Notes under the pieces: generated by a model | Told to the model about the DNA's origin: nothing | Databases searched by the model: none | What the model saw: the letters and a program-made list of their open reading frames with translations, nothing else | Made by a program: the position numbers and the translations under genes | Part shown: positions 1 through 64,000 of the stretch, in pieces | Position numbering within the stretch: the stretch's first letter is position 1 | Layout of the letters: each line of letters begins with the position of its first letter | NCBI RefSeq assembly: GCF_964355755.1 | Contig: NC_092674.1 | Location: 15,996,001 to 16,060,000, forward strand | Source of the DNA: Antedon mediterranea | Taxonomy: Eukaryota > Animalia > Echinodermata | DNA length: 64,000 nucleotides | Direction of reading: 5' to 3'

Positions 1-1059
1 AGTTACATCTAAACTCGTTCATCTGCCTACGGTATTGCAATTCCCATTAATTAAAATAACATTTTCTTCAATATAAAATACCGTAAAATACCTGTATTCA
101 GTTAATTTTCGCTAGTTACACAACTTTTAATACATATAATTATACGGTAAATAACGCACTCTTATATTAATCTTCATATCCTTAGTGAATGATTATAAGA
201 TAAATATTACTTGTGAACCAAAAAGAACAACCATAACATTATAATAAATAGTACAGTATAATTCCACTAAAGTCGCTTCAAAAGGTAATACTGCTCTAAG
301 TTCTTCACATGTATGAAAGATTAATAATATGTTGGCAAAAAAACATCATACACTTGGCATTCAGACTCACGGAGTTACGGATTTATCTACTACGCAAGGC
401 GTACGGTAATCCGTGGCGTTAAAAGCCAAGGTGTTCAGACACAACGATCAACATTCCAATGCCTTGCGTTTAAAACACTCTGATCAGGTCAAAGCAGATA
501 GAACTATATGTATACATTCATGACAATGCATGAAAGTTTACATCATTTACATTGTTTTGTTTTTTTTAAAGTTCTTAAAAGTATTTTTTGGGGAGTTGAT
601 AAATCCAAATCAAAGACAAAAGCAATTTGAACCAGTTTGGCTGTAGTAAGGGTGTTTCGACCGTTGATGCGCTTGTTTTATGTTTTACTGCGACTGATGT
701 TCATAAGGAAGAGGGTTGAGTCTTGTTAATTAAAATTGCCTCCAAAGTCACACACCCTGTGGTATTCTCCCGTTTGGGGTATTCCAAGAAGAAAGGATAT
801 ATTTAATTTAATACCGGTACGTTATCTTCGGTTACACAAGACATTTTCAACAAAGTTACGAGAGATCTCTTGCATTTTTGGGCCTCAAATCACTTAAAGA
901 TCGCCGAACCTGGCTGAGCAGGCAACATTTCCAGAAATTAAAGAATGAAAATAACAGACTTAATCATTTATTACCGAAACGGCGGTTCAATCTTAAAATA
1001 GACATAGTAGTGAATTTGCAAATGAAAATCCAGTATTCTAAATTCAATTGGCCACTGAT

Positions 1060-1765
1060 TGACATCACAACATAGTCGATACTTTTTACATGGATTCATA
1101 TCTACAATTGAACCGCTTCCAAAAAAGTAACAATCATGAAAATCACTTTCAATTCGGAGGAGCTATAAGAGATAGAAATATGCTGTAATGATTAAAACCA
1201 TATGACTTCATCAAAATTAATATATTTGTAACTCATGCGAAAGATAATTGACAATATTAACATCTGGGGGGGGGGGGGGGAATAAAATACGGATATTAAA
1301 TGTGAAGAGAGAAAGAGACAAAAATCCTATATTTAATATTCGGGTGACCATATGATGGCGTCATAACATCAGGGATGTAACAATTTTTAATCATGAATTC
1401 ATATCTACTTTAACTTATCTGCTTGCATAATAAGTTTAAAAAAATTGGGGGTCACCTTTGATCCTAAAGAGCTTTAATAGATTAAAAATTGGCGTTAGTA
1501 TGGCGTGATTTAAAGTAGAAATGGGGGTTTTTTTTTACAAATTACTAGCAAAAAGGTGGAAAAATATAATTAAAAAGAAAAAAACTATTTTTTCCACTCT
1601 AACGTCATTTAAAAATAGTAGGTGCACAACTTCACGTAAATGTCCATATGTTGACAAAGTGATGAAATGTTATGTTTACACATTTTAGAAATACAATGCG
1701 ACACAAAATCGGCAGAAAGAAAAAAGAGAAAAAATAGATGATAGTCAAGTGCGCGGATAACTAAA
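1060..1765 (-). mobile_element. Degenerate partial copy of Helentron-type family A
   Basis: Shares blocks with 17245-20385 (taactcatgcgaaagata, aggtgcacaacttcacgtaaatg, atgaaatgttatgtttacac) and ends in gcggataactaa. Confidence 0.75.
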
Positions 1766-2288
1766 TAGGCCTAGGCCTATATATTTCTTTTCAAGATAGA
1801 GGGCTTCTTTGTGAATGTCAAGGAACAGAAATAACGTTTTGTCATACATTTAGTTTGCATTTCTTCAAAATGGTGCTTTGATCGCATCTTGTATCTTCCT
1901 CTTGTCTGCTTCGTTAGGCAATTTAAATTATGTGAACTTGGTAATTCAGTTGCAGGGAATGTCTAATAAAATTCACAAGTTTTACAGCATTCATTTCTAA
2001 AAAAGAAGCCCCCTCTTTAGTTTAGAAGCCCTTCCCAAAAAGAAGCGAAAACAAAGACCATCCAAGAGGTTTTACAGTAAGCCAATAAACGTATCCATAG
2101 GCCTACTTTTTTTTTAAATGACTATGGCCCGGTTTTGGTCATCATCTTCGTAGGTTGACTTCAGTTTAAAGATGTATTGCCACACCCCCAAAACAAAGAT
2201 CAAATCAAACTTTGAATAGTTTTAATAAGTTATCCACTTTTGCCACAAAAGACAAAATAAACGGTTACACGTTGACTATTTTTTCTTA

Positions 2289-3085
2289 CGCCGTGGCTAA
2301 AGATACGGTACCGTATTCTAACTTCTGTTTACTAAAGGTACGGTAAAATTGCATTACGTCATAATCAGCCAATGGGGTGCTGGTACGTGTGTGACGTCAT
2401 CGTATAAGGACTTGGGATTTTGTTTTCATATCGCGTCTGTATTCCTATCGGCGGCGCCAGGCTGCGTGGATGTGTGTGCTGGGCTGCAGATGAGGGTTTT
2501 ATTTTTATTCCAAATGGCCTATTTAGGCCTATATTTTTTTTAAACTTTGTTTACAATGGTGACCATAAACAACAAGCAAATGCGTACAATAAAGGAGCCC
2601 TTAAATACTATGATTTAGACAGCAGTGTAGCCCCAGGGCTGACGAGTCACAGAAATCAGCGCACACATATGCAGCTGGCCACAGCCTGGAATCGCTTTCC
2701 CTTCACAAACAAACTCATATAATGAGGTTATACATAGTACGTAGTAAGTAGGCCTAGGCCTCTTTTAAAACGGTTTTCTCTATTCTAGAATTAAAATCAA
2801 CATGGCTTTTCAATAATAATAACAGACGTAGGCCTAGGCTACATTTAGTTTTTGTCACACACGACGGCGATAATAGCGATAAATAAAGCATAAAGAAAAT
2901 GCGGTTGATCACTGTTTTCGCCATACCTCCATGGTTTTCGCGATATGAAAAAAATCCACAAAGTCCTTATACGATGACGTCACACACGTACCAGCACCCC
3001 ATTGGCTGGTTATGACGTAATGCAATTTTACCGTATCTTTAGTAAACAGAAGTTAGAATACGGTACCGTATCTTTAGCCACAGCG
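2289..3085. mobile_element. Non-autonomous DNA transposon with about 130-bp TIRs and a 9-bp TSD (Mutator-like)
   Basis: cgccgtggctaaagatacggtaccgtattctaac... is mirrored at about 2955-3085; tttttctta flanks both sides (2280-2288 and 3086-3094). Confidence 0.85.
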
Positions 3086-3221
3086 TTTTTCTTAAATACG
3101 GTAGTTGTATTCAATCTAATTTTTGCTCAAGTAAATAACTATGTGACATTAAATTGACCTCTATTCAACATAAACAATGTTTTAAATTATTTTTTTAAAA
3201 CTGTATATTGTAAAAATATAC

Positions 3222-4290
3222 TATGGGTTTAAATTTGTGACTTGTGGTGTCCCACAGGGGACATTGCTTGGCCCTGTACTTTTCCTAGTACTTTTTAACG
3301 ATGCTTGTGTTGATTGCTGCAGACGATGGAAATATGTGGATGACCTCACCCTTGGGGAGGTCGTTGGCAAAGGTGATTTGCCTTCCATGCAATCCCTGTT
3401 AGATGATCTGAGGGTTTGGTGTTCATCCAATAGTATGATACCCAAACCCTCCAAATGCCATATCTTGGTTGTCAATTTTCTTAAGGACAAGTCGGATGAT
3501 ATTATATCGCCTTCTTTTAGTCTGAGTGGTTCCATTTTACAAGTAGTTGATCACATGACGCTTCTTGGTGTAATCATTCAAAATGACCTGAAATGGGAAC
3601 TTAACACTAATAATATTGTGTCTAGAGCTTCTAGACGTTTCTTTGTGCATTTTGAAGAAAGCAGGAATCTTAATTAATGATCTGTTGACTGTTTATATGG
3701 CGTATATAAGACCTATTTTAGAATATGCTGCCCCTGTTTGGCATGGGGCTATCACTAAGGACATGTCCAAGTCTATTGAAAAGGTACAAAAGAGAGCTTT
3801 GCGTATCATGCTAGGTAACAACTATTTGTGCTATGATCATGCATTGTCTATTACTACCTACTCTTGTTGAAAGAAGAAACAAACTTGTGTTGTCTTTCGG
3901 AGAAGGCTTATTAAAATCCGAGCTGTTTAGAGAAATACTTCCCCCTCTTCATAAGCCAGCTCGGTCTCTCAGATTCAACCGCTTTCTAGAAGTACCTCAT
4001 TGTAAAACCAGCAGACTTAGGTCGTCTCCAGTTCCCACCATGGTGGATATAATTAATAGGCACCACTAGCTCTTTTTTAGATATGTAATAAGTGAATGTT
4101 TTAAGGTTTTTTATTCATCTATGTTTTTAATTTTATGGTACGATATCTAATTTTAATAAGATGTTTCTATTTTTATAGCAATTTTAACTAATTTTTAGTC
4201 ATTTGTAATACAATTCATTTCAGTCCTTGACTGTCGTTTTGTAATATATTTTTATATACCGAATAAAATAAAATAAAAATAAAATAAATA
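3222..4290 (+). mobile_element. 5'-truncated CR1/L2-group LINE (RT C-terminal half, 3' UTR, (AAAAT)n tail)
   Basis: GVPQGTLLGP, KYVDD and YIRPILEYAAPVW spread over three frameshifted ORFs; A-rich tail at 4262-4290. Confidence 0.9.
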
Positions 4291-5225
4291 GACGGTGCAC
4301 ATAACAAGTTGTGAACGTGTCACACAAAATTCTCAAAATGTTTGAAAATAGGCCTAGCTGAACATGCTTAGAGTGCATTCATTATCACCATCAGTATCAC
4401 TTTTCCATTAGCAAAGGGGGCTACAGTAATTCTAAATGAAATGTGATCAAATTACAAGAATACAATCATGTGTGTTATACAAATAATGAATGTGATAGTA
4501 TACATAATTTCTAGAGGTGAAAGATGAAAATATGACTTTTCATCTTCCACTGAATGAAATTATTTGTACCATAGCATGAATATAAAAAACAATTATTTAT
4601 TTTATAAGTAGATTCTTGTCATTTCATTCAGATTGAATGAAAGGTTTAGGCCCAGCCTACATTTTGATTCAGATTGAAACGTAGACAAGCCTAGGATATC
4701 TAAAGAAAGTATTTACCTCTATAGCCTACTGACCACATATTTCAATTGGTTTTTTGGTGTTTTTTAGTCTGCATCATCATGTTGTATAGTAATTTCGACA
4801 CTTGTGACAGATCAAAATTTCAACCGGAGATCAATTGATGTTGTAATTCACCACGCTCTCACTGTAGCATGTGCAAGGCGTTGTTATGCAGTCGTAAGGG
4901 ACACGCTGTCCAGGCTTCATCCTGTCAATTTCTGAATTTACCGCGCTATGTTGAGCGATTGATGGACACTTAGTTTTTATCATGTGACTCACAATCGTCC
5001 AATCAAATGACAGGAATATATGGTGTTACAGTATATAAAAAACATTATAAACATCAATCAATAATAATGATTATATCTTTATTTTGTTCTCTAATGCAAT
5101 AACTGTGTTATGCTTTTAAAAGGAATCACCCAACTGTAACACTTTGCTTCTGTGGAACCAACAGCACATTAGAAAAATCTCACTCGGTTATTTTTGTACT
5201 CGCCTAGGGCTAATTCTGAAATATA

Positions 5226-8200
5226 CTACTGTAATCCAGCTATCAGTGATTCAACTAACTCTTCATTGGTGGGTTCATGTCCAATCATATCTGAAATAGC
5301 AACACAAAACAAAACTACTTTGTTGATGTGAATTATTCTAAGAAATAAGATAAAAATGCAAAACTGCTCATAAATACTGAAGAAACAATTAAAATATATC
5401 TTTTAAAAACTAAAACATTCATTAATTGAGATTAAGGAGCTTTGGATTTCAAACGACATCATATTAATTTATTTTGTCTGTGAATTTTGTTAAAGTCTGT
5501 TGTTGTCTGACCCAGATGATGACCTTGGATTCTGTATTAGTCCAGCAGCCGAATGGTTATTTTTTCCATAACCTTGCAATGTTTTCTATAGTTTTTTTTT
5601 ATGGATTTTGATTCTCGATACCATCTGAATGAATTATTTTTTAATTAGCATAAACAAAATGCCCGCTATTTTCATAAAACATGCTATATCTCTGGAAATA
5701 CTTTGTCTACACCCAGTACGATTAAACACAAAGGATGTACCGAGTTGATGAGTATCATCGTTCATAATTGCAATTCTTTTCTGTTCCATTTGATTATCAT
5801 ACATTTGCATAACACTAGGCAGATTATTATCTCCATTTATGCATTTCTTAGCTCTTTTAACTATGCGTTCAAATTGCTTATTATTGTATTCATACGTGTT
5901 ACCATAGTAACAAGTTAAGTTAAACATTAGAACACTTTGTATAAACGGCTTTGTAGAGAAGTACAAGTATTTCTTCATTTACCCTAAAGTTTTTGAGTTT
6001 CCTAAGGAAATACAAACATTGAGAACAGTTACTGCAGCCTGGTCTGTCCAGGTAAGTTTCTCATCAATCATGGTTCCTAAATATTTATATTTGTCAACTT
6101 GTTCAACAACTGCTCCATCGAGTACAAGTGGTTCAATTTGAGGTTTTTTAATTCTGAAATCAATAATTAATTCTTTAGTTTTCTCAATATTGAGCTCTAA
6201 GTAATTATCGCCACACCATTTTGCAAATCTATTTACTTCATTCAAGTAACCGATAGGTTTGTCTGACATGAAACCTGTTATTACAGTATCTGTCATTTGC
6301 ATACTTGATTATGGAGCACTTAGGGTCTTCACATACTGTACATAGTCACTCGTATAGAGTGTAAATAAAATGGGGGATAATACACAGCTTTGTGGGGCGC
6401 CTGTGCTGACTTTTCATACTTTAGATTGCGCATCTCCGATCTTAACATACTGTGGTCTTTCCCTAATCCATAACAACATTTTAGTGTTGACATTTAATTA
6501 ATACAATTTATCGATAAGTAAGTGAGACTGGATACAATTGAAAGCACTAGAAAAGAAAAAAATGGGTCTTTCAGTGACTTTTTGAAAAAATGTTGCATTA
6601 TGGCAAGTATAAACATATACATTGTAAACAATTTGACACCAAAATTATCTCACTACGACAAATATCAATTAATTTATGTTATTATATTATAGAATAACCT
6701 TATTAAATTATGTCAAAGGTAACCACACTTCCGGTCATTTTCAAGCAATACCATCTGTTAAACTGAATATAAATGTATATCTTGGGAACAATTTGCTCCC
6801 AATTTTAATTCTCTCCGACCTGCCGTTACTTATATATAGCAAAAAGAGGTCAAAGGTCAAAATTGCTAAAATGGGGTTTCCAGTCAATTTTACAACAAAT
6901 TTCTGTTAGAGATAATAATAAACATCTACATTGTGAACAATTTGACACCAAAATTATCTATAGCATGTTTTATGAAAAGAGCAGCCATTTTGTTTATGCT
7001 AATTATGCAAATTGCTCCAAAAAAAAAAAATTCTTCATTCTGATGGTATCGAGAATCTATCTAAAAAAAATTATAGAAAACATTGCAAGGTTAAACCCCT
7101 TGGCTGCCAGAATACTGTATATCACAAACATTCACATTTCAACCTACAGTAGTTTGGGTGCACGGTCTTCGCAAACTAAAATTGAAAATTATTTTAGTGT
7201 ATGACTTGGTGATGCATAATCTATATAAGTCCTAGATTGTCGCAGAGTTCCATATTAAAACTGACGCGGATTTTATACTGTAGGCCTACTATTAAACTAC
7301 TATGATTGGACGACAATTTTTCAATTTATGTGTTTATGTGATTTGTGAGTGTATACACACCCACACATACATTTCTTTTTGTTTAAGTTTAATTAAATGG
7401 CATTTTCTTACTCTTAACTAGTGTTACTGGATCTTTACTTCCTCCACTTGCTAACATCTCCCTTCTAAATTTTTCACCAGTAGACCTCGACAAAGGATCG
7501 TCAGCAAAACACTGTCTCCATATCTTAGTAGCAACTGCCTTTGACAGTACATATGAGTAATACTTTGCACCATAGCCAACAAGGTGTCCAAAACGAAGCT
7601 GCCAGGCCTACGTAAAACAAACTTTGTTAAAAAAGTGAAAACTATTTTAAAAACTACTGTATATTTTTATATTTTGGCATAAGCAACATTAACATACTGA
7701 ATACATGCTTTATGCAGTGGTGCCATACGCAGCAAAAGTGTCATGCAAAAATACAAGTGAAAATTTTAAAACGTACTGTGTAATTGTTAAAATACAAATG
7801 AACTTTAAAATATTATGTCTGATTTCTTAAAACGTACTGTGTAATTTTTAAAATACAGGTTCGATTTTCGCCTCAAACGTACGGTCTAAATGCAATGTTT
7901 AAAATGCGATTCGTCATGCTCAGTTAGACATCTCTAACTAAGCGTGACGGGTCATTCCATTTTTTGTTGGGGAGGCAATAGGTAAATTAAGCATACGTCA
8001 CAAACGCACATGTGGTAGTGGTGTATGGTACGTGGATTATTACCAAGTGCGCGAGTGTAGTGGATGAGATGCGGAATCGGATGATCCGCGTTGTGGATGC
8101 ATAGTTTACTACAACTTAGAGTGGCACATGTTTTTGGGTAGGTTTATTCTAATTAATTAATTACAATAAAATGATTATGAATAATTTATTTATACTTATT

Positions 8201-11200
8201 TTACAGTTCACTACTAGTCCTAGATTTAGGTATGGAACGCCGTTTACGCAAGTTTAGGCGATGTTAAAATTGCATCAATGTAATTAAAATTACGTTTGCG
8301 ATTATTATTCTAAGTGATATTTTATTGGGAAGTGTTCTGCATTTATTCAAATAATTACAATCCTAATTGGTATAATTAATACATTATTTACATCTTTTGA
8401 AACTAACTTCCGCAAAAAAGTGGGCCGTTTCGGCCTAAGAAGGAAGACGTTTTAGACAGCTTGCAACATGGGTAGAAGTATATGAGGGTCCTAACGGGAT
8501 ACAGATAGCCCACAGTTACTCAATAACTCGGCTATCAGGGTTTCACTCGATTTAAAACAAAAGGTCTTTTCAGTTCTCCCTATGTAATTTTATATACTAT
8601 TCCCAACAATATATTCTGATTCTTTATGGCGTATATTTAATTTGATCTTTATTAATTTGCAGTATAATTTTTGCTACTGCACCTTCACACGCTCGATCCG
8701 AAACTTAGTTGAAACCTGGAAGTTGCAAGGTGAACCTGTGGACTCACCGTGAACCCGGAAATTAATTCTACAGTGCACAGTTGAAAATCTACTGATGAAA
8801 TCAGAAATTTTGTTTCAAAACCCTTCATAATATATTCCGAAGATAGAAATATGGAACAATATCGTAATAGTGAAAACTAATGTTATCAAATCTACGTTTC
8901 GTGGTACATCTGACATAGATCAGGTAGGTATCCAAGGCGGAGATTTGTTACAAAGTTTTTCCATTGTGCTCGCCTATGTCAGAATTAACCATAATTTATA
9001 TATAGATATATCTGATCATTAGTTTTTTGGACCACTTTTTGCCAAAGACACACAGTATATTAAGCAATTATTTTACAACAAAAATGAATCTGAATTTTTA
9101 ATAACTCACTGTTCCTGAAACGTGTGGCAAGCATGAGTAATTGTTCTGAACATCAGCTAAGATCTCTGTTGTACTCTGTGAACAAGTTCATGACAATAAT
9201 TACAAATAAAGAAAACAGTGAATAAATTAAACAAACATTGATTGATACACAGTGGAATACCCAATTTGACTATTTTTTGCTTTAAATTACAGATTTTTTC
9301 AGGTAAATAAACTTTTTTTTTAATCCAATTTTTTGATAACTAATATGTGACATTAAAATGGCATATTCAACAAAAAATGTTAAGAATTACAATACATCTT
9401 TAAGTAATCCTTCAAATACACCACCCTCTGTTATCATTAGAATTAGTACCTTAAAATGTAAATACAATAAAAGGGAATAAAATTAGAGACCCAATAAATA
9501 ACAACACCTTATTTAGAGGATGATGAGCATGATAAACCTGGTCCAAGATTGAGTAAAATACTTGTGTTTGCATTTCATAAGCTGAAAACATCTTCTTTGA
9601 GGAACATAAGTTAGAAATCATTTCTTCTGGTAAAGTCTAAAATAAAAAATGTCAGTCTGTTCATTTGATTTATTCACTTTAATCCAAAACACCTATAACA
9701 CCTATATAAGTGTATCAGAAAAAAAATATTGTGGAAGGTTTTTTTTTTATTTACATTATTTCAATATGCTGTTGGACATTATTTGTAGACCAGCCTCTAA
9801 GTCCCAGTCTTTTTTTAGGAATCATATGGTGTACTTTATAGTTTTTCTTCTCCATGCAAATCATTAAATAATATACAGTAGCAACTAATATCAACAATTG
9901 AAGGAATTTATGAAAAAAAAACCTATTTACTTCATGTGTTTTATAATGTTTAGCAAATTTCTTGAGTATACGATAATCATTGGCAAAGAACTCCATTAAT
10001 ATTGAAGGCACTTCTGCGAAATCTGTAGCACATCGAGTACCTGTTACATGCTGAAACTTGGTTCTGGCTAGCATGGCTGAAATAAATATTTTTAAAAATA
10101 TTTCATATGGAATATACAACCGGTTGTAATTATGTGAACTTAATAACCAAGACAATATTTATATGGGGCTATAGTAAAAACCTACTGTATTGGACATTAA
10201 CATTTTGTAAACACTTTGAGATTGTGTGTGACAAAATTGCTCTACTCCACTACCAAAATCTGAGAACAGTATATTATAAACTGTTATATATATATTTGGG
10301 CGAATTTTTCTCATTCTCACAGATTTCCTCATCTTTATCGTTTCAAATTAATTAATTAAATTTCAGTATATCACCGGGCGGTTTAGAATTAATGTTCAAT
10401 GAGGAAAATCTGTGAGAATGAGAAAAAGTTGTCCCAACCGAGACTCGAACTCGGACCGCCTGCTATATATATATTCCATTGATAAAGGGCTAGCGTTGCC
10501 CAAATACTCTGCTAACTTTTCTGGCTGTTTTACTTTATCGTTTTGATTTAGCTTTTTGCTTTTTTTTTGTATCTCCATTGAGTCCAGCCACTGATACTCA
10601 TAGCATTGTCATTTTTTCAGTATCTTGCCTTTGGATTTATATATTAAATATAATTTATAGGTCCATGGTTTAATATTGAGGAACAAAATGTTGCTTTGTA
10701 CAGCAAGCCATGAAGTGTGTATTATTATTATGTAGTAAGTTTATTTTCACTTTGTGCTCAATGGAAAGGATCTAAGAGATCAGAATGAGTCTGATTTCAT
10801 CAAAATATTCTTTATTTCTGTAGAAAAAATAATAAAGTATAAAATACTACATTTACAATGAATAGCATGGCCAAACTCATGGAATAGGTTTTCCAACATC
10901 TGAAAGAAAAACAATTGTAACTTATAAAATAATAGTTTTATCGTTTCACTATAAATTGCTAAATTAAACGATTTATAACCGTATTCTCAACATATATTAT
11001 ATGTGTGAACATATGAGGCACTCAAACTTACAATCTAGAAGCGACGAAAACAATAATTGTTGATATTTATTTTTATAAACAGCATTTAATAAGTTTTAAC
11101 ATGAGGGTTGTTTATTAAAATTGTTATATTTTGTTCCCAGTTATTAATAAAAACATATGAATTGCATATAGCTCAAGAAATCTTTATTTTTAGGAATTCA

Positions 11201-14200
11201 ATAGTTAGGCTTAGTGTAACCGACTGACGAAAACTATAACACTCACAATTTTCTTTTCAATAAGTTGAAAAAATATCATTGTGGTACATGATATTATATT
11301 TATATTATTTCAACAAATAGACAAAAATATAACAAAAAGTTGAAATATTCAACAAACTACGATGGAAGCTATGCTGTTTCATTGTAAACGAAAGTGTCAT
11401 CCAACCAGAGAGTATATTTTAATTTTATAGCAAATCACAGTCAAGGATTCACAAACACCTTAAAAAAAAATTTCAATTGACTAGATTTTTTACAATTCCT
11501 TGGGTTGTTAAAGATTATAGGAGCTGATATATTTTCGAACAGATAGGTACCAAAAATGACATGATTTGGGTCAGCAATTTGATTAAATTATGTCAACTTT
11601 CGAGTAAACAAAAATAAAATGTCCTCAATATATTTCAATGGAAATGACTTAAATAATTGAAAAATGCTGCTTTATTTACATTGTGAACTTCAAGACTCGA
11701 TAGTTGGGATTGCACCACTTTTGAGATGGACTGCTTCATTTAACCATGGACCTATGGTCTATGATATAACAATATACAATTTATAAAACTTTGTTTCATT
11801 TTCTGTCAGCAAGTGGTTATGCTTTGTTTGATTATTGACAAATTTGCTCCAATTTGATTAGATAATTTATATATTTGAAAGTCAGTTAAGGCAGGGTTGC
11901 CGGTCCAGTGTAAGTCAGTTAAGGCAGGGTTGCCGGTCCAGTGTAAGTCAGTTAAGGCAGGGTTGCCGGTCCAGTGTAAGTCAGTTAAGGCAGGGTTGCC
12001 GGTCCAGTGTAAGTCAGTTAAGGCAGGGTTGCCGGTCCAGTGTACACAGTTATATTTATTAATAATAACTGCCTTATATTCCATAAAATTTTCAATTTTA
12101 AGCTCAAGGTTAAAGTAAAACTTTGTACTAGAAGCAGCCATTATACATATCGATAAATGCTTTTTTTTCATATTAAATAAGATTATTTAAAAAATCTGGG
12201 CACTCCAATATAAAAAATATCAATCTTTTACAAAACTGATAATATTCTGTAAAGTTGGAGATACATTTTGGATATGTACAAAATGTATGTATATTATCTA
12301 TATTATAAATATAACCTTTTTTTTGTATCATTAGAAATACTGTAATAAAAAATAAGGTGTCAGTGCATGAATTTGATGTTATTTTATGGACTTTAATTAC
12401 TTACTCCATGTGTTAGTAGCGCTGGTGCTCCAGAATGAGCTGGTCTGAAATAACAACAAATAAGTCAATGATTAATGATAACGCAATTATGACCTTTAGT
12501 ATAGACTAGAATATAACAAAATTATTTTTTAAATACTTACATACAAGTACAGACTAACACAACACGTGGCAGTTGATAAGAACCATCTTCCAAAACGCGT
12601 CCTCCACGTATCGTAAAATGACAATCATGAGGAGGTTTACTTGGACGATCATAGAAGTCACAATATATGTATCCTAATAAACCCTCAGTTTCATGCATAA
12701 CTCCCTATAGGAAAGTAATAAAACCAATATTTCAATAATCAACCATTTCACAATAAAACCTCTACACAACATAAGCCACAGAACTGTGTGCCGGATTAAA
12801 CAGGGAATACTATTACCATGCCAGTTTGGTTTCTGTCAAAATGGGTCAATACAATGACTTAATTTAATTGCCAATATTGTATCAAATGCAATTGTTAGAA
12901 TTTAATTCATCACCATTTATAATAGAAAATAAGGGCGCCCTCAATAATACTATTTGATTAGATATATCTCGACCTTTCTCAATGAAAGTTGGTAAATACT
13001 GGTTATAGACGCGAATAGTTATAAACCAATAAGAACGATGTAGAGTTTTGACAGCACATCTGTGAGAAAGCACCTATAGAATTATTCATGTATTCCATGC
13101 ACTAGCATGGCATAATGCGGATGTACTGTACAATGTAGGAAAAAATCAACAAATTAGTTTTTAAAAATGCCTATAAATTACAGCCTAAATGGTAAATTAT
13201 GCACTATTGGGATGTTTTTTATATCCAAAACAATCAAGAGAAATAGTGGAAGGCAGTACATTTGAAATATTGGAAAACTTTGCACTGTCGAGACATCTAC
13301 TCCCCAAGGACATCTAATTAGTGAATTGAATCAGACTGGTTTCAATATAGTAAAAAAAACTAACCAATTTTTTTACATCCGGAGCCCACGTTTCACCATA
13401 ATGCGGTTCCACACTGGCTAGGCTAATACCATAGAGGCAATTGAATATCATATTTAGTCCATCCATGCATGATCCAAGGGAAAAATACTGTGATAAATCT
13501 ACACTGTCAACATCATACCTAGGTATATGTACAAAAAAATGTTTATCCAACAATTGTTTTAGATTTTTAAATTAGATTTTATTACAGTAAATGATCATGT
13601 TTGATAATAAATGAAACAAACATAAATCATAAAAAAAAAATACCATCTTACTGTTATACTAGTCAGTAATTATTTTGCTTCAATTGAGTTTCTGAATATA
13701 CAACACAAAGAAAACCTTGGATTTTTTCTGAATTTGGAAGTAAAGCCAGCATAGTGAATTTGGGGGGATTTCTGGAAGTTCATTGGTCAGGAGAGGGAGA
13801 AGGGAAGACGATGTAGAAGGCTGCAGAAAGTAGGGAGTAGGATAGCAGGAGCAGTAGAGAGCAGACGTGTGTAGCCAGACGAGAAATAATATGGTTGAGT
13901 ACTTGATTCACTAGTGGTTACAGAGTTAGCCGGTGGTTGCACCTTGACTTATGAGTACTTGATTCACTGGTGGTTTACAGACTTAGCCGGTGGTTGCACC
14001 TTGACTGAGGAGTACTTGATTCACTAGTGGTTACAGAGTTAGCCAGTGGTTGCACCTTGACTGAGGAGTACTTGATTCACTGGAGGTTACAGAGTTAGCC
14101 GGTGGTTGCACCTTGACTTATGAGTACTTGATTCACTAGTGGTTACAGAGTTAGCCGGCACCTCATGAGTACTTGATTCACTGGTGGTTTACAGAGTTAG

Positions 14201-17200
14201 CCGGTGGTTGCACCTTGACTGAGGAGTACTTGATCCACTAGTGGTTACAGAGTTAGCGAGTTAGCCGGCACCTCATGAGTACTCGATTCACTGGTGGTTT
14301 ACAGAGTTAGCCGGTGGTTGCACCTTGACTGAGGAGTACTTGATTCACTAGTGGTTACAGAGTTAGCCAGTGGTTGAACCTCGACTGAGGAGTACTTGAT
14401 TCACTGGTGGTTTACAGAGTTAGCCAGTGGTTGCACCTTGACTGAGGAGTACTTGATTCACTAGTGGTTACAGAGTTAGCCAGTGGTTGAACCTCGACTG
14501 AGGAGTACTTGATTCACTGGTGGTTTACAGAGTTATCCAGTGGTTATGCTTCAACTCAGGGTTACTTATTCACTAATGGTTACGTTAGTTAGCCAGTGGT
14601 TGGACCTTGACAAGAGTTCTCCGGCAGTTTTATTATTTAATTATCGTAGGAGGAGATAGGAAAATGCGAAGCCTCCTCGTATTATTGTGTGCGGGTATTT
14701 TTCAAGATGGACATCCATTAGACAGTGTATACCCCGATCGGAAAACACCCCTATTTGGGGCAAATCGTTGAACCTAAATTCGTTTTAATCATCAATAACT
14801 AATTATCTAACTCAATTTAATTAGTAAACAGGGTTACATCAGGTGGTTAAAATCAGTATCGAAAGTACGAACCAACTTTATATACCATCGAGTAAACATT
14901 CTAGAAGTAAGGCGCGATTTACCGAATTTTGCCCTTACGTAAATTTATATATAGATATAATATATAACAATCTGACTCACATTTGTTTTTTTGTTGTACT
15001 CATATAATACGAGCAATCCCATGGCTTGAGTTCCTGTAATAATACAAATACTGCATTATAGATCACATACATTAACAAGAAATAAAATTTTAATATTTTT
15101 CTTTTGAAGCGAAAAGTATATCAGCATGTCTTCAATATCCAAAATATCTGTATTGAAAATTGATTTACATGTCAACATTAATTTTGTATTGGGATATAAC
15201 ATTTTTTTTAAATGGTCAATAAAAATTGTATTTGTGTTTTATACGTACATTGCTATTAGTACTGTATTTGTTGTTAGCTTTTTTGACATTATTTAGTGGC
15301 TGAATTTCCTCCTTAGCCATAGGGTGTAGACGAGCAGCCAAGTGCTTAAGAAATTCCATGACATTTTTAGGATTCTGAGCCATCGTACCGCGTAGAGCTC
15401 GATGTGCGAATGTTGGAAATCCCACAAGATTTGCTAATCTATGTCTTGATTCAAGAAGTTTGTCCAAACAGGAAATTTGGGTTTGGTTTGGATACAAATA
15501 TACCTTATATGCAGTCTCTCTAACCTATAAATAACAATACAAAAATAACAACAAATTCATCAGCTAATCAAAAACAGTCACCTACTTTGTAATTAGAAAA
15601 GAATCCTGGTCAAAACTTGGAATAATTCACAAATTTATGTGGTCATCCCTCAAATGAGAAATACAGTATAATAGAGTGTGGTTTGCCAAATCAATTTAAT
15701 ATAAAACTAACTCCAAACTAGAATTTAATTCGTCACTTTGACGAATTATAGGTGATCATTTTTATCCTTTTAATGAAATTAACATTTTTTAAACATGCAC
15801 GTACGTTAACATACGATCGTAAAAAGCTGATGTACGCCATCCTATGACATGATGCATATACACTTATAGTGCTGAGTTGTACCTATTATGTGTCATATAC
15901 AATATGTACAGTACAGTATATACTGTATATCTATATACAGTGTAGCATAGGTGAAATTACGGGATCCACATCATGATCAAATTTTTTGGTATGATGGAAT
16001 TATCAAAATAAACTCGAAGATGACAATTTCGAAAAATAATGAATTGAGCAAATAAATATAAGGATTGGAAGAGAATTTGACACGTAGAAGCGCAATGCGC
16101 GCTCTTTGAAATTTGTATAACTTCGACTAAAGAAATTTAAAAACAACGTTTTAACTTCAACTGGCCATATGATAACATCACAACATCCAATAGGCTTAAT
16201 TTTTATATGAATTCAAATCTACATTTCATCAGCTTTCATAATAAGTTATAATCTTCAAGGTCACCTTTAATTCTGAAGAGCTATAAGATATTCAAATGTA
16301 TGGTGTAGCTGAAATTACACGACCTAGGTTATTCAAGTTTTTACGCGTGATGACGTCATCAAAATAAAAATGTTGACAACTCATTAGAAGAATAATTAAT
16401 TGAGCAAGCATATACTAAAAGTTGTGCGAAAATCGGGCTCAAATAACGGAGATGCGCTCTATTGAATGTGATAACCCACACAAAAAGATAAAAATTCCTA
16501 ATTTTTAAATTCAAGTGGCCAGTTAATGACGTCATACCATTTTGTACGTCTAATGTGTATATACATTTGTATCTACAACTTATTGGCTTCCATAATAAGT
16601 TAAAAAAATTGGGGGTCACCTGCCATTCTGAAGAGTTATATTCATTTTAAGAAGGCCTTATTTTTCACCATTTTCATCACTTTGATGAAATTAATTTGCG
16701 CATTTTGTCATTTTTAACTTGCTCGTATAGCGTTATTTTAAGTCGGAACTGACTCAAATTTGGTGAATGTACTAAGAATGGTGAGTAGAATGAGATTTGT
16801 AAAAATCATATTTTTTACGCTTTTTAAGTATCGCGCGCGCAAAATTTTTTTTTGCGCAGTAATTTTTTGAAACACGCAAATGGCCTAATTCATGCTCTAA
16901 ATTGATCAAAACTTAATTTTGAGCGTTTTAAATTTTTAACGCGCGATTTCACGCGCATGACCCTACGTGCACGTGCGTTTTTATTTGCTAATATTTTTAC
17001 CCTTGACCTGAAGTTTACGTGTAGTGAATTTCATTAATATGTCATAATGAATTATGGAGATATGATTGATAATGTGATTTTGCAAAATGGCGTATAAATG
17101 ACGTCACGGATGAGTGATCCCGCTGGAAAGCTTATTAGGATTAAGTTATATTATTTGAAAGATTTTCTGAAATTTTGGTAATAATTGACATTAAACTTTT

Positions 17201-20200
17201 TGAGATAATTGTTACACAAAATAGTGTACAGAAACAATAAAAAGACTAGACATGTAACTCGTAACTTTGACGAGTTTGGTTATCCGCCGCGCAAGTGGTG
17301 CAACATTAACATTAAGGGGATAGGTTGAGGACAAAAGGAAGTGTTCACGTTGGCATTATGAACTGAACTGAAGAATATGATCTGTTGTTATTGCTGAATT
17401 TTATTATTTAAATTCATATATAGTATACACAGTATAATCTGTATCCATATCACATACAGTGTAGAATAGGTGAAATTACGGGACCCGCTATTTATTACAA
17501 TTTTTAACATGTTGACGGTTTTAAAATGAAACGCGAAGTTAGCAATTCCGAAAGGAAATTATCTCAGCAACAACGTATTAGCGTGTAGAAGAAATTTGAA
17601 TACGTGAAATATTGATGCGCGCTCTTTTAAATGTAATGAATTATGACGCAAAAGATGAAAATACGACCTTTTTTATTTAACTGGCCATATGATGACGTCA
17701 CAACATCCGATTGGCAACATTTTTACATAATTTCGTATCTACAATCCAATAGCTTCCAGAAAAAGTTTTAATCGTGATTATCAAGTTTTATTCTTACGAG
17801 CTATAACAGATTAAAATTTACTGTAAAGATGAAATTGATGCCACACGTGATTAAAATTTTTAGGCATGATGACGTCAAAAAAATTAAAATATTTTTAACT
17901 CATGCGAAAGATACTTGATTGACCTAGACAAAATCAAAATCGGGGTGAAAATGGAAACGGATAAGTGGAGATGCGCTCTATTCAATGTGATGAGCTATGA
18001 CGAAAGATACAAAAATCCTAAATTTTATATTCGCGTGGCCATACGATGACGTCACAATGTCCGGTTAGCCATATTAATACCTGATCCGATATCTACAACT
18101 CATCTACTTCCAGAATATGCCATCCACAAAAAGTTGACGGTCTAGTTTAGAAATTACGACTGTTTAAAAAAAGGCATATTTTAAACGAATTTTTTAACCT
18201 TTTCATAAAAAACGCGCGCAAATTGTCCAATTCGACGTGCTCGTATGACGTATCTTTAAGTCGAAATTGTTTAAAATTTGGTAAAATTACTAGAAAAGGC
18301 TGGAAAAATATAAATCACGTGAAAAAAGTACGTTTTCAATACTACGTGCGCACCGCACACGTAAAAATGTGCGCACGCGTGGGAATTTTTGACATGCTTA
18401 AAACGACATGAAACGCGTAGAAAGTTGATTATAAATTAATTTTGCGCATTTTGAAATTTTAAATGCGCGTGCGCGCGTAACTTTGTGTAAAACACGCAAT
18501 TTTTTTTCAACAGAAAGTTAGCGCATGATATAAATTAAACTTTTGCAAAGTTTCAAGTTGAAATGTTATTTGGTTGTCGAGCTATGTTAAATACGACAAA
18601 ATCATTAAATCGCGCGTAAGTCACGTTGCGCAATTGTAAACGTCATGAAAAGCTTCGCTTGACGACGTTACGTAAATGTCAATATGTTAAGATAGTTACC
18701 GAAATGTTATGTTTGCGAGTTTTAGAGAAAAGCGTTACACAAAAATCATACAGGTTGATTTCGTACAATCACAAGAGGTTATCCTGCAACTTCGTTGCGG
18801 ATAACCAAAAACTAGACATGAAACTCGTCACTTTGACGAGTTAGTTATCCGCACGACAAATGCCACGTGCACGTCATACTTTGGAATATTGCACACAGAA
18901 AAAGATTATGACATTATGACCTGAACTGAAGAATATCATATCTTGTTAGTGCTGAATTCTGTCTATTTTGTGTCATATAGTATATACAGTATAATCTGTA
19001 TACATATTACATACAGTGTAGAATAGGTGAAATTACGGGACCCACCGTTTATTCCAATTTTTAACATGGTGACGGTATTAAAATTAAACACTAAGATAGC
19101 AATTTCGGAAGGACATTATCTCACCAACAACATATTAACGTGTAGAAGAAATTTGAATACGTAGAATATGGATGCGTGCTCGTTTAAATGTGATGAACTA
19201 TGCCGCATAATATCAAAATACGACTTTTTTTATTCAACTGGCCATATGATAACTTCACAACATCCGATTGGCAAAATGTTCACATTAATTCGTATCTACA
19301 GTCCAATAGCTTCCAGAAAATGTTTTAATCATAATTATAGCTTTTTATTCTTACAAGCTATAACAGATTAAAATTTACTGTAAAGATGAAATTAATGACC
19401 CTGTTAATTATACTTTTTAGGCATGATGACGTCATAAAAATTAAAATATTTTTAACTCATGCGTAAGATAGTTGATTGACCTAGAAAATATTAAAGTCTT
19501 GGAAAAAAGGGAATACAGATAGGCGTGATGCGCTCCATTGAATATGATGAGCAATAACGAAAGAGACAAAAATCCTATATTTTACATTCGTGTGGCCATA
19601 CGATGACGTCACAATGTCCGGTTAGCCATATCGATTCATGATCCGATATCTACAACTCTTCAACTTCCAGAATATGTAATTAAAAAAAAGTTCACCTCGT
19701 TGTTTAGAATCTATGACTGTTTAAAAAAAGGCATAATTTTGACCAATTTTTAAACTTTTTCATCAAAAACGCACGTAAATTATCCAATTCAACGTGCCCG
19801 TATGACGTAGTTTTAAGTCGAAATTGTTTAAAAGTTGGTAAAAGTACTAGAAAAGGCTGAAAAAACTGAAATCACAAAAAAAAATTGTTTTCAACGCTAC
19901 GTTCGCACCATGCGCGTAAAAAAATGCGCGCGCGTGGGAATTTTTTACATGCTTAAAATTACATGAAACGCGTAGAAAGTTGATTAGAAATTGATTTTTC
20001 GCATTTTCAAATTTTAAACGCGCGTGCGCGCGTAACTTCGTGTAAAACATGCCATTTTTTCCCTATAGTCAGTTAGCGCAAGATATAACTTAAACTTTTT
20101 GTCAAGTTTCATATTAAATTGTTATATGGTTTTCGATCTATGTTAAATACGCGAAATTCGTAAAAACGCGCGTAAGTCATGTTGCGCAACTCTGACGTCA

Positions 20201-23200
20201 TTCAAAATAGGAGGTGCACAATTTCACATAAATGCCCACATGTTGACAAAGTTATGAAATGTTATGTTTACACGTTTTTGAATTACGCGTGACACAAAAA
20301 TGACAGAAAGAAAGAAGAATACAGAAAAAAAAGATGATGAAACAGGACAGTTACAAGGAGTTATCCGCTGAATGCGGATAACTAAAAAATAAAGATTTCA
20401 TACAATAACAATAGGTGATCATTTAGATTCCAAATGATCACCTAATAACAAGAGGCAAGTCATGATTCAACGTTTCGATCTTTATCTGATCATCATCAGG
20501 AAGAAACAATAATTCCAAAGGCAGACAATTATAACTACAGTCTATTCATAATTATGTAAATGAGATATAAACAATTAGCCATGCAGTGTGTTAGAAAGAA
20601 AATTTGTTAGGAGTAGTGTCTATATGTTAGTGAAGGAAGACATATTAAAATTGAAATTGTATTTAACTAATAAATGCATTAAAAGTAGACAATTTCCAAC
20701 ACATTTTTAGCTCTCTATTATAGTTTCTCTTTTGCTGCTCCATAGAAACACAGAAATTATTATTCTTTCACTTCAACATTCATTATGCGAACAGGGTGCA
20801 AGAAACATGTCATGTAAAAGCATCAATTTAAAGGATTTATTTGTTAATTTTTTATGCGATTGAACTTCATAAATGTACTTATGAGACCTAATTCAGAGGT
20901 GTGCTATTCATGATTACAAGTTAGTTAACGAATTTGGAGCTGAAATTTAGCGCAAGAATTGATATGTTTATAAAAGGAATCTGGAATCAATATTGTTGAA
21001 GAAACACTTACAAGTTCACTGTGATGATCTGAATGTAATGAACTAATCATAACATTATTACCATCAACTGTGAAACCGTTGCGGATATGTTCTGGAAGCT
21101 GATTTTTGTGTAAAGCTGTTGGCATCTGGGTCCCTTGCATGAATTGACTACCAAGAAGTAGAATATCTTCATTCAGTTTTACAGCTTCTAATCTCTATTT
21201 ATGATAAATTTATTTTATAAAAAATTGTTTATAACAAAAAGATATGTGATATAGATAATTTAAACAAAATTTCACTGGCAAGAAATTGTTGGAAGTATGC
21301 ATTGATTACCAATTATCAGAAAAAGTTATAGTAGAAACACAGCTTACGTCACGGTATTTGTACTCTAGATATATCCAGGTAGCAGTATTTGTTTGTAGTG
21401 TGCAGTAGGTATGCAAGATTACTTAGGTTTGTAATGAATATCATACAGCATGAATGAGTATACAGTGCAAATGAGGGGGATGTATAATATACAGAAAAAC
21501 ATTACCATGGATTGAAATAGACATACTGTAGATTATACAAGATGATGCTTTAATAAAAAAACCTTTTATAGTTCATTAGTTAGTTTCAATAATGATTCAC
21601 CTTTGTTTCATCTAAGTGTATTCCACTTTGCTCAAAATCAAACAGGAACAACTGAGCAACTTTTCTTGATTCTTCATCCATTGAGTCCATGGCGTCTTTG
21701 CAATCTAACAACCTTTTAATTGACTGGTGTAATTCAACATTTGTATTTAACCTTGATAAGATTATAAATAAACTTGTTTTATTTCTCATTGCACCATTTC
21801 ATGCCGAATAACAGTATTTGAATATATATTCTGTTAGAGCTAATATTTACATTGTGAACAATTTAACACCAAAATGAACTCAATATGTCCAGTAAATCCA
21901 GAGATATAGCATGTTTGTATGAAAAAAGCGGCCATTTTGTTTACACAAATTGCTTTGCAAACAAATTCTGATGATATCGAGAATCAAAATCCATAAAAGA
22001 AAAACTATAGAAAACATTGCAAGGTTAAACTCCTTGGCTGCTGGACTAATTATATTATTATTATTATCACTAGGAGCATTTTCAAAATGACACTAGGGAC
22101 TTTTCGATTTGAGTGAACATGCACAAAGCTCTTGTCCACAGGTTGTAGACTGGTTTACAGATATATATGGTGCGCCAAGCTGTCATTTATTCAAGCAATA
22201 GAGATATCTTAGTTTTTAATAGAGATATCTTAGTTTTAAATAAAGATATCTTAGTTTTAAATAGACATATCTTAGTTTAAATAGAGATATCTCTGTTAAA
22301 AAATAAGATATCTCTAATTAAAACTAAGATATCTTAGTTTTTAATAGAGATATCTCTGTTAATAGAGATATCTCTAATAATACAGATATCTTAGTTTTGT
22401 TTCCTGTTGCAAAGTATGAAGGGAAGGGTATATTTGTGAACATGGTGGGAAGTGTGCCATATAGAATGGAAGATTGTCCCATTAGGGACATCCCAAGGTG
22501 TTTATAGTTGTTGGTTTCTAGATCAGACAGGTATAAGCTACACTGCTACAACTAGTATTGTTAGTATATTATAAAACGGAAAATAAAATTGTTGCGGAGA
22601 GAACCGATATTGTACTGTATTAATTTTGTGGAGTTTCAAATTGTAATGATACATTTAAAACATGCATCATTAAAAGGCAGATCCCGGCACAGATCCAAGG
22701 GATGTGGGCTCTTATACCGAGCATTTGGAAAGTTGAAAAATCTAGTAAAAAGAAGTGAAAAGGGACACCCATCGACATCACAAACGAACAAATCTCAAAC
22801 TAGTCTTTTTTCAAGAATGAAGAGATTTATACATATCGGTCGAAAACAAAAAATAAGGTTTAATACTGTTCTACGACACTCACAATAAAATCGAATTTCT
22901 GTAATATTTTTGGAGAAACCATTCTCCGTCCTCAGCGGAAGTTGACTGTCTGACGACTGATTGACCCCCTACTTCTAGACGCAGATGGCGTCCTACTAGG
23001 TGTTTCTAGTAGAGAGTCATAGACTTTTGAATCAGTGCTCACTAAAGGCTTGAACTATGCTATTTCACCGCGATCTATTCCGGTAGAGGATTTTGTTGTT
23101 TCAACGGAAGTGGTGACCGCCTTCATCAGCAGGAGAAAGAGGAATTACGACCTAAGGTAATCAATATTCTCAGGCATGCCATTCCTCCAAGTAGCAGTAT

Positions 23201-26200
23201 TACTCGTAATGAAAAACACGCATTAAATGTTTTAAAAAAGGACAATAACATAGTTGTTCTGCCAGCTGACAAAGGGAAAATAACTGTTGTTTAGACTCTG
23301 ACAAATATGAGGAAAAAGTCAATGCTTTGCTAAGTGACAGCAACACCTATTCTAAGCTGAGCAAAGACCCTACCAACACTTATAGGAATCGTTTGCTTAA
23401 GCTTCTCAAGGAACTGAAAGAGAAAGGATCCATCAATCAATATTTGTATGATAAACTAAGACCAATTGCTTACGTGGTCCCGTGTATATATAGGTTACCG
23501 AAAGTTTATAAAAACTATATTCCACTTAGACCCATAGTGTCGAGTATTGGTTCTGTTTCTTACAACTTAGCTTGGTTTGTTGCGGACATTTTATCAACTC
23601 CTGTCGGCAAATCCACCCAACATATTTTAAACTCGCAGGACTTTGTTTCCAAGTTGAAAGACATTTGATTATCGGAAACTGACGTACAAACATCATACGA
23701 CGTTACTGCCTTGTTTAAAAGTGTACCTGTAGCAGTAGTTAAAGATCTTTTGGAAGAAGAGGACATATTTAAACACGGAAGAAGTTGTGAGATTACTTGA
23801 ATTTTTTTTAATCACCACATATTTTAAATTTAGAGACCAATTATACCAAAAAGATTATGGTTGCGCTATGGGATCTCCTGTTAGTCCAATCATCGCGAAC
23901 ATGTATATGGAAGCTCTAAAATCTCAAAAAGTGGTTCGAAAGTGTGGTTTTGGTACGTGGATGATACTCAAGTGATTATCGACAAATCCAAAGTTCAAGA
24001 ATTTACTTATCATATTAAAAGCCAGAATTCACACATAAAGTTCACCAACGATCCTGAAAAAGACGGACAGCTGCCTTTTCTGGATACGCTTGTGAAAAGA
24101 AAATCAGATGGGAGGTTAGACGTCAGTGTGTATAGAAAACCAACCCACACTGACCATCTGGCTTTTGACTCCATCACCCACTAGAGCACAAACTTAGTGT
24201 GATTAGGACACTTTTTCATCGAGCTGATACTGTTGTCACACAACAAGTTGATAAAGACAATGAAATTAAACATGTTAAATCGGCATTAAAACGCTGTGGA
24301 TACGCAGATTGGAGTTTTAAATGTGCCACGGTAAAGAAACATCAGACACCTCGGAATTCAAATCCAGATCTACATCTAGTACTAGAAAAATCCTGGTGGT
24401 GATTCCTTTTGTTAAAGGTATATCCGAGCAACTTAAACGGGTTTGTGGACAATACGGCAGACACTTTGTCAAATGCTTGTTGCTCCTAAGGACAAAGTAT
24501 CCATTGAGGACAAATCAGGAGTAGTTTATCGTCTTCCTTGTAAAAGCTGTAACAAAGTGTAAGTAGGCGAAACAAAGAGAACTTTGAGGAAACGCATCAA
24601 AGAACATACTGCAATAACCCCCTCCAATCATTGCTGAACACATTAAAACCACAGGCCATGAACTTGATTTTAACGTCAAGGTGTTTATGCCGAGAGGACA
24701 AATTAATTCCCAGGAAAATACGGGAGGCTATTTATATTAAGAGAGAATCCAGTCCAACACCCGCTGAGGACAAAGAATGGTTTCTCCGAAAATATTACGG
24801 AGATTAGATTTTATTGTGAGTGTCGTAGAACAGTATTAAACCTTATTTTAATAGTCTTTTTTCCCCTTTCCGATTTAATAGTAAAATTAATGTACAAAAT
24901 ATAGACGGTCCAATATAATATATAATCGGTTTCATTGCAATGAGCATCGATGTGTTCATATTTAAATTTATTTTCGTATTACAAACTTCGAGATAACAAT
25001 TATTATCATTTACATCTTCCACTCCTCCCTACTGACTGCACCTGCATTAACACATGGCTTATAAACAATTTTCTATTACTGCGGACCATTGAAATTGAAC
25101 TTCAAGTTTGTTTTACCAAGATCGGCATTATCCGGCAAGCTATTTCACAAAAACGTATTCAAAATTATACATAGAAACTGCTTTCATCCATAATACGGTA
25201 GTGATCAAATACTGCACCATGGGTTTTTTTTCTCTTGTTTCAGTTAGAATGCATGGAAACATGTTTATGTGCTCATTATAATATGTGCTCATTATAATAT
25301 GTGCTCATTATAATATGTGCTCATTATAATATGTGCTCATTATAATATGTGCTCATTATAATATGTGCTCATTATAATATGTGCTCATTATAATATGTGC
25401 TCATTATAAGCCTCATCACTTTTTTCTCAAACATCCTGTTTCTGCCTCTGTTCCCTTTTGTTTCATTATAACCTCTTATATTACAACTGGAACAGTGATA
25501 GATATTGCATTACAATATGTGAATTTGACCATACTTCCCTACTTTGGTCAGTTTGCACCTACTTTGGCCAGTTTGCACCTACTTTGGCCATCTTGCCCTA
25601 CTTTGGTCAGTTTGCACCTACTTTGGCCATCTTGCCCTACTTTGGTCAGTTTGCACCTACTTTGGCCATCTTGCCCTACTTTGGTCAGCAGATGGAAAAT
25701 CGTATTACCCATAAAACACTAAACTGGAAACAAAACTAAGATATCTCTATTAATAGAGATATCTTTATTAATAGAGATATCTTAGTTTTTAATAGAGATA
25801 TCTTAGTTTTTAATAGAGATATCTTAGTTTTAAATAGATATATCTATATCAATAGAGATATCTCAATTAAAAATTAAGATATCTTAGTTTTTAATAGAGA
25901 TATCTTAGTTTTAAGTAGAGATATCTCTATTAATAGAGATAACTTTAAAACTAAGATATCTTTATTTCTGAATAAATGACAGCTTGGCGCGCCATATATA
26001 TGAATGTTTCAGTGAACTTATGACGTAATGACCTTACGTCCACTCCTACTCAAGCAAAAGGCATAATACAACTGAGTAAGTTCTCAAATTTGGCAGTTGA
26101 CGTGCCAGTCGACACACACTATGTCATATAGTATCAGTCGTCGACATGGTGGACATGCAAATCAAAAAGTCCCTAATATTTGTCTACCTTTCTACCAGTG

Positions 26201-27506
26201 CACTTATTGACATACAGGTATCTTCAGCTGCTTGAGCAAACTTAGTATTAGGATGAGCCAGTCGAATAAAATCTGCCTTAAAAATCCAAATATAAAATAA
26301 ATTTTTTGTTAAAAAATGAATAATATACACTTTTAATCTATTATATATGACTTGCACTGAGGAAGGGCTAGTGTTACCGAAAGCTCTGTAAATTCCGGCC
26401 GTTACTTTAACATTTAGATTTTGCTCTTTGCTTATTTTATTTGTTTCCATTGATATCCAGCAACTGCAATGTCATTTTTAAAGTTTGCCTTTTGATTTAT
26501 ATTTTAATAATATATAATGTATGTTTCTGTTTGGGCTTGCTGTATGCTTATTACATGCTCCTGGAAACTTTTGAATGTTTACCGAATATTATTATTAATG
26601 CATGAATGATGTTTATAGTTTTGTGATAAAACAACAAGATTGTACTAAATATTATATGCCAATATAATGTGTAAGTTTTTTAGGAGTGAGCGTGATATAA
26701 AGTTTTTATAGATAAGATGATGACCAGCTTTAATTAACAATTGAAAAATAACAAGGTTGTAGCTGAATTTCTAAAGTTTCAATTTAACTTGGGGTAAATA
26801 CTACCCTGTTTTTGGTACAGTGTATGTATACATTGGTACTTTCAACTTACCAAATCAGCTACACAGCACAGGGTATCAGATAACTTGTCAAATATAGACA
26901 CAATGTGGGGAGTTGTTGGAGCATTTATAGCTTCTAGTACAAGTTCCTCAGCCTTCATAATACATTTTTGCTGTGCGTTTTGGAATCCTGATGGTGAAGA
27001 AAGTTCTGGCATTTCAAATAATCCCTTAAATTAATGAAAAAAAGTGTAATGAATGTTAAACTGGTAATATTGAAAGTACTGTAATTTTCTATTCCAGCCT
27101 GCAATCAAGGAATGTTATTTGTATGGGGGAGGGGAATATGTACATTTTGCGGGGGTAGCCAGGAACAACAATAGGCTGGACACACCAAACACACTCACCC
27201 CTAGATATGGGGGTAGCCAGGAACAACAATAGGCTGGACACATCAAACACACTCACCCCTAGATATGGGCCTGCTATTAAATGGATTTCTTTCTCTATAA
27301 ACAGTGAACAAAATATGAAGTTTGTTTCATACCACTTTTGACTTTCCCAAGTTAATTTTCCATTTTGTTTTCAAATTAAAAGCTGATGCAAGAGGTGACC
27401 ACGTAACCACACTTTTTCTAGTACATCTTCCTACTAAATACGCGTGCCAAATATGTTTTTCAAAGCATCTTAGACTGGGAAAAAATAGTCTATTTGATGA
27501 CATCAT
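5226..27506 (-). CDS. MIPEP: Mitochondrial intermediate peptidase (M3 family), 16 coding exons, 700 aa
   Basis: Exons in transcript order: 27506-27333, 27024-26851, 26276-26188, 21751-21601, 21194-21012, 15524-15249, 15033-14981, 13518-13365, 12704-12541, 12444-12405, 10899-10857, 10076-9931, 9636-9508, 9175-9110, 7607-7412, 5290-5226. All introns are GT-AG with matching phases; total 2103 nt. Motifs: basic N-terminal presequence then [39 protein letters not shown], zinc motif [55 protein letters not shown] on the minus strand at about 5078-5083. Confidence 0.97.
5535..7113. mobile_element. TIR DNA element interrupted by a LINE fragment; a related end lies at 21840-22050
   Basis: 5535-5632 (tagtccagcagcc...accttgcaatgttttctata...gattctcgatacca) is the inverse of 7020-7113 and of 21965-22050. 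Confidence 0.7.
5640..6550 (-). mobile_element. Rex1/Babar-like LINE RT fragment, degraded
   Basis: [21 protein letters not shown] at about 6345-6410; [22 protein letters not shown]; [14 protein letters not shown]. Confidence 0.85.
10300..10660. mobile_element. Composite short repeat: hairpin, tRNA B-box fragment (minus strand) and a decayed hammerhead-bearing unit (plus strand)
   Basis: tttttctcattctcacagatttcctcat and its inverse at about 10305-10428; GAGTTCGAGTCTC on the minus strand at about 10440-10452; 10480-10650 matches 47940-48095. Confidence 0.65.
11879..12043. repeat. 33-bp minisatellite, 5 identical copies
   Basis: aagtcagttaaggcagggttgccggtccagtgt repeated five times. Confidence 0.97.
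13897..14615. repeat. 56/57-bp minisatellite, about 13 units, with dimeric higher-order structure
   Basis: Unit gagtacttgattcact(a/g)gtggtt(t)acagagttagcc(g/a)gtggttgcaccttgactgag. Confidence 0.95.
17245..18808 (-). mobile_element. Helentron-type family A, nested copy 1
   Basis: actagacatgtaactcgtaactttgacgagtttggttatccgc ... ggttatcctgcaacttcgttgcggataacc. Confidence 0.85.
18811..20385 (-). mobile_element. Helentron-type family A, nested copy 2, head-to-tail with copy 1
   Basis: actagacatgaaactcgtcactttgacgagttagttatccgc ... agttatccgctgaatgcggataact; collinear with copy 1. Confidence 0.85.
20466..20502 (-). ncRNA. Minimal type-I hammerhead ribozyme motif (Penelope-type)
   Basis: Minus strand reads ttc CTGATGA t gatc-agataaa-gatc GAAA cgtt gaa: stems I and II pair and stem III is the palindrome ACGT. 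Confidence 0.75.
22853..24849 (+). mobile_element. Penelope-like retroelement (RT plus GIY-YIG), degraded, with inverted pseudo-LTRs
   Basis: [49 protein letters not shown]; [26 protein letters not shown] at about 24518-24577; 22853-22947 is the inverse of 24750-24849. Confidence 0.93.
24761..24800 (+). ncRNA. Hammerhead motif in the Penelope pLTR (second copy on the minus strand at about 22899-22938)
   Basis: ccg CTGAGGA c(aa/gg)aga-atggtt-tctcc GAAA atatta cgg. Confidence 0.7.
25268..25408. repeat. 16-bp minisatellite, about 9 copies
   Basis: (atgtgctcattataat)n. Confidence 0.95.
25537..25688. repeat. 19/20-bp alternating minisatellite (39-bp period)
   Basis: cctactttggtcagtttgca alternates with cctactttggccatcttgc. 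Confidence 0.9.
26345..26510 (+). mobile_element. Short hammerhead-bearing repeat, diverged copy
   Basis: gca CTGAGGA agggctagtgttacc GAAA gctc tgt at 26354-26389; homologous to 47940-48095. Confidence 0.7.
27151..27268. repeat. Direct tandem duplication of about 58 bp
   Basis: gggggtagccaggaacaacaataggctggacaca(c/t)caaacacactcacccctagatatg occurs twice. Confidence 0.9.
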
Positions 27507-28639
27507 AATTTGATCAAGTTTCTTCTATACCTGGAATAAAAGTAAAAGATTCTCAAAATTACAAACAAACAGGAGTTATCTATGTAGCTAGCAATAAATG
27601 TTGTAATTTGTTACTATCCTTTCATTTCAGGGGCAGATTTAGGAGGGGGTGCCGCACCGGCCACGCCTTGTAATATATATATTATATATTATGCACCCAT
27701 TTACATACGATTTTATCAACGATTTTACAGGAAAAGGGGGTACAAATCTACATTAAAAATCGTTGAAATCTTCAATTTCTTTTTTTAAGTTGAACCGAGT
27801 TCAATTTCAACGTTACGATCGGTAAAACTGACTGACCAATCAAATAGTTCATAAATTACGTCATCACAGTTTTTGAAAAAATACGTACGCATTGACAATT
27901 CTTGATTTTTTACAATGCGACAATGTTTTTTGTACTCTGATTGTAGTCTGATATCTAAAAATAACAGGTGTAAGTAAAACTAAATTTTAATATAAAAAAA
28001 ATTTAATTTAATGTTTGTCTTTTAGTATAAAGCCTAGATTAAGATATCACCGAAAACATGTCCTAGGCCGGCTGGGTTGAAGCATCAAAACCTTAAAATG
28101 TTTCAATTTTCAAACGGGCCCGGCTGCGCGTGACCGGCCTTGGGTTTGCAAAACTTAACGTCAATGTGTCCCAGCAACGTCGAAAGAACCAAGAAACCAT
28201 TAATGATCGCGTAAAAAATGTGTAAAAATTTGCGATGGGAAAACAAGATTTAGGCTATTGGCGCAAAAAAAAAACAGTTCCGTATTAAATTAAATTTTGT
28301 TTGTTTTTGTTACATGGCAAAATTAAATTTTGCCAAGTATAGTATTTACTTTGTTTGTATATATGTACAGTATGTATATGTGTATGTTATGTAAGTACCG
28401 TACTGACACGGGTATAAGCCCACCCTTCTTGAACATGAATTCACATCAAGTTTAGTGGGGGGGAGCTTATACCCGAGAATCCAAAAATGCAGATCGTCAA
28501 AAACATCTCCTTTGGCCATCTCCCTTGCAGCGGAGCAGGGTCAGTAGGTGGGGCCTAGGTACTTTAGTTTACAGTGGATTGATATCGCAATTGCAGATGT
28601 CTTTTGTGACTGTGTTGTTGAATTTACCATCGAGTCAAA

Positions 28640-28910
28640 TATCTGAGCGGTTAAGGCATGGGCGCCGTTCACCTAAGGAGCCAATGGTATCGGCATGAGT
28701 TTGAGGCCGACTCGCTCCTAGTTCCGGTGGTGGAATGGAACAAGTCCTCTTGAGTTTGAGGCCGACTCGCTCCTAGTTCCGGTGGTGGAATGGAAGTCCT
28801 CTTAGATAAAGACTATAAAGCGTATGTTCACTGTACATAATTTACCTGTTTGCACTTGAAAGAAGTCCTATGTACACAGTTTATCTGTGTGCATTTTAAA
28901 GAACCCAGTT
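28640..28910 (+). mobile_element. Diverged tRNA-derived SINE with an internal duplication
   Basis: Similar to the reverse complement of 45705-46014 (gataaagactataa...gcacttgaaagaa...ttaaagaaccc); a segment of about 50 bp is duplicated at 28698-28800. Confidence 0.65.
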
Positions 28911-30261
28911 TATTTTTGTTTTATTCATTTTCGACAGTATATACAAACATATAAAAAACAGAGACATTTTTTCATATAACTAAAAAATACGGAACTTTCG
29001 CCAATGAGCTATACTCAACACGATTATGAGATCATGAATATAAAAATATATGAATATATAATACATAAATATACCATGCCTGAGAGAGACAAAGCAATAT
29101 TAAAAAGCTGTCACAGGTAAATATCTGATTAATTTGCCATTGGTAATCCTTGGCCACATGTGCCTAAATACACAAAATAAAAACAATCTCTGTATAAATA
29201 ATGAAGGATGAAGTTTTAAGATTTCTATGGCTAATCCTGCTTTTAGTTGGATTGTCCGAATGTGGAAGAAAAAGAAAGTTATCGGCAATGGACGACGATA
29301 CTTAAAAAATCATAGTGAAACTCATCAAAGGGTCATTCCACGTACCATGCGCAAACAGAACCGTTACAAAAAGATCCGCAATAACACGATATACAGTAAC
29401 AGGTATAAAGAAAGATTAACTCTACAGGGTGAACCTCCAGAAATATATCTAGATGGAGAAAAGGTAGTGAAGAAATCACAGGTACAAGATATTGTTATGG
29501 ACGAATATTTAAAAGCGAAGGGATCAGGAGAAAGGCGTATATCATAGACTTAAGAAAAAGTTTTCCAGTACTGTATTTCAGAATTAGCCGTTCACAACAT
29601 ATTAACAAAATGCACAATACATCGGCGCATGAATGTAAACAAACAAAGTAACATATATACCTATTACAGCTAAACACGTAATAGAAAGAATTCAGATACA
29701 GATCTTCTCAAAATGAGAACCGCAGCTACGTACAAGAAAAAATCTTTCAGATGCATATTAACTGTAATTGATGTCTTTAGCCGGTATACATGGGTACGTC
29801 GTATTGAAACAAAATCAAGTCGAAATGTGGCACACCACTTGTCATCAATATTTGACGTATTTGGTACTCCACTATATGTACAGCATCAAGGGACTGAATT
29901 TAAAGGAAAAGTAAGAGACCTGTTAAATTATAGGAGAATTAAAGATATAATGAGTGCCCCATACCACCCTGAATCCCAGGGAAAGGTAGAGAAATCTCAT
30001 CGAACTCTGCAATGAAAGATGTTATTTGACGTTATTTCTAAAAAATATGGTGCAAATTGGATAGGTAAACTTCCCGAATATGCAAAGGTAATATTGACGA
30101 ACCTAAAGAAGTATATCAAGTATGTTTTCTTTGGTCGATGCTCGGATGATGCATGCAGTAAAAAAAACAGTAAAACAAGAAATATACAGGAATGGCGTAG
30201 ACAAGTGGCACTCATCAGAAAACAGGCTTCCGCCGTAACAAAACGGGCAAATAAAAGACTA

Positions 30262-30442
30262 AAGCGTGGTTCCCACTAGCGACGCGACGCAAGGACGTAA
30301 CGCAACGCAAGTGAATTGACCAATCACAAGCGATGGCTTATTCGCTTGTGATTGCTAACTGTCTATAACTTCGCTTGTCATTGGTTAAAACGCTTGCGTT
30401 GCGTTTACGTCCTTGCGTTACGTTCTAGTGGGAACCAAGCTT
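30262..30442. mobile_element. Palindromic MITE (Harbinger-like) inserted in the integrase ORF
   Basis: aagcgtggttcccactag ... ctagtgggaaccaagctt; nearly the whole element folds back. Confidence 0.85.
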
Positions 30443-30625
30443 TCGAGTGCGCCAGCAAAGGATTCTTAGGATACCAAGATATCATGTCGGGGACAAGGTT
30501 CTTATTTGATTAGCAAGTAAGAGATCAAGAGTGACAAACAGAATGACAATATTGCCTGGCAGAATTACTCAAAGAAAATTAAGTATACACAAATATCGAG
30601 TTGCCTCTAAACATCCCCGAATGAA

Positions 30626-30899
30626 TAAAGCCTGGTTTCCATTAAAATTGCTACATTGTTTCCATTAAAATTGCTACACGCGCAGATGTCGCCGACGCAA
30701 TCGGGAAGGCTCCCCGATTCATCGCAGTCAAATCGGCAAAGTTCAACCATGTTCAACTTTGCCGATTTTGTCGGAGATGAATCGTATAGGCGTACCAAAG
30801 AATATTTAGCGCTCGCGCACTAGATCCCCGATAAATTCTAGCATTTCCATAGAATCGCTACGCTCTGTCGTGTAGCAATTTTATGGAAACCAGGCTTTA
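30626..30899. mobile_element. Harbinger-like MITE with TAA/TTA flanks inserted in the same ORF
   Basis: taaagcctggtttccattaaaattgctac ... gtagcaattttatggaaaccaggcttta. Confidence 0.85.
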
Positions 30900-33800
30900 G
30901 AAAACGGAAAAGTGGTTTAATGTGGTGAACATAACTGCAGATACTTTGTCTAATCAAAACAAACGTGAACAAGTTTCTTTTTTAAAAAGTAAACACCATA
31001 ACAAATATTATATAATTTCAACGCACTTTTTACGGACTTTCCGTACGCCTTAATCCGACGGGAGATGGTAATTGCCAGTTTAGTGCTGTATCTGATCAAT
31101 TGATAACAATGGGAATCTATCGATACCATATTACTCTAAGACAGGAAGTTGTTCATTACCTAGAAAACAACTCACACTTTGCGAACGAGAGGGAATGGTC
31201 GGCATTTATTACAGAAATGCCAGAAGATTGTCTTAACCGCATTTCAAGAAATGGAACTTATGGTGACCAAATAACCCTACAGGCAATTGCCAATATATTT
31301 AACATTTAGATATTGGTCATAAGTTCTTTAAGTGGAGGAAAACGTTGATTTCACCGGATGATGCCAACATTTTCACGTTCAATTTGCCATACCGGTATAT
31401 TGTGCTAGGACATCTACCAGAAGGCAACGGTGAGCACTACCTGTCGCTTACAAACAATAATGAGGAAATACTTAATGTCATTTATAACAGTTCCCAGATT
31501 GTTTTTGAAGGAGACATGGATCATAGGCCTATTGTCGTAGATGAGACATCAGATCGAACAGAATTTCTATGTTTTTTTTCTATGTTTTTTTCTTAAAACA
31601 AATAACAATAAATGATACTTGACTTGATATTGTATACAGACGAAAGCATAATAGATAAAGATACAGACGAAGTAAACAATGAAGAAACTGAAAGAGCAAC
31701 CGATAAAGATAATACTCATCAAGGAATAATCAAAATACATTGATCGAGAAGTAAACGATGACAGCACTGGAGAATGTCTAAACGATGTAAATATGCCTAC
31801 AGACAACGAAGTAAATGAGGAAGATGTAGAAAACATATCTCTATTTGACAGACTACCCAACGAAATTCTCATCATGATTCTTACATTTGCAATGACCAAT
31901 GATGTTGCAAGTAGACAGTTTCTGCCATGTGTGAACAGAAGGTTCAAGGCTGCAGCAGATAAAGCCATGCGTTACCTTGATGAGCTGCTTGTCTACGTCA
32001 ACCCAGGCGTAGAACAATATCTAATATTACCAACCCAGGGAAGCTGTTGCTGATAAAGACCGCTGGAAAGCACAGTGGACTTGAAATTAACATTTGATCA
32101 CTAATTAGTGTCTCAATTTGGTATTTTGCTATGGTGATATTACTATTGAAAGGGAGAAAGTCTACCAGAATGGTATACTATTGAACCTATCTTTTGGAGG
32201 AAAGGAAGAAAAAATACTATATAGAAAAAGCTAAATTAAAAAAAAAACTAAAAAAACCGTTATATAATTATGTTCAGTTTACATTAACCATCAGAAGTAT
32301 ATCAAAAGATATCCTTCGATGACCCTAATTTATTTTAACCGCATAAGAAAAAGTAACTTTATCATGAAATATAACTTGTATGAAGTGTTTTTTTTTATAT
32401 CTTCTAAATGAAATAATATTTTTATTTGTTTTATATTATAATAAGATGACATCGGGTATGAAGCGTCTCACATACAAACAAAGCCAAAATAATATCTTGG
32501 ACTTGCACAGTGTATGGACTCTAACCTTACGGTTTTCATTAAATATATCATTCCACGCTATCATCCTAATTATCTAATTTTCTAACTTTTGCATTCCTCT
32601 TTTTTCATCTTATCCATTTTGGTCTTGGTGAAAAGGGAGGACATTTTATATTCCTCCTCTGAGTCTATAGCGTCTCTACCCGAACACAGACACGATTTAA
32701 TAAGTACGATTTTAATGACTGTTTACTGTCTTCTATTACCATGTTTTATATATATATTTTAATTAACGTCTTCTTGTAAATGAAAGCAAATATGGTTTTA
32801 TATTGAAATCAATCATCTTTTTATGTAAATATAGTATTTTAACTACTTTTAACACTGTAAGAATCGTAGTAATATAGGCCTACAATAGAAAGGGAAAATA
32901 TGCTTAAAAATATTTAATTCAAAAATGTAGGCCTACATTTGTGACAATTAAATTATATAGGCCTACTGTACTGTATATAAAACAGAGAATAAAAGTGGGA
33001 CGAACCAACACAAAACAAAAAAGAGAAGGTAAATTTACCTTAACCATCCATTTAAAGTAAACATTACAGTTGCTTTGTTTGTTATAAAATGTTAGTTTAT
33101 ATAATTCTTTTAGTTGTGTTTTTGGATTGTGAATGAGTTTTTAATAAATAAAATTAAATAACTGATTTTGTATTCTTACTTTCATCATAAGCAATTACAT
33201 AACTATATAAATTATAATTTGAGTAGACGGTACCGATTAAAACATTCATATATAGATTTAATTTTTTTTTTAACAGAAAAAAGAAGGAAGCCTGAAAAGA
33301 TTCAAACTAGAAACAGTGCAAACAACGATGGGCAAAAACTAATCGGTCAACTCGGCCACAATAAAGTATGGAACGCAAAAAGTGTTTTGTCTATTATTAT
33401 TTAATATTATTTTATTGTGGCTGTGCCTATTCAGGCTTTAAAAATGAAGAAATAAAAAATACTGATCTCATTGCCGATATGAATATGAAATGCTATATGA
33501 TTAGCATCCCGACTGTACATTATGTTTTCCTGTGCCCTATTTTAATAATGCTGAAAAGGATAGCCACACATTCGGGCAAGTACCTGACATGCTTCATAAT
33601 AGCATGTGTACTGTCTATGCAGTTTGAATGAAAGAAAAATAAGACATTCTAAAGCTCTGTGTACACTATCAAACTTTATGTGACAAAAAATGTGATGTGC
33701 CCATATATGGACATGTCAATGCCAATTATCACTACCATTGGGCACATCACGTAAATGGTGAAATCATCCTTATTTTTGGTGCTAAACGTATTATTGACTA

Positions 33801-34109
33801 AATATCAATATTTGTTAAAAAGTCTTATTCTTAAGTAAAAAATGTGAAAACATTTTATTTTCACTTTTTCCGTTGCATACTTTAACGTGGCCGAGTTGAC
33901 TTGGGGCCAACTTTACTTGGGGCCGACGTGACTTTAGCCACTTTGGGGACAACTTTGATCGAAATCATCAATAAAATACAACAGTATAACTAGTTATAAT
34001 ATTGAACATTTTAGATTTATTAGACTCCTTTTCCTATTGTTATTTCTACTCTGAAAGATCCAGTATGAACCAAAAATATAAAATGGAGTAGGAGTTTGGC
34101 TAAAGAAAT

Positions 34110-34299
34110 GATTTGCACATTTGTAGAATACCTTTTGTACATTTAACGTCAAAACTGATCGTTTTTACATTTAACGGTTTGATGTTTGCACATTAGTGGG
34201 TTATGAATTTTGACAGATTAGCACATTTGAGGGTGCCATGTTTGCACAAATGTGGTTGTTTGCACAAATGTGACTTTTTGCACATTTTACGGCTCAACA
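34110..34299 (+). mobile_element. Probable right terminus of the Ginger-like element
   Basis: About six copies of (tt)tgcaca(t/a)ttg(t/a)g-like motifs ending ...ttttacggctcAACA. TGT...ACA ends are typical of Ginger transposons. No left TIR was found. Confidence 0.5.
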
Positions 34300-35114
34300 G
34301 ACCTCCCTCTGTGGTAATTAATGGCGTACCATACTAGGGCCATACCGGGTGAAAATTGGCATGACAGGCATGGACCATGGAGATACTGTATAAGGAGAGA
34401 GCTTGAATGTATTGTAGCGCGTTAGCAGGATGTCGCCATGGTATTTTCACAGGCATATTTTCAAGGAGTTTGTTAATGGATGGGGGAGGTATTTGATTAC
34501 GAAACCGTGACTAGGCCTACAGTTTTAGGCTATGGCCGGAATTGTCCTAGCATACAGTAGTTATTATAATCTAGGCTATTTTTTATAATAATCCTTGCTG
34601 TAAGCAACTATCTCCTCTGCCTGAAGAGTAAACAAGCATGTGACATCACATCGTCAACATCAAGAGAGGCATGCGCAACCACGTGGAGGTACACTGAGCG
34701 TAAGATGAGATTAACATTGTGTAACATGTTGTGCTATATGGTGAGGCGGCGGACTACGTAATTACAAAGGCTTTTCTTTGGAGCTCTCTCCTTCTATAAA
34801 ATTTATACCGCTGTGGTTAGGATTCCGACACCGGAACTCAACTGCCCATTGTAACAGATTCCGCTAGAAACTAACACTGAGAACTAAACCTAAGCCTAAA
34901 ACATCCCTCTAGGCAATTGTGGGTAAAGACAAAGATGGATAAAGACGATGGTGAATAATAAAAGACAATTTTTTGAAATTTCAAAAAATTGATCAAGAAT
35001 TGAACCTACAGTACAAAACCACTAGACCCCTAGCCGCAGTACCACACCACTAAGCCAGCCAACCAGTCGGAAAAATTAGTGTTAAACTTTGTATATGAGG
35101 TTATAAAAATCAGA

Positions 35115-36216
35115 CACTGATAAAATTTAAGTTTAAAGTTACATTTCCTGCCGTCGTATTCCTGAACCGAATGTGTTTGATAAACATTATAGCAACGAAT
35201 CAAACGCATTCATCCATGTCTCTTGTGTATTGTATTCAACGGTCAACTATGAGGCACTACCGATGAATTTATTTGGTCAAATAAAATCAGAAATTCGTTT
35301 CTGTACACTATAGGGAGAAAAAGCGTGACGTCACGTTTCCTGGCCACCGACTGCGCTGGGTGTACAAACAAAAAAAATCGGTCGGCCATGTTGTCCTATT
35401 CTAACGCATTGATTTAACACCGCTTTTTCATACATCCTGATAAATTTTGTTTTTACATAATTTAGAGTTGATCATCTTGCTTTATTTTACTACGTTACTA
35501 CTGTTGAATATTTTGCTGATAATATATCTTAAGTTCACTTTCAGTTTATAATCGCAATGTTCGAAAAATAGCATTTTAAATTTCATGTTACATCACGACA
35601 TCAGAGGTACAGTAGCCGTGTGCGGTCATTCTTTGCCGCCAATAGCAGCGACATTTTGCCGATCAATATGACCCATATCTGGCCTAGCTTATGCTTTAAA
35701 ATTAGTAAAATTCAACATTTTACCCATGATATTAAAAACTCAAACTTTAATAAGAAATACATTATAAATAAATAATAGCAAACTGAAAGTTAGAAATGTA
35801 TATTGATTCGCACATTTCCACAAACAAATGCATAAATACTCGTCGCCAAAGAAAGAGGCCTAAAAAGTGCTTGACACAAAATTTAAAATGCTACTTTTTT
35901 AACATTGAGACGCAGCACAGTCGGAATGTGACGTCATGACTTTTTCTCCCTATATAACATTTAAAAATAAATAAAACTTAATGCAAACTACCTTTGTCAG
36001 TTATGTTTGTTACTGATTTTGACATACGAAACATGCATTGATAAAAACATACCATACCGTAATGACAAATGAAAGACTAATCGCGCAATCGATTGGTGTA
36101 TTTTATGTGACTGACACGGATGAATGCGTTCGTTTTGTTGGTATAATGTTTATCAAACGCATTCGGTTCTGGAATACGATGGTGAGAAATTCAATTTAAA
36201 CTTCAATTTTATCAGT
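35115..36216. mobile_element. Old inverted-repeat element with a nested MITE at 35309-35954
   Basis: 35115-35220 is the inverse of 36110-36216; inner TIRs are tagggagaaaaagcgtgacgtcac and gtgacgtcatgactttttctcccta. Confidence 0.75.
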
Positions 36217-36340
36217 TTGTGAAAGAATTAAACTTTGAAATTTGCAATATACCGTCAATAATCAATTCCAAAAAGGTGGCTGCTCTCTGGTGGTAAGATT
36301 TATTGATCTAGGCTACTAGTAGGTATCTGGTGCTATCTGA

Positions 36341-36930
36341 GGTCACAGTGCATTTCGGCCGCCAATCATTTCGGCCGCCGGTTATGGAACGACCAAATTC
36401 ATGAAACTCCAAAAAGGACAAAATATGGCATGATCATTTCGGCCGCCAGGTATGGCGCGCCAAATTGAAATATCCAGAAATAACTGTACAGTATTACAGT
36501 GAAAAAAAAGTAACTTTATCAAGTCTATGGAACGCCACAGAGAACTATGGTCATTTAAACTAGAGATCAGTTGTGCAATGGGCTAAATACATTTTGTTTT
36601 TGCCGTAGATTTAAAGTTGTATTAGTTACCGTATTTTACCGTCTGAATATTTTGGTCAATGTTTATTTTTGCGTTTAATGTTTAATGTGCATGCTATACT
36701 GTAAATATCGCTGCTGTTTCTGGAATTGAAGACCGCCGATTCGGCTTAATACAGTATTTAGTAAAATATCAACATTTTAACACACATGGCGTGTCATACA
36801 TATTCAAGAATAATTACAATTCTGGCGGCCGAAATTAACAATACATATTTTGTCCTTTTTGGCGTTTAATGAATTTGGCAATTTCATAACCGGCGGCCGA
36901 AATGACTGGCGGCCGAAATGATCAGACACC
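36341..36930. mobile_element. MITE with GG...CC ends, catttcggccgcc subrepeats and an 8-bp TSD
   Basis: Arms 36341-36430 and 36825-36930 are inverted; ctatctga flanks both sides. Confidence 0.85.
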
Positions 36931-37246
36931 CTATCTGATGGTGTTTAGTAGTAGGAGGGCCGCTCCATCTCCATCCATGCAATGCATAGCCTACTATGCA
37001 TGGACCGGTCCGGACCTGGCCTTGCTTGCTGGTTCATCACATTAACAAACACGATCATGCATCGTGTGACATGGAGGTACTACTGTAATTCTACTACTGT
37101 AGGCCCTAGCCTAGCTCTATTAATTAGTATAGGCCTAGGCCAGCTGGCCCTACTAGCTAGCTAGATGGCCTACTCTACTGCTAGGCCTAGCTAGCTAGCC
37201 TAGCTAGTGGTGGCGCTAGAAGGCTAGGCCTAGTTCCGTTTCGCAC

Positions 37247-37430
37247 CTGTCTTTTATTTCCACTCCAAATGTGTTAAGAAACTTTATCCTGAATACCACA
37301 CCTTAGAAGTAGACCTCATAAGGAATTCTACGATGGAGAATCACAGAAAAAGTAACAAATAAATCCTTTAAATTGATGAATTTACATAAGTGTTTCTCGC
37401 TCACGGTTTGTGAATTTCGCATGCTGCTCC
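37247..37430 (-). promoter_or_regulatory. Candidate non-coding first exon / promoter region of MIPEP
   Basis: The first coding exon is preceded by an acceptor (tttattccag, exon start 27530), which suggests an upstream UTR exon. A donor ACAG|GTGCGA lies at 37247 in a locally CpG-containing stretch. Position is inferred. Confidence 0.35.
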
Positions 37431-37729
37431 ATGTTCAATATTGACGTTTCTATGGAGCGCGAAAAGAGCAACTATAATAGTCAGTGGAATATAAAAAGTC
37501 AGTGGAATGCGTATAATAATAGCATGCATCAATCAGGTACAGTATATAAAACCATGGAGATTTCCTCCATGATAAAACCAGGGAGTTTTATTGTACAACT
37601 CCTTGATAAAACATACCAAATTGACTATTGAGAATTCTCGACTATTATTCTGATTGTTAATAAAGGAAATGTACTGGAATCCTATTGGATGGTAAGGTGG
37701 TAGTAGGACCATGTCCATCCCATTGCAGT

Positions 37730-38890
37730 TTATTCATTTATTTGGAATTACACCTTTAGATCGGTGGCACAATTAGCACAAAGGTGCATTCTTCACAATA
37801 ACAATAAAATATAACAATTCAGGAATTACATACAGAAAAATATAAAGGCAAAAACAATTATCAACCCTATCCCCTCCCCCCCCCCCCAACAATTTACATC
37901 GATACATACAGTAGATCATTACTTTACACAAATTAATACAAAACAAAATATAGTAAGTGTATTAAATAAAATCAACTGATAAACACAGCTTATACGAAAA
38001 CCCACCAACCCATTCCCCCCTTTCAATTTACTTAATTTTAACCATGTAGCAATGTAGATAACATAGTTATTCAGTCATGGAATTCAGTGAAATCATTCGA
38101 AATTTTCACGCTCTTTTTATGTATCTTTTACAAAAACTATCCAAAATATTTTCACACTCTTCATCAATTAAATTATATGAGTATCCCAAAATATATTTAA
38201 GTTTGTCATTTTCATGAGAAGTATAAAAAGTATCAAACATATCTTTGTTGCCATTTCTATACATATCCACATATAAATTAAATAATTCCTGATTACGTAT
38301 ATTATTTAAAGCTGGACAATTAAGGATTTGTACCGCATAATTTACATTTTTTATTATTATCAATATTCCAATTTGCAGTTCTATCATTCAAAGGTAGAGT
38401 ATTTGAACGAACTTTAAATTGTAATGCAGCACCTTTAAAATTAGTTTTATCAATTAAATAGTTTCAAGTCCAGGTTTTGATTTTAATGTTTCATAGATGT
38501 GGAGACTTGATTTTTTGTGTAATTCAATTCTCCATTCATCTATCATTATAGAGTTAAGTTTTCTTAAGATTTCAGAAATTGGAAAATAGACTTGTTGTAG
38601 GCCTAGCATTCCAATAAACATAATTTTTGGCCATCGATAGTTTTCCATCTTTATAATTCTATGGAAGTATTTCATACGAAGAGCGTTATGGATATAGTTA
38701 ATTGGAGACCAACCAAGCTCTCCGTATAAGGCGGCACAAGGTGTATTTCGAGGTGCTTTTAAGATATAGGCCTAACGCGCCATTTGGAGCTGGAGACGCT
38801 CTAGTTTATCTATATCTATTCTACTTAAAGAGTACCATACTGAACAACCATAGTTGATAGATGGGAGAACTATCGATCTCCACAGAGTAT
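37730..38890 (-). mobile_element. 3' fragment of a non-LTR retrotransposon (RTEX/L2-like)
   Basis: SIVLPSINYGCSVW, TPCAALYGELGWSPI, KYFHRIIKMENYRWPK, a C-terminal CP motif; 3' hairpin and aataaatgaataa tail near 37730-37790. Confidence 0.75.
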
Positions 38891-39059
38891 CCTCATAATA
38901 TACTCTACATAATATACTCAGTTATAAATACAGTTGAGCCACCTGCGACCATTAGAATGTCCTACCATGGTAATGTAAGAGTGGGGAAATGTTGTGCTTA
39001 CTAGTACTACTGTTTCTTTTAATAACTTATAGCAATTAATAAGAATCAAAAATACACGC

Positions 39060-39226
39060 AACAATATACAACAAATAACATTAATGTATGATCCAGTTTA
39101 ACACTGTTCTCAACTATAGTCATTTTGGTATACACTTGAGCACAGTGATAAAGAACAGGATAAACTTAACAATATACAACAAATAACATTAATGTACGAT
39201 CCAGTTTAACACTGTTCTAAACTATA
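39060..39226 (+). repeat. Dispersed tandem repeat family of about 110 bp (also 47104-47245 plus, 50680-51075 minus)
   Basis: atatacaacaaataacattaatgtacgatccagtttaacactgttctcaactatagtcattttggtatacttgagcacagtgataaag. Confidence 0.85.
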
Positions 39227-39228
39227 AA

Positions 39229-39429
39229 CAGCAATGGCAACATTCCAGAGAAGCTGCAAGAGCCTCTAATATCACACCTGATTACAATGAACGATACTCC
39301 CCGGTCTTTGAAACATCTCTCTAGGTTTTTTATTCGCGACTATTTTGGCCGAAATGACTTAACAAAGTTGAGTACGCTCCACTACCAAAGCAAATCATTC
39401 GCTATCTTATATGTACGAATAATGCCTAG
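39229..39429 (+). pseudogene. Isolated C-terminal SOCS-box fragment with a 1-nt frameshift
   Basis: SNGNIPEKLQEPLISHLITMNDTPRSLKHLSRFFIRDYFGRNDLTKLSTL, then after a frameshift PLPKQIIRYLICTNNA*. Confidence 0.8.
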
Positions 39430-40904
39430 TGTGAGACAATTCAAAAGAGACAGGGAATACCCTGCTTAATTTAGAATGAACAGTGTGGCTGTTCATTTTT
39501 AAAGGACCACCTTTTCCGGTTTATTTTTGCCGGTTGCAATCAGCAACAACTTTTGTTTTAGTTTTTTCGCGTCGCGGCTCTAGCCAGCTATGTCCCTAGA
39601 GGACATAATCAATAAAAAGACGTTTCATCGCGGTAGCTATAGTTCTAAGGCTGACGGAAATGCGACTTTGTAAACTCGACTATAATTTATAGATTCCAGC
39701 TGCTTCACCCAAAAAACTTCTGGGAAGAGTCTATGAGGTCTCACAGTTGACCCATTTTGGATTCTCGCCCTTTGATTGGTTTGCAGTTTATCACCGCCCA
39801 TTTTTAGAGATCATCTAAAAGTATGATGCTTTTTGATTGGAGTTCCGTGACAACCTGAGGTGATTGACAATTAGATTGATTTCCGAAGTGAAATTACGAT
39901 GTCTAGAACAGAATTGGTGAACTTTCAAAAATTGTCTTCGTTTTTTTCGGTAGGTTGATGCAATATTTTAAATCAAAGACACAAATAATATGAAAATATA
40001 ATGTTTGAAGTACCTATTGTTGAAATATTAAAATGATTGGTTGAGAATTGATGAACGGAAAAAGAAAATAGTAGGCATATTTCGATTTTCAATCAAGCCA
40101 TAGTCCATTTAGGTCTAGTTCCATTGTCTCAGGCTAACTTAGGACTGCCTGCAGACGACTGTCAGTAGAATTTTAGCTTAACGGAGGTTAAATCTTATAT
40201 ATATATATTACATTTTAACCAACATTGATTATAATTACAGGTCCACTTATTTTCAAGGGATATTCTGTGGTTATTAATTGAGGATTACGTTTTTTAATAA
40301 AGTATGAAAGGAATCATATTTTGTAGGTTTTTAGTTTTAATTGAATAATTTAAAAATTGTTATACTGCTATAAAAATCTATGTTTGCATTTGCTTCAGTT
40401 AACATTTATTTGTTTAAATTACAGATTATTTTTTAAGTGAATTTATTTTAATTAATTAAATTATTATTTATCAACAGGTATTTAATCTCTACAGTCATGG
40501 AAGAAAATATGAAAGAAAATTATCAGAATCAAATTCTTCAATGAACACATGATGTAATTTCGACAGTTAAAAAAAAAATGGGCATAATGTGATTTTTAAT
40601 TTAATAATTATGTTAGATTTTGTGTATTTTTGCGATTAACCAACACATTTTATTTTGTTACACGTTTCCATGGTAACAAAAACATATTTTCCATAAATTA
40701 TTAAAAATTGTGTATTTATAGTATACAATTAACTAGTGAAAAAATGGGCATGTAATTCATAATTAAAGAACTATCTTTGATTTGTATGTATTTTTGCGAT
40801 TAAATGACATCTTTTTAACAATTAATCATATATATATCTGAAGAAAGAACAATGATTAATTTTAAAATGTCGAGCGGCGTTTTTTGTAAAAAATATTTCT
40901 TGTT

Positions 40905-43900
40905 TACAGATACAGATACAGATAACTTTTATTGTCCAAATGAACTGGAAATTGCATTTGCTCACTTATCACATAAAAATATCGTATAAAAATATCATAT
41001 AAAAATAAAGTATAAAATTTAGAATAACAATATAAAAATACACAATGATTAAGATAGTAGGCCTACATCATAAAATTACAGTTCATAAATATTTAAGTTA
41101 AAAATAAAGATCATTACAAAATGGTTTAAAAATTGTCTTATATTTCATTATTAATTATATATTATATTATTAGTATTATTATTGTTATTATAGTTACCTC
41201 TTAAAGTCATCGTTAAATTTGTTTAATCCCAGCTGGGAGAAACGAATTTGAGTATCGACCCGTCCGCGCCACCACCGGCCTCAGTCTACCACTTCTACCA
41301 ATGTGGTAGCGAAGAAGATCCGAATGGCTTTCCTCCTCCATGATCGCCTGTAAACCATTTTTCAATCGTTCTCCGTAGTGACAATCGTAGACTGAGTCCG
41401 CCGTTAGCGCCGACGAGCCAATCACTCCCAATGCCCTTTCTAACACCTTACATATGCGGCCCTTATCTCCCTTGTTTATATTCCCACCCCAGCCTGATGA
41501 ATAAAACATAGTAAGTATCTCTTCCCTAACCCTAAAAACTTTCATTTTCCTCAAACAGTACAGTCTAGTATTTAATTTTTTAATTAGTTGATCTACATGC
41601 TCTCCCCATGATAAATTATTGTCATATACGTTACCCCAGATACTTATATGTTTTAACGATTTCTACCTCATGTCCTTTAATCTACTGGACAGGCTCAAGT
41701 TTTTGCTACATTAAGTTCCAGGAAATTTTCATCACAGTATTTCGTAAACCTAACTATTTAAGATTTGAAATTTGTATCGTCATCCTCTTTTATTCAACCT
41801 ATCATTGCAGAATCGTCTGCAAATTTAATTACTGGACAGTCCGGGAATCTAAGTTGGAAATCCGACGTATACAATGTGAACAGAAACGGTGCAAGTACAG
41901 TACCTTGTGGTGCTCCCGTATTTGTCCGAATAATGTCCGATCTGACATTTTGATTTAGCCTAACAAACTGGAGACGTCCAACGAGGAAGTTAAAAACGAA
42001 CGAAATTAGTAAATTGGGGATATTCATGCCGAACAACTTATTAATTAAAATGTGTGGTTGGATGGTATTAAAAGCTGAACTAAAGTCAAAGTACATAATC
42101 CAAACAGACGGGGATGTTCTCCAATTGTTAAGATGGGCATACATTTTTTCATTTTTTTGTATATTAATGCGTCTTCAGTGTTCCTGTTTCTCCGATAACC
42201 GAACTGATGTGGGTCCAAAAAATTGCAACTAATGGTTTCAGGCTTTTTAGAACAATCTTTTTACAAACTTTCATTGGGACGGATGTTAGCGCAACAGGTC
42301 TAAGATCGTTATAACACTGTATATTTTGTCGTTTAGGGATTGGGATGATGCATGACGTTTTCCAAGATTCCGGCAAGGTTTGTGTTTCAAAAATCAAGTT
42401 AAAAATATATACAAAAATATCTGCCAATTGGGTTGCACATAATTTAAGAACTTTGGGTAGAATTTGGTCTGATCCAGTTGATTTGGATGCTTTCAGACCT
42501 TTAAAGTGGCTGGTAACTTCATCCGAATTTGTCTTAAGGTCAAAACCACTTTCATCTGGTAAGGCCAACCTACTTTTGATTAAGATCTGTTCATCAGAAA
42601 AATTATAGTGATCAAACCTATTAAAGAAAGTATTTAATTCATTAGCATATTGCTTAGTCAAATTAGACACAATTCCACTTCCTTGTGGCGATTTTGCATA
42701 TCCGCTCATTTTCCTCATTCCCCTCCAAACCTTACTCATATCATTACCTACACAATTATTTTCTATTTCACGTTTGTACTTTAGTTTACTTTTACGTATT
42801 ACTCGTTTAAGTTCCTTTTGGATTTGATTTAGTTCATTTACGTCACCTCGGTCGAAGGCCTGTCTCTTTTTCTTAATAACATCTGTAACCTCCCCATTTA
42901 TCCATGGTTTACGGTTTCCGTAGATTTTAACTTTCCTTTTTGGTATTACATTTTCAGTACAAAAGTTAATATATGCACTAACCGCTTCCGTTACCTCGTC
43001 TGACCCGTTTGAATTTTCCGTAAAAACACTCCAGTCCGTAGTTTCAAATTCGCATTTCAGCTGTTCTATTGCATCTTGAGTCCACTTCTTAACAGTAATT
43101 ACCCTGGGTTTCTGCCGTTGTACTAATGGATGATACTTGGGTTGTAGTATAATTAAATTATGGTCAGATTTACCAAGTTTCGGCAATTTTGTTGATAAAC
43201 ATGCGTGTTTTACGTTTGAATAACATACGTCAAGGGTAACAGATTCCCACGTGCTGCACTTCATATGTTAGTAATAGTAAACGCTACTCTTTTTTAGGGT
43301 ACAATGATTAAAGTCTCCATTTATTACAATATATGCGTCAGGGGAAGCCGTTTCAATTTCCGCTATAACTACGGTTAGTTCTCTTTGTACTTCCTTGGCC
43401 AGATTTTTGTTTGGTATGTATACAACCACTAAAACAACATGTGAAAATTCCCTAGGGATGTAGAACGGACGTATAGAGTACCATTATTTCAACGTTAGGC
43501 GAGCACCTGTTTTTCTTTAGATGCACATTGCTTGGGTGACAATACCTTTCGCTTATATATGCCATAACACCGCCTCCTCTATTTTTTCCGGATTCGACAG
43601 TTCTATCACCTCTGAATAATGTAAACCCATCAATCCTAAAATGTTCGTCACTTTTCTCTTTACTTAACCATGTTTCCGTAAAGGCCATCACACTAACAGA
43701 TCTATATTCATGCAAATGCATAGGCCTATTTGCATTTAATCCATCCATTTTATTTACAATTGAGCGTGCGTTTCCCATAATGATTGTAGGCAAATATGGT
43801 CTACATTTCCTAGCGCGGAACCGTTTTCTAACTCCACTGGCCCTACCTCTTTTTCGCCTTCGAATATCGAAAGGTATGTCAGGCCATTTTCCAGCACCTG
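40905..43900 (-). mobile_element. Near full-length Rex1/Babar-clade LINE (APE endonuclease plus RT), inactivated
   Basis: EN: GNARSIVNK, FTETWL, GGGV, GDFN, SDHN. RT: DLRPVALTS, DFSSAFNTIQP, GAPQGTVLAP, KFADD. 3' end caatttcc...ggacaataaa followed by (TATCTG)n. Confidence 0.93.
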
Positions 43901-44437
43901 TTATTTTCGCAATAATGTTAACATAAAACTATCTTATTAATTTAATTTAAATAGCTTACATATATTATCAACTTCGACAAACAATTGTTTCATACATTAT
44001 TAAACAAAAGTGCAACCAACAAGTTCCTTGCTATAATTTATAGTTTATATAGTGTAGGGGTATCGCGTTCGTTTAAGGGAGTTTAAGGGTGGGGAGTAGG
44101 GTCGAATAAATAATTGGTATACGATGTTCATGTACCAGAACCTCGATCCCCGCATAAAACAAGACATTGCGAGGTTCTTTGGAGTCACTGGATACAAAAT
44201 TACAGTAGACTGTTGTGTAAAAATGGGTGTTTGTTTACGTTGAGGAAAGAGTGTATTTTTTGGTATGGGGGTATGATGTTATATACCATGCTATTATAGG
44301 AGTTTTTTTAAACAGAAATGTTAAGCCTTTGATTTTGGAATTATTTCCAGCTTCAATAAAACTTAAAACTCGTTTTTTTAATGAAATCTTGTTGAATTCA
44401 CATTTTGAAATACAAACATCATGAAAGTAAAAAAACA

Positions 44438-45190
44438 CTATTGGTTGTCTGCTGCAGCATCTGGAATAGTTCTGCTGTTTCGCCGCCGATGCTTGCGTGC
44501 CCATCGCCAGATCCGTCGAAGCCACGGCACACGAATTCGCCAACGGCGGCGGCGAGGTTGGGCAGTAGTACCTTCCTGCTGATTACTGCCTACTGTTGCG
44601 TTATCACCATCGATGGCTGGCGTCGTGGTCTCGTCACAATGTGCCATTACATCTCCTTGGTGTTGATTACTGCCTGCTGTTGCGTTATCATCATCAATGG
44701 TTGGCGGCGTGGTCTCGTCACAATGTGCCATTACAGCTCCTTGGTTTTGATTACTGCCTACTGTTGCGTTATCACCATCGATGGCTGGCGTCGTGGTCTC
44801 GTCACAATGTGCCATTACATCTCCTTGGTTTTGATTACTGCCTACTGTTGCGTTATCACCATCGATAGCTGGCGTCGTGGTCTCGTCACAATGTGCCATT
44901 ACATCTCCTTGGTGTTGATTACTGCCTACTGTTGCGTTATCACCATCGATGGCTGGCGTCGTGGTCTCGTCACAATGTGCCATTACATCTCCTTGGTGTT
45001 GGTTGGTTGCTCCATCACCAGCACTATGATCCATTACTCTATTCCTATCTTCGCTTCCAACTAACTGTCGTCTAGTCAGCAACGCCTGTGACTCCTCATT
45101 TTGGCGAGAATACCCTACTTCTTGAACATCGTCTATACTATTAGCACGATTAAATTTACGTTGCCTGATTTCAACTATATGTATTCGCAT
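44438..45190 (-). CDS. Orphan ORF of 250 aa with five 28-aa acidic repeats and an Arg/Trp-rich tail
   Basis: The frame stays open for about 60 codons before and about 45 codons after an 84-bp tandem array; no recognisable domain. Confidence 0.4.
   Translation of the reverse strand: MRIHIVEIRQRKFNRANSIDDVQEVGYSRQNEESQALLTRRQLVGSEDRNRVMDHSAGDGATNQHQGDVMAHCDETTTPAIDGDNATVGSNQHQGDVMAHCDETTTPAIDGDNATVGSNQNQGDVMAHCDETTTPAIDGDNATVGSNQNQGAVMAHCDETTPPTIDDDNATAGSNQHQGDVMAHCDETTTPAIDGDNATVGSNQQEGTTAQPRRRRWRIRVPWLRRIWRWARKHRRRNSRTIPDAAADNQ
44579..45005. repeat. 84-bp tandem repeat, 5 copies
   Basis: gattactgcc recurs at 44581, 44665, 44749, 44833 and 44917. Confidence 0.97.
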
Positions 45191-45197
45191 AGCTGTG

Positions 45198-46097
45198 CTA
45201 ATTCTTCCTCCGCGCTTCGTGTTTCATTTTCATCCTTATTTCTTTTCTCAGAAAATATCTCTTTCTAATAAAACCGTCATCTGGGAAAATCTGTAAATTC
45301 TTCGCATTTTCATCTCGTTTTCTTGATTTCAAACTCATTTCGTATGCGTGTGCACACATCCGACGTCTGTTTTCATAATATTGTATTTTTTCATCTATCG
45401 TTCCTCCGGGGAAAGCAGCAGCCGGTGGTTCTTGTATATTTGTAACTCGTCTATCGGCTAAGTCCACGTAATCGGACATCAGATCAGTAAACCGTTGAAT
45501 CTCAGAACGGGTACTTGCTAGCAAGTTTCTGATTGTTCCAGCATCACAATCATTTGTTGAATTTACTGAAACTTGTTTAGGTCTTCTGAACGATGGCTGT
45601 AATTCGAGAGAGTGCTCTCGGTTGTTCGGTTCATGTCTACGGCGGGTCCCAGACTTATGCACAGGACCTTAATAAAAAAGAAATGAAGATGATTTATTGA
45701 ATTGAAATATATATTTATACTGGGTAACCTCTTCAGTCAAAGACTGGTCTCCCAGAGGGCCCAGTTAGTGATCAGTGGCTGTGATGTACTAATACACCGG
45801 GGTAACCCCCTCTCGTCTCGAAAGATGTACTAGGTTCTTTAAAGTGCACACGAGCTAGATGTGTACACTGGACCTACGATTTATAGTCCTTATCCGAGAA
45901 GACTCGTTCTACCACCAGAACCATGGAGTGAGTGAGCCTCGAACCCCTGCCGATGTTATGGCTACGTTATTACGGTTCCACTGTCTTAACTGCTCGGCCA
46001 CTCACTCACTCACTAAATCAATTTAGGTAAAATCAATGCAATTACAGTATTATATAATAAAAATATTACATAAGTCAATTATCATACCATTTGGCAT
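45198..46097 (-). CDS. Candidate spliced orphan ORF (MPNG|PVHKSG..., about 160 aa)
   Basis: ATG CCA AAT G|gtatga at 46097-46088 joins in phase to the acceptor ttcttttttattaag| at 45668; the intron contains a SINE. Confidence 0.4.
45705..46014 (-). mobile_element. tRNA-derived SINE with a Deu/Nin-like central domain
   Basis: A box tggccgagcagtt, B box ggttcgaggct, core gataaggactataaatcgtaggtcc...ttaaagaacc...gagggggttaccccggtg, and a LINE-like 3' tail. Confidence 0.8.
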
Positions 46098-47244
46098 ATC
46101 TATTTATTAATTCTCTTAGATTTTTATTTAATAATAGCAGATGTGGTCAGTATAAAACGATCTTCTTCGTTTCAGCTGTTCAATTGATGTTTATTATTGC
46201 CGTTTCCATAGTACAATTTGACCCGCATTCACTTGTAAAACGCGCGCGCGTACCAACACAGATCGGAAACGATGTGCGCGCGTGTCACAGTGCGTTGTGC
46301 AATTCGGAAATGGTTCGAATATGGAGCGAACCCAAATGCGCAGACAGAAAGTGGGGAAACACCGATGCAACAATACGTCTTGCTGAAATTGCAAAGCTTG
46401 AATGAACGATACATATGAAACCTATAGGTCGTTGAGTTGTCCATAATTATTGCATTTTTCCGGAGATTCTTCATCATTTAAGTATTTCCGTATTTATCTT
46501 CATCTTATGTCCTAATATTGGGAACAATTTTCGTTGAAATTACGAACGTTCCAAACTTTAAAATAAAAGTGTTTATTTGCTTCTTTTTGCAAATTTCGAT
46601 CATAGTTTATTTCTAAAGTGCAGTTTAAGCAACACTGATGAGTTTTGAAAATTGTGGTTTTACTGACTTATTGATCAAAATAATACAATCGAACGTTTTG
46701 CTTAATAGGCCTATATTTATATAGCAGCAGCTTCATATCTTTTGTTTAAGTTTTTAAAATTAATAATTGATAATAATCATTAATTTGTATTTATTGATTA
46801 TAATTGCCAGAATTCATTAGCTTACCGGAAGTACATTCGTTTGGGACCTCCTCTGAAGTTAAAAATAATGTCGCGTGTGTTTTACCGGCGGAAAAATTAG
46901 GCGGCATACGAAGGTATTGCTGTTTGGTAGCCCGATATAGAGTGTCATTTCCGACGAACTATAGGTGCGATTTATCGTGAATTTTACGTGCGAGATTACC
47001 ATTTCCGGCTCTCTAGGGGTGTCATCCTGTGGCTAAAAAAATCGTTATCTACAGTTCTGGACTCTTGGGCAACCCCTTTAAAATAGTTCTGCGACCGCCC
47101 CTGGATCCAGTTTAACACTGTTCTAAACTATAGTCATTTTCGATACTTGAGCACAGGGATAAAAAATAGGATAAACTTGACAATATACAACAAAAATGTA
47201 CGATGTTCTCAGCTATAGTCATTTTCATATACTTGAGCAGTGAT

Positions 47245-47915
47245 ATGAATATGACGCGGACACGTACATATGTTGATGAGTATATTGATAATATAAATTG
47301 ACTTTTAAAAGTGAAATAACACTAATGATCGTATATGAATATGACGTGGACACGTACATTTATTGAGGAGTATATTGATATAAAAATCGACCTTTAAAAG
47401 CGAAATAACACTAATATTTGTAGATGAATATGACGTGGACACGTATACAATGTTGATGATTATATTGATATAAATTAACTTTTAAAAGTGAAATAACAAT
47501 AATGATTGTAGATAAATATGACGTGGACACGTATACATATGTTGATTGATGATGATCATATATGAATATGACGTGAATTGCACGTACATATGTTGATGAG
47601 TAGGCCTATATTGATATCATTGACTTTGAAAGTGAAATAACACTATATATTGTAGATGAATAAGACGTGTGAATTGCACATACGTTGATGAGTAGGCCTA
47701 TATTGATATAATTGACTTTGAAAAGTGAAAAAACACTAATATTTGTAGATGAATAATACGTGTGAATTGCACGTACATATGTTGATGAGTAGGCCTATAT
47801 TGATGATTGACTTCGAAAAGTGAAAAAACACTAATATTTGTAGATGAAAATGACGTGGATACGTATACATGATGAGTATATTGATATAAATCGACTTTTA
47901 AAAGTGAAATAACAC
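47245..47915. repeat. Tandem repeat of about 89 bp, about 7-8 units; further units at about 48160-48250 and 49600-49670
   Basis: gatgaatatgacgtggacacgtacatatgttgatgagtatattgatata...ttttaaaagtgaaataacactaa. Confidence 0.92.
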
Positions 47916-47939
47916 TATCTTGTCCAAGTACCTTCACTT

Positions 47940-47976
47940 GCACTGATGAAGGGCTAGTGTTGCCCGAAAGCTCTGC
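47940..47976 (+). ncRNA. Intact minimal hammerhead ribozyme motif within a repeat of about 180 bp (47916-48098)
   Basis: gca CTGATGA a gggc-tagtgtt-gccc GAAA gctc tgc; stem III palindrome AGCT. Confidence 0.8.
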
Positions 47977-48309
47977 TAACTTTTCTGGCTGTTTTACTTT
48001 ATCGTTTTGATTTAGCTTTTCGCTTTTTTTTTTGTATCTCCATTTACAGCATTGTCATTATATATTTCACTATTTTGCCTTTGGATTTACAAATATTAAA
48101 AGTTGATTAAAAGATGATATGACATTTATGTTAATGTATATATTTTTGTATATATAATATGCACGCATACATATGTTGATTGGTATTGATATAAATAGAC
48201 TTTTGAAAATGAGACTTTATTTGTAGATGAATATGTCATGGACACGTTGCAAAAAATACTATCGTTATATCGTATATACATGTTTTTTTTTTCTCTTTTG
48301 TGAGGTTCA

Positions 48310-49585
48310 CTCACCTTTATTTCATTTCAAAACATAATCATTTTGATAAATAAACTATTTTTTTTTTATGTTTGTGTATTATCTTTTTTAAATATATAAA
48401 TATTTTCATTTATAAATATTAAGTTTCCCCTTACATCTTAAAAAAAACTCTGTAAGAGATCATTTATACATTTACATTACATATAAATTGAAACAATATC
48501 AATGAATATAGAGAATCAAAAGCAACTCAATAACTAGTTTCTTATAATAGTATAGCATTTTCCGTGCTTCTTGTCTACTCTCCTTTTTATTTTTTTTTCT
48601 CTTTTCTGTTTTATTTAAACTATTTAGCCTACATTTTTGTACAAATTACTTTATTTACAGTAACCTTCAAAATAAAAAAATTAATAAAATACATTCATGG
48701 AATGCTCTTGTGTAAGTATATTTTTAAACATGATCCATGAGGTTTTACAGATTGACCTATTTAATTTTGACAATATTTTTATTTTATATATGGAATATAG
48801 AGCAATTGAGTATAACTTATTCTTTATATTGCATTCAGACCCAAAAACTAGTTTTTCAAAAGAACAGTTAATATTATTATATCTAAATTTTTTAATATTT
48901 CATTGATTTTTTTCCATAATAAGACATTGTTTTACATTTGAAAAACATGTGGTTTTCATCCTCAGTTACATCACATAACTCACATTTGTTTGTGTTTTTA
49001 ATTTTCCATTTATATAATTGTAAATTTGTTGGTAAAATTCTAAAAAGCAATTTGTAATTAAGTTGTGCATATTTTTTGTTTTTCTCATTTTTTACTTTTC
49101 TTGACCAAATATCAAACCAGTTTGTAATTTCAATACCAATTTCTTTTTTCTTATTTGTGAATGGTAAATAGGAGCAACAAACATACCTTCTATAAAACTT
49201 GAATATATCTGTTTTGTTTACATCTTAAATATCTTATTTATGTTATAATCATCTGAATTTAATTTAAAACTATTTTCGTTATAATTTTTTATTAAATCCA
49301 GCCAACATTTAGGAATAGCTTGCATAAGTGTAGCGTATTCACTAAGCCATTTTCTTTTGACATTTAATTTTATAAGATTTCATGTGTGGTGGTTCATTAG
49401 TCTATTGATTTTTACTAAATCATTGATATGGTTGAAACCTACATTACTCCACGTTTTATAAAACAAGGTAGTGTTTTTACAAACAAATTCCTTTTTACCC
49501 CAAAGGTTTTCTTGTATAACATAATTATAAGATGTTACCTTATTGTTTATATTTGTATTAAATTCTGCACAACTTTTTATTACAT
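48310..49585 (-). mobile_element. Tx1/L1-clade LINE 3' fragment
   Basis: Minus-strand reading gives NLWGKKEF...FYKTWSNVGFNHINDL, EYATLMQAIPKCW and a CCHC knuckle CELCDVTEDENHMFFKC. Confidence 0.8.
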
Positions 49586-49987
49586 TTGATCATATCGTAT
49601 TGTTGATGAGTATTGGTTTAAATCGACTTTTTAAAGTGGAATAACACTAAAATGTATAGATGGATATGGCCTCAACAAGTATTGTATTTTGGGGTACTGT
49701 ATGTATATTGATAGACTTACAACCTATAGGCCTAATGCTAATGAAATCTGGCAACAAGAATTATGTTTGACCCTAATAGTATTCTACTAATAATCTTGGT
49801 TTGTGAAGGAGGCATGCAAAATCCAAACGCGTAGCAAAGGGGGAGGGGTTGGATTGGCGTGCAAACGCGACTCTACAGCTTGGTCGGTCGGTAGGTAAAA
49901 ACTAACTCAAATTTGAGCACGCGACTGCAGCCATGTATAATATGACCTTGTTAAACTAGAAATCATCAGTGAAAGTATAATATGTAA

Positions 49988-50590
49988 ACTAGAGGGTACT
50001 CCGAGAGTACAAACCTCCGCCTACTGTAAAATTCCCCTACATAAAATGCCCCCTGAATATTTTTTTTTTTACATTTTTTTTTATTAGTTCTAAGTCTAAA
50101 TATGTTAACTGCACACTACAAAGTTGTGGATGACAGTGTGGTGTAATGGTTATGTGGCCAGCCTCTCACAGTTGAGATCGCTGGTTCAAGTCCCACTGAG
50201 GGTTTTTTTTTTTTATTATTTTTTTATTTATTTTTTTTTTTGTTGTGGACCTTGATCTTTGACCCTGACCCTTCAAAATTTAACCACAATTATATGATGT
50301 GTCATTGATCATTGTGGCTAAGTTTGGTGAGAATCGGATCAAAACTGTGGTCTCTAGGCAGTAAAATAGTTTTTTGTTAGTTATGACCTTGACCTATGAC
50401 TTTTCCCCCTCAAATTCGAACTCGTCTGAGCTTTTTGGGCATAGATCATTGTGTCCAAATTTGGTTAGAATCGGATACAAACTGTGGCCTCCAGGCTGTT
50501 CACAGACACACACACACACACACACACACCCCCAAACACACACACAAACATACAGGGGTGAAAACATAACCTCTTTGGCGGAGGTAATAA
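49988..50590 (-). mobile_element. Helentron-type family B (ACCTCCGCC) with an internal tRNA-like cassette and (CA)n
   Basis: actag, hairpin gtactccgagagtac, acctccgcc ... acctctttggcggaggtaataa. Confidence 0.85.
50130..50202 (+). pseudogene. tRNA-derived sequence with A and B boxes followed by oligo-T
   Basis: TGGTGTAATGGTT ... cctctcac ... GGTTCAAGTCC, then a T run; the acceptor stem is not intact. Confidence 0.6.
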
Positions 50591-51228
50591 GTATGCGTTA
50601 ATGGAATTAATTTTAAAAATTTTATTTAATAAATAGTATTAAAATTCATTTTATTCTTTATCTGTGCTTAATTATACACAAAAATGACTATAGTTAAAAA
50701 CAGTATTAAACGGCATCGTACATTAATGTTATTTGCTGTTTATTCGAAGGTAATCCTATTCTTTACACTGTGCTCAAGTATACCAACATGACTATAGTTG
50801 AGAACAGTGGTAAACTGGATCGTACATTAATGTTATTTGTTGTATTTTGTTAAGTTTATTCTATTCTTTATCACCATGTTCAAGTATACCAAAATGATCG
50901 TATATTAATGTTATCTGTTGTATATTGTTAAATTTACCCGAGTCTTTATCACTCTGTGCTCAAGTATTCAAGTATACCAAAATAACTATAGTTAACAGTA
51001 TTAAACGGAACATTGTTTAACGGGATCGTACATTAATGTTATTTGTTGTATTGAGTTTATCCTTTGCTTTACTGTGCTTTGATTTGCTAAGCAAGTTTGG
51101 TTTCCCCGCCCCCATATTCTGTCTACTAAATTAGGATTCCCTGGCTTCTTTTCTATAAAAATTGAAGTACCCACAATCCGCGTTATGCGGAAGTCATATT
51201 CTTGTGAAATACAGAGACAACACCATAA

Positions 51229-51901
51229 TATGGAACGCCGTTTACGCAACATTTTGATGATATGAATTTTATGACGCGATATGTGAATGAAATGCATCGA
51301 TATGAATTGAATGGCGCGATATATGAATGAAATGTTTTGAATTGAATGTTTTGAATTGAATGTTTTGAATGAAATGTTTTGAATGAAATGTTTTGAATGA
51401 AATGTTTTGAATTGAATGTTTTGAATAAAATGTTTTGAATGAAATGTTTTGAACGAAATGTTTTGAATGAAATGTTTTGAATGAAAATGTTTGAAGGATC
51501 CATATTGATGACAGCGTGGAAAGGAGATGAGGGTACCCACGCTTAGGCCTAAGAGGTTGAGAACAAAATCGCGAGAGGGAATGACATACGCCACCAATAG
51601 TTTGACTTTTCAATTCAATTCAAACATTTCATTCAAAACATTTCATTTAAAACATTTAATTCAAAACATTTAATTCAAAAAATTTCATTCAAAACATTTC
51701 ATTCAAAACATTGCATTCAAAACAATTTATTTAAAACATTTCATTCAAAACATTTCATTCAAAACATTTCATTCAAAACATTCAATTCAAAGCATTCAAT
51801 TCAAAACATTTCATTCATATATCGCGCCATTCAATTCATATCTTCACGTATCGCGTCATAAAATTCATATCATTGAAATGTTGCGTAAACGGCGTTCCAT
51901 A
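51229..51901. mobile_element. Foldback MITE: arms of about 270-290 bp with 14-bp subrepeats around a spacer of about 115 bp
   Basis: tatggaacgccgtttacgcaacattt ... aaatgttgcgtaaacggcgttccata; (gaatgaaatgtttt)n faces (aaaacatttcattc)n. A solo end lies at about 8231. Confidence 0.92.
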
Positions 51902-52361
51902 CTTTTATATTATTATTATATCTAGTGTCTTAAAAAGGAAGGATCCCTACTCCTCCTCTCCAATCCGATCCACAGGAGTTCTTCTACGACGCATGTGTAG
52001 ATATCTTCTACGTCACTTAAAAAAAACTGTAAATAAAATGAGCGAGTAGTGTATGCAATCGTTCATATGGTTCATAAATGTCACTATCACTACTGTTTAG
52101 TACTGTATTAATACAATTTGGATTAGAACATTTACCAGAAAGGTAGAAAAAACATCAAACCTTTGAGAATTCTCAACCAGAATTAGCAGCCGGAAATGTC
52201 TTTCTCATTTTTGGAGCAGCTATAATAATACAACAGCGCAAAACGTCACAAACAAGCTGGGCGAATCGACCTGGCTGGCGGCTAGTACTAACTAGGCCTA
52301 GCCTAGGCGTTTTTTTTTTTCGTATACAGTATTTCTAAGTACACGAGGAAAAGATTAGGAG

Positions 52362-55300
52362 ATGTTTTTGTTAAATGTGTTCTTGCTCCCTGTGTTACTA
52401 CACAGTTGTGTTGTTTTTGTTATAGGAATTGATTTTATTAGGCAAAACAATGACACTCTTCTTACTAGTAGGCCTAGCCTTATTAATTTGAGGGCTTCAC
52501 CTTCGCCGCCCCTACCTATTATTAGCATTACTAATATTAAAAAGTATACTAAACAGAGAGACCACAATTTAGGCCTACATGCAATTGACAAGAAGAAGGA
52601 TCCAGCAGTGGGCCTAGATGAGGGCGTAATTTCTGGTAATGTTTCATTTTCTTCAAAATATCACACCAAAGTGATTCATGAACACTTCAAAACTAAAAGG
52701 AGTCCCATAATACTAGGTAAAAATAAAAGTAAACAAATAAAGGGAATGGAGGATAGAACTAGTAGTAGTAGTAGGGCATATGCTACAGGAGATGTGATTA
52801 TTGGAGGACTTTTTCCGGTGCATCTAACTGATGATGATGAAATTCAATGTGGGAAGATTCAAATACGTTCTGGCTTGTGGACAGAAAGTATGATTTATGC
52901 AATAAAAGTTGTTAATAACAATGATAGTGTGTTGCCAAGTACTACTCTTGGGTATGACATTCGTGATGATTGTTCAGATACAAGCCGAGCATTACAGGTG
53001 AGTAGCCGTAGCTAGCTGCCAGCATGTACACAAATGTTATATGGAGGAGATTATTTGCAAAAAAGTACTATTTAGTATAATATGATGTTAAATAGTATGT
53101 ACTAATGCATGTGACCTATTCAATTCTACCCCGCCTTCATTTTACTGTACCTTTGTTTCAACAAACTGTCACTTTCCTCTTTTCCAATGACCATAATTTC
53201 CGTCTTTTTATGACGTACCAAATCCAAGGTGGGTGAATCACAGAAGAAAAACGAATTTATAAATAAATGGGATTTATAGCAGGCCACAATTAATACTAGA
53301 ATTAGAAAATGTCAACCAATTTGGTTACTCAAATCCAGTGTCAAAACATGTACTGTTATTCTTCTAGCAACTGCTCTAGCTCTTCTAGCCATCATCGTGT
53401 GTGTGACTACTGTACTGTATAAAAAAATCAAATAAACTTTTCTCTGTCAGACAATCGGGATCAGAAAATAAGGTCCCGATCATCTTAAGTGTTTGGCCTG
53501 AGTATCGTCTGATGTGTTCAAAATCATATTGATCCCGATTGTGCCATTTAAACAATCCATGTATACCTGGTAAATTCCACCACTACCCTACTCTGTGGAG
53601 GGCATGTTATGCCACTGGTTTTTGCGTTTAATACTTGTGTATACTGTAAGTGTTTCAAAAAGAAAATAATAATATTACAGGTCAGGGGCTCTTCTCTGTA
53701 TCATTGATAATGATTTTGCATAATGTCAAAACATATTTTCTCTCAATTTAGCAAACACTAGATTTTATAGATGCAAATTCTGATAAAGGTTCTGAAACAT
53801 GTTCAAATGAAGTAAAAACTGTGGGAGTTGTTGGAACAGGCAAGAGTTCTACATCAAAAGTGGTTTCTGATCTGCTCAGTAAGTTAATAGATTATAAGGG
53901 CTTCAGATACGAGTCATATAAAAAAAAATTATGTTTTAAACTAATCTTTTATGTAAAATATGATAGGTACACAAGTTTAGTTTATTTTCAGCTGGCTAAA
54001 AATAAACTATGAAATAGTCACTATGACGAATTATAGGTTATATGCATTGATTTAAATAAAGATAATAGATTTTTAAAAGATATATTGATTGATTGATTTT
54101 CTCAGAATCTTTAATTATTTATAATATATGATAGGATCTTGCTAACACAAATACAATAGCCGGTATCACAATCCGATCACAGATCCCTATGCGATGTCAT
54201 AAACCACATTTGTTACATAATAATAAAGACATAAGTTACTTTTTATCTAGATTTCATTATAAATCATGTGTATAATCTATACACTAAGAAATAAATTGAA
54301 CAAACAATACGGATAATAAAAAAAATCTTATTTCGTTTCCCAAGGGGAGACTCGATCTCGGTACCTTGAATGCCATAGACACGAGCACAGACCACCGAGC
54401 CATACACAACTCACTACTACAAGTTGTAGAAGAATTCCTCCGTGTATTTACTATGCAGTAACCACTTTGGTGGAGATAGATTATTATTACATATCACAAT
54501 GAATTATAATTTTTTACTATGATAACATCTTTAATATATGAACATTTTAAGAAAGAAAGTTAATGTTAAGTTTGTTATTTTGGCCTAAGAAAATGCCCTA
54601 ATTTGTTTGATTGTCGGAATATAATTTTTTTAATTTAATATGCAATAAATGATGACTTAATTAACTTTTGTTCTCTTAATTTCATAATAAATCATACATA
54701 TGATACATTTACTTCAAGAAAATGAAATGAAAAATAGGTGTTCCCGAGCATTCTGATGATCTATATTAATTTTAAAATTTAATAATAATAATTGACGGAC
54801 AAAACAGTGCTATGGAAAGAATAAATAAATAAAGATCCTGACAGAATCAATATCAATAGGTTATATGCATGATAATGCATATACGGTAACCTAATAAAGA
54901 TTCTGACAGAATCAATAGGTTATACTGTATGCATGATAATGCATATAACCTAATATTTACCTTCACCAAGGATGTATATGTAAATCGATCACGTGTGTTT
55001 GTATGTTTGTTTGTTAGCAGGATTACTCAAAAAGTAATTACAAGATCATTCCCAAAATGAAAATACAGATACAGTAGATATGTGGTTAAGGACCATTCCA
55101 TTACCTTTTAGGGAATCCAGACCATGGTCCCAATTCTGGACCACTTTTTAAAATTATTTTCAGACTTGCTACAGTAGTGTTAAAAGATAGGACAGAAATT
55201 TCAAAAGCTGGTGAGCAGTAACAAGTAAACTAAAATTGCATTTTCTCGAGAACTACTTCTCCAAAAAACTTTATTTTTGTACAACAGGCAAGAGTTATAA

Positions 55301-58300
55301 TTTGTAATTTTAAAACATAATTTGATTCAATATGCACGTTTTTTGATGCGAGTAGTTTAAAACCCTATTTCTTTTCAAATTCACTCGTTTGATTTTCGCG
55401 TTGCTGTTCTATTGTTAGTCAACTAAAGCTATTGTTAATTGAAATGCTTGTTACATAACCATTATACCAAACTCGCATACACATGCTTGTAGTAAAATTA
55501 GCCTAAACCACACACAGCATTAAGACACACACTTTCTGGTGACTAAATCTGATGTAGAAGAATTTTACAGTAGGCGGAAGTATGCACTCTCGGAGTGGCT
55601 TTCTAGTTAAAAAGGGTATCAGTATGGTTTTAAAAATCATTTTGCGTTTCTTTTATTTAACAATAACATTATTTTTGGGCGAAAGGTATATACAGCACCC
55701 TCCGCTATTCCTATATAGAATGCAACCAGGCCCATCATTTCTTAACTTTAGTGATCTGACGAGAACCAGTGTTTCAACACAGTATGGCCATATGTGGGAA
55801 TGTTTAATTTCCCACAATTTTTGTTTGATCATGTACAATACAATATAATCAGAGAGTAACAGTAACACCTTACATTCTATTACATTTACTACTAATGTAC
55901 GTACAGTACTTGATATGACAGTTGAAGTTGAGTTTGTTATCAAGGACAAGAACAACACCGAGCGAGGTCTTTGTGGTTCCATCAAGAGTGTGATTATTAA
56001 TATGATATTGGAAAATAATAATTTTACATTTCTTAACACTAATAAGCATACCCCAAGTTTTACACCACTTGCAGAACGCATCAAGATCTGTCCAAAGTCG
56101 ATGTGAATCTTCAATACTGGTAATCTGCCGAATGAGTTTCATGATGGGCTGTAAAGCAAGCATTGTGAAATAAGATTAAGTGGAAAATCATTATAAGTTA
56201 AAATACAATGCATAAATGTCCTCACATATTTCCACGGATTCTAAGTACTCCTGCACTACTATTATTGAACTAACAATAATATCTTGTTTGTTATTTCAGC
56301 TTTGTTTAAAATTCCTCAAATAAGTTATTCAGCTACAGCCGCAGAATTCAGCAAAAAATCACGATTTCCTTATTTCTTTCGAACTGTCCCTTCTGACAAG
56401 CACCAAGCCCATGTTATGTGTGAAATAGCCAAGAAGTACAAATGGAATCTTGTTGATATAATTTACTCCAATGATAATTATGGTATTGAAGGTCGAGAAG
56501 AATTAGAAAAGAATTTCCGAAAGGCTGATATATGTGTTGGTCAGAGTCTGATTATAAAGGATAAGCAAAATGCAGAACAAGAAATAGTAACAAAGTTAAA
56601 GGAAAGCAAATCTGAGGTAGGGTTACAATTTTTATGATAAATAAATTTCAAGCCATTATATATCGGGTGAGAGAGTTTATTCATGTGAAAAGCCACAAAA
56701 GGATTGATGGGCTGATTATGTAGATGGATTATAAAAAATCGATTTAATCACAGAAAAAAGTTGTTGGACATGGTCCCCATATGTGTATACAATGTTAAAA
56801 CAACAATGACCGCAACTTTATCCTTGCCCAAGTTGCCCGAAAAAGTGACCACTTTCATATCAAGAGCCACACAGCTAATTCATTTTTCATTGTAACTGTT
56901 GCACATTGGGATGCACAAAAATAGGGTAATATTTACAATGCAAAAGGAATTAGACTTTAATGGCTCTTCGAGTCTTGTAGGGAACAGAGTCAGAATGTTT
57001 GGGCTATTGCCTTGGCAGGATAAATTTTCTGTCAATTGTATTTTGTGCATCCCAATGTGTATACAGTTACAATGCAAAAGGAATTAGCCGTGTGGCTCTT
57101 GACATGATTATCATTATTTTTGAGTGGTCACTTGGGTCTACTGTCTCAGGCAACTTACAGGATAAAGTTGCTGTCATTGTTGTTTTAAACATTGTATACA
57201 CATATGGGAACTAGAAAGCCACTCCGAGAGTGCATACCTCCGCCTACTGTAAAATTCTCCTACATAAGATTTCTCCGGTAAAAAAACATTAAATCAAATT
57301 ATGTTTTAAAATTACAAATCACAAATTATAACTCTTGTACAAAAATGAAGTTTTTTGGACAAGTATTTCTCGAGAAATTCAATTTCAGTTTACTTGTTAC
57401 TTTAGGACTGCTCGCCGGCTTTGAAAAATTCTGTCCTATCTTTTAACACTAGCAGGTCTGAAAAGTATACTCAAAAAGTGGTCCAGAATTGGGACCATGG
57501 TCCCAAATTTAATGGAATGGTCCTTGACAACATATTTATCTGTATATTTATTTTGGTAAAGATCTTGTACCGGTAATTACTTTTTGAGTAATCCTGCTAA
57601 CAAACAAACACACACATGCTACTGATTACATATACCTCTATGGCGGAGGTAAACAATGTCCAACAACTTTTATCTGTGTGGCTTTTCACATGATTAAATC
57701 CATTTTTTACCCCAGTTGTCCCCAGAATAAATTTACAGGATACTAGGACCCGGCAGCAATATTGATTATTGAATCTTGGTCATATATCTACATAATCGGC
57801 CCATCAAACCTTTTGTGGCTTTTCACATTGAATAAACTCTCTGGGCGCCCGTTCTATTACTGTATTTCCAGATAAATAAAGTTTGTTCTGATTAATTTCA
57901 TTAATTAAAAAAATGTTAAATACTGTAGTACTTCTTACTATTTTAGGTCATCTTCACATTTTGTGAAAAATATTACATTTCTAAAATTCTTAAAGAAGCG
58001 GATAAACGAAACATGATGAATAAAACATGGATTGCTTGTGATTCCTGGGCTAATAGTAATCAAGTGATTAAAAATTATGAACATGTTGTACATGGAATGC
58101 TGGGAGTTATTCCTATGTCTGGTGTAGATCAAGAATTCAATGAGTAAGTACTTTTAACTAACGCTGTTGGGAGGGGGGGGGGGGTTGATATGACAAATAA
58201 ATTGCAAATTTGTCTTGAATTTATATTAAATAACTTTTAAATATAATTATCAAAATCAAAGCATGTCATTCTTATGCATGTTTCTTATTTTGTAGATACT

Positions 58301-61300
58301 TGTTAAAAATGAATCCATATACAAATACAAACCCTTTCTACAAACAAACATTAGAAAAACTGCACAATTGCTCATTATCGAATTATGTTGAAAAACGACG
58401 ATGTACAAGTAACGATACCTTCAAGGATATCATTGATATTGATATTTGGTCTGCATTTGTTATGGACTCTGTGTACGCATTTGCATATGCATTGGATGAC
58501 TTGTATAGAAACCATGGTAAGTACATTTATTATGTCTGATATCAAATGTCATAATTTGTAAATAATACTTATCAATTACATTTTAAACTATGCAATATAA
58601 CTTTGCCTGTAGGACCTAAGTTTATATAGTTTGAGATTGTCTCACAATGACCTTTTGCTAGTCATACAGTGCCACAAAATAAGTAATTTAGAATATATTA
58701 ATTATTAGGGCGAGTTTCGAATGAATCAATCTTTTGTTGTTATTTTTTTTACTCTTCGACAATGATGCAATGGGACAGGAATCATAAAAATCCTCATGTT
58801 TTCATATGCCTAGAAGCATAATCATTCAATTTTAATTAAACCTTCTCACTTTTTGATCCTCCCACTTAATGTTGGTTGTTTTGTTCAATGTGAAAAAGTA
58901 GCATCTATTTCTAATGGTTATTATTATGGTGAAAAGTTTATAAATATTTTAATGGAAACATAATGGCTAAACGAGCATACCTCTTCCTGATGCCTGCCAC
59001 CACTATATCCGGATACTATAATATGAAAAATATCCACCTTAAATATGTTACTATACAATGAGTATACTGTTTTGAAATATGATTAATATTACGATTATTA
59101 CCTTTTTTTAGGAGACTACAACAATTATGCAGATTACATTAAGAATGTGTCATTTAAAGGTGTGACCAAGGAAAGGTTTGGTTTTGACAATAATGGTGAT
59201 CCTTATGCTAGATACAAAATATTCAACTTACAGGTAAAATGTACATTGCCTTTTATAAAAGCCCTATCAAACCACCACCTCTCTATTCCAATATAAAATA
59301 AATATTCTGTCCAATTTTAATTATTTTATTTTTAATGTAAACAGAAATCTAACAAGTTTGAAAAGGTAATGGAATGGGATCCAGATGAAGGTTTTACTGT
59401 TCAAAATACCCAGACTCAATGGAAAAATGGAATGAATCCACCTATAGGAAGATGCTCTGAATCGTGTCCATCTGGAACATACCAGCAGGCGGGAAAACTT
59501 GCCTGCTGTTGGTTTTGTGAACCTTGCGAAGGTGATCACTTTTTTTCTGTTTATAAACCAATTACAACTATGAATGAATGAAAAGGAAGTCATGATTTAA
59601 TATGTTGGTAGTTATTTTATATATTAAAATCAACTAAAATATTGACTTGATTATAAATATTCAAAAAATCTTATTTTATGCTATATCATCTACATTATAT
59701 ATTCTATCTTTAATTCTACATATTGTTGAAGGCCAGGTGCGAGTAAAAAATGTCTATCGATCATACATTCCAATAATTATCGATCTATAGTTTCCCCTAA
59801 GTTTCATAATTTTGGGACTTTATTTGTGTTACACAAGCTTGTTGAAAATAAGCAGTTTGTTATCAGGGGGGGAGGCGGAATAAGTTCAAATTAAACAGTA
59901 AAATCTCAATTCTTTTGTACACAAATGTTGTAATAGAGAGGCATTTTTAAAAACTATGAAAAATAAATGGTGTGGTAAAAAATGATTTCTCTTACAAATA
60001 TTTGATTTATGTACAATTAACAAGATATTATATATAAAATGTATGCCTGTACCTGAGCTTAAAAAATCTATTGTATGGCCAACAACTGTTTTTAATTTTT
60101 TTTTTCTTCATAAGCAGATAGATGGTACACTACTACAAGTGATGAAAAGGCATGTCTATTGTGCGAGAAAGGATTTAGTGTTAATCCTGAACAAACGGAC
60201 TGCTTGCAAAATGATATTGTTTACCTTGAATGGTCTTCATCGGCTACAATTTTACTAATTGTGTTTGTGATACTAGGAATGATATTAGCCATAGGTTGTC
60301 TAATAGTATATATCAGGTATCGTAATACACCCACAATCAAAGCTACCAGTACTGAGCTAAGCTATGTCCTTGGTATTGGAGTTATTGTCAGCTTCTTGTG
60401 CACATTCATGTTCATGGGAAAGCCAACAGATTTTATCTGCAATGCACGTTTAGTAATGATGGGTGTAAGCTTCTCCATTTATGTTGGTGCTTTGCTTATG
60501 AAGACCAATCGAATCTCTAGAATATTTAATCGAAAATTATCTGATGGCAGCCCGTCCATTTACTTGAACATCAAGGTAAGATGCATTCAAATATAAAGTA
60601 ATTTGTGACTAGAAAATTCAATATTAAAATATATGATTTTTTAGTCTCGCATCAATTTAATTTTACGTTATGCAAAAATTGACCATATTATTTGTGTGCT
60701 CGGGACACCCCCACAAACAAACAAATATAAAAATTGAAAAACAAAAATGAAGAATACTTATTCTTGCAGCATTGATTATTACATTTTAATACTTGCTACT
60801 GCATATTATAATAAGGTTTTTTTTATAGATTGTTATAATATTATATGTAAACTTTTATTACATGATTTTACTGTGAAAAAATTCAGTTGAGATACAAACT
60901 TAACATAACAAATTCATGGACTATATTTCTTATTCTTAATTTATCTCACCAACTCATTTTTGTTGTGAGTTTTAAATGTTCCTTGTTTGTTGCAGTACCA
61001 GCTGCTGTTTATATTTGTAATTGTGATGATACTTGTAGTTGTACAAGGTATGCTTATCTACTCCTCTCCTTCAATACAAGAGTATTATTTGTCAACGACT
61101 ACCACCTACATTCAATGCAAGCACAGTTCTTTGGCTGAACCAGTTGCAGTTATAGGTAAACACTATGCAGTTTTAGTAACTATCAATTTTACCACTTGAA
61201 GACTTGACTTCTGTAATGAATTATTTTTTGGCTCAAAGAAATCAAACGTTTTCAACTTTTACAAAGGGAAGCTGCTAGGCTGGTGTACCCCTTAGGAAAT

Positions 61301-63741
61301 ATGAACATGTCTCTTACAAAATGTCAGTGTTATATTCTTGTATGCGATATTTATTTGCTATTGTATTTCAACTTTAGAGAGGGTTTGTGTGTTAGCAGGG
61401 CCACGTCAAAATTATACTTTATATAGTAAATATTTAAAGTCTTTAATAATAATATTAATTTATTTGAAACTTTACTTTTACAACAATGGTACACTTTGAT
61501 GATAAAATAAATGCAAAAAAAAAAATTTTGTGTGAAATACAGCATACAAAAGTAAATCAAACTAGACTTGAACTCATCACTTTGACGAGTTAGTTATCCG
61601 CATCACAAACGCCACGCGCATACATTAAGCCTGGTTTAAGTAAAATGCGCACAGAAAAAAGATTTATATGCTATTATGATCTGAATATCACGGACATTGA
61701 ACTTGTCAGTGCTCTCTATTTTGTGTTCAAGTATATAGGCCTACAGTATACTACATACAGTTTAGCTTAGGTGAAAATATGGGACCCGCCTTTAATTAAT
61801 TTTTAACATGATGACGTCTTCAAAATGAAAGACGAAAATAGCACTTTTGGATAAAAATTGTCTGAGCAACAACATATTAACGTGTAAAAGAAATGTGAAT
61901 ATGTAGAATATTGATGCGCGTTCTTTTAAATTCGGTGAACTATGACTCAAAATATGAAAATACAACTCTTATAATTCAACTGGCTATATGTTGACGTCAC
62001 AACATCCGATGCGCAAAATTTGTACATGAATTTGTATCTACAATTCAACAGCTTCCAGAAACGTTTTAATCATGAGTATCACTTTTCATTCATACTGAAA
62101 TTTACTTTTGAACACGCTTTTGTTTGACACAATGTCCGGTTAGCCATATTGATGCATGATCTGATATCTACAACTCATCAACTTCCAGAATATTTAATAA
62201 AAATAAACTTCACCGTTTTGTTTAGAAACTATGACTGTTTAAATAAAGGAATAATTTTGTTGAATTTTTGAACTTTTTCATCAAAAACGCGTTTGAATTG
62301 TCCAATTCGATGTGCTCATATGACGTGATTTTAAGTCTTAATTGTTTAAAAGTTGGAAAAATTACTAGAAAAGGCTGGAAAAACATAATTAACGGCAAAA
62401 AAAAATGTTCTTAATGTTACGTGCACACCAGGTGCGTAAAAAATTGCAAATTTTTACATGCTTAAAATGACATAGAACTTTATTTTTCCTTTCATCAAAT
62501 TTTGTGCGTGCGCGTAACTTTCAACATGAAACAAGACATTTTTTTTCGACAGAAAGTTAGCACAAGATTTAAATTACAGTTTCGCTAAGTTTCAATTTAA
62601 ATTGTTATATGGTTTTCAATCTTATTAAATATGCGAAATTCATAAAATCATGTGTAAGTCCTGTTGCGCAACTCTGACATCATTCAAAAGTAGGAAGTGC
62701 ACAACTTAACGTAAATGGCCATATGTTGACAAATTTTATAAAATGTTATGTTTACACGTTTTAGAGATACGCGAGACACAAAATTGACAGAAAGAAAGAA
62801 TAATACAGAAAAAAAAACATGATTTCATACAATAACAAGGAGTTATCCGCCGAGTGAATGAATCAAAATCATAATTAATAGAATGTAGTGTGAAATACAA
62901 AACATAAATACACGAAATAAATAAAAAAAATGAATCAAAATTAATAAAGTGTGTTGCGTTTAGATACACACAAAAGGCATTTAGAAATAAATTAATTTCA
63001 TGGTATGAATTAAAATAAAGAATATAATGTGTTGGGTGTAATACACAACACTAAGGCATAAAATTAAACAAGATACTTAAAAACTTGTCGACATTAACTA
63101 AACAGAAATCAAAATTACACACAAAAGTGAAGAATAAAATCTTACATTTTTACTCTGGTTCATGGACACAGCTTAAGCATGAGTGAGTCCATGTAACTTG
63201 GAAATATTATGCCCTCCTCTCTTTTCATACAGTAGTATTACCATGTTTTCTTATTTTAATGGACTATTTTATTTGTCTGTCTCTACATGAAGATTCCATG
63301 GCCAAAATTGATTTATACTATACTACTAAGGAGTTTTGCGCAGTTTTATTCATGCTTATTTTTTATGATACAGTATATTATGTTATTATATCAAGATTTT
63401 GATTATGATCACTTTCAGTGTACAACTTGGCGTTGGCTTTGCTGTGTGGATACCAAGCTTTTCGTATCCGCAAATTACCAGGCCAGTTCAATGATTCCAG
63501 ATCAATATCGTTCACGATCCTCACATGTTGTCTGATATGGTTCATCTTCTTAGCATCAATGTTTACCAAGAATGGCTACAATAAGACAATCATTAGCTGT
63601 ATTGGTTTTATTGCAAATGGACTGTCTGCACTTTTCTGTATGTTCTTTCCTAAAGTATGGATAATCTACATGCACCCAGAAATGAATGTTCGACAATCCA
63701 CAATTAATATGAAAAATGCAAGTCATATAGCAATCTCAACT
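52362..63741 (+). CDS. Class C GPCR (mGluR/CaSR-like): signal peptide, Venus-flytrap, 9-Cys domain, 7TM; probably continues past the window
   Basis: Exons: 52362-52997, 53752-53878, 56300-56616, 57947-58143, 58296-58516, 59112-59233, 59345-59531, 60118-60575, 60996-61155, 63419-63741 (donor GTAAGT; otherwise reads through to a stop at 63822). Phases are consistent. Motifs: GDVIIGGLFPVH, LGYDIRDDC, PQISYSAT, YFFRTVPSD, FDNNGD, CSESC...CCWFCEPC, TPTIKA..ELSY, LLMKTNRISRIF, RKLPGQFNDSRSI, FFPKVWII. Confidence 0.95.
54006..54954 (-). mobile_element. Helentron-type family C (AGGTTATATGCAT variant) with a duplicated terminal hairpin
   Basis: gtcactatgacgaattataggttatatgcat ... aggttatatgcatgataatgcatataacct twice; tRNA-like segment on the minus strand at about 54340-54405. 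Confidence 0.75.
54956..55608 (+). mobile_element. Helentron-type family B copy
   Basis: tttaccttcaccaaggatgt ... ggcggaagtatgcactctcggagtggctttCTAGTT. Confidence 0.85.
55612..56165 (-). mobile_element. CR1/Jockey-group RT fragment
   Basis: DLDAFCKWCKTWGMLISVKKCK, LGVVLVLDNKLNF, and a C-terminal LLLLSDYIVLYMI segment. Confidence 0.7.
56664..57851. mobile_element. TIR element containing a palindromic MITE (56776-57208) and a Helentron copy
   Basis: gagagtttattcatgtgaaaagccacaaaagg is inverted at about 57807-57842; cccatatgtgtatacaatgttaaaacaacaatgac is inverted at about 57173-57208. Confidence 0.85.
57210..57653 (-). mobile_element. Helentron-type family B copy, inverted relative to 54956-55608
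   Basis: actagaaagccactccgagagtgcatacctccgcc ... acctctatggcggaggtaaa. Confidence 0.87.
61561..62851 (-). mobile_element. Helentron-type family A copy in GPCR intron 9
   Basis: actagacttgaactcatcactttgacgagttagttatccgc ... caaggagttatccgc; collinear with 18811-20385 apart from an internal deletion. Confidence 0.85.
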
Positions 63742-64000
63742 GTAAGTGGTTCTTTATTTGTACTGTATGTCATTCTGTCTGCATCTGTATTATTGTCAAT
63801 TAAAAATGAAATGAACAATTAATTTGTTTTTTTTATAAAACTATATGATTTTTATACTTATTCTATGTTCCGAAAAATATTTTATAAAATATATTTCATT
63901 AAAATATTTTGCTGGTATTAAATTGATGGAAAAATATCACATTGAAAAAATACTGGTTAGAGGCCACTGCATTACAAAGTGATTTATGACCATCATTGTG

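Follow-up and report, generated by a model that had tools for sequence, protein, structure and literature searches.

Does the genome of Antedon mediterranea hold a transposase that joins, within one reading frame, an integrase, a ubiquitin-removing enzyme and an adaptor for a ubiquitin ligase? A sequence-only reading had proposed such a fusion for a decayed element in a 64,000-nt stretch of contig NC_092674.1 (hereafter the window). We found all of the named domains in the claimed order on the plus strand. The element is a dead, 5'-truncated copy of a Ginger2-type DNA transposon, with about 12 frameshifts, 5 stops, the loss of one catalytic Asp and two MITE insertions.

Domains of the window copy

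The reading frame starts at 29208, the position aligned with residue 1 of the Lytechinus pictus protein P0003, and opens with a signal-peptide-like leader (29208–29287: Met, a hydrophobic stretch, small residues and basic RKRK, with a frameshift near 29217). It passes through a transposase N-terminal region (29288–29700; several frameshifts, one stop), located at the position of the H2C2 finger and devoid of zinc ligands, into the DDE integrase core (29701–30140), where the second catalytic Asp is deleted near 29886 and a stop lies at 30013. Pfam rve matches at 29674–30012 with 33.7 bits (cut-off 32.6), and the core is 71–73% identical to Lytechinus proteins. The region past the core (30444–30945), labelled SH3-like from its position and motif, has no GPY/F and is cut by the second MITE.

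The OTU cysteine protease domain follows at 31034–31455, with a stop at 31307 and a frameshift near 31340. The catalytic Cys and the GEHYLS motif reported earlier were readily confirmed: D, C and the His motif lie at 31064, 31073 and 31435, and Pfam OTU scores 44.3 bits at 31016–31306 (cut-off 23.3). The Cys is kept in 44 of the 45 relatives in which the motif was found, among 55 examined, and the nearest solved structures are OTUD5 and OTUD3. With its Pfam match, catalytic Cys and His, the domain is a candidate deubiquitinase. Beyond a poorly conserved, acidic low-complexity linker (31520–31835) come a divergent F-box (31841–31969; LPNEIL...VNRRF) and an alpha/beta tail domain of some 75 aa, specific to this family (31970–32224; G-x-x-S-G, W-x-x-A-W and GWF-I-I-W-K, with 2 frameshifts and 1 stop). 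A profile of the C-terminal part, from which the window row had been left out, aligned to 31853–32206 with a frameshift-aware score of 76, against a maximum of 21.7 in 30 shuffles.

Two MITEs had been said to interrupt the frame, and both could be verified. The first (30261–30443) is self-inverted and of very high copy number, with loose ends clustering at 30442–30443; the second (30627–30899) has terminal inverted repeats some 30 nt long; neither is assigned a strand. P0003, aligned over 29208–31554, bridges both sites, and a MITE-free contig of organism B fuses 29214–30259 with 30899–31162. A second organism B contig fuses 31133–31552 with 31634–32181, so that these two contigs tie the integrase to the OTU and the OTU to the F-box. 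The linker also carries a later insertion of 81 nt (31553–31633), which contigs of organisms B and C skip; this insertion, the frame start at 29208 with its leader, and the Asp loss near 29886 are features beyond those noted before. Other copies diverge from the window at 29214–29222, one of them extending through 287 nt of window-unlike sequence, and we therefore conclude that the 5' end and left terminal inverted repeat (TIR) are gone from this copy.

Relatives, element ends and classification

The family is widespread among marine animals, with relatives in sea urchins, corals and fish. Their single ORF of about 800 aa comprises the leader, DDE integrase, SH3-like region, OTU, acidic linker, F-box and 75-aa tail domain, and intact single ORFs with all of these parts exist. 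The linkage claimed for the one decayed copy holds across many genomes: an F-box tail follows the OTU in 36 of 37 informative loci, which are those that keep the His motif of the OTU and extend at least 900 nt beyond it (45 of 80 among all kept loci). Upstream family sequence was found in 29 of 31 long representatives, and the tail profile matches 648 clusters (50% identity) at E≤0.001.

The OTU, F-box and tail are under purifying selection. Three close family pairs gave F-box dN/dS values of 0.22, 0.31 and 0.28 and tail values of 0.16, 0.22 and 0.15; the single pair tested for DDE and OTU gave 0.06 (DDE) and 0.34 (OTU). Six pairs had been picked automatically, of which one was left out as a duplicate (L010/L085) and two as saturated and unrelated (L022/L048 and L006/L044); with these included the pooled values are 0.57 and 0.45.

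A terminus with subterminal repeats had also been described downstream of the ORF. It is present, ending in ...CGGCTCAACA at 34299 with five TTTGCACA repeats within 34112–34277, although no contig joining it to the ORF was found. This likely right TIR with its repeats (34106–34299, minus strand) reads inward as TGTTGAGCC..., and high depth in other runs stops just past it. By eye, it agrees with the TIR of a relative, L012, at 14 of the first 18 bases, and it is likely that the terminus belongs to the window ORF. The left TIR that had been sought does not occur in the window, where no left end matching the 34299 terminus was found even with 4 mismatches allowed per 20 bases.

Paired TIRs were recovered in six loci, whose elements span 4.3–5.7 kb, have TGT...ACA ends and contain one long ORF. 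The ends of L012 and L076 fit TGTNR, the terminus of Ginger2/Tdd; L017 reads TGTTC and the window end TGTTG. L017, one of the apparently intact elements, is complete at 4.4 kb. Its TIRs measure 236 bp and are 98% identical, its target site duplication (TSD) is 5 bp long (CAGTC), and its ORF of 886 codons leaves no room for a reverse transcriptase (RT). The 4-bp TSD predicted earlier was not borne out, as the sole clean TSD among the six loci is the 5-bp one of L017; the single flanking base of L012 fits 5 bp, and the other four loci give no clean TSD.

Which Ginger group does this integrase belong to? Compared by eye and by motif, it appears to group with Ginger2. The core signature combines D-V-F/Y-S-R, present in 50 of 55 relatives, with S/G-R-P-Y-x-P-x-S-Q-G-K, present in 49; it was seen by eye in 6 of 24 Ginger2 rows and in none of the 21 Ginger1 rows compared. 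The six are the bivalve Repbase entries Ginger2-1/2/3_CGi, Ginger2-1/2_CySi and Ginger2-2_TeGr (Data S3 of Kojima and Bao 2023, PMC10045372), and the integrase lineage is therefore already catalogued in Repbase as Ginger2. These rows show the core alone, and the main text of that paper mentions neither OTU nor F-box; it gives the Ginger2 TSD as 4 or 5 bp. The earlier assignment to Ginger thus stands, except that the known OTU-bearing elements it invoked are Ginger1 and the core here matches Ginger2. Our search, which covered mainly openly available papers, found none on the F-box of such a transposon.

The family shares with Ginger2/Tdd, as presented in the available text of Bao, Kapitonov and Jurka 2010 (PMC2836005), a Gypsy-like DDE, TGT termini, TIRs of 160–300 bp and the lack of GPY/F, and its 5-bp TSD (one case) is as in TDD-4/5. 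Unlike the Ginger2/Tdd of that paper, it has no H2C2 ligands; since the HHCC pattern occurs in 0 of 55 relatives, we file it as a variant beside the bivalve Repbase entries and not as a textbook Ginger2/Tdd. The same text reports neither OTU, F-box nor leader for Ginger2. Ginger1 elements with OTU or Ulp1 tails have in common with this family a DDE and a C-terminal OTU in a marine-animal TIR element, but are there described with YPYY, H2C2, GPY/F and 4-bp CCGG/CCGT TSDs, and with no reported F-box. No YPYY was evident by eye in the relatives' alignment, and GP[YF] occurs in 1 of 55 relatives, where it lies in the linker. The absent GPY/F and H2C2 and the CAGTC TSD of L017 (one case) speak against membership in Ginger1. 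IS3EU/GingerRoot, given in the accessible part of PMC6839031 as having TA...TA ends and a 6-bp TSD, is set apart by TGT ends, a 5-bp TSD and a core that differs by eye; Polinton/Maverick elements (large, with PolB, ATPase and capsid genes and a 6-bp TSD) are ruled out by the 4.3–5.7 kb size and one long ORF.

The divergent F-box and its tail

How secure is the F-box? In the profile check proposed earlier, rve and OTU exceed their cut-offs, and the F-box stays below both of its own in the window (PF12937 18.9 bits, cut-off 24.3; PF00646 17 bits, cut-off 20.5) and below threshold in most relatives. Two of 60 representatives do exceed the Pfam F-box cut-off; none of the tail segments listed against it does (best E 5e-4), and 30 full-length relatives gave no F-box match at E<0.1. 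Among PDB sequences, the profile drew only weak unrelated matches (MDA5 CARD, E 0.005), with no F-box protein listed at E≤10; Foldseek with the F-box model found nothing at E≤0.001; and the ESM Atlas yielded F-box clusters at scores of 0.90 or below, a lead only.

The modelled region (pLDDT 92.9) forms three helices (H10-23, H27-34 and H36-45), and in a comparison against 48,161 chains ranks 1–10 are all F-box chains, at Z 4.3–4.8, a range below 5 that the comparison tool rates as common; the match to Skp2 (1fs1_C) has Z 4.8 and rmsd 1.8 over 39 residues. Among 146 hits the core residues are conserved (L 93%, P 78%, E/D 84%, I 96%, L 78%, V 88%, F/W 94%), and these positions coincide with the general F-box consensus. 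L-N/S-x-D/E replaces L-P-x-E in 22 of 120 members, with Asn for Pro in 18% of hits. The model thus appears to hold a three-helix F-box fold with an L-P-x-E-I-L core at modest Z, and fold and residue conservation together uphold the F-box identity, from which we infer an SCF-adaptor function.

The tail domain is basic, with the F-box always its neighbour. It aligns in the window with a score of 60.9 (shuffle maximum 26.6), is highly conserved (W 97%, S 96%, G 95%) and is confidently modelled (pLDDT 91.9). Foldseek with the tail alone gave no match at E≤0.001, its best VIA Z was 4.2, and no Pfam family was common to two among 23 members. The modelled tail has no clear known fold; missing matches do not make the fold new.

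A transposase that may recruit a ubiquitin ligase and remove ubiquitin

We give about an even chance to the reading of this family as a Ginger2-type one-ORF transposon in whose active copies the F-box likely recruits SCF via Skp1 and the OTU likely shields the transposase from autoubiquitination. The transposase would bind the repeated subterminal motifs, excise the element and reintegrate it. Through Skp1 the F-box would bring in the host SCF ubiquitin ligase, and the tail, placed where F-box proteins have their substrate-binding domain, would select a host target for ubiquitination, perhaps a silencing, chromatin or repair factor. The OTU would protect the transposase from the autoubiquitination typical of F-box proteins, with the long acidic linker letting it reach ubiquitin on its own chain. 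A20/TNFAIP3, a deubiquitinase joined to a ligase module, serves as our working analogy, being a host protein of non-homologous architecture. F-box proteins are autoubiquitinated within their own SCF and partner deubiquitinases reverse this (available text of PMC9263569); USP28 or USP9X with FBXW7 offer there a similar analogy, again between host proteins of non-homologous architecture. Transposon parts also occur with ubiquitin-system domains in Caenorhabditis F-box genes with a Tc1/mariner-derived HTH, which the accessible part of PMC12951971 presents as host genes retaining the HTH alone, and in Helitrons with OTU or FBA_3, which in the portion of PMC11417382 available are rolling-circle elements with an F-box-associated domain rather than an F-box.

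The same structural evidence would serve an F-box acting as a self-destruct timer, in which SCF ubiquitinates the transposase to clear away the post-integration complex and allow gap repair, the OTU delaying this until integration is done. Ubiquitination of F-box proteins in their own SCF (PMC9263569) fits this, as does the proposal by Bao et al. 2010, in the text available of PMC2836005, that transposon-borne OTU/Ulp1 act around post-transposition repair; we nonetheless think a timer unlikely, as pure self-destruction has no need of a separate tail so strongly conserved (dN/dS 0.15–0.22). The sub-cut-off Pfam scores of most members, the basic tail always adjoining the F-box and the Asn in place of Pro would instead suit a relic or decoy, one unit with the tail that binds DNA, chromatin or a transposase subunit, or that sequesters Skp1 without an active ligase. 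This is improbable, given that Skp1-binding F-boxes make up all ten of the best fold matches and that conservation falls on the positions of the general F-box consensus. An unrelated host F-box fragment lying by chance beside a Ginger remnant, an LTR retrotransposon or a domesticated gene might be suspected from the fragmented window copy, with neither left TIR nor spanning contig; the intact ORFs, the linkage in 36 of 37 loci and L017, a complete TIR element with a 5-bp TSD and no room for RT, refute all three and leave them next to no chance.

The leader is what the preferred SCF-recruiting transposase does not account for: its signal-peptide-like sequence is unexpected for a nuclear enzyme. 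An in-frame Met-plus-hydrophobic leader was scored in 16 of 27 families, against 8 of the 54 frames used as controls (Fisher p 7e-5), and is present in the named urchin proteins P0001–P0004. A signal peptide, if used, would carry the cytosolic and nuclear domains away from SCF and DNA, which counts against the preferred reading; the leader may also keep transposase levels in the nucleus low by routing the bulk of the protein to the ER. The protein could instead be exported or transit the ER, acting in a different cell or once back in the cytosol, with OTU and F-box surviving or exploiting ER-associated degradation. We regard this as doubtful, since T-rich DNA also produces hydrophobic windows, seen in 37 of 114 control frames, 11 of the 27 families did not score, and the leader dN/dS is 0.67 (one pair tested). 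N-glycosylation sequons, counted in 59 dereplicated proteins as a sign of ER passage, stand at 0.79 of expected for N-x-S/T and 1.01 for N-x-T (control motifs 0.84–1.24); a smaller set of 9 proteins had 20 observed versus 49 expected. Equally doubtful would be a ubiquitin-editing transposase whose own SCF, through F-box and tail, destroys a host restriction factor, whose cis-acting OTU protects it, and whose cleavable signal peptide allows secretory passage, possibly from soma to germ line, before it acts on DNA.

OTU- and Ulp1-bearing transposases have been known since 2010 (Bao et al., PMC2836005). If the F-box is functional, a cut-and-paste transposase would actively recruit a host E3 ligase. 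Such recruitment is a familiar strategy of viruses and bacterial effectors. The conserved leader poses a separate question, that of the cellular destination of the transposase. The substrate, if found, would point to a host factor whose removal or modification animal DNA transposons need.

A decayed transposase gene and its surroundings

Translation of the window and comparison with Pfam placed an integrase (rve) core at 29674-30012 (33.7 bits against a cut-off of 32.6) and an OTU domain at 31016-31306 (44.3 bits against 23.3), in agreement with two of the three domains that the sequence-only reading had assigned to a single transposase ORF. In a frameshift-aware alignment, residues 1 to 645 of P0003, a relative from Lytechinus pictus, aligned to 29208 to 31554, and a family profile aligned to 31853-32206 with a score of 76, against a maximum of 21.7 in 30 shuffles. 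Together these alignments contain about 12 frameshifts and 5 stops, and they also show that the second catalytic Asp, near 29886, has been lost; the window copy is dead, as had been claimed. Two self-inverted MITEs (approximately 30261-30443 and 30627-30899) do interrupt the ORF, and contigs of organism B, another organism carrying copies of this transposon, join 29214-30259 to 30899-31162 with both MITEs absent. Contigs of this organism also join 31133-31552 to 31634-32181, which shows that the segment 31553-31633 was inserted later. The window's own species has another copy, about 94% alike.

Of the proposed ends, the right terminus at 34299 with its subterminal repeats is real, while no left end was found within the window. 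This terminus is the edge of a high-depth repeat, and by eye 14 of its first 18 bases are like those of the TIR at L012, a metagenome locus encoding a relative; no contig tying it to the ORF was found. The stretch from the ORF to the right terminus also contains inserted high-copy repeats at 32434-32830, 33346-33940 and 33650-33715; an inverted-repeat element makes up 33346-33900, and the repeat at 33650-33715 is short and extremely abundant. A SINE-like repeat (28600-28917) lies immediately before the truncation point, with a second copy on the opposite strand at 45821-45944.

Elsewhere in the window, an element at 22161-26001 (33-nt TIRs and AGATATCT subterminal repeats) contains nested fragments with 95-nt inverted ends (22850-24849), which we take to resemble a reverse transcriptase element of the Penelope type. 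Remnants of LINE-type reverse transcriptase and endonuclease (41213-43928, minus strand, and 44396-45668) are adjoined by an ORF whose sequence is based on an 84-bp tandem repeat. An exon-like ORF at 9751-10158 (minus strand) presumably resembles mitochondrial intermediate peptidase, and exons at 52359-63822 (plus strand) presumably resemble a class C GPCR of the metabotropic glutamate receptor type.

Linkage of the domains in relatives

Searching with the window core recovered three Lytechinus rve-OTU proteins, 71-73% identical, a hint short of proof that the host is echinoderm-like. The end of P0003 matched the window F-box DNA weakly, in a shifted frame (E 0.097). With P0003 as the query, 55 proteins were recovered at E<=1e-20, from sources including urchins, corals and a grouper; about 21 of these have a complete, conserved C-terminal module of ~120 aa, preceded by an acidic linker. 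A profile of this module matched 648 clusters (50% identity). The module lies at most 15 aa from the C-terminus in 132 of 146 matches examined, and 29 of the 31 representatives that reach 300 aa or more have family sequence upstream of it. Among metagenome contigs we found 170 stretches encoding relatives and retained 80; the module was downstream on the same strand in 45 of these, and in 36 of the 37 informative loci, those in which the His motif of the OTU is visible and 900 nt or more follow it. The claimed link between F-box and integrase thus holds in other copies, and the relatives, metagenome loci and organism B contigs therefore establish the DDE-OTU-F-box fusion as a family trait.

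Four records of a viral contig collection (L001-L004, 1.8-2.5 Mb) encode a eukaryotic Skp1, apparently with introns, around 480-1170; this points to host DNA among the viral records.

The predicted F-box

Sequence alone is a weak guide to the F-box, and the stronger indications come from fold and residue pattern. Pfam detected no F-box at E<0.1 in 30 full-length relatives, its cut-off was passed by 2 of 60 representatives, and among 22 tail segments 9 matched PF00646 and 6 PF12937 (best E 5e-4). No F-box protein was listed in a PDB profile search, and Foldseek returned no significant match. The first part of the AlphaFold model (pLDDT 92.9) consists of three helices, and over model residues 3-48 ranks 1-10 of 48,161 chains are all F-boxes, including Skp2, FBXO42, COI1, FBH1, FBXL2, FBXL17 and FBXL5, with Z-scores of 4.3-4.8 that are modest for so small a domain (next non-F-box chain, 4.2). 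Across 146 matches, conservation at the core positions L, P, E/D, I, L, V and F/W is 78-96%. In three close pairs (one duplicate and two saturated pairs dropped), dN/dS is 0.22-0.31 in the F-box and 0.15-0.22 in the tail. The F-box of the sequence-only reading thus falls short in the Pfam check, where the window piece at 31844-31969 scored 18.9 and 17 bits, under cut-offs of 24.3 and 20.5, but gains from fold and residue pattern; as a predicted F-box it is well supported. The 75-aa tail that follows has a confident predicted fold, with no clear match to known folds or families.

Transposon class and proposed function

Six of the metagenome loci, spanning 4.3-5.7 kb, have subterminal repeats and paired TIRs of ~160-300 bp with TGT...ACA ends. 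The metagenome locus L017 is a complete element (236-bp TIRs 98% identical, 886-codon ORF, 5-bp TSD); the other five have no clean TSD, and the one clean duplication is thus 5 bp, not the 4 bp that had been expected. The proposed Ginger label is supported, but the traits differ from those of the OTU-bearing Ginger1. In the portions of Bao et al. (2010, PMC2836005) used here, OTU and Ulp1 tails are reported for Ginger1 only, either protease but never both, and Ginger1 features are YPYY, H2C2, GPY/F and 4-bp TSDs. Unlike Ginger1, the 55 relatives have GP[YF] once, out of place, and the HHCC pattern never. Compared by eye with the portion of the Kojima and Bao alignment used (2023, PMC10045372), the core signature is common to 6 of 24 Ginger2 rows, all bivalve, and to none of 21 Ginger1 rows; going by those rows, Repbase therefore already places the integrase lineage under Ginger2. 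Among the relatives, P0045 (946 aa) has rve, Ulp1 and OTU in one chain, all over Pfam cut-offs, and P0054 has rve plus Ulp1.

Beyond the domain order, mobile anatomy, conservation and fold, which the data show, we infer a mechanism in which the transposase would cut at the TIRs and integrate with a 5-bp duplication, the predicted F-box would dock Skp1, the tail, placed as a substrate-binding domain is, would select a host target, and the OTU, on its flexible acidic linker, would counter the autoubiquitination that destabilises F-box proteins. The last role may be likened to that of the partner DUBs of FBXW7, which counter its autoubiquitination in the part of PMC9263569 consulted. We give this mechanism, from Skp1 docking through host target to OTU protection, an even chance of being right as a whole.

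That the F-box is a relic or decoy seems to us unlikely, and that it is a self-destruct timer slightly more so. The transposase also often starts with a hydrophobic segment and then a basic stretch, a leader that by eye looks like a cleavable signal peptide. Scored as a Met 18-45 residues before the first domain and then an uncharged hydrophobic window, this leader is present in 16 of 27 families, against 8 of the 54 frames used as controls (p 7e-5); hydrophobicity by itself is common in the background, at 37 of 114 control frames, and leader dN/dS is 0.67 in one pair. A secretory route for the transposase, compatible with the other readings, is quite doubtful, and adjacency of integrase and F-box by mere chance is hardly credible.

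As the sequence-only reading had supposed, the triple fusion appears new: we found no paper on a DDE-OTU-F-box transposase in a literature search that excluded Repbase, Dfam and most subscription journals. In the parts of the sources consulted, the nearest systems are Ginger1 with OTU, Helitrons that carry OTU or FBA_3, and F-box genes of nematodes with a mariner HTH. DDE-OTU-F-box elements, their F-box predicted from sequence and modelled fold, are a real and widespread variant of Ginger2-type transposons.
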